A DNA stretch of 64,000 nt from Anaeramoeba ignava BMAN (lineage: Eukaryota; Protista; Anaeramoebae). The translations under genes were made by a program, and so were the position numbers. Below, in pieces: positions 1 to 64,000 of the stretch; position 1 is the first letter of the stretch; every line of letters starts with the position of its first letter. The notes beneath the pieces are model-generated. The model worked only from the letters and a program-made list of their open reading frames with translations, searched no databases and had not been told where the DNA came from. The stretch spans positions 186,001 through 250,000 of the forward strand of contig JAPDFW010000064.1 in NCBI GenBank assembly GCA_028826165.1, given 5' to 3'.

Positions 1-596
1 AGCTATTCTATTATCTGGATCATCTGGATTAGGTTCCTTTTTTTTTTTTTTTGTTTTTTGTTTATAAATATGAATTTTAATTTTGTTTTTGTTTTTGTTT
101 GAAATTTTTAAAATTAAATTAAAATCATTTACTAAAAACATAAAAATAAGACCAAAAATAATTGAATTTAAATCAAGAATTGGATTCCATTCACGATCTA
201 AAATATTCAAACAAGGATAACCATTTTCATCAATATTAGGATGAAATATCTTTGTTTCACAAAAAACTTTTGGAGGAGAAACTGGATAATTTTGTGGAAT
301 TTTAAAATCAAAAACAAATGAACCATTTTTATAAAATCCTTCAAGTGGAGTAATGATAACTTTAAAGTGAGAAAAATCTTCTTTTTCAGGAAATTCAATT
401 CTCACTTCTTCTATTTTTTCAATTGCTTGTAAATCTAAATTTTAATTTTAGTTTTAATTTTATAAATAAATCTTAATTTGGAATTTTATAAATAAATTTT
501 ACCTTTTTGGATTCTGTCTTCTCGAGTTTGAGATTGCTTTTCTTCTTTTGTTGGTTCTTGTTTTCTTTCTTTTTTTAATTCAATTAATTTTTGCAT
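1..596 (-). CDS. UBC12: NEDD8-conjugating E2 enzyme Ubc12/UBE2M-like (3' end runs off the window); exons 596-503, 434-133, 36-<1
   Basis: Manual splicing at GT-AG gives MQKLIELKKE...RIQKDL...EGFYKNGSFVF...YPVSPPKVFCETKIFHPNIDENGYPCLNILDREWNPILDLNSIIFGLIFMFL|EPNPDDP, with the HPN motif, catalytic Cys and basic N-terminal extension typical of Ubc12. The ORF track misses the true frame. Confidence 0.88.
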
Positions 597-688
597 TTTA
601 AAAAAATGAGAAAAAAAGAAAAATGAAAAATGAAAAAAAAATTTTTAATTTAATTTTGAAAAAATTTCTCTTTAAAAAAAAAAAATAA

Positions 689-1544
689 TCAAATATCAAA
701 AAAATCATTGTTCTTATTATCATTTTCAATTTTATGATCATTATCAATAATTTTCTGAATTGAATTTAAATTGGAATAATTTTGAGTTGTTTTTTCTTTG
801 ATAATTTCAGCATTAGAAATAGCATTTTTCAAAATATTTTCAACTTCTTGAACATCATGAAGATAACGGAAACCAATAGCAATAAGATAAGCAGCATAAG
901 GATTAGGTTTTTCTCGTGCAAAAATCAAATCACCAACACCACCCTTTTCTTTTATAAACTGATAATTCAGGTAAATCAGTTAAATTCCACATTTTAGATT
1001 TATTTGGAATTTCAAGAAAAAATTCCATATTATAATTTCCAAAAATATAAACTTTTTGATCAGTTAAAACATATAAAGTTTGAAGCCTTAAATCCACTGA
1101 ATTAATAATTAAGTAATTTATTGGAATCGAACCAGCTGCTTGAATAAGAAACCACCAAACGGAAAAATTTCCTGATTTCAATGTATAAAAAAATCCAATT
1201 AAAACTAATAATATTCCAAAACTATTTATTCCTATTATTGTCCATACAAAAACTTCAATGCTTTCTTTGATTGCTGTTGGGAAACTTATAAATTGCATTT
1301 TTTCTTCATCTGGTATTTTTTCTTTGCAAATTTTTTGAAATTTTGAATCAATCATTTCAAATCTTGATTCCGCATTTTTTTCTTTAAGAAATTTATCAAG
1401 ATATTTTTGTTGTTGAAAAAGAAGTCTGAAAAAAATATAAAGTGAAGCTAATGATTGTGAAGTTCCAATTATAAAAAGAAAGAAAGAAATAACTGAATAA
1501 TTATTATTATTATTACTATTAGTATTATCAACTGAAGATTCCAT
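689..1544 (-). CDS. Three-TM membrane protein with C-terminal bacterial-type PH-like domain; one apparent frameshift at about 943
   Basis: ORFs 930-1544 and 689-928 join if one G of GGG (942-944) is removed, giving YKRKGGVGDLIFARE. Motifs TLYVLTDQK, GDLIF and IGFRYLHDVQEVE resemble bacterial membrane-flanked PH proteins. No introns. Confidence 0.6.
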
Positions 1545-1619
1545 AAATAAAAAAAAATGAAAAAAAAATGAAAAATTTAATTTTTTTATTTTTTATTTTT
1601 TCTTCATTTTAAAAAAAAA
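1545..1619. promoter_or_regulatory. 75-bp bidirectional promoter with outward-facing TCATTTT (Inr-like) motifs
   Basis: Divergent ATGs at 1544(-) and 1620(+). The left half has AAAATGA twice (TCATTTT on the minus strand) and the right half has TTCATTTT. Confidence 0.6.
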
Positions 1620-3775
1620 ATGAATTCAAATTTAAATTCAAAACAAGGAAATAATGATATTTGGTTTTTGGGTCAAAATTATTTTGTTTCACTTACAAAA
1701 GATAAATCACAAAAAATTGCAAAATTTACTCAATTAATTTTACCTCAATTTAAATTTAAAAACCAAAATCAAAATCAAAATCAAATTGAAAATCAAAATG
1801 AAATTGAAAATCAAAATCAAAATCAAATTGAAAATCAAAATCAAAATCAAATTGAAAATCAAAATGAAAATGAAAATCAAAATCAAAATCAAATTGAAAA
1901 TCAAAATGAAATTAAAAATGAAAATGAAAATGAAAATCAAAATCAAAATCAAAATCAAAATCAAAATCAAAATCAAAATCAAAATGAAAATCAAAATCAA
2001 AATCAAATTCAAAATGAAAATCAAAATCAAAATCAAAATCAAAATCAAAATCAAAATCGAAAATCAAAATCAAAATCAAAATCAAAATCAAAATCAAAAT
2101 CAAAATCAAATTATAAAATTAGAAACAAATGGATTTATAATTGTTCTACTTTTTGAAAATGGAAAAGTAATTGAATGTTTACAAGATCTAGAAAATGATT
2201 CAAATCAAAATCCTCAAGAAATTGAAATTGAAAATATTCAAAAAGTAACTGTTGGTTTTTCAACTTTTGGAATATTAACTTTTGAAGGAATTGCATTCAA
2301 AGCAACACCACAAATTAATTCCGAATTTGCAAATCAATTTATCAATATTTCATCATTAATTGAAGATGCAAATGATAGAATAATTCAAGATATTGTTTCT
2401 GGAGCTAATTCATTTTACTTATTAACTTCAAATCAAAATGCTTATGGAATGGGTTCAAATAGGCATGGTCAACTTGGTTTTGATTCTGAAACACTTGAAG
2501 AAACAGAAAAACCAGTTTTAATGATGAAAAATGTTTCTAAAATATTTACAGGAAATTCTTCAGGAACTGTTTTTCTTTTAAATTCAAATCAAGAATTGTT
2601 TGGATGCGGATATAATAAATATGGTCAATTAGGGATAGGCTCAAAAAGTTTAAATGAAAAATTAACCAAAATCCAAAATATTCCAAAAGGCAAAATAATT
2701 GATATCAAAACTGGATTAAATCATTCAATAATGTTAATTGAAAATGAAAATGAAAATGAAAATCCAAAAAGAAAACTTTATTCATGTGGAGATTATGAAT
2801 CAAATGGAATTATTAATCATAATTCAAAAGAAGATATCACAGAATTTACTGAAATCAAATTATCTTTATTTGAAAATGATGATATTATTGATTTTTCTGT
2901 TGGAGGTGCTCATACTTTGATTTTAACATCCAAATCAAAATTAATAAGATTTGGGAATGATTATGGAATTCCACACAATTCTGGAGATACATATTATCGA
3001 CCAATACCTATTCAAATTGAACTTCCTAATTTAAGATTTAATGAAGATATTTCTAATTATCATATTTCTTGTGGTTCTTTCAATTCATTTCTTTATTATT
3101 CTCCTTTTCTTTCTCCTTTTTCCAATCTTGAAGAAGATTTGATAAAACTATTTAGAAGAAAAGAATTTTGTGATATTTCATTTAAAACCAAAAATGGAGA
3201 AATAATTGAAGCTCATAAATTAATATTGAAATATAGATTAAATCAAAATCAAAAACAAAATCAAAAAATGGAATTGAAAAACTTAAAGAAATTATTTCAA
3301 AAAATCAATTAAAGAATCAAATCAAATATTTGAAATGATTTATTCAAACAATTCCAAAATAAATCCAAAATTATATTCTGAAATTAAAGAAATTATAAAT
3401 TCAAATGAAAAAATTGAAGAAACAATGAAAAGAATTTATTTAAATGAAAATGAAAATGAAAAAGATTTTATAATTGAAAGAAAAGAAAAACAATATAAAT
3501 TTCCAAAATTAATATTAATAATGAGAAGTGAATTATATCGAGGAATGTTTTTATCTGTAACAGAAGATAATTCTAATAAAGTTACAGATTATAGTGAATT
3601 AAGTAATAAATCATTTCAAATATTTGAATATTGGATTTATTCAAATCAAATTAAAGAAGATATTCAAATTACACAAGAAATAATTAATGAAATTCAAATT
3701 GGAATTGATTATTTTCAATTAAATGAAACAAATCCAAATTTATTTGATTTATTAATTAACAAATTTAATAATTAA
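1620..3775 (+). CDS. RCC1-repeat / BTB-BTB protein, paralog 1 (frameshifts at about 2060 and 3250-3300)
   Basis: RCC1 blades (GSNRHGQLG, GYNKYGQLG, SVGGAHTLIL), BTB start FCDISF...IEAHKLIL, second BTB-like KDFII...FPKLILIMRSELYRGMF...FEYWIYS. Colinear with the two downstream paralogs. Confidence 0.85.
1762..2110 (+). repeat. Coding hexamer microsatellite (AAAATC/AAAATG/AAATTG)n encoding poly-NQ/NE
   Basis: Directly visible; lies within the first blade region of paralog 1. Confidence 0.95.
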
Positions 3776-3952
3776 AATCAAAATTCAAATTAAAATTAAA
3801 ATTAAAATTATAATTAAAATCAAAATTAAAATCAAAATTAAAATTAAAATTAAAATTAAAATTAAAATTAAAATTAAAATCAAAATTAAAATCAAAATTA
3901 AAATTAAAATTAAAAATAAAAATTAAAATCAAAATTAAAATTAAAATTAAAA
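3776..3952 (+). repeat. (AAAATT/AAAATC)n spacer between RCC1-BTB paralogs
   Basis: Directly visible; a similar spacer lies at 5990-6090. Confidence 0.9.
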
Positions 3953-3974
3953 TTTCATTTTTCATTTTTCAAAA

Positions 3975-5995
3975 ATGAATGATTGTTTATTTTTTGGTAA
4001 AAATCAAAAACCAACTCTTTTAAAAAATGAACGAGAAAAAATAAAAAAACCAATTCAATTTAAATTTGAAAATGAAAATGAAAATGAAAATGAAAATGAA
4101 AATGAAAATGAAAATGAAAATGAAAATGAAAATGAAAATGAAAATGAAAATGAAAATGAAAATGAAAGTGAAAATGAAAATGAAAGTGAAAATGAAAATG
4201 AAAATGAAAATGAAAATGAAAATGAAAATGAAAATGAAAATGAAAATGAAAATGAAAATGAAAATGAAAATGAAAATGAAAATGAAAATGAAAATGAAAA
4301 TGAAAATGAAAATGAAAATGAAAATGAAAAACAAATTAAACAAATTTCAACAGGTGATTTATCAACAATTTTCCTTTTTAAAAATGGAAAAGCAATAGAA
4401 TATTTAAAAGAAAATGATTCAAATCAAAATCCTGAAAAATCCAAATTGAAGAAAATATTCAAAAAGTAACTGTTGGTGGTGATGATGAAGCTATTTTAAC
4501 AATAGAAGGAAATGTATTTGCCAAAGGATATAATATTAATCCAGAAAATCCAAATGAATTTATCAATATTTCATCATTAATTGAAGATAAAAATGATAGA
4601 GTAATTAAAGATATCTTTTCTGGATTTAGTTCAATTTACTTATTAACTTCAAATCAAAATGCTTATGGAATTGGTAATAATTCTTTTGGTCAACTTGGTT
4701 TTGATTATGAAACAATTTCAGAGGCAGAAAAACCAATTTTAATGATGAAAAATGTTTCTAAAATATTTTCAGGAAGTGATTCTGGTAATATTTTTCTTTT
4801 AAATTCAAATCAAGAATTATTTGGATGTGGAAATAACGAATATGGTCAACTTGGATTAGGAGAATCAAAAAAAGAAGAGAATATTCAAAAATTAACCAAA
4901 ATCCAAAATATTCCAAAAGGTAAAATAATTGATATTCAATGTGGAAGGGGGCATTCGATAATGTTGATTGAAAATGAAAATCAAAATGAAAATCCAAAAA
5001 GAAAACTTTATTCATGTGGAGATTCTCAATTTAATGGACTTGATAAAGATCTAGGTACTTATGAATTTACTGAAATCAAATCATTTTTATTTGAAAATGA
5101 TGATAATATTATTGAAATTTCTGTTGGATGTGATCATACTTTGATTTTAACATATAAAGGGAAATTAATAGGATTTGGAAATAATCATCATGGTCAATTA
5201 GGAACTAAAGATACAAAAGATCAATTAATTCCAATTCAAATTGAACTTCCTAATTTAAGATTTAATGAAAATATTTCTAATTATCATATTTCTTGTGGTT
5301 CTTTCAATTCATTTCTTTATTATTCTCCTTTTCTTTCTCCTTTTTCCAATCTTGAAGAAGATTTGATAAAACTATTTAGAAGAAAAGAATTTTGTAATAT
5401 TTCATTTAAAACCGAAAATGGAGAAATAATTGAAGCTCATAAATTAATATTGAAATATAGATTAAATCAAAATCAAAATGGAATTGAAAAACTTAAAGAA
5501 ATTATTTCAAAAAAATCAATTAAAGAATCAAATCAAATATTTGAAATGATTTATTCAAACAGAATAATAAATCCAAAATTATATTCTGAAATCAAAGAAA
5601 TTATAAATTCAAATGAAAAAATTGAAGAAACAATTAAAAGAATTTATTTAAATGAAAATGAAAATGAAAATGAAAAAGATTTTATAATTGAAAGAAAAGA
5701 AAAACAATATAAATTTCCAAAATTAATATTAATAATGAGAAGTGAATTATATCGAGGAATGTTTTTATCTGTAACTGAAGATAAATCAAATAAAGTTACA
5801 GATTATAGTGAATTAAGTAATAAATCATTCCAAATATTTGAATATTGGATTTATTCAAATCAAATTAAAGATAAAATTCAAATTACACAAGAAATAATTA
5901 ATGAAATTCAAATTGGAATTGATTATTTTCAATTAAATGAAACAAATCCAAATTTATTTGATTTATTAATTCACAAATTTAATAATCAAAATTAA
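3975..5995 (+). CDS. RCC1-repeat / BTB-BTB protein, paralog 2 (one-base deletion at about 4438)
   Basis: ORFs 3975-4469 and 4742-5995 join through the open frame IEENIQKVTVGGDDEAIL. Same architecture as paralogs 1 and 3. Confidence 0.87.
4068..4330 (+). repeat. Coding (GAAAAT)n microsatellite, about 43 copies, encoding poly-EN
   Basis: Directly visible; the same position in paralog 3 has about 5 copies. Confidence 0.95.
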
Positions 5996-6133
5996 AATTA
6001 AAATTAAAATCAAAATTAAAATTAAAAATTAAAATTAAAATTAAAATTAAAATTAAAATTAAATTTAAAATTAAAATTAAAATTAAAATAAAAACCCAAA
6101 AATTCATTTTTTTCATTTTTTTCTTTTTTAAAA

Positions 6134-7911
6134 ATGAATGATTGTTTATTTTTTGGTTCAAATCAATTACCTACAATTTTCGAAAATGAACTAAATAAAA
6201 TAACAAAAACAATTCAATTTGAAAATGAAAATGAAAATGAAAATGAAAATGAAAAACAAATTAAACAAATTTCAACAGGTTGTTTTTCAACAATTTTCCT
6301 TTTTGAAAATGGAAAAGCAATAGAATACGTAACTGAAAATCCTTCAAAAATCAAAATTGAAGAAAATATTCAAAAAGTAACTGTTGGTTGTTCAAATGAA
6401 GCTATTTTAACAATAGAAGGAAATGTATTTGTCAAAGAAGAAGATATTAATCCACAAAATCCAAATGAATTTATCAATATTTCATCATTAATTGAAGATA
6501 CAAATGATAGAATAATTGAAGATATTGTTTCTGGAGCTAATTCAATTTACTTATTAACTTCAAATCAAAATATTTATGGAATTGGTTCAAATGAATATGG
6601 TCAACTTGGTTTTGATTCTAAAACACTTGAAGAAACAGAAAAACCAATTTTAATGATGAAAAATGTTTCTAAAATATTTTCAGGAAATTCTTCTTATCAT
6701 ATTTTTCTTTTAAATTCAAATCAAGAGTTATTTGGATGTGGAAATAACGAATATGGTCAAGTTGGATTAGGAGAATCAAAAAAAGAAGAAACAAAAATCC
6801 AAAAATTAACCAAAATCCAAAATATTCCAAAAGGTAAAATAATTGATATTCAATGTGGAATGTTTCATTCAATAATGTTGATTGAAGATCAAAATGAAAA
6901 TGAAAATCCAAAAAGAAAACTTTATTCATGTGGAGATTCTCAATTTAATGGACTTGGGAGAAGGGAAGATACTTATGAATTTACTGAAATCAAATCATCT
7001 TTATTTGAAAATGATTATATTATTGAAATTTCTGTTGGATGTGATCATACTTTGATTTTAGCTTACAATTCAAAATTAATAGGATTTGGAGATAATTCTT
7101 ATGGTCAATTAGGAATTGAAGATACAAGATTAGAATCAACTCCAATTCAAATTGAACTTCCTAAATTAAGATTTAATGAAAATATTTCCAATTATCATGT
7201 TTCTTGTGGATATTATGAATCATTTCTTTATTATTCTCCTTTTCTTTCTAATCTTGAAGAAGATTTGATAAAAACTATTTAGAAGAAAAGAATTTTGTAA
7301 TATTTCATTTAAAACCGAAAATGGAGAAATAATTGAAGCTCATAAATTAATATTGAAATATAGATTAAATCAAAATCAAAATGGAATTGAAAAACTTAAA
7401 GAAATTATTTCAAAAAAATCAATTAAAGAATCAAATCAAATATTTGAAATGATTTATTCAAACAGAATAATAAATCCAAAATTATATTCTGAAATCAAAG
7501 AAATTATAAATTCAAATGAAAAAATTGAAGAAACAATGAAAAGAATTTATTTAAATGAAAATGAAAATGAAAATGAAAAAGATTTTATTATTGAAAGAAA
7601 AGAAAAACAATATAAATTTCCCAAATTAATATTAATAATGAGAAGTGAATTATATCGAGGAATGTTTTTATCTGTAACAGAAGATAATTCTAATAAAGTT
7701 ACAGATTATAGTGAATTAAGTAATAAATCATTCCAATTATTTGAATATTGGATTTATTCAAATCAAATTAAAGAAGGAATTCAAATTACACAAAGAAATA
7801 ATTGATGAAATTCAAATTGGAATTGATTATTTTCAATTAAATCAAACAAATCCAAATTTATTTGATTTATTAATTCAGAAATTTAATAATCAAAATCAAA
7901 ATCAAAATTAA
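6134..7911 (+). CDS. RCC1-repeat / BTB-BTB protein, paralog 3 (extra A at about 7272 and about 7793)
   Basis: ORFs 6134-7282 and 7353-7805. Paralogs read ataaaacta and caagaa where this copy has one more A. Corrected stop is TAA at 7909-7911. Confidence 0.87.
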
Positions 7912-7926
7912 AATCAAAATTAAAAT

Positions 7927-10261
7927 TTATTTTTTCTTTTTTGGATTTTTTGCTAAATAAAGTTGATAATCAAACCATTTAAAAGCATTTATCAAACTTG
8001 GTTTAAAATGAATTGAAGTTGGAAAAACTCCCCAAATTCTATCAATTGAATAAAGATTAAAATATTCAACAATTTTTTTTGGAGTTAAAGCATTAGAAAG
8101 GTCTTGTTTATGAACCAAAATTAAAATGACACAATCAACTAACATTGGATCATTAAGGAAAGTAAGAAAAAATTCTCTTGCTTCTTCTAATCTTTCATGA
8201 TCTTTACCATCAACAACAAAAACAAAACCATCAGTATTATCATAATAACGTCTCCATAAGGGTCTAAGATTATAACTTCCTCCAACATCCCAAACATTAA
8301 TTTCATTAAAGAAATTTGATGACTTCACAGGCTCAACATTAAAGCCTAATAACAAATAAACATTTTTGGATATTGAATATTTTTAAATATTTTTAAATAT
8401 TAAATATTTTTGAATATTTATTTTTGATTTACCAACTGTTGGAATAGTTGTTAAAATTGTACCAAGTTTTAATCTATATAAAATTGATGTTTTCCCTGAT
8501 GCATCTAATCCAAACAAAAGAATCCTTACTTGTTTAGCTTTTTGCCAAAATTTCCTTTTAGGAATTTTAAGAAAATCATTTTCAGAAAGAACATTTGGAT
8601 GAAAAATACAATCTTCATAACAAAACATTTTTGAAAAATATGCTTTTTTCCATCCATAATCTAAATTTTTAGGATCATTAATAATTTTACGATCTTTTTT
8701 TGCAGGTTGTCCAAATTGATTAATAAAAATATCTTGCCAAATCCAATTATGTGATGCAATTTTATTAAATTCCCAAGAAGTAAGTGTTAAAAGAATGATA
8801 TTATTTCGAGGTAATAACGAAAGAATTTGAATAATTTGTTCTGGTGGAAGAACCCAAAAATTTCCTAATGATTTTTGATATCGAATCTCTTCTTCAATTT
8901 CTTTCTTTTCAATTTCTTTTCTATTTTGATTTGAATTTTGATTTAAATTTTCATTTGGATTGAATTCTTCTTCTTTTTGTAAAGTAATAAAGCATGAATG
9001 AATCCATCCACATCCACAATATTTAATGGAATATTCATCTGGAATATTGATTCTCATTGGTTTGTTTAATGCTTCTATTTCTTTCTCGTTTGAATTTTGA
9101 TATTCAATCCCAAGTTGTCCAAATTTATTCACTCCAACTGAATATCCCTTTCCTTCTGAATCTAAAAAAATACAATAACTAGCTCCATATCCTCCATTTG
9201 CGAAAATATTTGTTATTTTCACATTTATGTCTGAAATAATCTCAACAAATTCCGTTTGGTTTTCTTTTTCTGGAATCCCGATGGATATTCCTCTTCCACA
9301 AACATAAACTTTCCCTTCTTTATTTAAAAGAATACTTTGAACATCTCCACATTTGATATTTTTGATTTCTCCAATGTTTTTTGGTAATTCAACTAATGTT
9401 GGGATATTTCTGTCATTTAAATCTCCCAAACCCAGCTGTCCGTTTTTGTTTTTTCCACATGAATATAATTGATTAGTTTTTGTTAATGCAATAAAATGAT
9501 AACCTCCTCCACTTATTTTTTTGATTGAATTTGATAATTTTGAAATTAGTTCAGGCTTTGATCTTGATTCATTATCACCAACACCTAATTGTCCATTAGA
9601 ATTTCTTCCCCATGAATATAAATTTCCTCTTTTAACAGTTTTTTTTTTTTGTTAAATATAAATCCAAATATTTTTAATTGAAAAAAAAATGATTTTTTTC
9701 AAATTATATTTACTTGAAATCTATAGCAAAATTAAAATCACTTCCTGTCGAAATTGATTTGATTTTTTCAGAAAATTCAAAACGAATAAAATCAATTTTC
9801 TTTTTTGGATTTGTTTGAAAAACTAAGTTAGTATAAAAAACTTCTCCATTCACAAGAACAAGTAAAGATAAAGTTCCACAATAAATCATTTGGATATTTT
9901 TCTCGATAAAATTATTGATTGGAATAATAAATTGTGATCTTTTTTGAATTAGTTTTTTATCATTTTTATTTTGAGCATTAAGTTTTTGAATTTTGATTTG
10001 ATTTTCTTTTTCATTTTCTTTTTGATTTTGTTGATAACTTGGTTTTGAAGTTAAAAGTGGAATTCCCCATAATAAAATCTTTCCTGATTTAAATCCCAAA
10101 ACAGTAATTGATGAACCACAAGAAATTCGAATTATTTCATCGTTATTTGCAATTTGATTAATAATTGGTGTTATATTAATTGGTTCATAAATTATTTTTG
10201 AAGGTGTTCCTTCATAAAGAATTGCATTATTTTGATTTGAACCACAAATAAAAATATTCAT
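7927..10261 (-). CDS. RCC1-repeat / F-box / Arf-family GTPase fusion; exons 10261-9714, 9628-8433, 8345-7927
   Basis: Splicing restores FAIDFK|[15 protein letters not shown] (RCC1) and TIPTVG|FNVE (Arf switch I). F-box: [14 protein letters not shown]...[14 protein letters not shown]-loop [25 protein letters not shown]. Confidence 0.9.
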
Positions 10262-10287
10262 TTTGAAAAGAGAAAGAAAAAAATGAA

Positions 10288-10688
10288 AAATTTAAAATAG
10301 AAATTAATAATAATTTATTTATAATTTATTTTAAAATTATATCAAAATATTTAGAAAATTGATTAAAACCTTAATATTTATTATTTCAAAATTTATATTT
10401 TATTTATTAAAAATTTTAATATATTTTTATTTCAAAATTTAAAATATAAATTAATAATAATTTATTTATAATTTATTTTAAAATTATATCAAAATATTTA
10501 GAAAGTTTATTAAAACCTTAATATTAATTATTCCAAAATTTATATTTTATTTATTAAATATTTTAATATATTTTATTTCAAAATTTAAAATAGAAATTAA
10601 TAATAATTTATTTATAATTTATTTTAAAATTATATCAAAATATTTAAAAAGTTTATTAAAACCTTAATATTAATTATTCCAAAATTTA
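10288..10688. repeat. About 2.7 tandem copies of a 146-147 bp AT-rich unit in a divergent intergenic region
   Basis: Anchor AAAATTATATCAAAATATTT recurs at 10333, 10480 and 10626. Confidence 0.85.
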
Positions 10689-10774
10689 TGTTCCTTTTTA
10701 CCTTCTTTTTATTTTTTTCATTTTTTTCATTTTTTCATTTTTTTCATCATTTTCATCATTTAATTTTTTTTCAA

Positions 10775-11225
10775 ATGCAATCAACAGATCCAAATATTAA
10801 AAGACTTCTTCAAGCAGAACAAATTGCAGCTCAATATATTGAAGAAGCCGAACAAATTAAAACTGAAAAAATTAAATCAGCAAGAACAAAAGCACTTGAA
10901 GAAATATCAGAAATTCGAGAGAATGAAGTTCGAAAATTTGAAAAATTCAAAAAAGAAGTAATTCAAAATATATGCTTTAAAATCATTTCTTAATCTCTAA
11001 CTTTATTCTTTCCTTCTTCAATTTTTTATTTCAAATGGGATATAGCATTTGGGATCTACTTCACAAATTGAAGAAAAATCACAAAAAGAAACTGAAGAAG
11101 CAATTAAGAAAATTTTATCTTATGCTGATAAGAATCGAGATACTGTTATTGATTTATTGTTAAAAAAGGTCGAAGATGTTGATATTTCTTACCAAGACCC
11201 AAATAATGAAGAAAAAAAAAAATGA
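10775..11225 (+). CDS. VMA10: V-type ATPase subunit G; exons 10775-10957, 11046-11225
   Basis: MQSTDPNIKRLLQAEQIAAQYIEEA...KSARTKALEEI...|HLGS...KNRDTVIDLLLKKVEDV matches the subunit G pattern and length. Confidence 0.88.
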
Positions 11226-11332
11226 CTCACTTTAAATTTTCTTTTATGAATTGAATTAATTCTATTACAATTTTTAATTTCAAAAATAATAAAATTTTTT
11301 CCAAATCAACTTTTTTTTTTAAATTTGATTAA

Positions 11333-11750
11333 ATTCAAAATCAAAATCAAAATTAAATTAAAATTAAAATCAAAATCAAAATCAAAATCAAAATCAAAAT
11401 CAAAATCAAAATCAAAATCAAAATCAAAATCAAATTCAAAATCTAAATTAAAATTAAAATCAATTTAAAAATCAAAATTAAAATCAAAATCAAAATCAAA
11501 TTCAAATTCAAAATCAAAATCTAAATTAAAATCAAAATCAATTTCAAATTGAAAATAAAATTCAAAATGAAAATCAAAATCAAAATCAAAATTAAAATTA
11601 AAATCAAAATTAAAATCAAAATCAAAATCAAAAATCAAAATTAAAATTAAAATCAAAATTAAAATCAAAATCAAAATCAAAATCAAAATCAAAATCAAAA
11701 TCAAAATTAAAATTAAAATCAAAATAAAAATCAAAATTCAAATTCAAAAA
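11333..11750 (+). repeat. (AAAATC/AAAATT)n microsatellite
   Basis: Directly visible. Confidence 0.9.
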
Positions 11751-11914
11751 TTAAATCTGTTTGATTAATGTTGTGAAAACAGCAATGATTTATTTCGAGA
11801 ACTTGAAAAAAAAAAAATTGAAAAAAGTAAAAAAGTAGCAAAAGAAACAAATGTTTCTCCAAAAAAAAAAACTCAAAAAAAAAAAGAAAATTGAAAAATT
11901 GTTAAATTGATGAA

Positions 11915-13901
11915 TTAATTTTCTAGTAATTGTTTGATAGCAGATGGTGTTTCTGGATCTTTTAAATGTTTTGTACTGTATTTTAATGCATTAATCAAAG
12001 CCTCTTGTTTAGGTTGAAAATTTAGTAATGAATTAAGACATGCTTTAATCATAATCGGAGATTTTTTAGCAAATGCTCCATTTTTTTCAATATGATCATA
12101 TAAAATAATGCAACCAACCATTCCTCTTAAACAAAATAAGTTTATTTTTTGGTTGTCGAACCTTTTCATTTTTAAATATAAATTTTAATTATAATTTTAA
12201 ATTATAATTATAATTTTAATTTTAATTTTAAATTATAATTATAATTTTAATTTTAATTTTAAATTATAATTATAATTTTAATTTTAATTTAAAATTATAA
12301 TTATAATTTTAATTTTAATTATAATTTTCAGGATTTTCATTTTAATTTTAAATTTAAAAAAATTTAATTTTATGATTCTAATTTTCGATTTAATAAAAAT
12401 TATTAATTACTTTCTTGAATTCAACCAAAGAATCAAAAATATTTTAAGCATTGGAGAAGGTTTGAAAAATAAACTTCAGGAACTTCATTCTATTTTAAAT
12501 TTAAAAAAAATTCAGAAAATAAATTTTTATGATTTGAAAATTTCTTTCTAAAAAAAAATTATTTAACTTTTTTCCAAATTCAAAAAGAAAAAATAAATCA
12601 AATAAAAAATTATTTAAATTTTCATTCCAAATTCAAAAAGAAAAAAAATAAATAAATAAACAAATAACTAAATAAATAAATAAATAAACAAACCTTGAAA
12701 CAACACGACGATAATAACTAAAATCATTTTGAAAAGTTGTATTATGCATCTTAATATCATCAAAATCAAGAACCAAATCAATAACATCACCAAGTTGTTT
12801 TGCAAGAGCTTGCTGACTCACAAGTCTATCTTTAGCTTCATCACCTCCTTTAACACATAATTGACCCAATAATAAAGGAACAAGTTTTTCTAATTAATTT
12901 TAATTTTAATTTTAATTTTAATTTTAGTTTTAATTTTAATTTTAAATTTTATTTTTAATTTTAATTTTAATTTTAATTTTAATTTTAATTTTAATTTTAA
13001 TTTTAATTTTAGTTTTAATTTTAATTTTAATTTTAATTTTAATTTTATTTTTAATTTTATAAATGAATTTTGATTTTAATTTTGATTTTAATTTTAGTTT
13101 TAATTTTAATTTTAAATTTTATTTTTAATTTTAATTTTAATTTTAATTTTAATTTTAATTTTTAATTTTAATTTTAATTTTAATTTTAATTTTAATTTTA
13201 ATTTTAATTTTAATTTTAATTTTAATTTTAATTTTAATTTTAATTTTAATTTGAATTTTAATTTTAATTTTAATTAATTTTAGTTTTAATTCGAATTTTA
13301 TTTTTAATTTTAATTTTAATTTTAATTTTAATTTTAATTTTAATTTTAATTTTAATTTTAATTTTAATTCTAATTTTATTTTTAATTTTAATTTTAATTT
13401 TAATTTTAATTTTAATTTTAATTTTAGTTTTAATTCGAATTTTATTTTTAAATGCAAATTCAAATTCAAATTGAAATTATTCGATTTTTTCTGAGTTTAT
13501 TTTTATGTACCAATTTGATTTGAAAATAAGAAAATTTCTCCTAATTCTTGAACTATAGGAAGAACAGCATTCCAAGCTTTTGTTTCTGTATCTACATTAG
13601 GACTAGAAATTGCTTGTCTAACTTCATTCGAACAGTTTGGAAGATTTCGAAATCGATTCAAAAAATCAGGTCCTTGTTTCAAAACATCGCTAACTTGTTC
13701 ATAAACAGTTGTTTCTTCTGTTGTTTTTGGTCGAGCATCTTTTATTTATTATTTTTTATTTATTTTTTATTATTTTTTATTATTTTTTATTATTTATTTT
13801 TTAAAATAAAAGGAGAATGTTTTGTATTTTTTACTTTCAAGATCAAGAAAAATATCAAGTGGTTCTTTTGTTGATGAAAAATATCTAAGTAATTGACCCA
13901 T
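11915..13901 (-). CDS. CYRI: CYRI/FAM49 (DUF1394) Rac-binding protein; multi-exon, middle exons garbled
   Basis: MGQLL...DIFLDLE|NARP...EVRQAISSP...KAWNAVLP...QQALAKQL...FDDIKMHNTTFQNDFSYYRR...PSPMLK...LFCLRGMVGCIILYDH...GAF...LINALKYSTKHL: hallmark FAM49 motifs, with Gly2 for myristoylation. Confidence 0.9.
12895..13450 (-). repeat. Intronic (AAAATT)n microsatellite in CYRI
   Basis: TTTTAA repeats on the plus strand, lying between exons. Confidence 0.9.
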
Positions 13902-14123
13902 TTTTTTTTAAGAAAAGAAAAAAATGAAAAATGATTTTTTTGAAAATATTTTTTTTTTTAATTTTTTTTCCCATTTAATTTGCAAACCAAAATCAATTTC
14001 AATTTCAATTTCAATTCCAAAATCTAAATCAATTTCAATTTCAAAATAATTTCAATTTCAAAATTGTTTTTTTTTGATTAAAAAAAATTTTTTTTTTCAT
14101 TTTTTCATTTTTTCATTTTTTTC

Positions 14124-17100
14124 ATGAGATTTTCTCATTTTTTAATAATTTTATTACTTATAACAATGAATTTTGCAAAATTTCCACGAGACATGAAATA
14201 TCGTGTTCCTCGTGCAAAAAAATATTTAGAATTCATTCAACCTAAAACAAGAAAATATACAATAACTTCAAATACTATAGAATCAGCTCATAATGAACCT
14301 GGAGCATTTAAATTTCCTACTAATTTATCTTGGAATCCTACTCAAATTGTTGCTTTTGGTATTCACGCTTCTTCTTTTCATTATTTTAAATCTACTTTAT
14401 CTGTTCCAAATAATTGGAATATTTCTGGACTTGATAATTTAGAAATTGTTATAAATATAACTCCAAATTTCCAAGTTGAAAATACTTGGGATGATACGTA
14501 AATGCCAATTTATATTTATATTATTTAAATATTTTGATTTATATTATTTAAATATTTATATTTATATTATTTAAATATTTATATTTACATTATTTAAATA
14601 TTTATATTTATATTATTTAAATATTTATATTTATATTATTTAAATATTTATATTTATATTATTTAAATATTTATATTTATATTATTTATATATTTATATT
14701 TATATTATTTATATTATTTAATTATTTATATTTATATTATTTAAATATTTATATTTATATTATTTAAATATTTATATTTATATTATTTAAATATTTATAT
14801 TTATATTATTTAAATATTTATATTTATATTATTTATATTTATATTTATATTATTTAAATATTTATATTTATATTATTTAAATATTTATATTTATATTATT
14901 TAAATATTTATATTTATATTATTTAAATATTTATATTTATATTATTTAAATATTTATATTTATATTATTTAAATATTTATATTTATATTATTTAAATATT
15001 TTGATTTATATTATTTAAATATTTATATTTATATTATTTAATTATTTATATTTATATTATTTAAATATTTATATTTATATTATTTAAATATTTTGATTTA
15101 TATTATTTATATATTTATATTTATATTATTTAATTATTTATATTTATATTATTTAAATATTTATATTTATATTATTTAATTATTTATATTTATATTATTT
15201 AAATATTTATATTTATATTATTTAAATATTTTTGATTTATATTATTTAAATATTTATATTTATATTATTTAATTATTTATATTTATATTATTTAAATATT
15301 TATATTTATATTATTTAAATATTTATATTTATATTATTTAAATATTTTGATTTATATTATTTAAATATTTATATTTATATTATTTAAATATTTATATTTA
15401 TATTATTTAAATATTTTGATTTATATTATTTAAATATTTATATTTATATTATTTAAATATTTTGATTTATATTATTTAAATATTTATATTTATATTATTT
15501 AATTATTTATATTTATATTATTTAAATATTTATATTTATATTATTTAATTATTTATATTTATATTATTTAAATATTTATATTTATATTATTTAAATATTT
15601 TATTTATATTATTTAAATATTTATATTTATATTATTTAAATATTTTGATTTATATTATTTATATATTTATATTTATATTATTTATATATTTATATTTATA
15701 TTATTTATATATTTATATTTATATTATTTAAATATTTATATTTATATTATTTAAATATTTATATTTATATTATTTAAATATTTTGATTTATATTATTTAA
15801 ATAAAAGATTTCCAGCTGGTCCTGAAGGTCGTGTTTGGGTTAATGAGAAATTAGTTGGTGCTTATGATAATGAACATAATAGAATCTTACTCAAAAATTT
15901 ATTTCCTTCTAAAACTCGAAAATTTGATATTGTTCTTGCTATGTTTTCAGGAAGAGTTACAGCACTTCATACAATTCCTCAATTTTCATTAAATTATATT
16001 GATTTACAAACCCAATCACTTTATAGAGATTTGAGTGTTTGTATTGATCTTATTGAAGTTTTAAAAGATGAAGACCCATCAAAACAAGTTTTACTTAATG
16101 CAATTGATGCTGTTGTTTTGAATATTGATGTAAATTGTTTTTTCTTCTTTTATGGAAATTTGATCTAGTTTAAATTGATTAGTTTGCATGCTTTTTTTTT
16201 ATGTATTTATTTGTGATAGATTACCGAAGAATTAAATCCTCTTCCTGTTATATATCCAAAAGAATATATTAGAGATCCAAGTCATGAAAAATTTTACAAT
16301 TCAATTCCAAAAGCTAGAAAAGTTTTTGAAGAAATAATCAGAACAATTTGTTTCTCAACCAAGAGAAAAATCAGATATACTTATGCAATATTTGTCTCAA
16401 AATTTAATTGATCAAACAAAACCATCTGTAGCTTGCATTGGACATTCTCATATTGGTAGATTTCTCTTTCTCTCATTTCCATTTTAAATTAATCATTTTT
16501 TTTTGTTCTTATTCATTTTCAGATCTTGCTTGGTTATGGCCTTTTTCAGTTACAAAACATAAAATTGTAAATACATTCTCAACACAATTAAGATTACTTC
16601 ATCAAAATCCAAATTATATTTTTTTACAATCTTCTGCACAAGCATATAAATGGGTTGAACAGAATGTATCAAAATTATTTATTTATTTTTTTGATAATTT
16701 TTATTAATATTCATTATAATTATAGATACCTGAACAATTTAAAGAGATTAAAAATATGATAAAACAAAACAGATGGGAAGTTGAAGGGTAAAATAAATTT
16801 AAAATTAAAAAAATTAAAAAAAAAATATTTACTTTTTAATTTAGTTCTTCTTGGGTTGAATTTGATTCAAATATTCCAAAGTAAACATTATTAAATTTAG
16901 CAAAAAAAAAATGATAATATAATAATTCAAAGTAATTTTCTTACTCTCTTTTAAAGCGGAGAAAGTTTGTCTAGACAAATTCTCTTTGGAAAACGTTATT
17001 TTCGTAAAAAATTTGGAGTTGATACAAAAACGCTTTGGCTTCCTGATTGTTTTGGTTTTTCTGCCTCTCTTCCATCTATTCTTGCTGCTGCAAATATTGA

Positions 17101-20100
17101 ATATTTTATTACAAGCAAAATTTCTTGGTCAGAATATAATAAAGTACTTTCATTCAACTTCTATTGACACTCAAAAATAAGGGAATAATTTATAATTTAT
17201 CATTTTTGATTTTAGTTTCCTTATCAAACATTTAATTGGGTTGGATTAGATGGAAAATCTTCAGTTTTATCAAAATTTATTTCAACACCTTCAAAATGGG
17301 GATTTTCAACATGTATTTTCTCCAAAAAAAAAAGCAAATTATATATTTCATTTCATTTTATTTATTATAATTAAATTGATAATTTTTTTATCCAAAAAGA
17401 TAATGCATTAATGACTATAGAAGAAATTGATAGAATTTGGAAAGAATTTAACCACAAAAATATTTTACAAGATATGCCACTACTCACTTTTGGATATGTA
17501 ATTAAGTCATCAAAATTGAGAATATAAAAACAAACCAAAACAAAACAAAATTTTTTGCTTTGCTTTGATTTGCTTTATTTTTAGGGTGATGGAGGCGGAG
17601 GACCAACACAAAAAATGTTGGATACTGCATACAGATTAAGTGGAAATTCTTTTATTAACAATTCCCAAAATCAAAATGAAATTTCACCTTTAAATTTTCT
17701 TCCTTTACCTAATTTCCCCAAAGTGAAAATGACAAAAATTTCCGATTTAATGAATTCTTTATCAAGTATTAAACAAGAATTTCCAGTTTATGATGGTGAA
17801 TTATATCTAGAATATCATCGGTATTCATAATAAAAATTAAAATTAAATTTAAATTTAAATTTAAAATTAAAATTAAAATTAAAATTAAATTAGAGGAACT
17901 TATACATCTCAAGTAAAAGAAGAAAAAACAAAAAAACAATTCATTTCCAGATTTATATTCTTTCTTTCTTTCTTTTTTATTGCATTAATTTAAATAAATA
18001 CTTATAGGCCTGGATTAAAAGATTTCATCGAAAATTTGAGATTAGTTTGCATAATCTTGAATTTCTTTGTTCGCTTTCTTCACTTTTTTCTACTTTAAAT
18101 TTAGTTGATAACCAATTTATCTATCCAAAAAAGGAAATTGATTTATTATGGGAGCAATTATTACTTTTTGAATTTCATGATGTTTTACCAGGTTGGATTT
18201 TAAACATTTATTTTTGTGAATAATTGAATATTATATTCTAAAAAAAAAAATTTATCAAAACATACTTTTTTCTTTTTTGATCGGGAAATCAGGAACAAGT
18301 GTACATGAAACATATGACGAAATTCATCAAAAAATTCCATCAATCAAAGAAAAAATTCACGATATAAAATCATCAGCTCTTCAATTTATATTTAATTTAA
18401 TTGACAGAAAAAAATTTCAAAATCCATTAGTTTTACTTAATTCTCTTTCTTGGAATAGAAGTGATCCAATATTATATAATGAAATTCATTCAGATTTAAA
18501 TTTGGATAATTTTGAAGTTCCTTCTTTTGGATGGACTGTTGTTGAAAATCCATTTGAATCAATTAATTCAAATGAATCACTTACATCAAATGATCCAAAC
18601 CCTTTTGATTTAGTTTATAAAGAAGCAGATTTCCATTTATCAATTAATAAACCTCAAAATAAATCATCTGTTTCAAAAATCAATGATACTTATTATTTAA
18701 AAAATGATTTTTGGATTCTTCAAATTAATATGAATGGAGAAATTATTTCTTTATTTGATCAGAAAAATGGTCGAAATGTTCAAGCTGATGGACAAATATT
18801 AAATAAATTTAGATTATTTCAAGATCGGTAAGTGTTTTTTTTTTAGAAAACAAAAACAAAAACAAAAAGAAACTAATTTTTTAATTATTTTAAAAAAAAA
18901 ACACAACAAAAACATAAACAAATTATATTATATTATATTATTTTATATTATATTATTTTATATTATTTAAGGCCTATTCAATGGTATAATTTGATTAAAA
19001 AATTTTTTAAAATCATTTTCATTTTAATTTCTAATTTTTAATTTTTAATTAATTTATTTTATTAGGGATGGTAAATTTATAAAAATTAATACAAATTAAA
19101 TTTATAAGAATTTATCAAAATTAAATTATATAAATTTTAGCTTGGGATATAAATCTATATTATAATGAAATGGAACTTCCAGGACCAAAATGTATATCAA
19201 TAGAGCCTATTTATGAAAATAATGCATGTGGAGTTCAAGTTTTTTGGCAATTTCCACAAGTCAAAGATCATCCTGATATATCAAAAATAACACAAAAAAT
19301 CATTTTATATTCAACAAATCCACGAATCGATTTTATTACAGACGTATCTTATTATGAACATCATAAACTTTTAAAGGTTGATTTTCCTGTTAATATAAGA
19401 TCTCAAACAGCAACATTTGAAATACAATTTGGTCATATTTCAAGAAATACTCATTGGAATACTCAATTTGATATTGCAAAATTTGAAACTATTGGTCATA
19501 AATTTGTTGATCTTTCTGAACATGGATATGGTGTTTCATTAATTAATGATTGCAAATATGGTTATAATATTCATTCCAATATTATTCAGTTAACTTTAAT
19601 TAAATCATCAACTCAACCAGGTTAATTTCTTTTCAAAATTAAATTTTAATATTAATTTTAATATTAATTTTAATTTTAAATTAGATTTAATTGCAGATAG
19701 ATTACAACATTTCTTTACATATTCTTTAATTCCACACAAAAATTCTTTTCAGGAATCAAGAATAATTCAAGCAGGTTATGAAATGAATTATCAAATACAT
19801 GTTTCTAAACAATATCCTTTATCAGGAAAAATAAATTCTTCATTTTCTTTACTTCATTGCTCTTCTCCATCTGTTATTATTGAAACAATCAAAAGAGCAG
19901 AAGATTTTGAAAACTCTTTTGTTCTTAGAGTTTATGAAAGTTATGGTGGTCATAGTTTTAATTCAACAATTTTTGTCTCAGATTTATTTCCTTTAAAACA
20001 AGTTAAAGTTATTAATTTAATTGAAGATGATATTTTATTAGAAAAAGATTTGAAATTGCTTAATTTTCAATTTGATTCTTCAAAAAATTCATTCTCTTTT

Positions 20101-20178
20101 GATATTTCTCCTTTCCAAATTTTAACTTTTCTTTTAGATTTTGAAAAATCAAACAAAATTGAAGAAAATTTAAAATAG
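14124..20178 (+). CDS. GH38 alpha-mannosidase (MAN2C1/Ams1/bacterial-type) with predicted signal peptide; about 17 exons including 36-, 19-, 12- and 5-nt exons
   Basis: Spliced motifs GHSHID|LAWLWP, WVEFD, WLPDCFG, GY|GDGGGG, GELYLEYHR|GTYTSQ, FHDVLPG|TS, DR|PIQW|DA|WDI, EIQFGH..RNTHWNT..D.AKFE, SLINDCKYG, ETIKRAED, LRVYESYG. One frameshift at about 16350. Confidence 0.93.
14510..15800 (+). repeat. Intronic 23-bp minisatellite (TATTTATATTTATATTATTTAAA)n, roughly 55 copies
   Basis: Fills intron 14498-15807; a variant unit with TTTTGA recurs. Confidence 0.92.
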
Positions 20179-20267
20179 ATTTTGTTTGACTTTTTTTTAG
20201 AAAAGAAAAAAAAGAAAAAATATTTTTTTTTGTTCCACTTTTTTTTTGTTCCGTTTTCGTTAATTAG

Positions 20268-23200
20268 CTATTTTTTTTTAGAAGAATGAATCAACTTTAT
20301 AAATAAAATAAAAAGAGCTGCAAGAATAGCAAAGATAATAAGGAAATTTTTCAGAGTTTTCGAAAACTTTTTATCTTCTTCTAAATAAATTTTAAACCTT
20401 TCATTTAAAGAATGAAGAGAATCATAATTAAGGGTATCATAATTTGAACAAACGTTGTGATGTTCTTGAAATTCTTGAGGAATTGTTTTTGGAAATTTAA
20501 ATTTACGGGAGAGAATAAGATTGTTTGTATTCAAAAAATTTCTTGATAATAAAGATAATCTTTGCTCTTGTTTCTATTTAAAAAAGAAAAACAAGAATTG
20601 AATATAAGAAATAAATACAAAATTTGTTGTTTTGTTAGAAATGATAGTTTTGAATTTTAAAAAGTACTGATAATCGTTGAGGATCAATTTTTGAAAAAGT
20701 ATAAGTAACAAATTGATTTATAGATTCTAAAAGAAAAGGATAGCATAAAAGTAGTTGTTCTGAGCATAATTCGTCATTTTCAAAACTTTCACATAATAAA
20801 TCATATATTTGTTCTCTTGGTTTTGATTTTTCTTTATCAGAAAGAAGAAGTAATGGAATAAAATATTTATGTGGAGATTTTTTTGTAAGAAATATTGATG
20901 ATTCAACTATTAAAGGAAAAGTTTTTTGAATTTCTTCGTTGATTTTTTCTCGAATATTGTTTTTGTTTTTAATTTCTTTTTTTTGATATTCAAGTGAACG
21001 AAAGTTTGCTATAAGATATTGTACCAATATTTGTGGTGAAATTGTTTCAATAAGATATGGTGTTTTCTTGTGTTTTTCGCTAAAAATTAAATATTAATTT
21101 AAATATTAAATTAAATATTAAATTAAATATTAAATTAAATATTAAATTATTTATTAAATTAAATATTAAATTATTTATTAAATTAAATATTAATTTAAAT
21201 ATTAAATTAAATATTAAATTAAATATTAAATTATTTATTAAATTTATTTATTAATTTAAATATTAATTTAAATATTAATTTAAATATTAATTTATTTATT
21301 AAATTAAATATTAAATTAAATATTAAATTAAATATTAAATTAAATATTAAATTAAATATTAAATTATTTATTAAATTAAATATTAAATTATTTATTAATT
21401 TATTTATTAAATTATTTATTAAATTATTTATTAATTTATTTATTAAATTAAATATTAAATTTAAATATTAAATTATTTATTAAATTATTTATTAAATTAA
21501 ATATTAATTTAAATATTAAATTATTTATTAATTTAAATATTAATTTATTTATTAAATTATTTATTAATTTATTTATTAATTTATTTATTAATTTATTTAT
21601 TAATTTATTTATTAATTTAAATATTAATTTAAATATTAATTTAAATATTAATTTAAATATTAATTTATTTATTAATTTATTTATTAAATTAAATATTAAA
21701 TTATTTATTAAATTATTTATTAAATTATTTATTAAATTATTTATTAATTTATTTATTAATTTATTTATTAATTTATTTATTAATTTAAATATTAAATTAT
21801 TTACGTATAAAATTCAAGTATAATTTGTAGAAATTGCCAAATCTCTAATAATACTTTTCTCTGAGTTTGAATGTTTTGTGTTAAAGGAAATAATTCTCTA
21901 CACCAAACTATATTAATAAATATAATAAAAACAACATTATTTTTTAATCTAAAAAAATATAAAATCCTAATTATATTAAAATTATATAAATTTCACTTTG
22001 TAAACAAATTTCTGGATTTTTTCTTAAAATTGAACCAAGAGTCCAGTTAATATTTTGCACAAGTTGTAGATTAATTCTATTCTCACTAGTAATGTGTTGA
22101 AAAATTTGTTGAAAATGCTGCTTCTCAAAAATTTCTGGTCTTGATGATGTTAATATTTGAAGAAAAATTCTTGTTCCAACTTCACTGTTTAAGTTCATAT
22201 ATCCTGAAATAATTCAATAATTTTAAATTTAATTTTTTAATTTTGATTTTAATTTTGATTTTAAATTTTGATTTTAATTTTGATTTTAATTTTAATTTTG
22301 AATTTTAATTTTGATTTTAATTTTGATTTTAAATTTTGATTTTGATTTTGATTTTAATTTTAATTTTGATTTTGATTTTAATTTTGATTTTAATTTTGAT
22401 TTTAATATTAATTTTGATTTTAATTTTGATTTTAATTTTGATTTTTAATTTTGATTTTGATTTTAATTTTAATTTTAATTTTGATTTTAATTTTGATTTT
22501 TAATTTTGATTTTAATTTTGATTTTGATTTTAATTTTAATTTTGATTTTAATTTTAATTTTGATTTTGATTTTGATTTTAATTTTGATTTTGATTTTGAT
22601 TTTGATTTTAATTTTGATTTTAATTTTGATTTTAATTTTGATTTTAATATTAATTTTGATTTTAATTTTAATTTTGAATTTAATTTTAATTTTGATTTTA
22701 ATTTTAATTTTAATTTTAATTTTGAATTTAATTTTGATTTTGATTTTGATTTTTGATTTTAATTTTAATTTTGATTTTAATTTTGATTTTAATTTTGATT
22801 TTGAATTTAATTTTGATTTTGATTTTGATTTTGATTTTGATTTTAATTTTGATTTTAATTTTAATTTTGATTTTAATTTTGATTTTAATTTTGATTTTGA
22901 TTTTAATTTTGATTTTAATTTTTGATTTTGATTTTAATTTTGATTTTGAATTTTGATTTTTGATTTTGATTTTAATTTTGATTTTGAATTTAATTTTAAT
23001 TTTGATTTTAATTTTAATTTTAATTTTGAAATTTATAATATTAATATTAATAATTTTAATTTTGAAATTTATATTAATATTAATATTAATTTTAATTTTA
23101 ATTTATATTTTAATTTTGATTTTGATTTTGATTTTAATTTTGATTTTGATTTTAATTTTGAATTTAATTTTGATTTTGATTTTGATTTTGATTTTGAATT

Positions 23201-24385
23201 TTGATTTTGATAAATTCTTTTGTTAAATTCCTTTGCTAAATTTTCAATAATTTGTTAAATTCCTTTGTTAAATTCTTTTCTAAATTCTTTTCTAAATTCT
23301 TTTCATATTTTGATGAAAAAATTAAAAGAAATTTAAAAACCTTGAGCATCATGTTTAACAATCGCTCTCAAAGCCATTGGAATAAAATCTTCAATATCAT
23401 GAATAGAAATTTGTTGAAAAAACGATTCCATTGCATTTTGTGATGGATAAGATAATAAACACTTTGGAATTTCTAAAGAAAAAAAGAAAAAAAAAATTTT
23501 TTTAATTGAAATTTTCTTCTTTAAAAAAACAACAAAAAAAAGAATTTTTGAATTAATTTTCTTTTCTTACCAATTTTTTCAAGATAAGAAATATTTTCTG
23601 TTTCAATTTCCCAAGAAGTTGTTTTAAAATATTCCACACAATAACTATATAATTTCGTGATTTGAGTTTTTTGATCTAAAAATTGAGTTTGGAAATTTTC
23701 AATGAGATTTCTTAAATCTTTTGAATTATCCTTTAAAAATAATAAATAATAAATAATAAATAATAAATAATAAATTTTGAATGAAAAAATTAAAAGGAAA
23801 AAATTTACAAAATTTAGTTTTTGTTTTCTTTTTTTGATTGATTTTCTTTTTTGTTTTGATTGTCTTGGTTGTTTTGACCTTTTTTGTGGTTTTATAATTT
23901 TAATTGGAGTTGAATTTTCCCATAAAGGTTCAGATTGAGTTTTGACCATTTCTTCTTTTTTAAAATTTGAAGTGACTTTTTCTCTAGAAAATTCCATTCC
24001 TTTTTGAATTTGAAATTGAACTCTCTTTTTTGTTTGGTTTTGATTTTTGTTTTGATTTTTATTTTTGATTTTGATTTTGATTTTGATTTTTATTTTTATT
24101 TTGATTTTTATTTTGATTTTGATTTTTATTTTGATTTTGATTTTTATTTTGATTGTCAACGTCATTGTCAATTTCATTGTCAATTTCATTGCCAAATTCA
24201 AGTTCAATTATATTTTGATTTTTGTTTTGATTTTGATTTTGATTTTGATTTTGATTTTGATTTAATTTTTCTTGTTCTTTTTCTTCTGATGATTTTCGTT
24301 GAAGTTTTTTTGGAGGATTTGATGTTTTTCTTCTACTGTTTTTTGATGTAATAAAAGTCCAATTAGTTGTAGATAATGATGACAT
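20268..24385 (-). CDS. TMEM214/DUF2359-like helical protein with C-terminal TM; multi-exon
   Basis: N-terminal W-x-x-x-x-x-K-basic segment, then GTRIFLQIL..RPEI, WTLG, HKYFIPLL, LCESFEND..C, and C-terminal TM FLIIFAILAALFILFI. Motif order recalled from TMEM214; family call is tentative. Confidence 0.5.
21085..21802. repeat. Intronic 11-bp AT-only satellite (TATTAAATTAAA/TATTAATTTATT-type units)
   Basis: Directly visible; essentially no G or C. Confidence 0.9.
22225..23210 (-). repeat. Intronic (AAAATC/AAAATT)n microsatellite
   Basis: TTTTGA/TTTTAA on the plus strand; source of the poly-IL and poly-FD ORFs. Confidence 0.9.
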
Positions 24386-24871
24386 AAGAAAAAAATGAAA
24401 AAAAAAATGAAAAAAATGAAAAAAAAAATGAAAAAAAAATAATAATTCTGACTTTTATTTTCATTTTGATTCTTACTTTAATTTTAGAATTGATTTAGAT
24501 TTTCATTTTGGAAATTGATTTTGGAATTGATTTTGATTTTGGAATTGAAATTGATTTAGATTTTGGAATTGAAATTGATTTAGATTTTGATTTTGATTTT
24601 GATTTTGAAATTGATTTAGATTGTGTTTTTAGTTTCGAAAATTATTGAAAAAACTCAACAATTTATTAAATTTACAGAATTCTCAAAACTTGAGAACTTA
24701 ATCGTTATTTCTAAGAAAATATTCCAAAAATCAAAAAATATTGAAATGAAGAAAATAATTGAGGTTATGGATTCATTTATTTTTGTTTCGAAATGAAGAA
24801 AAAGATATATTTTTGCTTTTCAGCAAATAAAAAAATTAAACATTGGAATTGCTTTTTTTGATTTTGATCAT

Positions 24872-27800
24872 TTAAATCACTTCAATATTAACAAAGCATC
24901 GGAAACTAAGTTGAGATAAAGGTTCCAAAATTACACCAACTTTTTCCAATCTTGTTTGATAAATTGATTGATAATTTTTCAATTGAAGCTTAAGAACTTT
25001 TTTACTTTCAGAAAGCAAGAAAATAAAATTATGCAAAACTTGTTCATTTAAAGCCCAACGGATCAATCCTCGAAATTTTCTGATTGGATCCGATTTTTTA
25101 GGGAAATGTTGCTTAACAGTTTCAATTGCAGTTTTCAGTTGCTGGACAATAATAGCATTTTTATCGGTTGGATCGATTTTATTATTTTTAGAGGTGTATC
25201 CAAGAAGACAATATTTAAATAAAGTCCAAACATAAATCTCTTTTGGATTATTTCCTGATTTGGATTTCAATCCAGTTCCAAGAAACATATAAAGAGGTGG
25301 AGATAGTGATTTTTCAATAAATTTTCGAATTTGTGGATTTTCATTTTCATTAAGAAGTTGGAGTTCGTTTTCTCCTTGTTGTTTTATTTCTTCGAAATAA
25401 CCGAGGAAAGAATCAACAGAGTTTTGAAGTTTGGAAATTAAAGGTTCGTCAATTTTTTCCAAATGAGTGATCCAAAAGTTTTGGAGAATTCCTTGTTTAG
25501 ATTTATTAAGATTTTTTGATAATACTTTGGCAAATATATTTTGGTTTTGATTTTTATTTTCAATTTGATTTTGATTTTGATTTTGATTTTGATTTTTGTT
25601 TTGATTTTGATTTTCATTTTGATTTTCATTTTGATTTTGATTTTGATTTTCATTTTCAATTTGATTTTCATTTTCATTTTGATTTTCATTTTGATTCTCA
25701 TTTTGATTCTCATTAGAAGACTCGTTTAAAAATAAGAATTCCTTCGAAATTTGAGTAATCCTGTCAGAAATTTGTTGATTTTCAAATTCAAGATTTGATT
25801 TGAGTTGATTTTTTTCATTTTCTTGTTGAATTTTTTCGTCTGATAAATTTTCATAAAGTTGGTCAAGTTTAAGTTGCTTAATTTGTGATTTTAATTGAAA
25901 ATCGGAATTTCTTTGTTGTTTTTTCAAGAGAAGATGGTTGCTATAGAAGATCTTTGAGTGCATACTGAGCTGAGAATTATGCATTTCGATGATTTGTGAT
26001 TGTTTTGTTTCGAGGGATTTGATTTTGCGAAGAATGGATGATAAAAGAGGAGAATTTTTTTTGGAATTTGAGATTTTTGAGATTAAAGATGAGGAAGTAT
26101 TTTTTTTGTCTTCGAATTTGACTTGAAGTTTAATGAGCTCTTCTTGCTTTTCAATCAAGTTATCTGTTGTGAAGGGAGTATTTTTTGTTTGAGCAGTTTT
26201 TGTTTTAGCGGCTGAAATTTGGGACTTAATTTCATCGATTCTGCCGTTAAGATTTTGGATTGATTTTGATTTGTTTTGGAGTTTTGATTTGTTCTGGGAG
26301 ATTTTTGAGAGAAGGGAATCGGCCTTTGCTTGAATTTTTGCGTTTAGTTCTGAATTTGTGTGAATTTTTTGGATCAAATGGGCGTTTTCTTCTCTGAAGT
26401 TTTGGAGCTGTATGCGGATGTTTGCAAGACGAGAAGAACTGAGATTAATTTCTGTTTGTGATTTTTTCATTTCGAGTTCGATTTTCTTGATCTGGATTTT
26501 GATTTTGGTTGTGAGTTCGTTGAGAACTTTCGCATCTTTTTGAAGACGGTTTTTTTTTGCAAGAAGTTCTTGGACTTGCTGGCGATTTTGGTCGATCTGG
26601 AGAGAAAGAAAATCTGCAGAGGACGACATATTTGTCTCGAGAATGAGGATGTTTGACTTTTCCATCTTTGCGTCTTCCTGGAAGCGCTTTTCTTCGAGAT
26701 GAATAAAGGATTCGAAGTCGTCGATTTCTTGTGCGATTTCAGTTTGGCGTGTCTTGATCTTGTCGATTACGCCGCTGTTCTCGATGATCTGAGAACGCAG
26801 GGTTGATTCGACATATTTATTGATGCGCATGCGCTTGTTGAGCTGGGTAGATTTCGCAACAATCTCTGCGAGTTCGAGCCTGAGAAGATGGAGATCTTGG
26901 ATGATTTTCCTGCTTGTTTTGGAGTGTCTGATCTTGATTTCGTTGATTGTTGTTGACGGATCGACCATGTTGAGTGATTCCTGAAGAGATATACTAATTG
27001 ACGTTGTTTTTGACGTTGTTTTTAACGGTTTTTTTGGATCGTTGTCGTTGATTTCCGAACGCATGTTTTCTGTCTTTGAAAAATAGTCGATCCACCACTG
27101 AACAACAGCGAAATCGGCGAGAACGCCTTTTCGTTGGCAAAATTCAAGGAAGTTGATGCACTGCTCGGGATTTGTCCAGCGCCGGATGTGCTTGTAGAGA
27201 TGTCTGATGTTGGAAATGTCGTTTGGATGCACTAAATTTTGTTTGATCAACTTGTGCGCATTTTCGTGCTGCGCGTTCTCGATAAAATAAGTGAAAAAAG
27301 AGAAGCCGTTTTTATTCTGAAGAAGTTCGAAGTTATTTTTGTTCAAGTGATTAAAAATGGAATTTGGATCGTCGAGAAATTCCGTGATAATTGGACGGTT
27401 TGCAGTGATCATTGAGTAAAGCTTCTTTGTCGAGTGCAGCAAATGGAACCACTTCTTGAACTCCTTTTTGTTGTTTGCGATGAAATTGTATCGCAGTTTC
27501 TGTGTGAAGATGATGAACGAATTTTCCGTCCCAGTTCGCGTGATATCCTTAATGTCTCCGAAGCTAAGCACATAATCAGGCTTCTTTGAATCCTGCGAGA
27601 AGATTGTGAAAAAGAACTCCTCCAAAACAACTCGTTTTCTTTGCGTCGGTTTTGATTTTTTGGAAAACTTCAGTGATCCTCCCATCCGTAAAAATCCTTC
27701 ATCATCCGTTGGGATGTAATGATACGTCGTTAAAGGCACGCTCCCTGATTTTTTATTCCGTTATGTTTTTGCGATTGCAAATCCATGTTAATTTCTGTCG

Positions 27801-28038
27801 TGAGTTTTTTTTGTTTTTTTTGTTTTTCTTTTGATCTTTTTTTTCATTTACCGATCCGCCAGTTTTGATACCAAAATTCTAATGATATTGGTATCGAATC
27901 TTGTGAGAAAACAACTGCGTTTCCGTGCCGCTCCTTTCCGTCTTCATTCAAATACTGGAAGTATCTGCGCATCCGTGTTTTTTGGTTGAATTCATCACTT
28001 ATATATGCATTTTCAATTTCTGTAAATAATTCTTCCAT
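24872..28038 (-). CDS. PH domain / long coiled coil / RUN domain protein; exons 28038-27852, 27744-24872
   Basis: PH: KRVVLEEFFFTIF...NSFIIFTQKLRYNFIANNKKEFKKWFHLL. Heptad-rich middle region. RUN-like end: FLGTGLK...VW...RGLIRWALNEQVLH. The GT-AG intron joins WRIG|SVP in frame. Confidence 0.72.
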
Positions 28039-28262
28039 TATTTATTTTATATTTTTTAACAAAAAAAAAGAAGTTATTTTAAGGAGAATGAAGAAAGAAG
28101 AAGAGAAAAAAAATGAATCTTTTTTTTTTTTTTAAAAGAGAAAAATTTTTTTATTAAATTAAAAAACAATTAAAAAACAAATTAAAAACAAATTAAAAAC
28201 AAATTAAAAACAAATTAAAAACTTTAAAAACAATTTAAAAAACAATTTAAAAACAAAAATTT

Positions 28263-28830
28263 TCAATTAATTTCCATTCCAAAATTAATTAATTCAATTT
28301 CAATCTCTGTTTCATTTGGAATTTGTGATTTTATCTTTTCATCTTCAGTATAAATTTCAAAATCTACAAAATCTACTTCATCTTCATTTACTTTTGGAAT
28401 TTGATTTAAAATATAATTATCAATAATATTTGTTGACATCTCTTTATTAAATAAATTAATAAATTAATAAATAATACAAATTAAATAAATATATAGAAAG
28501 AATAATGAAATATTTTTTTTCAAATATTTTTTTCTTTTATATCAACAAGTCCACTTTTAGATAAACAACTTTTTAAATTAAATTTTAATTAAAATCAGAC
28601 AATAATATAATTTTATTAAAAAGAATAACGTCATCCATTTATTTTTCTTTAATAAACTTTTTCCCATTTTTTATTTAAGAAAAGAGATTTAAAAAGATAA
28701 CATTTATTTATTTATTAAAATAAATAAGATCATAAATAAGATCAAAAATTAAATTTCAAAATCTTCATTCACTTTTGGAATTTGATTTAAAATATAATTA
28801 TTAATAATATTTGTTGATATTCCTCTATTA
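28263..28830 (-). pseudogene. Duplicated coding-like fragments (58-codon acidic ORF 28439-28263 and a degenerate copy at about 28750-28825)
   Basis: STNIIDNYILNQIPKVNED occurs twice about 380 bp apart; no recognisable family. Confidence 0.35.
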
Positions 28831-29005
28831 AATAATTTATAAAAAAGCAAAATCTACTTTTCTAAATAAAAATTAAATAAAAAGGAGAATTTCAATTAAA
28901 TATTTTTTTTTCTCCTTTTTTTATTTGCCAAATTTTTTTTCATTTTTTCATTTTTCATTTTTCATTTTTCATTTTTTCATTTTTATTTTTCATTTTTATT
29001 TTTCA

Positions 29006-32000
29006 ATGGATCAATTAAAAAATTTAAAAAATAAGAAAAAACGTTCATATAAAAGAACAAATTTAACAAGAACAACAAGTCAAACATTAACGGAAAAAGA
29101 ACAAACAGATAAAGAAGAAGAAAGAATAAGGAAAGAATTAGAAGAAAAAGAAAGAATAAGGAAAGAATTAGAAGAAAAAGAAAGAATTAGAAAGCAACAA
29201 GAAGAAGAAGAAGAAAGAATTAGAAAGCAAAAAGAAGAAGAAGAAAGAATTAGAAAGCAACAAGAAGAAGAAGAAGAAAGAATTAGAAAACAAAAAGAAG
29301 AAGAAGAAAGAATTAGAAAACAAGAAGAAGAAGAAGAAAGAATTAGAAAACAAAAAGAAGAAGAAGAAAGAATTAGAAAACAACAACAACAACAAGAAGA
29401 AGAAAGAATTAGAAAACAAAAAGAAGAAGAAGAAAGAATTAGAAAACAAGAAGAAGAAGAAAGAATTAGAAAACAAAAAGAAGAAGAAGAAAGAATTAGA
29501 AAACAACAACAACAAAAAGAAGAAGAAAGAATTAGAAAACAAAAAGAAGAAGAAAGAATTAGAAAAGAAGAAGAAGAAAGAATTAGAAAACAAAAAGAAG
29601 AAGAAGAAAGAATTAAAAAGCAAGAAGAAGAAAGAATTAAAAAAGAAAAAGAAGAAGAAGAAATAATTAAAAAGCAACAACAACAAGAAGAAAAAATGCA
29701 AAAAGAACTTGAAAAAGATGAACACAAAGAAAATACAAATGAAAATGATACTGAAAATCCAAATCAAAACGTAGAATTTAAAAATCAAATTTACATTCCA
29801 AAACATTAAAAAATTTTCTCATTTAAAAAAATACATTTTCAAAATTATAAACAAAATTTTAACTATAAAAGGTTGAGAAAATTACATTACAAGCACCACC
29901 ATCTCCTAGAGTATTGCCACCTCCTCCAAAAAATTTACCACCTCCTCCAGTTAATCCAAAATTGCAAAAAGAAGAAGAAAAAATTCAAGAGAAAAAAGAA
30001 AAAGTTATTAATTATGATGAAAAACCTCATCTTCGTAAAAAATTATTTATTTATTTAAAATGAACAACAAAAATTCCAAATTTAAAAATTATAAAAAAAA
30101 ATATAAATTAAATATAAATAAAATTATAAATAAAATTATAAAATAAAATTATAAATAAATTATAAATAAACTTATAAATTAAATTATAAATAAAATTATA
30201 AATAAAATTATAAATAAAATTATAAATAAAATTATAAATTAAATAATAAATAAAATTATAAATTGAATTATAAATAAAATAATAAATAAAATTATAAATA
30301 AAATTATAAATTAAATTATAAAAAAAATTATAAATAAAATTATAAATTAAATTATAAATTAAATTATAAATAAAATTATAAATTAAATTATAAATAAAAT
30401 TATAAATAAAATTATAAATAAATTATAAATTAAAATTATAAATTAAATTATAAATTAAATTATAAATTATATAAATAAAATAAATAAAAAATTATAAATA
30501 AAAATATAAATTAAATTATAAATAAAAATTATAAATTAAATTATAAAATAAAAAAATTATAAAAATTATAAATAAATATTTAAAAGTTCTTGAAAGTTCT
30601 TTTCAAACTGATCGTTCAGAATGGTTAAATTATAAATTTTTATAAACAAATTAAATAAAATTATAAATAAATTATAAATAAAATTATAAACAAAAATTAA
30701 AATAAATAAAATTATAATTAAAAAATAAATTAAATTATAGGTTTATAAATTTAAACATTTTTAAAAATGAAAAACCAATTAAATTAATTATAATATTTCA
30801 TTTCAAAAATATAAATATAATATAAATAAAAAAAAAAATATTAAAGAATTAAACTTGCAAAAGTTCGTGAAAATTTATAAATAAAATTATAAATTGTTTT
30901 AAACTTAATATGCAACATCTTGTTTGTAAAAATAAATTTAAAAACAAAATCAATTATTGAAAAAGAAACATAAATATAAAATTATAAATAAAAATGTAAA
31001 AATTATAAAAAAATTTAAATTTAAAAATTTAATTTAAAAATTTATTCTTTGATTTTCTTTATAAATAAATTATAAATTATTTAACTGATTCAATAAACTT
31101 AAATAAAATATTTAAAAAGTTCTTGAAAGTTCTTTTCAAACTGATATTGAAAACAAGTTTTTGGGAAATCCAGAAATTAAAAGATCCTCAAGATGATGAA
31201 AGATAAAAAGGTTTATTATTTAAACAAAAAATGAAAAAACAATTGAATTATATATTTATTTCAAAAATATATAATATAGTTTTTTAAAAACCTTTTTACT
31301 TAAAATTGAAAATTTATTGCAACTTATTATGCAAAATTTAAAATCAAAAAATTTAAAATTAAAATTAAATTTAAAATTAAAATTAAAATTAAAATTAAAA
31401 TCAAATTAAAATTAAAGATTAAAATTAAAAATAAAGAAGATGAAAAATTAAAATTAAAATTCATATTTTATAAAATTAAAATTAAAATTAAAATTAAAAT
31501 TAAAATTAAAATTCATTTTAAAATTAAAATTAAAATTAAAATTAAAATTAAAATTCATTTTGAAAATTAAAATTAAAATTAAAATTCATTTTGAAAATTA
31601 AAATTAAAATTATAAAAAAAGATTTGAAACTGAAGAAGAAGAATCTTTAGATGATGTCTATATTTGGAAAGAACCAAATGATTCAGAATCAAATATCCTT
31701 TTAGCAGATAAATGTAATTATTATAATCATTTTAATTTGTTTTTTTTTTTAAATTAAAAAATTTTCATAAAATATAAAAAATAGCTGAAATCAAAGCAGC
31801 AAATCTTAATAAATTAATTGAGAAATTAACTTCTCAACAAAATTATGGAGTAACTCTTGATACATTTTTAATGACTTATCAATCATTTACAACACCTAAA
31901 AAACTTTTAACAAAATTAATTCAAAGGTGAATAAAATTTTTTACTTTTAAATTTCGAAAAAAAAAAACATCAACAATAAAATATTTTTTTTATTCGAAAT

Positions 32001-33505
32001 TTAAATAGATATCATGTTCCAAAAACTCAAAATGAAAATGAAGATGAATATGCTAAAAGAAAAAAAGTTATTCAAATTAAAGTTATAAATGTTTGCACTA
32101 AATGGATTGAAAATCATTTTTCAGATTTTACAGAAAAAATTCTTAAGGAGTTGCATGAATTTATTGATCAAACATTAGCTCAAGATGATAAATTGATTGC
32201 TAAAAAACTGAGAGATACAGTTATTAAAAAACAAAAAGGGATTGATAAGAAAAAGATTATTCATGAATCAGAAAATATTCCTGAACCAAAAGTTCCAAAG
32301 AATATTTTTAATTCTTCTTTGTCTCTTCTTGATGTAGATGAAGAAGAGATAGCAAGACAACTTACTTTAGTTGAATTTGATATATTTTCACAAATTAAAG
32401 TAATTTTGAAAATTAAAATTAAAATTAAAATTAAAATTAAAATTAAAATTAAAATTAAAATTAAAATTGAAATTAAAATTAAAATTGAAATTAAAATTCA
32501 TTTTGAAAATTAAAATTAAAATTAAAATTATTTAAAAATCAAAAATTTTGAAAATAAAAATCAAAAATTTTGAAATTTAAATTAAAATTAAAACTAAAAT
32601 TCATTTTGAAAATTAAAATTAAAATTAAAATTAAAATTAAAATTAAAATTAAAATTAAAATTAAAATTAAAATTCATTTTGAAAATTAAAATTTAAATTA
32701 AAATTAAAATTAAAATTAAAATTAAAATTAAAATTAAAATTAAAATTTAAATTAAAATTAAAATTAAAATTAAAATTAAAATTCATTTATAAAATTCATT
32801 TTAAAATTAAAATTCATTTTGAAATTTAAAATTCATTTCGAAATTTAGCCTTCAGAACTTTTAAATCAAGCATGGAGTAAACCAAAACTTAGACATCGAG
32901 CTAAAAATGTTTTAGCAATGATTCAAAGATTTAATGATCTTTCAGGATGGGTTTCAACAACAATTATTAATTGTGATAAATTAAAGCATCGAGTAAGAGT
33001 GTTAACAAGATTTTTAAAAATACTAGAATTTTGTCGACAATTAAACAACTTCAATGCAGTTATGGCACTACTAGCTGGATTCAATTCATCAGCTATTTAT
33101 CGACTAAAATTCACATGGGGAGAAATACCAAGAAGACAAATTGAAGTTTTTGATCAACTTGAAAAAGAAATGTCAAGTGATTCATCTTATAAAGGTTATA
33201 GAGAAGCTTTGAAAGGAGTAAATCCACCTTGTATTCCTTATCTTGGTGTGCATTTGACAGATTTAACTTTTATTGAGGATGGAAATCCTGATTTTATCGG
33301 AAATTTGATTAATTTTTCTAAAAGATTACAAATTAGTAAAGTTATAAGAAATATTCAACAATATCAACAAAAAGGTTATGAATTACAACCGGTTCATCAA
33401 ATTCAACAACTCTTGATTAAGTTTAAAAATCTTGGAGAAACAGAAACTTATGATAAATCATTAAAGATTGAACCAAGAAATGCTGATATTGAAGATATTC
33501 AGTAA
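29006..33505 (+). CDS. RasGEF (REM + CDC25) with N-terminal charged EEERIRKQ repeat and Pro-rich segment; probably LisH-type; 30050-31600 garbled
   Basis: IKAANLNKLIEKLT, FLMTYQSFTTP (REM); EIARQLTL, QAWSK, NNFNAVMA...SSAIYRLKFTW, PPCIPYLGVHLTDLTFIEDGN, LINFSK, SLKIEPR (CDC25). Confidence 0.9.
29105..29700 (+). repeat. Coding tandem repeat of about 27-36 nt units encoding (E)EEERIRKQ(K/Q)
   Basis: About 19 copies visible; E/R/K pattern of a single alpha-helix. Confidence 0.9.
30085..30580 (+). repeat. (TAAATAAAATTA)n-type intronic AT satellite
   Basis: Directly visible; same unit type as BEACH intron 1. Confidence 0.8.
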
Positions 33506-34048
33506 TAATAATAATTATAATAACAATTATAATTCCCTTTTTTTTTAAATCTTTTTTTTTCCATTTTTTCATTTTCTAATTTCTTTAATTGATTTTGTAA
33601 GAGTTTTTGTTTTTAAAATTAAAAAAAAACAAAAACAATTTAATAATAAAAAAAAAATTAAAATTAAAAAAAATTTAATTAAAAATTTGATAAAAAAACA
33701 TTTAATCAAAAAAAAAAAGAAAAGAAGAAAGTAAAAAAGAAAAGTAAAGTAAAGAAAAGAAAATTCAATAAACTGGAAAACAGAAAAAAAAAAAGAATGA
33801 ATGAATGAATGAATGAATAAATGAACGATTCAAAATCATTCTAAAAAAAAATATAAGATCTTTTTTTTTCTCTTTTTTGAAAAAAAAAAAATAAGATCTT
33901 TCAATCAAAATATATCTCAAATAAAAAGAGAAGAAAAAGCATGAAAGAAGTATGCATTAAAAGGGGAAGAGTAAATCTAAGTAATAAAAGAAGAAAGAGA
34001 AGCGAATGAACAAGATAGTTTGCCAAGAAAAAACGAAAGAAAAAAAAA

Positions 34049-36023
34049 CTATTTGATATTTCTCCAAATTGGAACACGTTTTGAAGGAACATTGAAAGAT
34101 TGGCTCTGTATCGTTTCAGATTCTGTCTGATGAGATTTAGCATACAAATGTGGTTCAACGAATTCATTTGCAGGCGAACTGCGCATTTTGTTTCGGGGGA
34201 TATCATGATTAATAGCGATATTAATTGGGACACTAACACCCAAATTAGGGATTTTAACGGATTTTTCATCGTTAGTTTGACTGATTTTGATTCCCTTTTT
34301 GCTTGTAACTTCGACAAGATTATCATCACCAACGGTGTTATCGTCTATGCTCTCGATTGCGTCATACAGATCCATTTGTTCTTTTGCGTCTTTGTGATTG
34401 TTACCTGTGTTTTCTTGGATTTGTTCATCAAATGCAAAGACAGCTGAAAATTCATCTGGAGCTTTTTCGATATTTGATTTGGATCGTGTTGGTTTTAATC
34501 TTCTCGCGTGTGGACTTATTTCGATTGCACTTGTTGTTGTTTGCATAGATTCTTTTTTTATATTTATTTTCGATTTTCGATTTTCGTTTTTTGACTTGGT
34601 TTGTCCGTTGGACTTTTCAAAGTCCTTAGTTGCTTGATTCCATAATATATTCCTTTCTGTGATCAATGTTTCGCGAAATTTACGAAACTCTATTTTCTGT
34701 TGTTGTTTAAATTCCCGCATTTTTTTTTGTTGTTCTGTTTTTTTTTCTTCGATGATTTTGTGAATTTGATCCTCTAATTCTTCAAAATGTTTCTGATATT
34801 CTCGATTCATGTTTTTTTCTGATGTGATTGTATATGGATATTCCGCTGTCTGTGTATTTGTTGGATTTGGCCCAGGAAGTTTGATTCGAAAAAATTTCGA
34901 AATTCCCTTTTCATTTTCTTTTTTGAAATCATTTTCTAATTTTCTCAACTTTTTTTTATTTTCAAAATGAATTTTAATTTCAAAATGAATTTTAATTTCA
35001 AAATGAATTTTAATTTTAATTTTAATTTTAATTTTAATTTTAATTTTAATTTTAATTTTAATTTTAATATTGATTTTAATTTTAATATTGATTTTAATTT
35101 TAATTTTAATTTTAATTTGAATTTTATTTTTAATTTTAATTTTAATTTTAATTTTGATTTTGATTTTAATTTTAATTTTCAAAATGAATTTTAAATTTAA
35201 TTTGAATTTATAAATGAATTTTAATTTTATTTTTAATTTTTGTTGATTTTGATTTTAATTTTAATTTTAATTTTAATTTTAATTTTAATTTTAATTTTCA
35301 AAATGAATTTTAATTTTGATTTTAATTTTAATTTTAATTTTAATTTTAATTTTATTTTTAATTTTAATTTTAATTTTAATTTTAATTTTAATTTTAATTT
35401 TAATTTGATTTTAAATTTGAATTTTAATTTTCAAAATTTTAATTTTAATTTTAATTTTAATTTTATTTTTAATTTTAAATTTAATTTTAATTTTAATTTT
35501 AATTTTAATTTTAATTTTCAAAATGAATTTTAATTTTAATTTTATTTTTAATTTTTGTTGATTTTTTTTTTTTGATTTGGCAAAATTTACTTTTGAATCA
35601 AAGATTATTGTTTTATTATCAGACTTCTTCACAAGAAAAACATTTTGATCACAATTTTTGCAACAAATTAAATTGTATTCATCAATTCCAATCTCTTTTA
35701 TTAATATTTTATGTTCCTTTTTAAATATTAAATTTATTTTAATTTATTTTAATTTATAAAAAAAAAACAAAATAAAAAATTTTTAATAAATTAAATTTTC
35801 ATAATAAAAAAATTTTTTTTCTTTTTATCATTTTAAATAAAATTTTTTTCAAACTTCTTACAAAATGTATTTTATCTTGAGGGATTGATCCAAAAAATGG
35901 TTCTGTAAATTTTACTTTTGATAAAATTGTTTCAAAAGTTTTTAAATCTTCATCAGTAAATTTTTTGGGTTCTGTTATACAGAAAATTACATTCAAACAA
36001 TTGCAAGAATAATTTGAACTCAT
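34049..36023 (-). CDS. Uncharacterised protein with N-terminal CxC...CxxC zinc-binding-like domain, coiled coil and disordered tail; possibly PRAS40/Lobe-like
   Basis: Exons about 36023-35862, 35716-35591, 34948-34049: SCNCLNV...ICCKNCDQNVF...ISKFFRIKL...coiled coil...VFAFDE...GVSVPINI...FVEPH. One frameshift at about 35697. Confidence 0.5.
34960..35555 (-). repeat. Intronic (AAAATT)n with AAAATTCATTTTG variants
   Basis: Directly visible; similar arrays at 32405-32830 and 53340-54575. Confidence 0.88.
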
Positions 36024-36260
36024 TTTAAAAAAATTTTTTTCTGTTTAATTTTTAATTTATTTTTTTTAAATTTATTTTTAATTTTATTTTTTATTATTAT
36101 TTTATGAACTAAGTGAAAGAAAGTAAACAAGACAAAATAGAAAAAAAAAATAAAAAGAAAAATGAAAGAAAAAAATTTTTTTAAATTAAAAAAAAAATAA
36201 AAAAAAAATAAAATTATTAATTATTTGAATAAATTGAGTAATTTATTTTTTTTATTTCTT

Positions 36261-37355
36261 TTATTGTTGCTTTTTTTTCTCACAAAGATAAACCCAATTA
36301 TCAGAATTAAATGTTTCAGAAATTAAATTAATATTTTCAAATTTTTCAATTAATTCTTTTAATTCTCCTTTATAAAATAAATGATAATATCTTTTTAATT
36401 CAATTTGTTCTTGATCTTTTTCTAATTGTTTTTGATTAAAAAATCTTTTTTGAAGTTTCCAAGGAATCATAACATCTTGTTTTTCATATTTTTTCTTTAT
36501 ATTTATTTAATTTTTAATTTTTAAAACTGATTATTTTTTTTTTTTGGATTAAAGATTTACTTTTTGTTCAAATGCCCAAACTGTTATTAAAATGTGTCCT
36601 CCAGGTTTTGTAATTCGAAATAATTCCTTTTTTTTTAAGAAAATTTAAAAATTGAAAAATTAAAAAATTAAAATTAAAAAATTAAAATCAAACTTGAAGA
36701 GCAAGAATTCTTCTATCAATTGTTGAGAAATGATGTAAAACTGCGATTGAGATTACTTTATCCTGATAAAAAGAATATTATATTATATATATATTTTTTT
36801 AACAAAATAAAATCAAAAAGAAAATTAAAACAAATTTTCTTTTTCAAAATTTTAGGTATTTTAAACTACAAAAAAATTTGATCGAAGAGAAAGATTAAGA
36901 TTGTCATCAATAATTATCGAAGTTTTCATTTGGCAAGTTGGGAGATTATTAAGGTTATTTGCTATTTTTGCTAATTCTTCATTTCTATCAGATCCTAAAG
37001 TGAAAATATTTTCTGAAACTCTACAATTTTTTCCATTTCCACATCCGATATCTGCAACTAAAGAACCACATTCTGAATTTGAAATGAAATCAAAAACTTG
37101 TGGCCAAACTTTTTTTCTTGTTTGATTAAAATGTTCTGCGATTTGTGAATAAGTTTGATTAACAAATTTTGATTCAAAATCATCTGCATTTATTTCATTT
37201 TCTTTTTCAATTTCATTTTGATTTTCTTTTTCAATTTCTTTTTCAATTTCTTTTTCAATTTCTTTTTCAATTTCATTTTGATTTTCTTTTTCAATTTCTT
37301 TTTCAATTTCTTTTTCAATTTCTTTTTCAATTTCTTTTTCAATTTCTTTTTCCAT
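36261..37355 (-). CDS. TRM9: tRNA wobble-uridine methyltransferase Trm9/ALKBH8 methyltransferase-domain protein; 4 exons
   Basis: FESKFVNQTYSQIAEHFNQTR..VWPQV...GSLVADIGCGNGK...ISIAVLHHFST..RR...KPGG.ILITVWAFEQ...QDVMIPW...RYYHLFYKGEL...NW. N-terminal (EKEI)n repeat. Confidence 0.9.
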
Positions 37356-37404
37356 TTCTTTAGAAAAATGAAAAATGAAAAATCAAAAATCAAATTTTCT
37401 TCCA

Positions 37405-39275
37405 TTTTTAATTAATTAATTAATTTTATTCCACTTTTATTTATTTAATTAATTTTATTTCACATTTAATTAATTAATTAATTTCATATTTAATTAATTA
37501 ATTAATTTTATTCCACCTTTATTTATTTATTTAATTTTATTCCACATTTATTTATTTAATTTTATTTCATATTTATTTAATTAATTAATTTTATTCCATA
37601 TTTATTTATTTTATTAATTTTATTCCATATTTATTTATTTAATTAATTTTATTTCATATTTAATTAATTAATTAATTTTATTTCATATTTAATTAATTAA
37701 TTAATTTTATTCCACTTTATTTATTTATTTAATTTAATTTTATTCCACTTTTATTTATTTATTTAATTTTATTCACATTTTATTTTATTTAATTAATTTT
37801 ATTTAATTTTTTTAATTAATTAATTAATTTTATTTCATATTTAATTAATTAATTAATTTTATTCCACTTTTTTTTATTTATTTATTTAATTTTATTCCAT
37901 ATTTATTTATTTAATTAATTAATTTTATTTCACATTTAATTAATTAATTAATTTTATTTCACATTTATTTTATTTATTTAATTAATTTTTTATTTAATTT
38001 TTATTCCATATTTATTTAATTAATTTTATTCCATATTTATTTAATTAATTAATTTTATTCCACTTTTATTTATTTAATTAATTTTATTTCACATTTATTT
38101 TATTTATTTAATTTTATTCCACATTTATTTATTTATTTAATTAATTTTATTCCAGATTTATTTATTTATTTAATTTTTATTCCAGATTTATTTATTTAAT
38201 TAATTTTATTCCATATTTATTTAATTAATTAATTTCATATTTAATTAATTAATTAATTTTATTCCACTTTTATTTATTTATTTAATTTATTTATTTATTT
38301 ATTTAATTTTTATTTCATATTTATTTAATTAATTAATTTTATTCCATATTTATTTAATTAATTTTGTTCATTTTAGTTTTTTATTTGATTTATTTAATTT
38401 AATTTTTTTTATTTTCAAATTAATTTATTTTAATTTAATTTTTATTCCACATTTTTATTTATTTAATTAATTTTATTCCACTTTTATTTATTTAATTAAT
38501 TTTATTCCACTTTTATTTATTTAATTTGTTTTTATTCCACTTTTATTTATTTTTAATTAATTTTATTCCACTTTTATTTATTTAATTAATTTTTATTTCA
38601 CATTTATTTATTTAATTAATTTTTTTTATTCCATATTTATTTATTTAATTAATTTTATTCCATATTTAATTAATTAATTAATTTTATTTTTATTTTTATT
38701 TAATTTTAATTAATTAATTTTATTCCATATTTATTTAATTAATTAATTTTATTCCACTTTTTATTTATTTAATTAATTTTATTCCATATTTATTTAATTA
38801 ATTAATTTTATTCCATATTTATTTAATTATTTAATTAATTTTATTTATTTATTTATTAATTTTTAATTCCATATTTATTTATTTAATTAATTTTATTCCA
38901 CTTTTATTTAATTAATTAATTAATTTTATTCTACATTTATTTTTATTAATTAATTTTTATTCCATATTTATTTAATTAATTAATTTTATTTCATATTTAT
39001 TTAATTAATTAATTTTATTCCACATTTATTTAATTAATTAATTTTATTCCATATTTATTTAATTAATTAATTTTATTTCATATTTATTTAATTAATTAAT
39101 TTTATTCCATATTTATTTAATTAATTTTATTCCACTTTTATTTAATTAATTAATTTTATTCCATTTTTATTTAATTAATTAATTTTATTCCACATTTATT
39201 TAATTAATTAATTTTATTCCACTTTTATTTATTTAATTAATTTTATTTCACATTTATTTAATTAATTAATTTTAT
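37405..39275. repeat. 1.9-kb degenerate AT satellite, unit about 28-32 bp (TTAATTAATTAATTTTATTCCAYWTTTATT)
   Basis: Recurrent TTTTATTCCA and TTAATTAA cores; lies between the divergent TRM9 and BEACH genes. Confidence 0.9.
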
Positions 39276-39649
39276 TAAAAAATTTTTGTTTATTTTAGTT
39301 TTAGGGGGTTTATTTGATTTAAAAAAAATTTTTTTTTGTTTTGTTTTGTTGTTTTTGTTTTTTGAAAGAATTTTGCAAATTAAATTTATTTATAATTTAG
39401 AATGAAAATAAAAACAAATTTATATTCAAAAGAATAAACATTTTTCAAAGTCAACAAAAAAAAAAAATTAAATAAAAAAAATTTTTTTTTTCTTTTTGGA
39501 TTTTTCATTTTTTTTCATTTAATTTTTCTTTATAAAAATTTTTTTTTTTCATTTTCTTACTCACTTTCCTTTTTTTAAGAATTTTATATTTGTTTTTAAA
39601 AAAAAAATACTAAAAGAAAAACAATTTATTTATAATTTTTGATTTGTTA

Positions 39650-42600
39650 ATGTCAAATAAGAAAAATTTATTTGCAAAAAACAAGAAATTCAAGATCTTC
39701 CAAAAAACACCACAAGAAGATCCTAGTTTCAAACACCACAAATTAAATGGTGAACAATTAGACACCATTTGGGCAACTTTAAAAACAATTCAAAATTTAG
39801 TAATTTCTTATACTTTTTAATATAACAAAACCAAATCATTTTAAATTATAAATTAAAATTATAAATAAAATACAAATTTAAAATGATAAATAATTTTTCA
39901 AATCATTTAAAAAAAAATGATCAAATTACTTTATTATTGAAACAATTCCACTAAAAAATTCCACTAAAAAATTATAAATAAAATTATAAATAAAATTATA
40001 AATAAAATTATAAATAAAATTATAAATAAAATTATAAATAAAATTATAAATAAAATTATAAATTAAATTATAAATAAAATTATAAATTAAATTATAAATA
40101 AAATTATAAATAAAAATAAATAAAAATAAAATAAAATTATAAATAAAAATAAAATAAAATTATAAATAAAATTATAAATAAAATTATAAATAAAAAATAA
40201 AATTATAAATAAAATTATAAAATTAAAAATAAATAAAATTATAAATAAAAATATAAATAAAATTATAAATAAAAATAAAATAAATTTATAAATTAAAATT
40301 ATAAATAAAATAAAATAAAATTATAAATAAAATTATAAATAAAATTTATAAATAAAATTATAAATAAAATAAAAAATAAATAAAATTATAAATAAAATTA
40401 TAAATAAAATTATAAATTAAATTATAAATTAAATAAATAAAAAATAAAATTATAAAATAAAATTATAAATAAATAAAATTATAAAAAAAAAATTATAAAT
40501 AAAATTAAATAAAAATAAAATATAAAAAATTAAATTATAAAAAATTATAAAATTAAAAAAAAAAAATTAAATAAATAAATTTATAAATAAAAATTATAAA
40601 TAAAATTATAAATAAAATTATAAAATAAAATTATATAAATAAAATTATAAAATAAAAATTATAAATAAAAATTAAATATAAATAAAATAAAATTATAAAT
40701 TAAATATAATTTATAAATATAAATTAAATAAAAATATAATATAAAATTATAAATAAAATTATAAATAAAATTATAAATATAAATTAAAAAAAATTATAAA
40801 TAAAATTATAAATTAAAATAAAATTATAAAAATAAAATTATAAATAAATTATAAAAAAATTATAAATAAAATTATAAATTAAATTATAAAAAAATAAAAA
40901 ATTATTAATAAAATTATAAATAAATATAAATTATAAATTAAAATTATTAATTTTAAAATAAATTAAATTATAAAAATAAAATAAATTATAAATAAAATAA
41001 TAAATTAAATAATAAATAAAATTATAAATTAAATTATAAATTAAATTATAAATATATTAATTTATAAATAAATAAAATTATATAGGAACAAACAGATACA
41101 TGGTTTTGCAATTTTTCAGAATTATTTTTAAAAAGTTATTCAGATTGGAAACCATCTCAATTTACTTCATTGAAAAAAATGGAATCAATTTCACAAAAAT
41201 TATACGAAAAAGATGAAGCTCACCCTCCAAAATTAATTGTTGAAACACTCAAAACTTTATATCATTTCACCCAAATATTTACACATGGTATTTTAATTTT
41301 TCTAAATAAAATGAAACTTTCTAAGTTAAAATGAAATCTTTTTAATTACAAATTCCCAAAGACCCAAATCTTTTAGAAAAAGAATCTTCGTCTTTAATCT
41401 CAATAGAAATGATTTTATTGCTTTCAAAATCAGTTTATAACCAGAAATGCTTTATTAAATATCAATTATTCCAAATATTAATAATAATCTCCGAACAATT
41501 TAATTCGAAAATTTCTTTAATTTTTGATGAGGTATTATTTAATCAACTCAATTAATTTTTTTTTTGGTATTAATTTTCTTCACTTTATAAAGATGCAAAC
41601 AAAAGATGAAACAAAACCCAAGAATTCTTTTACTTTAAAACTGGTTCATTTACTCCAATATTTACTTTCAAGAATCACATCCATAATTTCAATATTCCAT
41701 CGATCAATTCTTTTCCCTAAACTTAATTCGAATGAATTATCTATTATCACTCAAATATTATTTCGTAATTAAGCAACAATAACCTAAATAATTTCAAAAT
41801 TATCTAACATTTTCTTTTTGGTAACTCTCCACATTTGTAGATTTTTTGCTAACATTAGTCCAACTGAAACAAAAATTCCGGTTTAATAAAGAACAATATG
41901 ACATACTTTTTGATATGATTGAATTATTTAGAAAAATGACCCAAAAATCAATACTGAAAAATGAACACTTACTGTTTTTATTCAAAACAATCACATCATT
42001 ATTGGAGCCACCTAAGCCAACAGTTTTCTTTGTGGAAGATCATTTCAAAGATGAAAATGAGGAAAATGACACAAATTCTCTTTCTCGGCATTTATTCCAG
42101 CACTTTTTACTAAAAAACCAAAAACTCGACGAAAAAGAACTCAAATTAATTGATTTCCAAACAAAAATTGTTTGCATAGATTTAATCCGGTTTATTATCA
42201 AAGACAATATTGAAGTTGAGTATTTATTCTGCGATTCAATGCCTTTGACTTCTTTCCAAAAATTTATAACTTGGGTAACCCACCAATTTCCAAATACAGA
42301 AACGACAAATATGAGAAATGAAAAGAAACATTCGCAAAAAGAAAATAATGAAAATAATCACGACAATACACAAGATGCTAATGCGCTAGATAAGGAAGAA
42401 AGCAAAGAAATTGAAAGTAATAAAAATCACCAAAAATACAAGCAATTTCATTATTTATTATTTATATTTATTTATTTTTTTGAAAGACACACAACTCAAA
42501 TTTTCCAAAGAGGTTCCAATAATTTCAGCAGATGAAATTAAAGAAGAAATCGAAAAACCACAAATCCCATTAAAGTTTATGAATAATTTGCGAATGGAAC

Positions 42601-45600
42601 AGCTTTTTGTTTCATTGAAAGAAATTTGTATCACAAGCCAGAAAAATAGAAATGCGGAACAACTCAAAAAATTGCAAATTATGCAAAAGAAAAAATCCAA
42701 ATCACAAAATAATCAACAAAGCACAAAAAAACAGAAACAAAAACAAAAGAAAAAGAAAAAGAAAAACGAGGGTTTCCAACTCGAGGATTTATTGAAAAGA
42801 GAATACCAATTTGCAATTGAACAAAATCACCAAAGCGCAAATTATTCCAATTTGAATTTTCATTTTCATCATCTTCTCTATAATCTATTTGTGGAGCGCA
42901 CGTCCTTTAGAGCAAAAGATCAAAAAATGCTCAATTTATACATTTTAAACTTCTTTTTGGATATTTTTTCAGAGGAATTTAGTGATATATTTTACAAAAA
43001 CCAAATATGGAAAGTGATGATACTGAAGGTTTGCGAGGTAAATCATTTTTCATTTACAAACAAAACAATTTTTTTTTCTCTTAGTGAAAAATATTGATTG
43101 AGATTTTTGATGAATTTAGGAAGACAAAATTTTAGACAAAATCATAAAGAAAAAACTACATGACTTTTTCTGCTATTTCCAGTCTTTGTATCCAAAGCAG
43201 AAGTCTCAGATTTCCGTCTTATTTGAAATTATGAAAGAAAACAAAGAAAATGCTTATATAATTAAGGACATGACAAAATTGATTATAAAATTGCTGAGAA
43301 TTGATTTCGGGAAAATCTCCCACGAACTTGTGGAAATGGATGTGTTTAATTTTTATTTGGAAACCAATTTACAGCTGCTGAAGATGAAGAGTGTTGAACA
43401 GTTCCAAGCAGCATTCAATGCCAAAAGTGTGAGTTCGGAAATTTACTACAAACTTCAATATAAAATTTTCAAGGTTCTTGACTATTTATTCGCAAACGAG
43501 GAAATATGCATACGCTCACTTTCCAATACGAGCTGGGGAATATCGATAATATCCTTGGTTTTTGAAAAAAGCACAAAGAAACTTTCACTAAGCATTATGT
43601 TTCGGATGATGTGTTCCGTTAAGTCTACAGCAACTGCAGATATGGAAGGATGGTTTTTCCAGATGTACATGGAGCTTGTAATGACAATTTCTCAGAGATA
43701 CACATCAAAACCTTTGGAATACAGTATAACCCCAAAGGAAGTTGTGCAGACAAACAGCATTGATGATTCCAAAAACACAATCAAGATTCCCAGTACCCTT
43801 CCGGAGTATCCTATTGTGTACATCCAGGAGTTGCTGAGCTTAGCAACAGAAGCAATCAGCATCAATAGAGAGTCTCTGCAGAAATTACTGCCACAAATCG
43901 GTATCTTTGAGATGCTCATCTCGCTGATGTCGATACCCGAATTAAACACCATTGTTTCACGGTTCATTTTGCGGATGCTGAACGAGTTGTTGTATTGCTC
44001 GAAAATAAACGTAGATAGATTCAATAAAATCTCAGGGTTTAAAAACTTAGGCAATTTGCTTTTGGATTCGCAGCAAAATAACTCAGATGTAGAGATTTTC
44101 CAGCTCCTGCTCAGCATGATTGTGAACACCGGAAAATTCGATAAGGAAAATAATTATTTGATCCAGAATTACTACTTGGTTTCAATGATGTTTGAGCTAT
44201 ATTACAAGCTCGAGGATCATAGTTTCTTTTCCCAGTTGCTTGACATATTTTGCGAAATTTGCGAAAAATCAACCCAAAATATATCGTTTTGCTACACTGC
44301 TAGACTGCTTGAGCATTTGAGCACAGCAGTGTGTACAATCCATGAGGATTTGATTCTCCAAAAAGTCTCACGATTGATCAAGATAATATGCTCTTATGGG
44401 ATAACGATTGAGGATATGCACACACTATTCCGTCCACTGGCAAAATTGCAAGAAAACAAGAAATTGCCGTATCTTGTTTTTCTGTTTCGAATTCTGCATG
44501 GGATGGTGGAAAAAAGTGAGCATTTGGATCAACCGTTGGGATTTTTCGACTTCCACTTCGGTCATTTGTCACTTCCAAATGTGGAGAAATGGCCAAACAA
44601 TGGATGGGGGTTTTATACATGGATGCGCTTTGAAAGAGAAACAATTAATTCCACAGTGAGCCTCGACATGCAACCACGGATATTTAGTTTTTTCGATGAT
44701 TCGGGAAAAGGTATAGAGTTCTTTTTTCTTGTCAAGGATTCTCAAAAGACACAGAAACAGAGCCAAGACAACAAAAAAAAGGATCTAACTATAATTTTTG
44801 TTCTAAGAGTGCTGACACCTACAGACTCAGCAGAAGTAGCTTTTCCCTTTGATTTCCCGCAGAAACAATGGAACTTTGTTGCAGTGTCTCAATCTCCCAT
44901 CAAAGGATACTCATCCTCAAGTAAAGTGCGTGTTTATCTCAACTTTGAGATGGCTGAACAAGCGTTCTCAAAGTATTTGACTGTTCCCGATTTGACAAAA
45001 AACAAGGTTGGATCGCGATCCTTTTTTGAAACTCCTTTCCCAAACTCTTACGGTCCAAAAATGAATTTCTATCTCCCAAAAATCAAAAATCCCATTTCTG
45101 GTGAGAACGAAGATTTTTCTGAAACAAAACCGAAAAGAAAAAGCAAAGCAAAACACGATAATTCCAGTCCCCAGACAGACGCAAAAATCCAGGGAAAAAG
45201 CGACGAAGGAAATAAACAAGAGAAATCAGGCGGTTGGGATCAAAAAGAACGACTCAAGCAGCTCACACCAACAAATAGCCTTGAATCTTACTCCATCCCG
45301 CAGGAATTAGGCCATCAGAACCAGATCTATCAAAAAATGGAATGGGATTACTCTTTTGTTGGTGAAATGGGGATTGTGTGCTTTTTCAAGAAGTCTATGG
45401 AAAACTCTCATTTTTCACGAATTTGCAAATCAGGACCGCAATTCATTCCTTTTTTCGATGTATCTGGGGTAACTGTTCCTGTTACAACTGATCCTTACAT
45501 ACAATTTGTGATCGAATTAAACCAGAGCATTCTTCTCGCATACCATCCCAAGGCGACCAAAAAGCACTATTGTTTGGACTTGAGTCCTGGATCAACAAAA

Positions 45601-48600
45601 AAAAGTTCTGCAATCATGTCTGGAGTGGCCTCATTGTTTTTCTATGATCTCAAAGGGCTTATCACGAGTCTTGGTGGTATTTCGATATTCTTCCCTTTTT
45701 TTATAGATTTCGAACAGCTTTTCCCAAATTTCCGCGACTCAATATTTTCCAGCGAAGAGATTGAAATCACACACTTAGATTACATATTCAGCATCTTTGC
45801 AGATATTCTATGCTCGACAAAGGAGATGCAAGATTCTTTTGTTGAGGAGTATTCTTTTGCGTTAATTTCCAAAATGATCGGAGATGTTGATCCTTTATTC
45901 ATCTCCAAAAAAATAGTTTCTGTGATCTTAAAAATGCTTCTTCAAGCAAGAAGCACAAAGTTTGCAAATGATCTTTTCTTTAATCTTGTCCTGAGCATCG
46001 ACAACTGGATCTACTGTTCGTTTGAGATTCACAAGGGTTTATTGGGGATTATGACAAATGTGATAAAACAAGATTTAGACAACGAGATGCTGAAGGAAAT
46101 CGATGTATCGATACAAATGCTGATTGATATCCTAACGTTTTTCTATTGGCTCAAGCCCGAAGAATTTTCTCGAGGCACAGAACCCAAATTCTTCCCCAAA
46201 ACAAATCGGTATACAAATCGGGAGTTGTCCAGCAAGGAAGTTACTGAACTCAGATCGATGATCTTGATCTTGATATACAGCAAACTTTCCAAATTGCGCA
46301 CTGAGAACACAGAGAACAATCGAAAGCAGATCAAGGAATCTCTTCTTTTGGTTATCTATTCATTTTGCATTTTGCAGCACAAAGAAACCTATTTTGGTGA
46401 GTTGGGGATGTTTGTCGGATTTTTACTGCAAGAATCCAAAACAAATTCAAAATTGCCACAAGCACCCATTCTTGATACAGCGCTGATCAATCCTCTTGTG
46501 TTTCTCCTTGATACACACGAATCTCCTTCACGCAGGAAGCTGCTTGAATTCATCTACGATCTGGACACACTTGGGTTACAAATCAGCGAGATCAACTCCA
46601 AATTTGATCCTAAAAGAGGATATATTATTGTCAATGAGATTCTTTTGAAATATGAACTGACAAAAGATCTTTCTCACTTCCTTTTCCAGATCATGGTTTC
46701 ACCTTCAATTCCAGCACCAAAAGTTGGGAACGATTTTGAGATACAAAGACCATGGGTATTTTTCACCATTCTCAAGTTTATCAAGAAGGACCAAAATTCC
46801 GAAGCGCTTTTGTTTGCGAATAAAGTGCTCGATATTATCAAGAAACAGAATAAAAACCCAAAGGGGTTATTGGATGCATTTGGATGGCAATTTCGGCTAA
46901 TTGAGCTTGTGGATTTCGATAATGTTGTTGAAAGGGAGCAAATTTTCTATCGAAAAAGAACAACATCAGAAGAAACAGAAGACGAAGTTTCGGCCAAAAA
47001 GAACGAGGCCAATGATTTTGTGTTTGATTTTTTCAGGTGGATTTTGTCCTATAATTTGTTGAACCACAAAACAGGCTTACAGTTCCTTTTGCAAACAATA
47101 GCCTTTGTTGGCTTATCCACAATTTCCAAGCACAAATACGAAGAAATTGTTGTTCGCAGAATTCTTTTCGATGTTTTCCAGGAAATTGCACCAAATATTA
47201 AAGATCTTACTAAGAAATCCAATACCTTTATTTTCAATAATATATATGGGCTAGTCGAGGTTGTTCGCAGGTATTTCTATTTCGACTTCAGCTATGAAAT
47301 TGTAAAACTCGACACCCCAACAAACGAAATGCCTGCAAAGAAAAGTTCTGAGCCATCCGCTGAAGAGGAAAAACGAGAAAGAATCAAGGTGAAGTGCAGA
47401 ACAAAGCACACACATATCGACGACTTCATGCTCATTTCCGGTGCAATGGACTTTTTCGAAAAAAGCAATTTCTGGATCAAATTCGCGCTTTCTCTTGATG
47501 ACAAGAAAAAAATGCAAGTATTTACCAGAAACCTTATCATCTTGATCGTGCATTTTCTGCCAAGTCTCGATTCGCATATTTGTCATTTTTATATTGACCA
47601 GCTGAATATACTGATCAACTTGAAAATGGACGACAAAATTCTTATTGATATCATCGCCATTCTTTTCCAGTACTTGAGGCTCTATTCCAACATTGCTCTT
47701 CCTGAAAATACAGAAACAAATCTCGAGCGTCCCAGCTTTACCGAAGAAGACACAGATCAGACACAGAAGTTTAACGAAGATGATCCAAAAAAATCCGAAG
47801 AGTTTTTCGAGATTGATCTTGGAAGCGATAACGAAAATTATAATGACAACGATAATGATAATGATAATTCTAATTCTAATCCGAATCAAGCATACGATAT
47901 GCTAAGTAGTGAAAGTACCACTGAAACAGACAGAAGAAACGAGTCTATGCACGATATCTCCACTGGAAATATTTTCCTTGATTTTGTTTCCGGTGAGACT
48001 CGCAAGGAAATTTTCTGGTTGTTGGTGTCCATTTTCGAGAACCATTATTCTATTCTTCGTCCAATCATTTTGGATGAGGAAAATAAGGTGATTATGTCCG
48101 AACTTTTTTCCAAAACTCATGGGAAAGAGTTGAATGGAAATGATATCATCACAGAAGAGACTTTCCACACCAAAAAATGGAGGTTTGCTTGGCGAAAGTA
48201 TTTTCTTCCGAGGATTCTGAGAATGAAGAAAAAAAACATCGCCTCTCTTGGGCACATCAACAAGCAAATTGCTATTTATTTGCAGTCAAGTCGTGTCAAG
48301 CTTTATGAAGAAAATGTTCAGATTTTCCAGCAAAAGAAAATTCATCATCGAGTTGTAATTGGAAGAACAGAAAAAAGGCTTTCCAAGATTAGAGAAAGAA
48401 TGAAATTTTTGCAAGTGTTGGAAAACAGAAAGAATCGTTCGATGATCAAGAAACGTAAACGCGCATTTCGGCAATTAATCTCCAATAAGTTTTTATGGTA
48501 TCAAGTTTTGCCAAAATCAAAAGAATATTTTAGATACTTTAAGCTTGATAAAACTGAGGATTTGTCAAAAACACGACCCAAAATGAGAATTAACTACAAT

Positions 48601-51315
48601 TATGATTCTCATTTTGATGCTTTAATGTATATGAACAAAAAAAAATTTGAGAAAAAGGTTAAAACAAGAGAAGAAAAAGAAGAAAAAGAAAAAGAAGAAG
48701 AAAAAGAAAAAGAAATTGAAATTGAAAATGAAAATGAAAAAGAAATTGAAATTGAAAATCGAAAATCAAAATCAAAATAAAAATAACGAAAATCAAAAAA
48801 TCATCTCCAAAAAAGAAAAAGATTCAGAAAATAAAATCAAAACTGTTAATGATTTCGAGATTTATGAACTCGAATTTTATCGATCAGGAAAAAAAAATCA
48901 AGATAATATACTTAAGGAAGTTCTTGAAAACATGAATAAAGCAATTAATACACTTGCAGTCGAGTGTGAAATGATTTCTGGATTATTTAAATATTCGGGA
49001 ATTCTTGAAATTACAGAAATGGAAATGAACTTTTATATCGATTTCAAGGATTCTGGAAATAAAATGCATATCCCGATGAATGACAAGAAATGGAAATTAA
49101 AGAACATCATAGAAGTGCACAGAAAAAGACACAATTTCCAACCAGGATCTCTTGAAATAGAATTTGACAACCACAAAAGTTACTTTTTCAAGTTTTCTTT
49201 CGAAAATTCCAATGCAGTTTTCCAGAAATTAAGCGATTCTAAATTGACAAGATTCAATCGCGATCCGGATTTAGTTGAAGAGCTAAGGAATTTAACAAAA
49301 CAATGGCAAAATTATCAACTTTCCAACTTTGATTATTTACTCAAACTAAATTTCATTTCTGGGAGAACATTCAATGATTTGTCCCAATATCCTGTTTTTC
49401 CTTGGATTTTTTCTGATTATGAATGTGAAGAGCTTGATCTGAAAAACCCTGAAGTTTATCGTGATTTATCAAAGCCAATCGGAGCATTGAATCCAAAAAG
49501 ATTGAAAATTTATTCTGAACGATATACTAATATGATTGAAAATACTGATGGTTTGCCACCATTTTATTATGGATCTCACTATTCAAGTCCAGGTAAAAAA
49601 AAAATAAGAAAAAGAAAAACTTAAAATAATTTGATTTGATTTGATTTGTTTTATTTTGTTTTTTAGCAAGCGTTGTATTTTATTTAATTCGTTTAGAACC
49701 ATTTACAACTCAATGCATTTATTTACATGGAGGGAAATTTGACCATCCAGACAGACTATTTCATTCTATCCCATTAACTTGGCGATCCTGTTTATCGAAT
49801 TCAGCTGATTTGAAGGAATTAACACCTGAATTTTTCTATTTCCCAGAATTTCTTTTGAATCAGAACAATTTTAATTTTGGAATTCAGCACACAAACCAGA
49901 AGGTGGAAGATGTAGAACTTCCGAAATGGGCAAAATCACCGGAAGATTTTGTCAGAATCAACCGCAAAGGTCTTGAAAGCGAGCATGTTTCGGAAACGAT
50001 TCACATGTGGATCGATTTGATCTTCGGATATAAGCAAAGAGGAGAAGAGGCGATCAAGGCTCACAATGTATTTTACTTTTTGACTTATGACAACATTGAT
50101 TTCGACTCTATCACAAACAAGGAAGAGCTCAACACAACGTTTTCTCAAATTGAAAATTTTGGACAGACACCGAAACAGATATTTTTCAAGCCGCATCCAC
50201 AAAGAATCAAGAAAGTAACCACAGAAACCAAAAAGCCTATTCCGATCCAAGAGATTTTCAATACAATCAGCATCTTCTCAGCAACATTATCAGATCACTC
50301 GATTGTCTATGTGTATCTTTCTCACCAAACGACAGAACTGGCGTGGTTTGGGATGCTGCAGAAACTGTATCTCATTGATTCCAAGCGCAATTTCTTTGTG
50401 AAAAAATGGGCGCTCAGTAAATCAAATACCCAGCAAGCGCCTGTTGTGAATCTCGAGAGTGAAAAGAGCGCAAAAAATTCCAAAATGATTGGCACAGTTT
50501 TTGCTGAAGGTGTTAATTACTATAACTGCTTCTCAATTGCGCCAAGCGGAGATTTACTTTTTAGTTGTGGGTTTTGGGATAACTCCTTCATTGTTTCCAA
50601 CTCCGAAAACGGAGTTCTTGTTAACAGAATCGTGCATCACAAGGATGTTGTGACATGTATAAAAACAGAATCAAACAGATTATTGGCAACGGGCTCAAGA
50701 GATTGCACTGTCGTTGTTTGGGATTACGATCTTGAGAAAAGACCACTGGAAATTATCCCCAGATACACTCTTTCTGGACATCGAAGCGAAGTGACTGCGG
50801 TTGCAATGAGCTCTGTTTGGGATATGCTTGTTACAGGTGCCAAGGACGGTGTGTGCATAATCTATTCTTTATATTCAGGATCTTTTTTCAAAAAATTTAA
50901 GATTCGCAATCCTTCCAAAGTTCTTTTTGTTCCTGGTACCGAACATAACAATGTGGAAATCTCAATGATCCGCATTCTGTCAAATGGGCAAATTCTAGTT
51001 TACTCAATAAACGATCCGCTTTTATCTCTTTATTCGCATCTTGGGCGTTTTATTTCAAATATTCCCTTGAGTTCTCCTATCACAAGTTGGGAATTTATTC
51101 ATGATGAGGAGTTTTTAATTACTGGATCAAGAAATGGTCTTCTTCAAATTTTCAACATTCCAAATTTGTCTTTGGTTCATGATTATAATATTCAGACTCC
51201 AATTTGTTATATTTGTATAACTCCTGATAAAGATAATTTTTTAATTGGAGGAACTAAAGGTGCTTTATTAATTGGGAATTTAGTTTCAAGTGATGAAATC
51301 AAAAACTTAAATTGA
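39650..51315 (+). CDS. BEACH-domain protein (helical repeats, ConA-like lectin, PH, BEACH, WD40); multi-exon, frameshift at about 48770
   Basis: ConA-like: GFFDF...KWPNNGWGFYTWMRFE. BEACH: WQNYQLSNFDYLLKLN..SGRTFNDLSQYPVFPW, YGSHYSSP|ASVVFYLIRLEPF, FDHPDRLF, KELTPEFF, WIDLIFGYKQRG, NFGQTP. WD40: HKDVVTC, TGSRDCTVVVWD. Exon 1 is 39650-39799; intron 49593-49666. Confidence 0.93.
39965..41082 (+). repeat. Intronic (TAAATAAAATTA)n AT-only satellite in BEACH intron 1 (39800-41085)
   Basis: Directly visible; regular at the start, noisy later. Confidence 0.88.
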
Positions 51316-51394
51316 ATAATTTTTTTTTTGGATGTGAATAGAATTTTTCCAAAGAAAAAAAATAATTCTAAGCATTTACATTTCAAATTCGAAA

Positions 51395-52435
51395 CCAAAA
51401 TCAAAATCAAAATCAAAATCAAAATCAAAATCAATTTCAAAATCAAAATCAAAATCAAAATCAAAATCAAAATCAAAATCAAAATCAAAATCTAAATCAA
51501 AATCAAAATCAAATTCAAAATCAAAATTAAAATTAAATTCAAATTCAAAATCAAATTCAATTTCAATTTCAAAATCAAAATCAATTTCAATTTCAATTTC
51601 AAAATCAATTTCAAAATCAAAATCAATTTCAATTTCAAAATCAAAATCAATTTCAATTTCAAAATCAAAATCAAAATCAATTTCAAATTTAAAACCAAAA
51701 TCAAAATCAAAATTAAAATCAAAATCAAAATCAAAATCAAATTCAAAATCAAAATCAAAATCAATTTCAAAATCAATTTCAAAATCAAAATCAAAATCAA
51801 ATTCAAAATCAAAATCAAAATCAATTTCAAAATCAAAATCAAAATGAAAATCAAAATCAAAATCAAAATCAATTTCAAAATCAAAATCAAAATCAATTTC
51901 AAAATCAAAATCAATTTCAATTTCAAATTTAAAATCAAAATCAAAATCAAAATCAATTTCAAAATCAAAATCAATTTCAATTTCAATTTCAAAATCAAAA
52001 ATTTCAATTTCAAAATCAATTTCAAAATCAATTTTAAATTCAAAATCAATTTCAAAATCAAAATCAAAATCAAAATCAAAATCAAAATCAATTTCAAAAT
52101 CAAAATCAAAATCAAAATCAATTTCAATTTCAAAATCAATTTCAAAATCAATTTCAAAATCAAAATTAAAATCAAAATTAAATTTAAATTCAATTTCAAA
52201 ATCAATTTCAATTTCAAAATCAAAATCAATTTCAAAATCAATTTCAAAATTAAAATCAAAATCAAATTCAAAATCAAAATCAAAATCAAAATCAAAATCA
52301 ATTTCAAAATCAAAATCAAAATCAAATTCAAAATCAAAATCAAAATCAATTTCAAATTCAAAATCAAAATCAAAATCAAAATTAAAATCAAAATTAAAAT
52401 CAATTTCAATTTCAATTTCAATTTCAAATTCAATT
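51395..52435 (+). repeat. 1-kb compound hexamer array (AAAATC / AATTTC / AAATTC)
   Basis: Directly visible; starts 80 bp after the BEACH stop codon. Confidence 0.92.
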
Positions 52436-53049
52436 TTAAAAGGAAATTTTTTTTCCGAAATTAAAAGAAAAGAGAAAAACTTTTTTTTTAAAACAAAAAT
52501 CAATTAATTTCTTGTTCAGTTTGGATCTGAAGAAGAAAAAAAAAAACAAAATAAAAACAAAAACAATTTCATTTTTTTAAAAAGTTTTTTAGCAAAACTA
52601 ACTTGTAAAAATAAGTTAATTTTGCTTCCAAAAATTAAAATTAAAAATAAAAAGAAAAAAAAAAATAAAATTTAATTTAAATTTTTTTCTCTTTTTATTT
52701 TTATTTTTTGTATAAATTTTAAGTCAGTTTGTCAGCACAACTAATATCCGAATCTTCATTTATTAGTCATACTCTTGGGAACACAAACGTAAAAAAATGA
52801 AAAAAAAATTAAAAATTTAATTAAAAAAATTATTTTTTTTCTTCTTTTTTTTTTTTAATTTTTTTTTTCTCCTTTTTATTTTTTTTTTTAATTGGTTCTC
52901 ATTTATTTAATAATTAATTAAAATAAAAATAAAAAAAAATAAATTTTTAATTTTAAATTTTTTTTCATTTTTTTCCTTTTCATTCTTTATTTCTAAATCA
53001 ATTTATTAAACAAAAAAATCAAAAAAATAAAAAAACAAAACAAAAAACA

Positions 53050-55583
53050 ATGTCAGATGATGAATATGTAGATGATTTAGGGTTTGAAATTTACAAAACA
53101 AATATAAAATTAATTTAAAAAATTAAAAATATCAAATTTTTTCTTTTTTTTTTTGCTTTTCTTTTTTTTTCCAATTTATTTTAATTAAAGTTATTCTGGA
53201 GAAGATGATGAAACAGAGTCAGATGCTGGTACTGATGATTCTGGTGAAGATGATTCAGGAGATTCTGGTGATTCAGGAGAAGACAATAATCCAGAAACAA
53301 TATATTTTAATAGCAAAGGTTTGATTTATTAAAATTATAATTAAAAATTAAAAATTCCAACTTAAAAATAAAATTAAAATTCATTTTGAAATAAAAATTC
53401 ATTTTGAAATTATAATTAAAATTAATTTTAAAATTATAATTAAAATTAAAATTTAAAATTAAAATTAAAATTAAAATTAAAATTAAAATTAAAATTAAAA
53501 TTAAAATTCATTTTAAAATTAAAATCAATATTTAAAATTAAAATTAAAATTAAAATTCCAAATTAAAATTCATTTTGAAATTAAAATTAAAATTAAAATT
53601 AAAATTAAAAATAAAATTAAAATTAAAATTAAAATTAAAATTAAAATTAAAATTAAATTTAAAATTAAAATTAAAATCAAAATTAAAATTAAAATTAAAA
53701 TTAAAATTAAAATTAAAATTAAAATTAAAATTAAAATTTAAATTAAAATATATAGAGGAGCTTGAAGATGATTATGATAAAGCAATAAAAGGTTTTGATT
53801 CTATTTTAACACTTTTAGGCCAAAAAAAAGTACTTGGATTTAAAGCATTAAAACAAATTGTCAAAGCCTATTTCGAAATGGAAGAATTTAAAAATATGAT
53901 CACTCGTTATAAAGAAATGTTAACTTATATTCACGATGTTGTTCCAAGACCAAAAACAGAAAAAGTAAATTAAATTCAAATTAAAATTCATTTTGAAATT
54001 AAAATTCATTTTGAAATTAAAATTAAAATTAAAATTAAAATTCATTTTGAAATTAAAATTAAAATTAAAATTAAAATTAAAATTCATTTTGAAATTAAAA
54101 TTAAAATTCAAATTAAAATTAAAATTCATTTTGAAATTGAAATTAAAATTAAAATTCAAATTAAAATTAAAATTCATTTTGAAATTGAAATTTAAATTAA
54201 AATTCATTTTGAAATTGAAATTTAAATTAAAATTCATTTTGAAATTGAAATCAAAATTAAAATTCATTTTGAAATTAAAATTCATTTTGAAATTAAAATT
54301 AAAATTTAAATCAAAATTAAAATTATAATCAAAATTAAAATTAAAATTAAAATTAAAATTTAAATTAAAATAAAAATTAAAATTAAAATTAAAATTTAAA
54401 ATTAAAATTAAAATTAAAATTAAAATTAAAATTAATTTTAAAATTAAATTTGAAATTGAAATTGAAATTCATTTTGAAATTATAATTAAAATTAAAATTC
54501 ATTTTGAAATTCATTTTAAAATTGAAATTAATTTTAAAATTCATTTTGAAATCAAATTTGAAATTAAAATTAAAATAGTGCTTAACAAGTCTAATAGAAA
54601 TGGTCGCTAATTCAAAACATGAAGTAAAATTTGTGGAAGAATTTTTCAATTTGACAAGAGGGGAAGTAGAAAAAACAAACAACGACAAATTCTGGTTCAA
54701 AATCACTATGAGATTAGCAAATATATGGTTAAAAAAGAAGGAGCACACAAGATTAATGCGAATCTTACGCGAGCTTCACAAAAGCGTAGAAAATCAAGAT
54801 GGAACATTGAATCAAGATAAGGGAACACAGATGCTTGAAATCAATGCAGTTGAGATACAGCTCTACACAGAACTGAAGGATCACAAACGGCTAAAGGGAG
54901 TTTACAACAGCGCCTTGCAAATCAAGACGGCAATTCCACATCCAAACATTTTGGGAATTATCAAGGAAAGCGGAGGAAAAATGTTCATGTCAGAAAGACA
55001 GTGGAAAAATGCTTATAATGACTTCTTTGAAGCGTTCAAAGCTTATGATGAAGCTGGTTCTCCAAGAAGACTCAATTGTCTTAAGTATCTTGTTCTCGCA
55101 AACATGTTGATGAGCTCGGATATCAATCCGTTCAACGCTCAAGAGACTAAACCTTATGAAAATCACCCAGAAATTGTCGCTATGACTTCTTTGATTCATG
55201 CTCATATGCATGATGATATCAATAAATTCGAGAAAATTTTAAGAGATAATCGTTCTTCTATTCTCGAGGATGAATTTATGAAGGATTATATCCAGGATTT
55301 ACTTAAGAATATCAGATGTCAAGTTCTCGTCAAAATTATTCGTCCTTATACTAGAATAAAAACTTCTTTTGCTGCTCAAGAACTTAATATCTCAAAAGAT
55401 GAAGTGGAGGAACTTCTTGTCTCTCTTATTCTTGATAGCAAAATTAGAGGCAAAATTGACCAAATACAAGGCACTTTGGAAGTTGAGGCTGATGTCCAAG
55501 ATTTTTCAAAATATCAAGCTCTTCAAAAATGGGGTGAACATTTACAATCTCTTCATAATTCAATAATTTCAAGATTGGTTTAA
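53050..55583 (+). CDS. CSN2: COP9 signalosome subunit 2; exons about 53050-53081, 53191-53318, 53756-53964, 54579-55583
   Basis: YFNSK, GFKALKQIVK, YKEMLTYI, KGTQMLEINAVEIQLYT, IPHP.ILGIIKESGGKM, DFFEAFKAYDEAG.PRR..CLKYLVLANML, INPF, and a PCI end (IRPYTRI...GKIDQ). Confidence 0.95.
53340..54575 (+). repeat. (AAAATT)n / AAAATTCATTTTG arrays filling two CSN2 introns
   Basis: Directly visible either side of exon 53756-53964. Confidence 0.88.
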
Positions 55584-55911
55584 GTCATTTTCTTTCTTTT
55601 TCTTTTTCTTTTTCTTTTCTTTTTTTTTCTTTTCTTTTCTTTTTCAAACAACCAAAATTCAAATGAAATTCAAAATTCACAATTTAAATCTAATTAAAAT
55701 TTTTTCAAACAAAACAAAAACAAAACAAAACAAAAAAACAAAACAAAACAAAACAAAAAACAACAAAACAAAACACAAAACAAAACAAAACAAAACAAAA
55801 CACAAAACAAAACACAAAACAACAAAAACAAAACAAAACAAAACAAAAATTTTTTTTTCATTTTTTCATTTTTTCATTTTTTCAATAAGTTAATTTGTTT
55901 TATTAACTAAA

Positions 55912-58988
<3,077 letters not shown>

Positions 58989-59178
58989 AAAATCAATTTT
59001 AAATCAATTTAAAAAATAAAAATCAATTTAAAAAATTTAATTTAAAATTTGATTTGTTTTGTATTTTGTTTTTTTTTGATGAGAACAAAAAGAAAAAAAA
59101 AAGAAGAAAAGGAAAAACTAGGAAAAATGTTGAGAAAAAAGAAAAAAGAAAAAAGTAAATTTTGGATTCCGTTCGAAA

Positions 59179-62100
59179 TTAAAACAACCCAAAACCAAAA
59201 TAAACAATAAGAACCAAGAAAAGATGAAGAAGAGGATTGAAAACAAGAGAAGAAGAATCAGAACGGACATCACCAAGTCTCATTTCAAAAGAAGTTACAA
59301 CAAAAGAACAACCATCAGAAGCAGTAACTTCTACTTCAAAAATATTTGAGTAATATTTGGGGATTGTACCAACAAAAGTGTGAGTTGAGGGATAGAAAGT
59401 AATCCATTCAGGAAGAGGAATGCCACCAGAAATCTGAGCAGAGTAACTAAGTTCAGAATAGGGATCAGAAAAAATGGAATCGGGAAAAGTATAATCAAAA
59501 GAAACAAGAGCGGAAAGAGTAGGAATTTCGTTCGCAACAACAGGAGCAACGTTAGTGATATCCAGATTCACCTTCTGGGTCGCATTTGAACATCCGTCAG
59601 AAACAGTCAAATCGATCTGGTAAACTTGAGTGCAAAGAGAGCTTGGTACAGAAACATCAAATTTGCGAGTGGAAGGTGTGAAAACAATCCAATTTGGAAG
59701 AACTCCGCCAGAAGATGGCTTTGCAGAATAGGTCAGATTGGAGACTGAACTATCCAGATCTTCGAAGAAACTCGCTGAGACTTCGAAACTACGAGTCTCT
59801 TTGTTATGGAAGCTTTCAGAAGGCACTAATCCCTTGGTTTGAGGTGCCAAGTTTTGGATCGTTACATTGAACGGAGTAGTTGCGCTCTGTCCGCACTCAT
59901 CTGTTGTTGTTACAGAAAGATAGTAAGTCTCGTGGCAAATCCAATCCGGTGCTGTGCCTGAGAAAACTGCTGTGCCAGCGTTGAACTTCATCCAGCTAAG
60001 AAGGCTTGTGCCGTTGGCAAAAGATGCGGAATATGTCAAAATAACAGAGTCGTTGTCGCTGAACGTCGATTTTGGAACATTGTATGAGAACGCAAGCAAA
60101 CTGAATGTTTGAGGCGGGATTGTTGCTGTCACACTCGGCTTTGTGTTGACAACCTTGAAGTTGAAAATATCGTATGCTTGACTGCAGTAATCAGATCCAG
60201 TCACTTGTATGTCAAAATTCGCACCACAAAAAGCTGATCCTGTCGGTTTTCCGTTGAATGTCAGATTTGAGGAATGGAAAGTGATCCAATCGGGAAGTGC
60301 TTGTCCATTGGTCAAAGTTGCCCCGTAGCTTACTGGCCGTAGAGTGGGTGAATCTGGATCAACAAATGTTCCGCCAGATAAGACATAACTGAAAAAAACA
60401 CTGTTTGTTGAGAAGTTGGAAACAGGCATTGACACATACGGCGAAAGATTGTTGATCAAGAAGCTGAACGACGTTGATGCTGTTGTGCATCCGTCAGTAA
60501 CGCTGACAGTGATAGGTATAGAATCCCCAGTGCAAAGTGTTTGTGAAGGACTTCCTGTGAATTTGGGTGCAAAGGGATTCGAGTCAAATGAAAGCCATGC
60601 AGGAAGAGATCCGCCTTGGCTCTTTGCTGACCAGGAAAGGAGAGAAGAAGGAGTGTCTGCATCGTTAAACGTTGCCACTGGAACATTGAAATTGCATGAA
60701 TTCGCAGACACATTTACTGTTCGATCTTGCAGAGGCTCAACAACAACAGGCGCCTGATTCTGGATGGTGAGCATAAATGTCTGCGATGTTGTGTTGCACC
60801 CGTCGTTGACGCTTACCAATACGATTGTGGATATATTGCAGAGACTAGACGCGTCTCCCGTGAAATTGCGCTTCGCTGAGTCAAAGCTAATCCATCCAAG
60901 TCCAGATATGTTGGTGCTGATAGTCAATGAAGGTGTGTCTGCATCCGTCACATATCCTGCGGGAAGAGCGAACCAGAAACTCTTCGCAAAAAAGGTTTGT
61001 TGAGACAATGGTTTTTCTATTTGCGGTGGTGTATTCACAAAAGTCACTGTGAAATTATCAAGAAAGTAATTGCATCCATCGGAAACCTTCAGTTGAACCA
61101 GAACCTGTGTATAGCATGTTACGGGCGCTGTTCCTGAAAAGTTGAAATGCGTACCGTTTGTCCCGAAATTCATCCATGCTGGCAAACTACCTCCACTGGG
61201 TTGAGAAGTAGCTGTCAATGTCAATCGGTTGGGATCGGCATCTTCGAAAAAATCACTTTTGCGAAGAAGAATCTGAAAGCTTTGGTTGTGATGGAACTCA
61301 TAATCAGAGATGAATGCTTTCCGAACTGGAGGCGCGTTTCTTATTTGCAATGTAAATTGTCCTGTTGTGTTTTGACATCCATCGCTGGCCTTGACATTGA
61401 TAGCTAGATCCTGCGAGCACATTTCATATGCAACACTGACATTGAACGTTCTTGTCACGTTGTTGAAGACAATCCACGAAGGTAATTGCGTGCCGTTTGG
61501 AAGCGTTGCTAAAAAGCTAAGAGTCGCATTTTCAGGGTCTTGGAAGGCATTTGAAGGGATTGTGTATGTGATGTTCTGGAGAGTTGTGACAATTTGAGGA
61601 GGGATATTGTTTGAATAAACAGGTGGGTCATTAACAAGCGTTACAGGAAAGAAGATGGACTTTGACAGACAGGCATCAGAAGCTGTGAGATTTACAATGA
61701 AGGATTGACCGCAAATAGGCCCAGTCCAAACACCAACAAAACTTTTCTCGGTACTGCGGAACTGGAACCAATTTGGAGTGGCTTGTCGAGAAGGATAGAG
61801 CTCAGAATAATACTGCAAAGTGTCAACGTCACTAAATGTTGTGCTAAATGACAATGTGTATGTTTGGTTGAATGTCAATGTCTGGGGAAGAATTTTGTTT
61901 GCTATCAAAGGTCCTGGATTGTTTACATAAAGCTGAAATTTCGCGCTTGTCGAATTGCATCCATCACTTGCAATAACCTTCAGTGGATAATATTGTGAGC
62001 ATTGAAAAGGTGCTACTCCATAAAGACGGCGCGCTGCAGACTGGAACATCAACCAACCTGAAATTGACACATCGCTTCCATTCTGGTATGTCAATGAGTA

Positions 62101-64000
62101 TGTCAACGTCTTGTTCTCAGGATCGTAGAAGGTGTCTAAGTCAATAGTCGCATTCAGCTGCTGCGAGGTGTTGCATGTCAATGTCGGTATAGTTTTGGCA
62201 AGCACAGGCGCTTCATTGACAACTTCGACATGGAAATCCACACTTGCTTGATGGCATTGATCTGTGACTGCCAATTTCACGTCAAGAGACCGAAAACAGG
62301 TATCCTCTGTAATGTAAGAAGTGAATGTATGGTTATCATTGTTCCAAGTGTACCAACTGGGAAGTGGAACAAGATCTGTTTGGGATGCTGTGTAAGACAG
62401 AGTGGAATCTATATCTGCAAAAACGCCACTGACTTGATAAGAATAGAATGTGTAGAGATGGATTTGCTGGTTTTGTATTCCAGATTCGACAGTTGGCGGA
62501 TTGTTAATAAGCGTTATCCGGAAAGTGGAATTTGTCAACTGACAGCCATCACTTGCACTGACAGTGACAAGCAGATCCTCCTCACAATCGCTCTGTGGTG
62601 GTTCTCCATAGAAAGTTCCATTTGGATCCAGATGAATCCATCCAGGAAGTGCTCCTCCTGCTGCAAGTTGTGCACTGTATGTCAATGTCGCGCCTTCAGG
62701 ATCCACAAAGGCGTTTTGTGGTATTTGGAAAGTAAAAGGCGAGAAATCAAGGAATTGATCAAGAATAGTGTAGGCAATGACAGGTCTGTTTTTAATCACA
62801 AACGTAAATGTCACTTCTGCAATATCGTTGCAGCTGTCAGATGCAAAAAGACGAACAGGATAAGATCCTTGACAGTAATTAGGGGTAATTCCAGAGAAGT
62901 TTCTTTGCGCAGAAGTGAACTGCATCCAGCCAGGAAGTGCGGAATAATTCGACAGTAAAGCTGAATAAGTTCTAGTTTCTGTGCCGGGAAAACTGAAGAC
63001 GTTGCTGTCAAAAATAAAAACAAAGGGTTCATTAGCGAGAAGAGTCTGATCGGGAATGGATTTCTCAGCTTGAGGTGGAGTAAGGAGTGTAATTGTCTGT
63101 CCATAAATGCCTTGAAGAATATTGGTTGTGGAACCGTTGTAGATGTTTTCCCAGAAAACTGTCACCCACGATCCAAAAGGTTCGACAATGACAGGTGTTT
63201 GTTGGGCATATTGTGAGTAAGTGTTAATCTGTATCTCACCACCTACTTTCTGTCCTTGTGTATTGAAAAACTGTCCAAAGATGCCAGTGTCAGATCCATC
63301 TTGAAGCTGACTTTCCCACACAACACCAACACGCGAGTATTCCAGAAAGATCGCCCGCGGATTTGTTTGTGAAAGTTGTGTGTGTGTGTTGACTTGTATC
63401 TCTGTTTTGAATCTTGTTGTATCGGCATTGACAAACTGGGCAAAAACACCAGCTTCTGACAGATCTTGTGACAATGACACATAAGCCACAAAGAAGAAAT
63501 CTTGTCTGGTTCCATAAGTGGCAACGCTCGGCGACTGGTGTGTAAATGACGTGTTGGCATTGACACAAAATTCGCTAAGATATTTCGTTTGATTTTGGAA
63601 AAATATTTGTCCATAAATTTGTGGAATAGTTGGACTTGCTGAACCGATACCTTCCCAGACAACAACAAACTTATCGGTTCCAAACGGTCGCACGCTAGGA
63701 CTTGTTTGGGAACCTTGTGTGTAAGTGTTGACCCCAAATTCCGATCCAACTTTTACTCCTTGCGATGTGTATGTTGCTCCGAAAATTCCAAAACTACTTT
63801 GGTCTTGGCCTTGACTCTCCCATACAACAACAAATCCCCCATTCGGTAGTGGTGCTACATCAGGGTTTTGTTGTGTCCCAGTTGTCTGCTCGTTGATCTG
63901 GAACTCACCTCCAAATTTCTGGCAGTTTGTATCGAATATTTGTCCGTAAATACCAAATTCTGCAGAGTCTTGGCTGTAACTCTCCCACACAATCACAAAT
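59179..64000 (-). CDS. Giant surface protein: bacterial-type beta repeats (EFQINT..Q..P.VA...FVVVWES..QD...GIFG), 13 He_PIG/dystroglycan-type cadherin-like domains and a hydrophobic C-terminus (GPI signal or TM); 5' end outside the window
   Basis: Uninterrupted 1605-codon frame. Repeats of about 95-105 aa: N.AP.....IP.Q...F.D.D...LTYSA....G..LPSW..F......F.G.P.......V.ASDG. Ends SDSSSLVFNPLLHLFLVLIVYFGFGLF. Confidence 0.88.
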   Translation of the reverse strand, partial: FVIVWESYSQDSAEFGIYGQIFDTNCQKFGGEFQINEQTTGTQQNPDVAPLPNGGFVVVWESQGQDQSSFGIFGATYTSQGVKVGSEFGVNTYTQGSQTSPSVRPFGTDKFVVVWEGIGSASPTIPQIYGQIFFQNQTKYLSEFCVNANTSFTHQSPSVATYGTRQDFFFVAYVSLSQDLSEAGVFAQFVNADTTRFKTEIQVNTHTQLSQTNPRAIFLEYSRVGVVWESQLQDGSDTGIFGQFFNTQGQKVGGEIQINTYSQYAQQTPVIVEPFGSWVTVFWENIYNGSTTNILQGIYGQTITLLTPPQAEKSIPDQTLLANEPFVFIFDSNVFSFPGTETRTYSALLSNYSALPGWMQFTSAQRNFSGITPNYCQGSYPVRLFASDSCNDIAEVTFTFVIKNRPVIAYTILDQFLDFSPFTFQIPQNAFVDPEGATLTYSAQLAAGGALPGWIHLDPNGTFYGEPPQSDCEEDLLVTVSASDGCQLTNSTFRITLINNPPTVESGIQNQQIHLYTFYSYQVSGVFADIDSTLSYTASQTDLVPLPSWYTWNNDNHTFTSYITEDTCFRSLDVKLAVTDQCHQASVDFHVEVVNEAPVLAKTIPTLTCNTSQQLNATIDLDTFYDPENKTLTYSLTYQNGSDVSISGWLMFQSAARRLYGVAPFQCSQYYPLKVIASDGCNSTSAKFQLYVNNPGPLIANKILPQTLTFNQTYTLSFSTTFSDVDTLQYYSELYPSRQATPNWFQFRSTEKSFVGVWTGPICGQSFIVNLTASDACLSKSIFFPVTLVNDPPVYSNNIPPQIVTTLQNITYTIPSNAFQDPENATLSFLATLPNGTQLPSWIVFNNVTRTFNVSVAYEMCSQDLAINVKASDGCQNTTGQFTLQIRNAPPVRKAFISDYEFHHNQSFQILLRKSDFFEDADPNRLTLTATSQPSGGSLPAWMNFGTNGTHFNFSGTAPVTCYTQVLVQLKVSDGCNYFLDNFTVTFVNTPPQIEKPLSQQTFFAKSFWFALPAGYVTDADTPSLTISTNISGLGWISFDSAKRNFTGDASSLCNISTIVLVSVNDGCNTTSQTFMLTIQNQAPVVVEPLQDRTVNVSANSCNFNVPVATFNDADTPSSLLSWSAKSQGGSLPAWLSFDSNPFAPKFTGSPSQTLCTGDSIPITVSVTDGCTTASTSFSFLINNLSPYVSMPVSNFSTNSVFFSYVLSGGTFVDPDSPTLRPVSYGATLTNGQALPDWITFHSSNLTFNGKPTGSAFCGANFDIQVTGSDYCSQAYDIFNFKVVNTKPSVTATIPPQTFSLLAFSYNVPKSTFSDNDSVILTYSASFANGTSLLSWMKFNAGTAVFSGTAPDWICHETYYLSVTTTDECGQSATTPFNVTIQNLAPQTKGLVPSESFHNKETRSFEVSASFFEDLDSSVSNLTYSAKPSSGGVLPNWIVFTPSTRKFDVSVPSSLCTQVYQIDLTVSDGCSNATQKVNLDITNVAPVVANEIPTLSALVSFDYTFPDSIFSDPYSELSYSAQISGGIPLPEWITFYPSTHTFVGTIPKYYSNIFEVEVTASDGCSFVVTSFEMRLGDVRSDSSSLVFNPLLHLFLVLIVYFGFGLF

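Follow-up and report, generated by a model that had tools for sequence, protein, structure and literature searches.

The question raised by this locus is whether a single gene of Anaeramoeba ignava BMAN joins an RCC1-like propeller, an F-box and an Arf-type GTPase that is missing its catalytic glutamine, and, if so, what kind of protein this would be. In the usual picture, an ARF protein is a small switch with one domain and is turned off by a GAP. All coordinates given here are positions within the window, a 64,000-nt stretch of contig JAPDFW010000064.1 (186,001-250,000; assembly GCA_028826165.1), and all features of the gene lie on the minus strand. Judged from its sequence, the locus at 7927-10261 is a real A. 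ignava gene, with a predicted RCC1 propeller, F-box, and Arf-type GTPase without the catalytic Gln.

The predicted coding sequence, a model read from the DNA itself, is 2163 nt long, comprises three exons, and encodes 720 amino acids. Exon 1 (9714..10261; start codon 10261-10259), delineated by its open reading frame and by Pfam RCC1/WD40_RLD matches, encodes residues 1-182 and two bases of codon 183, which make up the N-terminal RCC1 blades and include a low-complexity loop (residues 70-95). Its donor site reads AA/GTAAAT and leads into intron 1 (9629..9713; 85 nt, GTAAAT...AAAAG, phase 2); the resulting junction at AIDFK opens a canonical RCC1 repeat start, and it matches the database protein KAJ5075561.1 (P0001) exactly. 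Exon 2 (8433..9628) is supported by its translation and by Pfam, which matches RCC1, F-box-like, and positions 6-49 of the Arf profile within a single piece. It encodes RCC1 blades followed by a low-complexity linker, then the F-box and, after a second linker of 55 amino acids, the G1 and switch I of the Arf as far as PTVG. Intron 2 (8346..8432; 87 nt, GTAAAT...TTAG, phase 1) cuts the Arf interswitch at PTVG/FNVE, and the paralog loci are interrupted at the same point. The remaining Arf domain (FNVE...KKKK) is encoded by exon 3 (7927..8345; stop codon 7929-7927), which matches Arf profile positions 48-170 with an E-value of 7.4e-30. P0001, an independent gene model, has the same 720 residues, in which the translations of the three exons lie at offsets 0, 183, and 582.

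An artefact of annotation or assembly, in which two or three neighboring genes were wrongly joined, is extremely improbable. It is refuted by exon 2, which is a single uninterrupted frame spanning RCC1 blades, F-box, and Arf P-loop; as this exon alone carries all three domain types, the three-domain fusion is independent of splicing. The Arf profile also runs on exactly across intron 2, the layout is common to nine paralogous loci, and in Arcella, Pyxidicula, Amoeba proteus, and Apiculatamorpha, proteins derived from transcripts show this domain order too, each on one mRNA. The claim in the original prediction that RCC1, F-box, and Arf modules occur in one gene is thus upheld by the Pfam domains, the open frame of exon 2, and the identical database protein. 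An Rfam scan of the GC-richer part of the window gave no match.

The RCC1-like propeller (8977..10261, split by intron 1) extends from residue 1 to about residue 400. It is recognized by the Pfam profile WD40_RLD (RCC1-like domain) at 197 bits (cut-off 150), and in an AlphaFold2 model it folds into seven blades of four strands each (pLDDT near 90 across the blades). The F-box (8707..8871; residues 436-490, ending WIWQDIF) scores 28.8-30.6 bits against Pfam F-box-like (cut-off 24.3). As a single sequence, the F-box had no significant match among solved structures, whereas a family profile matched about 45 solved F-box proteins, the best being FBXL5 (1.3e-10), along with FBXO3/4, FBXW7/8, beta-TrCP, and Skp2 (range 1e-10 to 1e-4); solved Skp1-bound F-boxes were matched at 1e-10 to 1e-5. 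The A. ignava genome encodes Skp1 (62.9 bits) and cullins (18 matches at at least 8 loci). The Skp1 gene is broken into very short exons and lies behind a long AT repeat.

The three genes that adjoin the RCC1-F-box-Arf gene (window positions 1620-7911) encode RCC1-BTB proteins with an N-terminal propeller, so the combination of an RCC1 propeller with a cullin-adaptor domain also occurs at this locus outside the fusion gene. Close kinship between these propellers and the one described here was considered and ruled out, as the propeller of the nearest neighbor is 29% identical. The RCC1-BTB products likewise combine an RCC1-like propeller with a cullin-adaptor domain, but have no GTPase domain; among human proteins, RCBTB1/2 and FBXO24, which joins an F-box to RCC1, belong to the RCC1-propeller cullin adaptors as well and are not known to carry a GTPase domain.

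The Arf-type G domain (7954..8532, split by intron 2) comprises residues 549-712. It matches Pfam Arf (PF00025) at 159.9 bits (cut-off 22.3) over profile positions 6-170 of 174, its best solved relatives are Arf1 chains (1.8e-46), its AlphaFold2 model has pLDDT 75-91, and it is 46% identical to the organism's own Arf1. The P-loop (G1) sequence, GLDASGKT (8488..8511), is intact. The G3 motif at the start of switch II reads DVGGS (8275..8289), with Ser in place of the catalytic Gln, and two or more nucleotide changes separate the Ser codon (AGT, 8277-8275) from CAA or CAG. G4 reads HKQD for NKQD (8101..8112), such that Lys and Asp are kept while Asn is replaced by His, a His that is also present in paralog P0002. 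The G5 region reads FPTSIH (8008..8025), where Arf1 has (Q/S)TCAT(S/T), and the Cys-Ala of G5 is gone. An alignment to solved Arf1 chains pairs the Ser with Q71, the His with N126, and PTSI with TCAT of G5. DVGGS and HKQD lie where the original prediction placed them; the canonical Arfs of A. ignava retain DVGGQ, NKQD, and CAT.

Several other elements of the GTPase are kept in KAJ5075561.1, including the P-loop Lys, the switch I Thr (T48), the interswitch GFNVE, DxxG (D67/G70), and the equivalents of K127/D129, and the equivalents of F51/W66/Y81 (the hydrophobic effector triad) are invariant in 17 of 17 aligned family proteins. G1, switch I, the interswitch, DxxG, and the effector triad are therefore common to the fusion and canonical Arf1, whereas Ser for Q71, His for N126, the absent G5 Cys-Ala, and the absence of an N-terminal Gly and amphipathic helix set the fusion apart. 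The last of these had also been anticipated: the domain starts at residue 549 and lacks the N-terminal myristoylation Gly. The segment preceding G1 in KAJ5075561.1 is not amphipathic (hydrophobic moment 0.42, reached by 64% of shuffles), as compared with the N-terminus of the organism's Arf1 (hydrophobic moment 0.62, reached by 2.4% of shuffles). An internal amphipathic helix was likewise sought across the family and rejected; on visual inspection, some members from outside Anaeramoeba look like the N-terminal helix of Arf, but none convincingly beats shuffles.

The A. ignava genome holds nine RCC1-F-box-Arf loci, and the architecture is shared by A. flamelloides, Pelomyxa, Arcella, Pyxidicula, Amoeba proteus, and a prokinetoplastid. 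Pfam matches over 17 aligned family proteins comprise RCC1 and Arf in all 17, F-box-like in 14, and F-box in 7. The question of whether homologs also lack the Gln has a uniform answer, as it is found in 0 of the 17 aligned proteins and 0 of the nine A. ignava loci, a count that takes in the members whose Arf sequence could be read. In its place, these members have P, E, S, G, A, or M. In members outside Anaeramoeba the remaining GTPase motifs are canonical. All nine A. ignava loci retain a complete Arf domain, and the seven loci free of stops show no truncation.

The three-domain architecture, which had gone unrecognized in the original prediction, is in fact already tabulated: supplementary table 1 of Vargová et al. 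(2021; GBE, PMC8358228) includes the "RCC, F-box-like" Arf1-type proteins MbaArf1e and MbaArf1f of Mastigamoeba balamuthi, which, as entered there, agree with it in all three domains and in their order, the Arf1-like G domain being C-terminal. Related entries in the same source are Thecamonas TtrArlX1 ("Kelch repeats, RCC, F-box") and Euglena EgrArf1h ("RCC1"). The text of that survey describes repeated recruitment of ARF proteins into ubiquitin circuits via F-box or BTB fusions, and where it deals with the RCC/F-box/Arf entries it handles them as lineage-specific innovations, without analysis (PMC8358228). The gene described here is thus a member of a multi-copy family that is present in the 2021 survey but has never been studied, and for which architecture and annotation were already known. 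What is new is that the absence of the Gln is a family-wide trait among the members read, beyond the quirk of one gene, and that the family is found across several eukaryotic supergroups; given this spread, it is no lineage-specific innovation. G4 and G5 have degenerated further in the Anaeramoeba copies than in the readable amoebozoan ones.

Rates of change were estimated from one paralog pair only, KAJ5075561.1 (P0001) and P0002, and the overall dN/dS of 0.48 for this pair indicates that the gene is no pseudogene. The F-box is the most conserved part (1 of 50 residues differs; dN/dS 0.12), and among the folded domains the Arf changes fastest (44 of 163 residues differ; dN/dS 0.64), with only a short inter-domain linker exceeding its dN/dS. 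Outside Anaeramoeba, the Arf is instead the best conserved part, with a mean pairwise identity of 55% versus 32% for the propeller. Identity of the fused Arf to the organism's own Arf1 is 43-50% in Anaeramoeba and 53-67% in other lineages. Within Anaeramoeba, the first residue of G4 is H, T, or S, G5 is gone in three paralogs, and the P-loop Lys is lost in paralog P0003 (Lys to Arg, with DxxG also altered) and in A. flamelloides P0273 (Lys to Asn). In an Arf-only tree, which is unresolved and dominated by long branches and for which the careful search is unfinished, Anaeramoeba Arf branches measure 0.25-1.44 against a median of 0.13; the fused Arf domains do not form one clade in this unresolved tree, nor does the AU test reject a single clade (p = 0.437, delta lnL 3.8). 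By these comparisons of sequence, the Arf module in Anaeramoeba is apparently under relaxed constraint and is heading toward a probable pseudo-GTPase in some paralogs. The raised dN/dS of the Arf fits such erosion as well as it fits a role as bait, a reading considered below.

The explanation that we favor, and consider somewhat better than even, is that this intact and constrained gene encodes a substrate-receptor subunit of an SCF (Skp1-Cullin-F-box) ubiquitin ligase, in which the propeller would be the likelier recognition module and the Arf an accessory with impaired hydrolysis. The F-box would dock on the Skp1 of the ligase, and the seven-bladed RCC1-like propeller would recognize the substrate, by analogy with the adjoining RCC1-BTB genes. 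At the C-terminus, the Arf would bind guanine nucleotide as an accessory module, incapable of the usual Gln-dependent, GAP-assisted hydrolysis. Loss of Arf1 Q71 blocks GTP hydrolysis; if Gln-dependent hydrolysis is lost here too, the Arf may serve as a long-lived "on-state" or a switch-less interaction surface and not as a cycling switch. We infer all four of the properties on which this explanation depends, namely Skp1 binding, nucleotide binding, impaired hydrolysis, and the choice of substrate-binding domain. The pairing of a conserved Arf with a variable propeller outside Anaeramoeba would fit a constant accessory module joined to a variable recognition module. Nucleotide binding is not assured, since the N126H change, the lost G5 Cys-Ala, and the high Arf dN/dS would be compatible with loss of function. 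In Ras, the effects of Pro and Glu at the corresponding Gln61 differ from those of other substitutions, so the description "hydrolysis-dead" may fail for parts of the RCC1-F-box-Arf family.

Two readings give the Arf domain a different part. Under one, which we regard as unlikely, the Anaeramoeba Arf is a decaying pseudo-GTPase, a structural remnant of an older functional fusion, and the protein is a plain RCC1-propeller F-box receptor. The rapid change of the Arf relative to the other folded domains, the long branches, the lower identity to the organism's own Arf1, the altered G4, the losses of G5 and of the P-loop Lys among paralogs, and the pre-G1 segment that is not amphipathic would all follow from such decay, but KAJ5075561.1 itself keeps the G1 Lys, T48, DxxG, the Lys and Asp of NKxD, and the invariant triad, and an Arf is retained in all nine loci, with those free of stops untruncated. 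Furthermore, the TKxD form of G4 is functional in Rho GTPases, so an altered first G4 residue need not abolish nucleotide binding. The other reading, put forward in the original prediction and in our assessment quite unlikely, makes the Arf a GTP-locked bait or integrated decoy, which occupies the substrate position of the F-box protein and captures Arf effectors or GAPs (host or bacterial) for SCF ubiquitylation. It draws on the missing Gln in every family member read, on the invariant effector triad and interswitch, by which the effector face looks preserved, and on the location of the Arf C-terminal to the F-box, the usual place of substrate domains. Switch II also changes fastest between the two closest paralogs, P0001 and P0002 (16 of 50 residues differ; dN/dS 0.81), although this value is below 1 and comes from that one pair, and Anaeramoeba has bacterial symbionts and expanded trafficking regulators (PMC11550330). 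The pattern outside Anaeramoeba, where the Arf is most conserved and the propeller most variable, is the reverse of that expected from an arms-race decoy; moreover, a full propeller is present that could itself bind substrate. The term "GTP-locked" was extrapolated from Arf1 Q71L, and is weakened by the altered G4 and G5, by the loss of the P-loop Lys in sister paralogs, which argues against a maintained GTP state, and by the Arf dN/dS. As for the substrate-binding role of the Arf, the propeller is at least an equal candidate, given the three RCC1-BTB neighbors. Taken as a whole, the earlier interpretation is partly supported.

RCC1 is the exchange factor of Ran, and a further reading is that the RCC1-like propeller acts in cis on the Arf as an exchange or release factor, yielding a self-contained switch that controls the ligase. 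HERC1 provides a model for this, as its RLD2 binds ARF1 and its RLD1 releases GDP from ARF proteins (PMC6692442), and the three parts occur in a fixed order in all family members; yet propeller and Arf are about 150 residues apart with the F-box between them. A complex prediction of the propeller (1-405) with the Arf (540-720) scored 0.01 without controls and weighs on neither side. We consider a switch of this kind very unlikely. A broader and more speculative proposal, to which we give little credence, would unite the fusions without Gln as one ancient, unnamed ARF paralog that arose once, before Amoebozoa, Discoba, and the Anaeramoeba lineage diverged, and was lost many times. If true, this would be a GAP-independent Arf, turned off by SCF-mediated self-destruction or passing Arf effectors to the ligase, and its nine-locus expansion in Anaeramoeba would be tied to membrane-traffic remodeling around the symbiosome.

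Returning to the favored reading, that of an SCF substrate receptor with an accessory Arf, known proteins resemble the fusion in part. TRIM23/ARD1 (RING - B-box - coiled coil - Arf) stands, as originally noted, as a precedent for an E3-Arf fusion: its E3 module is N-terminal to the Arf, the Arf is without N-terminal myristoylation, and the Arf domain mediates partner binding and relocalization (PMC12075517). Unlike the A. ignava protein, TRIM23 is itself a RING E3 and does not serve as a cullin-ligase adaptor; it lacks a propeller, is found only in animals and their relatives, and has an Arf that reportedly cycles GTP. Neither RING nor B-box is among the Pfam matches of the RCC1-F-box-Arf proteins. 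HERC1 similarly combines RCC1-like propellers, ubiquitin-ligase activity, and a functional tie to ARF proteins (PMC6692442), although in HERC1 ARF and ligase are distinct proteins and the ligase belongs to the HECT type, whereas in the A. ignava protein the Arf is in cis and the link to a ligase is the F-box.

Set against the usual picture of ARF proteins, this family ties an Arf fold permanently to a cullin-ligase adaptor, without the residue for GAP-assisted hydrolysis in any member read. This suggests a different control logic, either a constitutive interaction surface or turning-off by degradation. The nine A. ignava loci, which are at differing stages of G-motif erosion, provide a natural series from GTPase to pseudo-GTPase, and the family extends the known expansion of trafficking regulators in Anaeramoeba.

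The studied gene occupies the minus strand of the Anaeramoeba ignava window (∼20% G+C) as three open pieces between 10261 and 7927, whose 2163 coding bases give a predicted model of 720 residues. Splice sites and frame were read directly: exon 1 (10261-9714), an 85-nt intron (9713-9629, GTAAAT..AG), exon 2 (9628-8433), an 87-nt intron (8432-8346, GTAAAT..TTAG), and exon 3 (8345-7927). The first junction runs from AIDFK into a textbook RCC1 repeat start, and the second yields the Arf interswitch, PTVG|FNVE. A word search with exon 2 as query retrieved the database protein KAJ5075561.1 (P0001; 720 aa, named "adp-ribosylation factor 1"), which holds the translations of exons 1 to 3 at offsets 0, 183, and 582 and served as the reference sequence for later protein comparisons. 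Upstream of the gene, the intergenic stretch is filled by 2.7 copies of a 147-bp unit (10287-10689, 96% identity), which lies between the gene start (10261) and the divergently transcribed gene for V-ATPase subunit G (start 10688). Elsewhere in the window, two stretches (44001-52000 and 60001-64000) reach 30-43% G+C, compared with ∼20% for the genome; no Rfam family matched in either.

Pfam searches, run on each exon separately, placed RCC1 repeats in the first two exons and an F-box-like domain in the second; the Arf profile is matched over positions 6-49 by the end of exon 2 and over 48-170 by exon 3, an exact continuation over intron 2. Exon 2 is a single uninterrupted frame that runs from RCC1 blades through the F-box into the Arf P-loop and switch I; thus, the joining of the three domains in one gene, as originally predicted, is independent of any splicing assumption. 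The same single frame rules out an artefactual fusion. In an AlphaFold2 model built on the 17-sequence family alignment (mean pLDDT 78.7), seven blades form a propeller at pLDDT about 90 that includes a disordered loop (residues 70-95). Residues 417-442 form a long helix, and the short helices of the F-box (445-488, pLDDT 53-76) are followed by a linker and then by a complete Arf fold (548-714, pLDDT 75-91), in which switch I is poorly defined.

The A. ignava genome has nine loci of this layout, on contigs C65 (the studied gene), C20, C115, C46, C126, C59, C139, C106, and C55; the C55 and C139 matches contain stop codons. The closest paralog, P0002 (C20:50392-53850), is 83-84% identical to the studied protein overall, and its gene has the same two intron positions, with a second intron of ∼640 nt versus 87 nt. 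The C46 and C126 loci share WDVGGA/SKQD, and those on C59 and C139 share WDIGGG/NKQE, with near-equal scores within each pair (L009, L010, L012, and L016); haplotigs or very recent duplications could account for these pairs. Beyond A. ignava, this three-domain order recurs in A. flamelloides (P0273), Pelomyxa schiedti (three proteins), Arcella intermedia, Pyxidicula operculata, Amoeba proteus, the prokinetoplastid Apiculatamorpha spiralis (two proteins), and several metagenomic proteins. All 17 aligned members match Pfam RCC1 and Arf, and 14 match F-box-like. The architecture, which the original prediction had not recognized, is already catalogued, though unstudied, since entries in supplementary table 1 of Vargová et al. 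(2021; PMC8358228) include "RCC, F-box-like" Arf1-type proteins in Mastigamoeba balamuthi, as well as "Kelch repeats, RCC, F-box" in Thecamonas and "RCC1" in Euglena, and a passage of its text mentions BTB or F-box domains on some lineage-specific ARF proteins. We found no paper discussing the architecture in Anaeramoeba.

Both predicted motif changes were read where expected, DVGGS at 8289-8275 and HKQD at 8112-8101. Alignment to solved Arf1 chains (best E 1.8e-46) places Ser opposite the catalytic Gln (Q71), His opposite N126, and PTSI opposite the TCAT of G5, whereas the canonical Arf genes of A. ignava itself keep DVGGQ, NKQD, and CAT. Reaching either Gln codon from the Ser codon (AGT) would take at least two changes. 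GLDASGKT, the switch I Thr, DxxG, and the G4 Lys and Asp are kept, and the equivalents of F51, W66, and Y81, the hydrophobic effector triad, are invariant in all 17 family proteins. Homologs also lack the Gln, as the original prediction had suggested checking: it is absent from every member in a tally of the 17 aligned proteins and nine A. ignava loci that leaves out the Mastigamoeba, Euglena, and Thecamonas entries of PMC8358228, while it is present in 139 of 186 other collected Arf domains. Seven A. ignava loci have S, G, M, A, A, G, and G at this position, the other two read WEVSGG and WDVGVA, and A. flamelloides reads DVCSG; Glu occurs in all three Pelomyxa proteins, and Pro in Arcella, Pyxidicula, Amoeba proteus, both Apiculatamorpha proteins, and four metagenomic proteins.

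Among non-Anaeramoeba members, the remaining G motifs are all canonical, with few exceptions, and conservation is highest in the Arf domain (mean pairwise identity 55%, versus 32% for the propeller), which is 53-67% identical to A. ignava Arf1; inside Anaeramoeba, this identity is only 43-50%. There, G4 begins with H, T, or S, G5 is gone in three paralogs, and the P-loop Lys is gone in two: it is Arg in P0003, where DxxG is also altered, and Asn in P0273. The universal loss of Gln among the members read and this graded series of eroding copies are new observations. Exon-by-exon codon alignments with the P0002 gene (Nei-Gojobori) indicate that the studied gene is under constraint, most strongly in the F-box: dN/dS is 0.48 for the whole protein, 0.30-0.36 for the propeller, 0.12 for the F-box (1 of 50 residues differs), 0.64 for the Arf domain (44 of 163), and 0.81 for its switch II part (16 of 50), values from one gene pair and a method crude at such AT-richness, in which the usable result is the domain ranking. 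The Arf is the least constrained folded domain, and only a short inter-domain linker has a higher ratio.

A profile of the 17 F-box segments matches ∼45 solved F-box proteins, including FBXL5 (1.3e-10), FBXO3, FBXO4, FBXW7/8, beta-TrCP, and Skp2; searched as a single sequence against solved structures, the studied F-box did not match solved F-box proteins. The genome also has a Skp1 gene and at least eight cullin loci. The Skp1 gene (L001 900-1620, contig C55) consists of very short exons and immediately follows a (TATATT)n-like repeat several hundred bases long. Convergent with the studied gene, three RCC1-BTB genes stand in tandem on the plus strand (1620-7911), with RCC1 repeats at 1786-3309, 4742-5992, and 6134-7279, and BTB domains at 3335-3772, within 4742-5992, and at 7353-7802; between the nearest of these and the F-box-Arf gene, propeller identity is only 29%.

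The studied protein is most likely an SCF substrate-receptor subunit, in which the F-box would dock on Skp1. The propeller would be the likelier recognition module, because, outside Anaeramoeba, it is the part in which family members vary and because the adjoining RCC1-BTB genes pair RCC1 propellers with another cullin-adaptor domain. Guanine nucleotide binding is probably retained by the Arf domain, as judged from its contact residues, which are all kept except the G4 Asn and the G5 motif; Rho GTPases have TKxD at G4, so the first residue is tolerant. The domain would be incapable of Gln-dependent, GAP-assisted hydrolysis, and could thus present a long-lived or switch-less surface for localization or partner binding.

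While the fusion and both motifs of the original prediction stand, its interpretation, a GTP-locked Arf serving as bait or decoy for SCF ubiquitylation, is supported only in part. The preserved effector triad and fast-changing switch II fit such a role, but we consider it improbable given that the Arf is what other lineages conserve, sister paralogs are eroding their nucleotide motifs, and the protein has a complete propeller. That the Arf is a decaying pseudo-GTPase would fit the relaxation observed in Anaeramoeba, and is unlikely too, if slightly less so. A propeller acting as exchange factor for the Arf in cis would have a precedent in HERC1, where RLD2 binds ARF1 and RLD1 releases GDP from ARF proteins (PMC6692442).

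In the Arf-domain tree, long Anaeramoeba branches dominate and the family is not recovered as one clade, and an AU test did not reject a single clade (p 0.437); on these sequence comparisons, a single ancient origin may therefore be considered. Separately, P0177, a protein model of 320 aa from the fungus Collybiopsis confluens, has an F-box-like segment fused straight to a fully canonical Arf (DVGGQ) without a propeller, and represents either a separate fusion event or an artefact of gene modelling.
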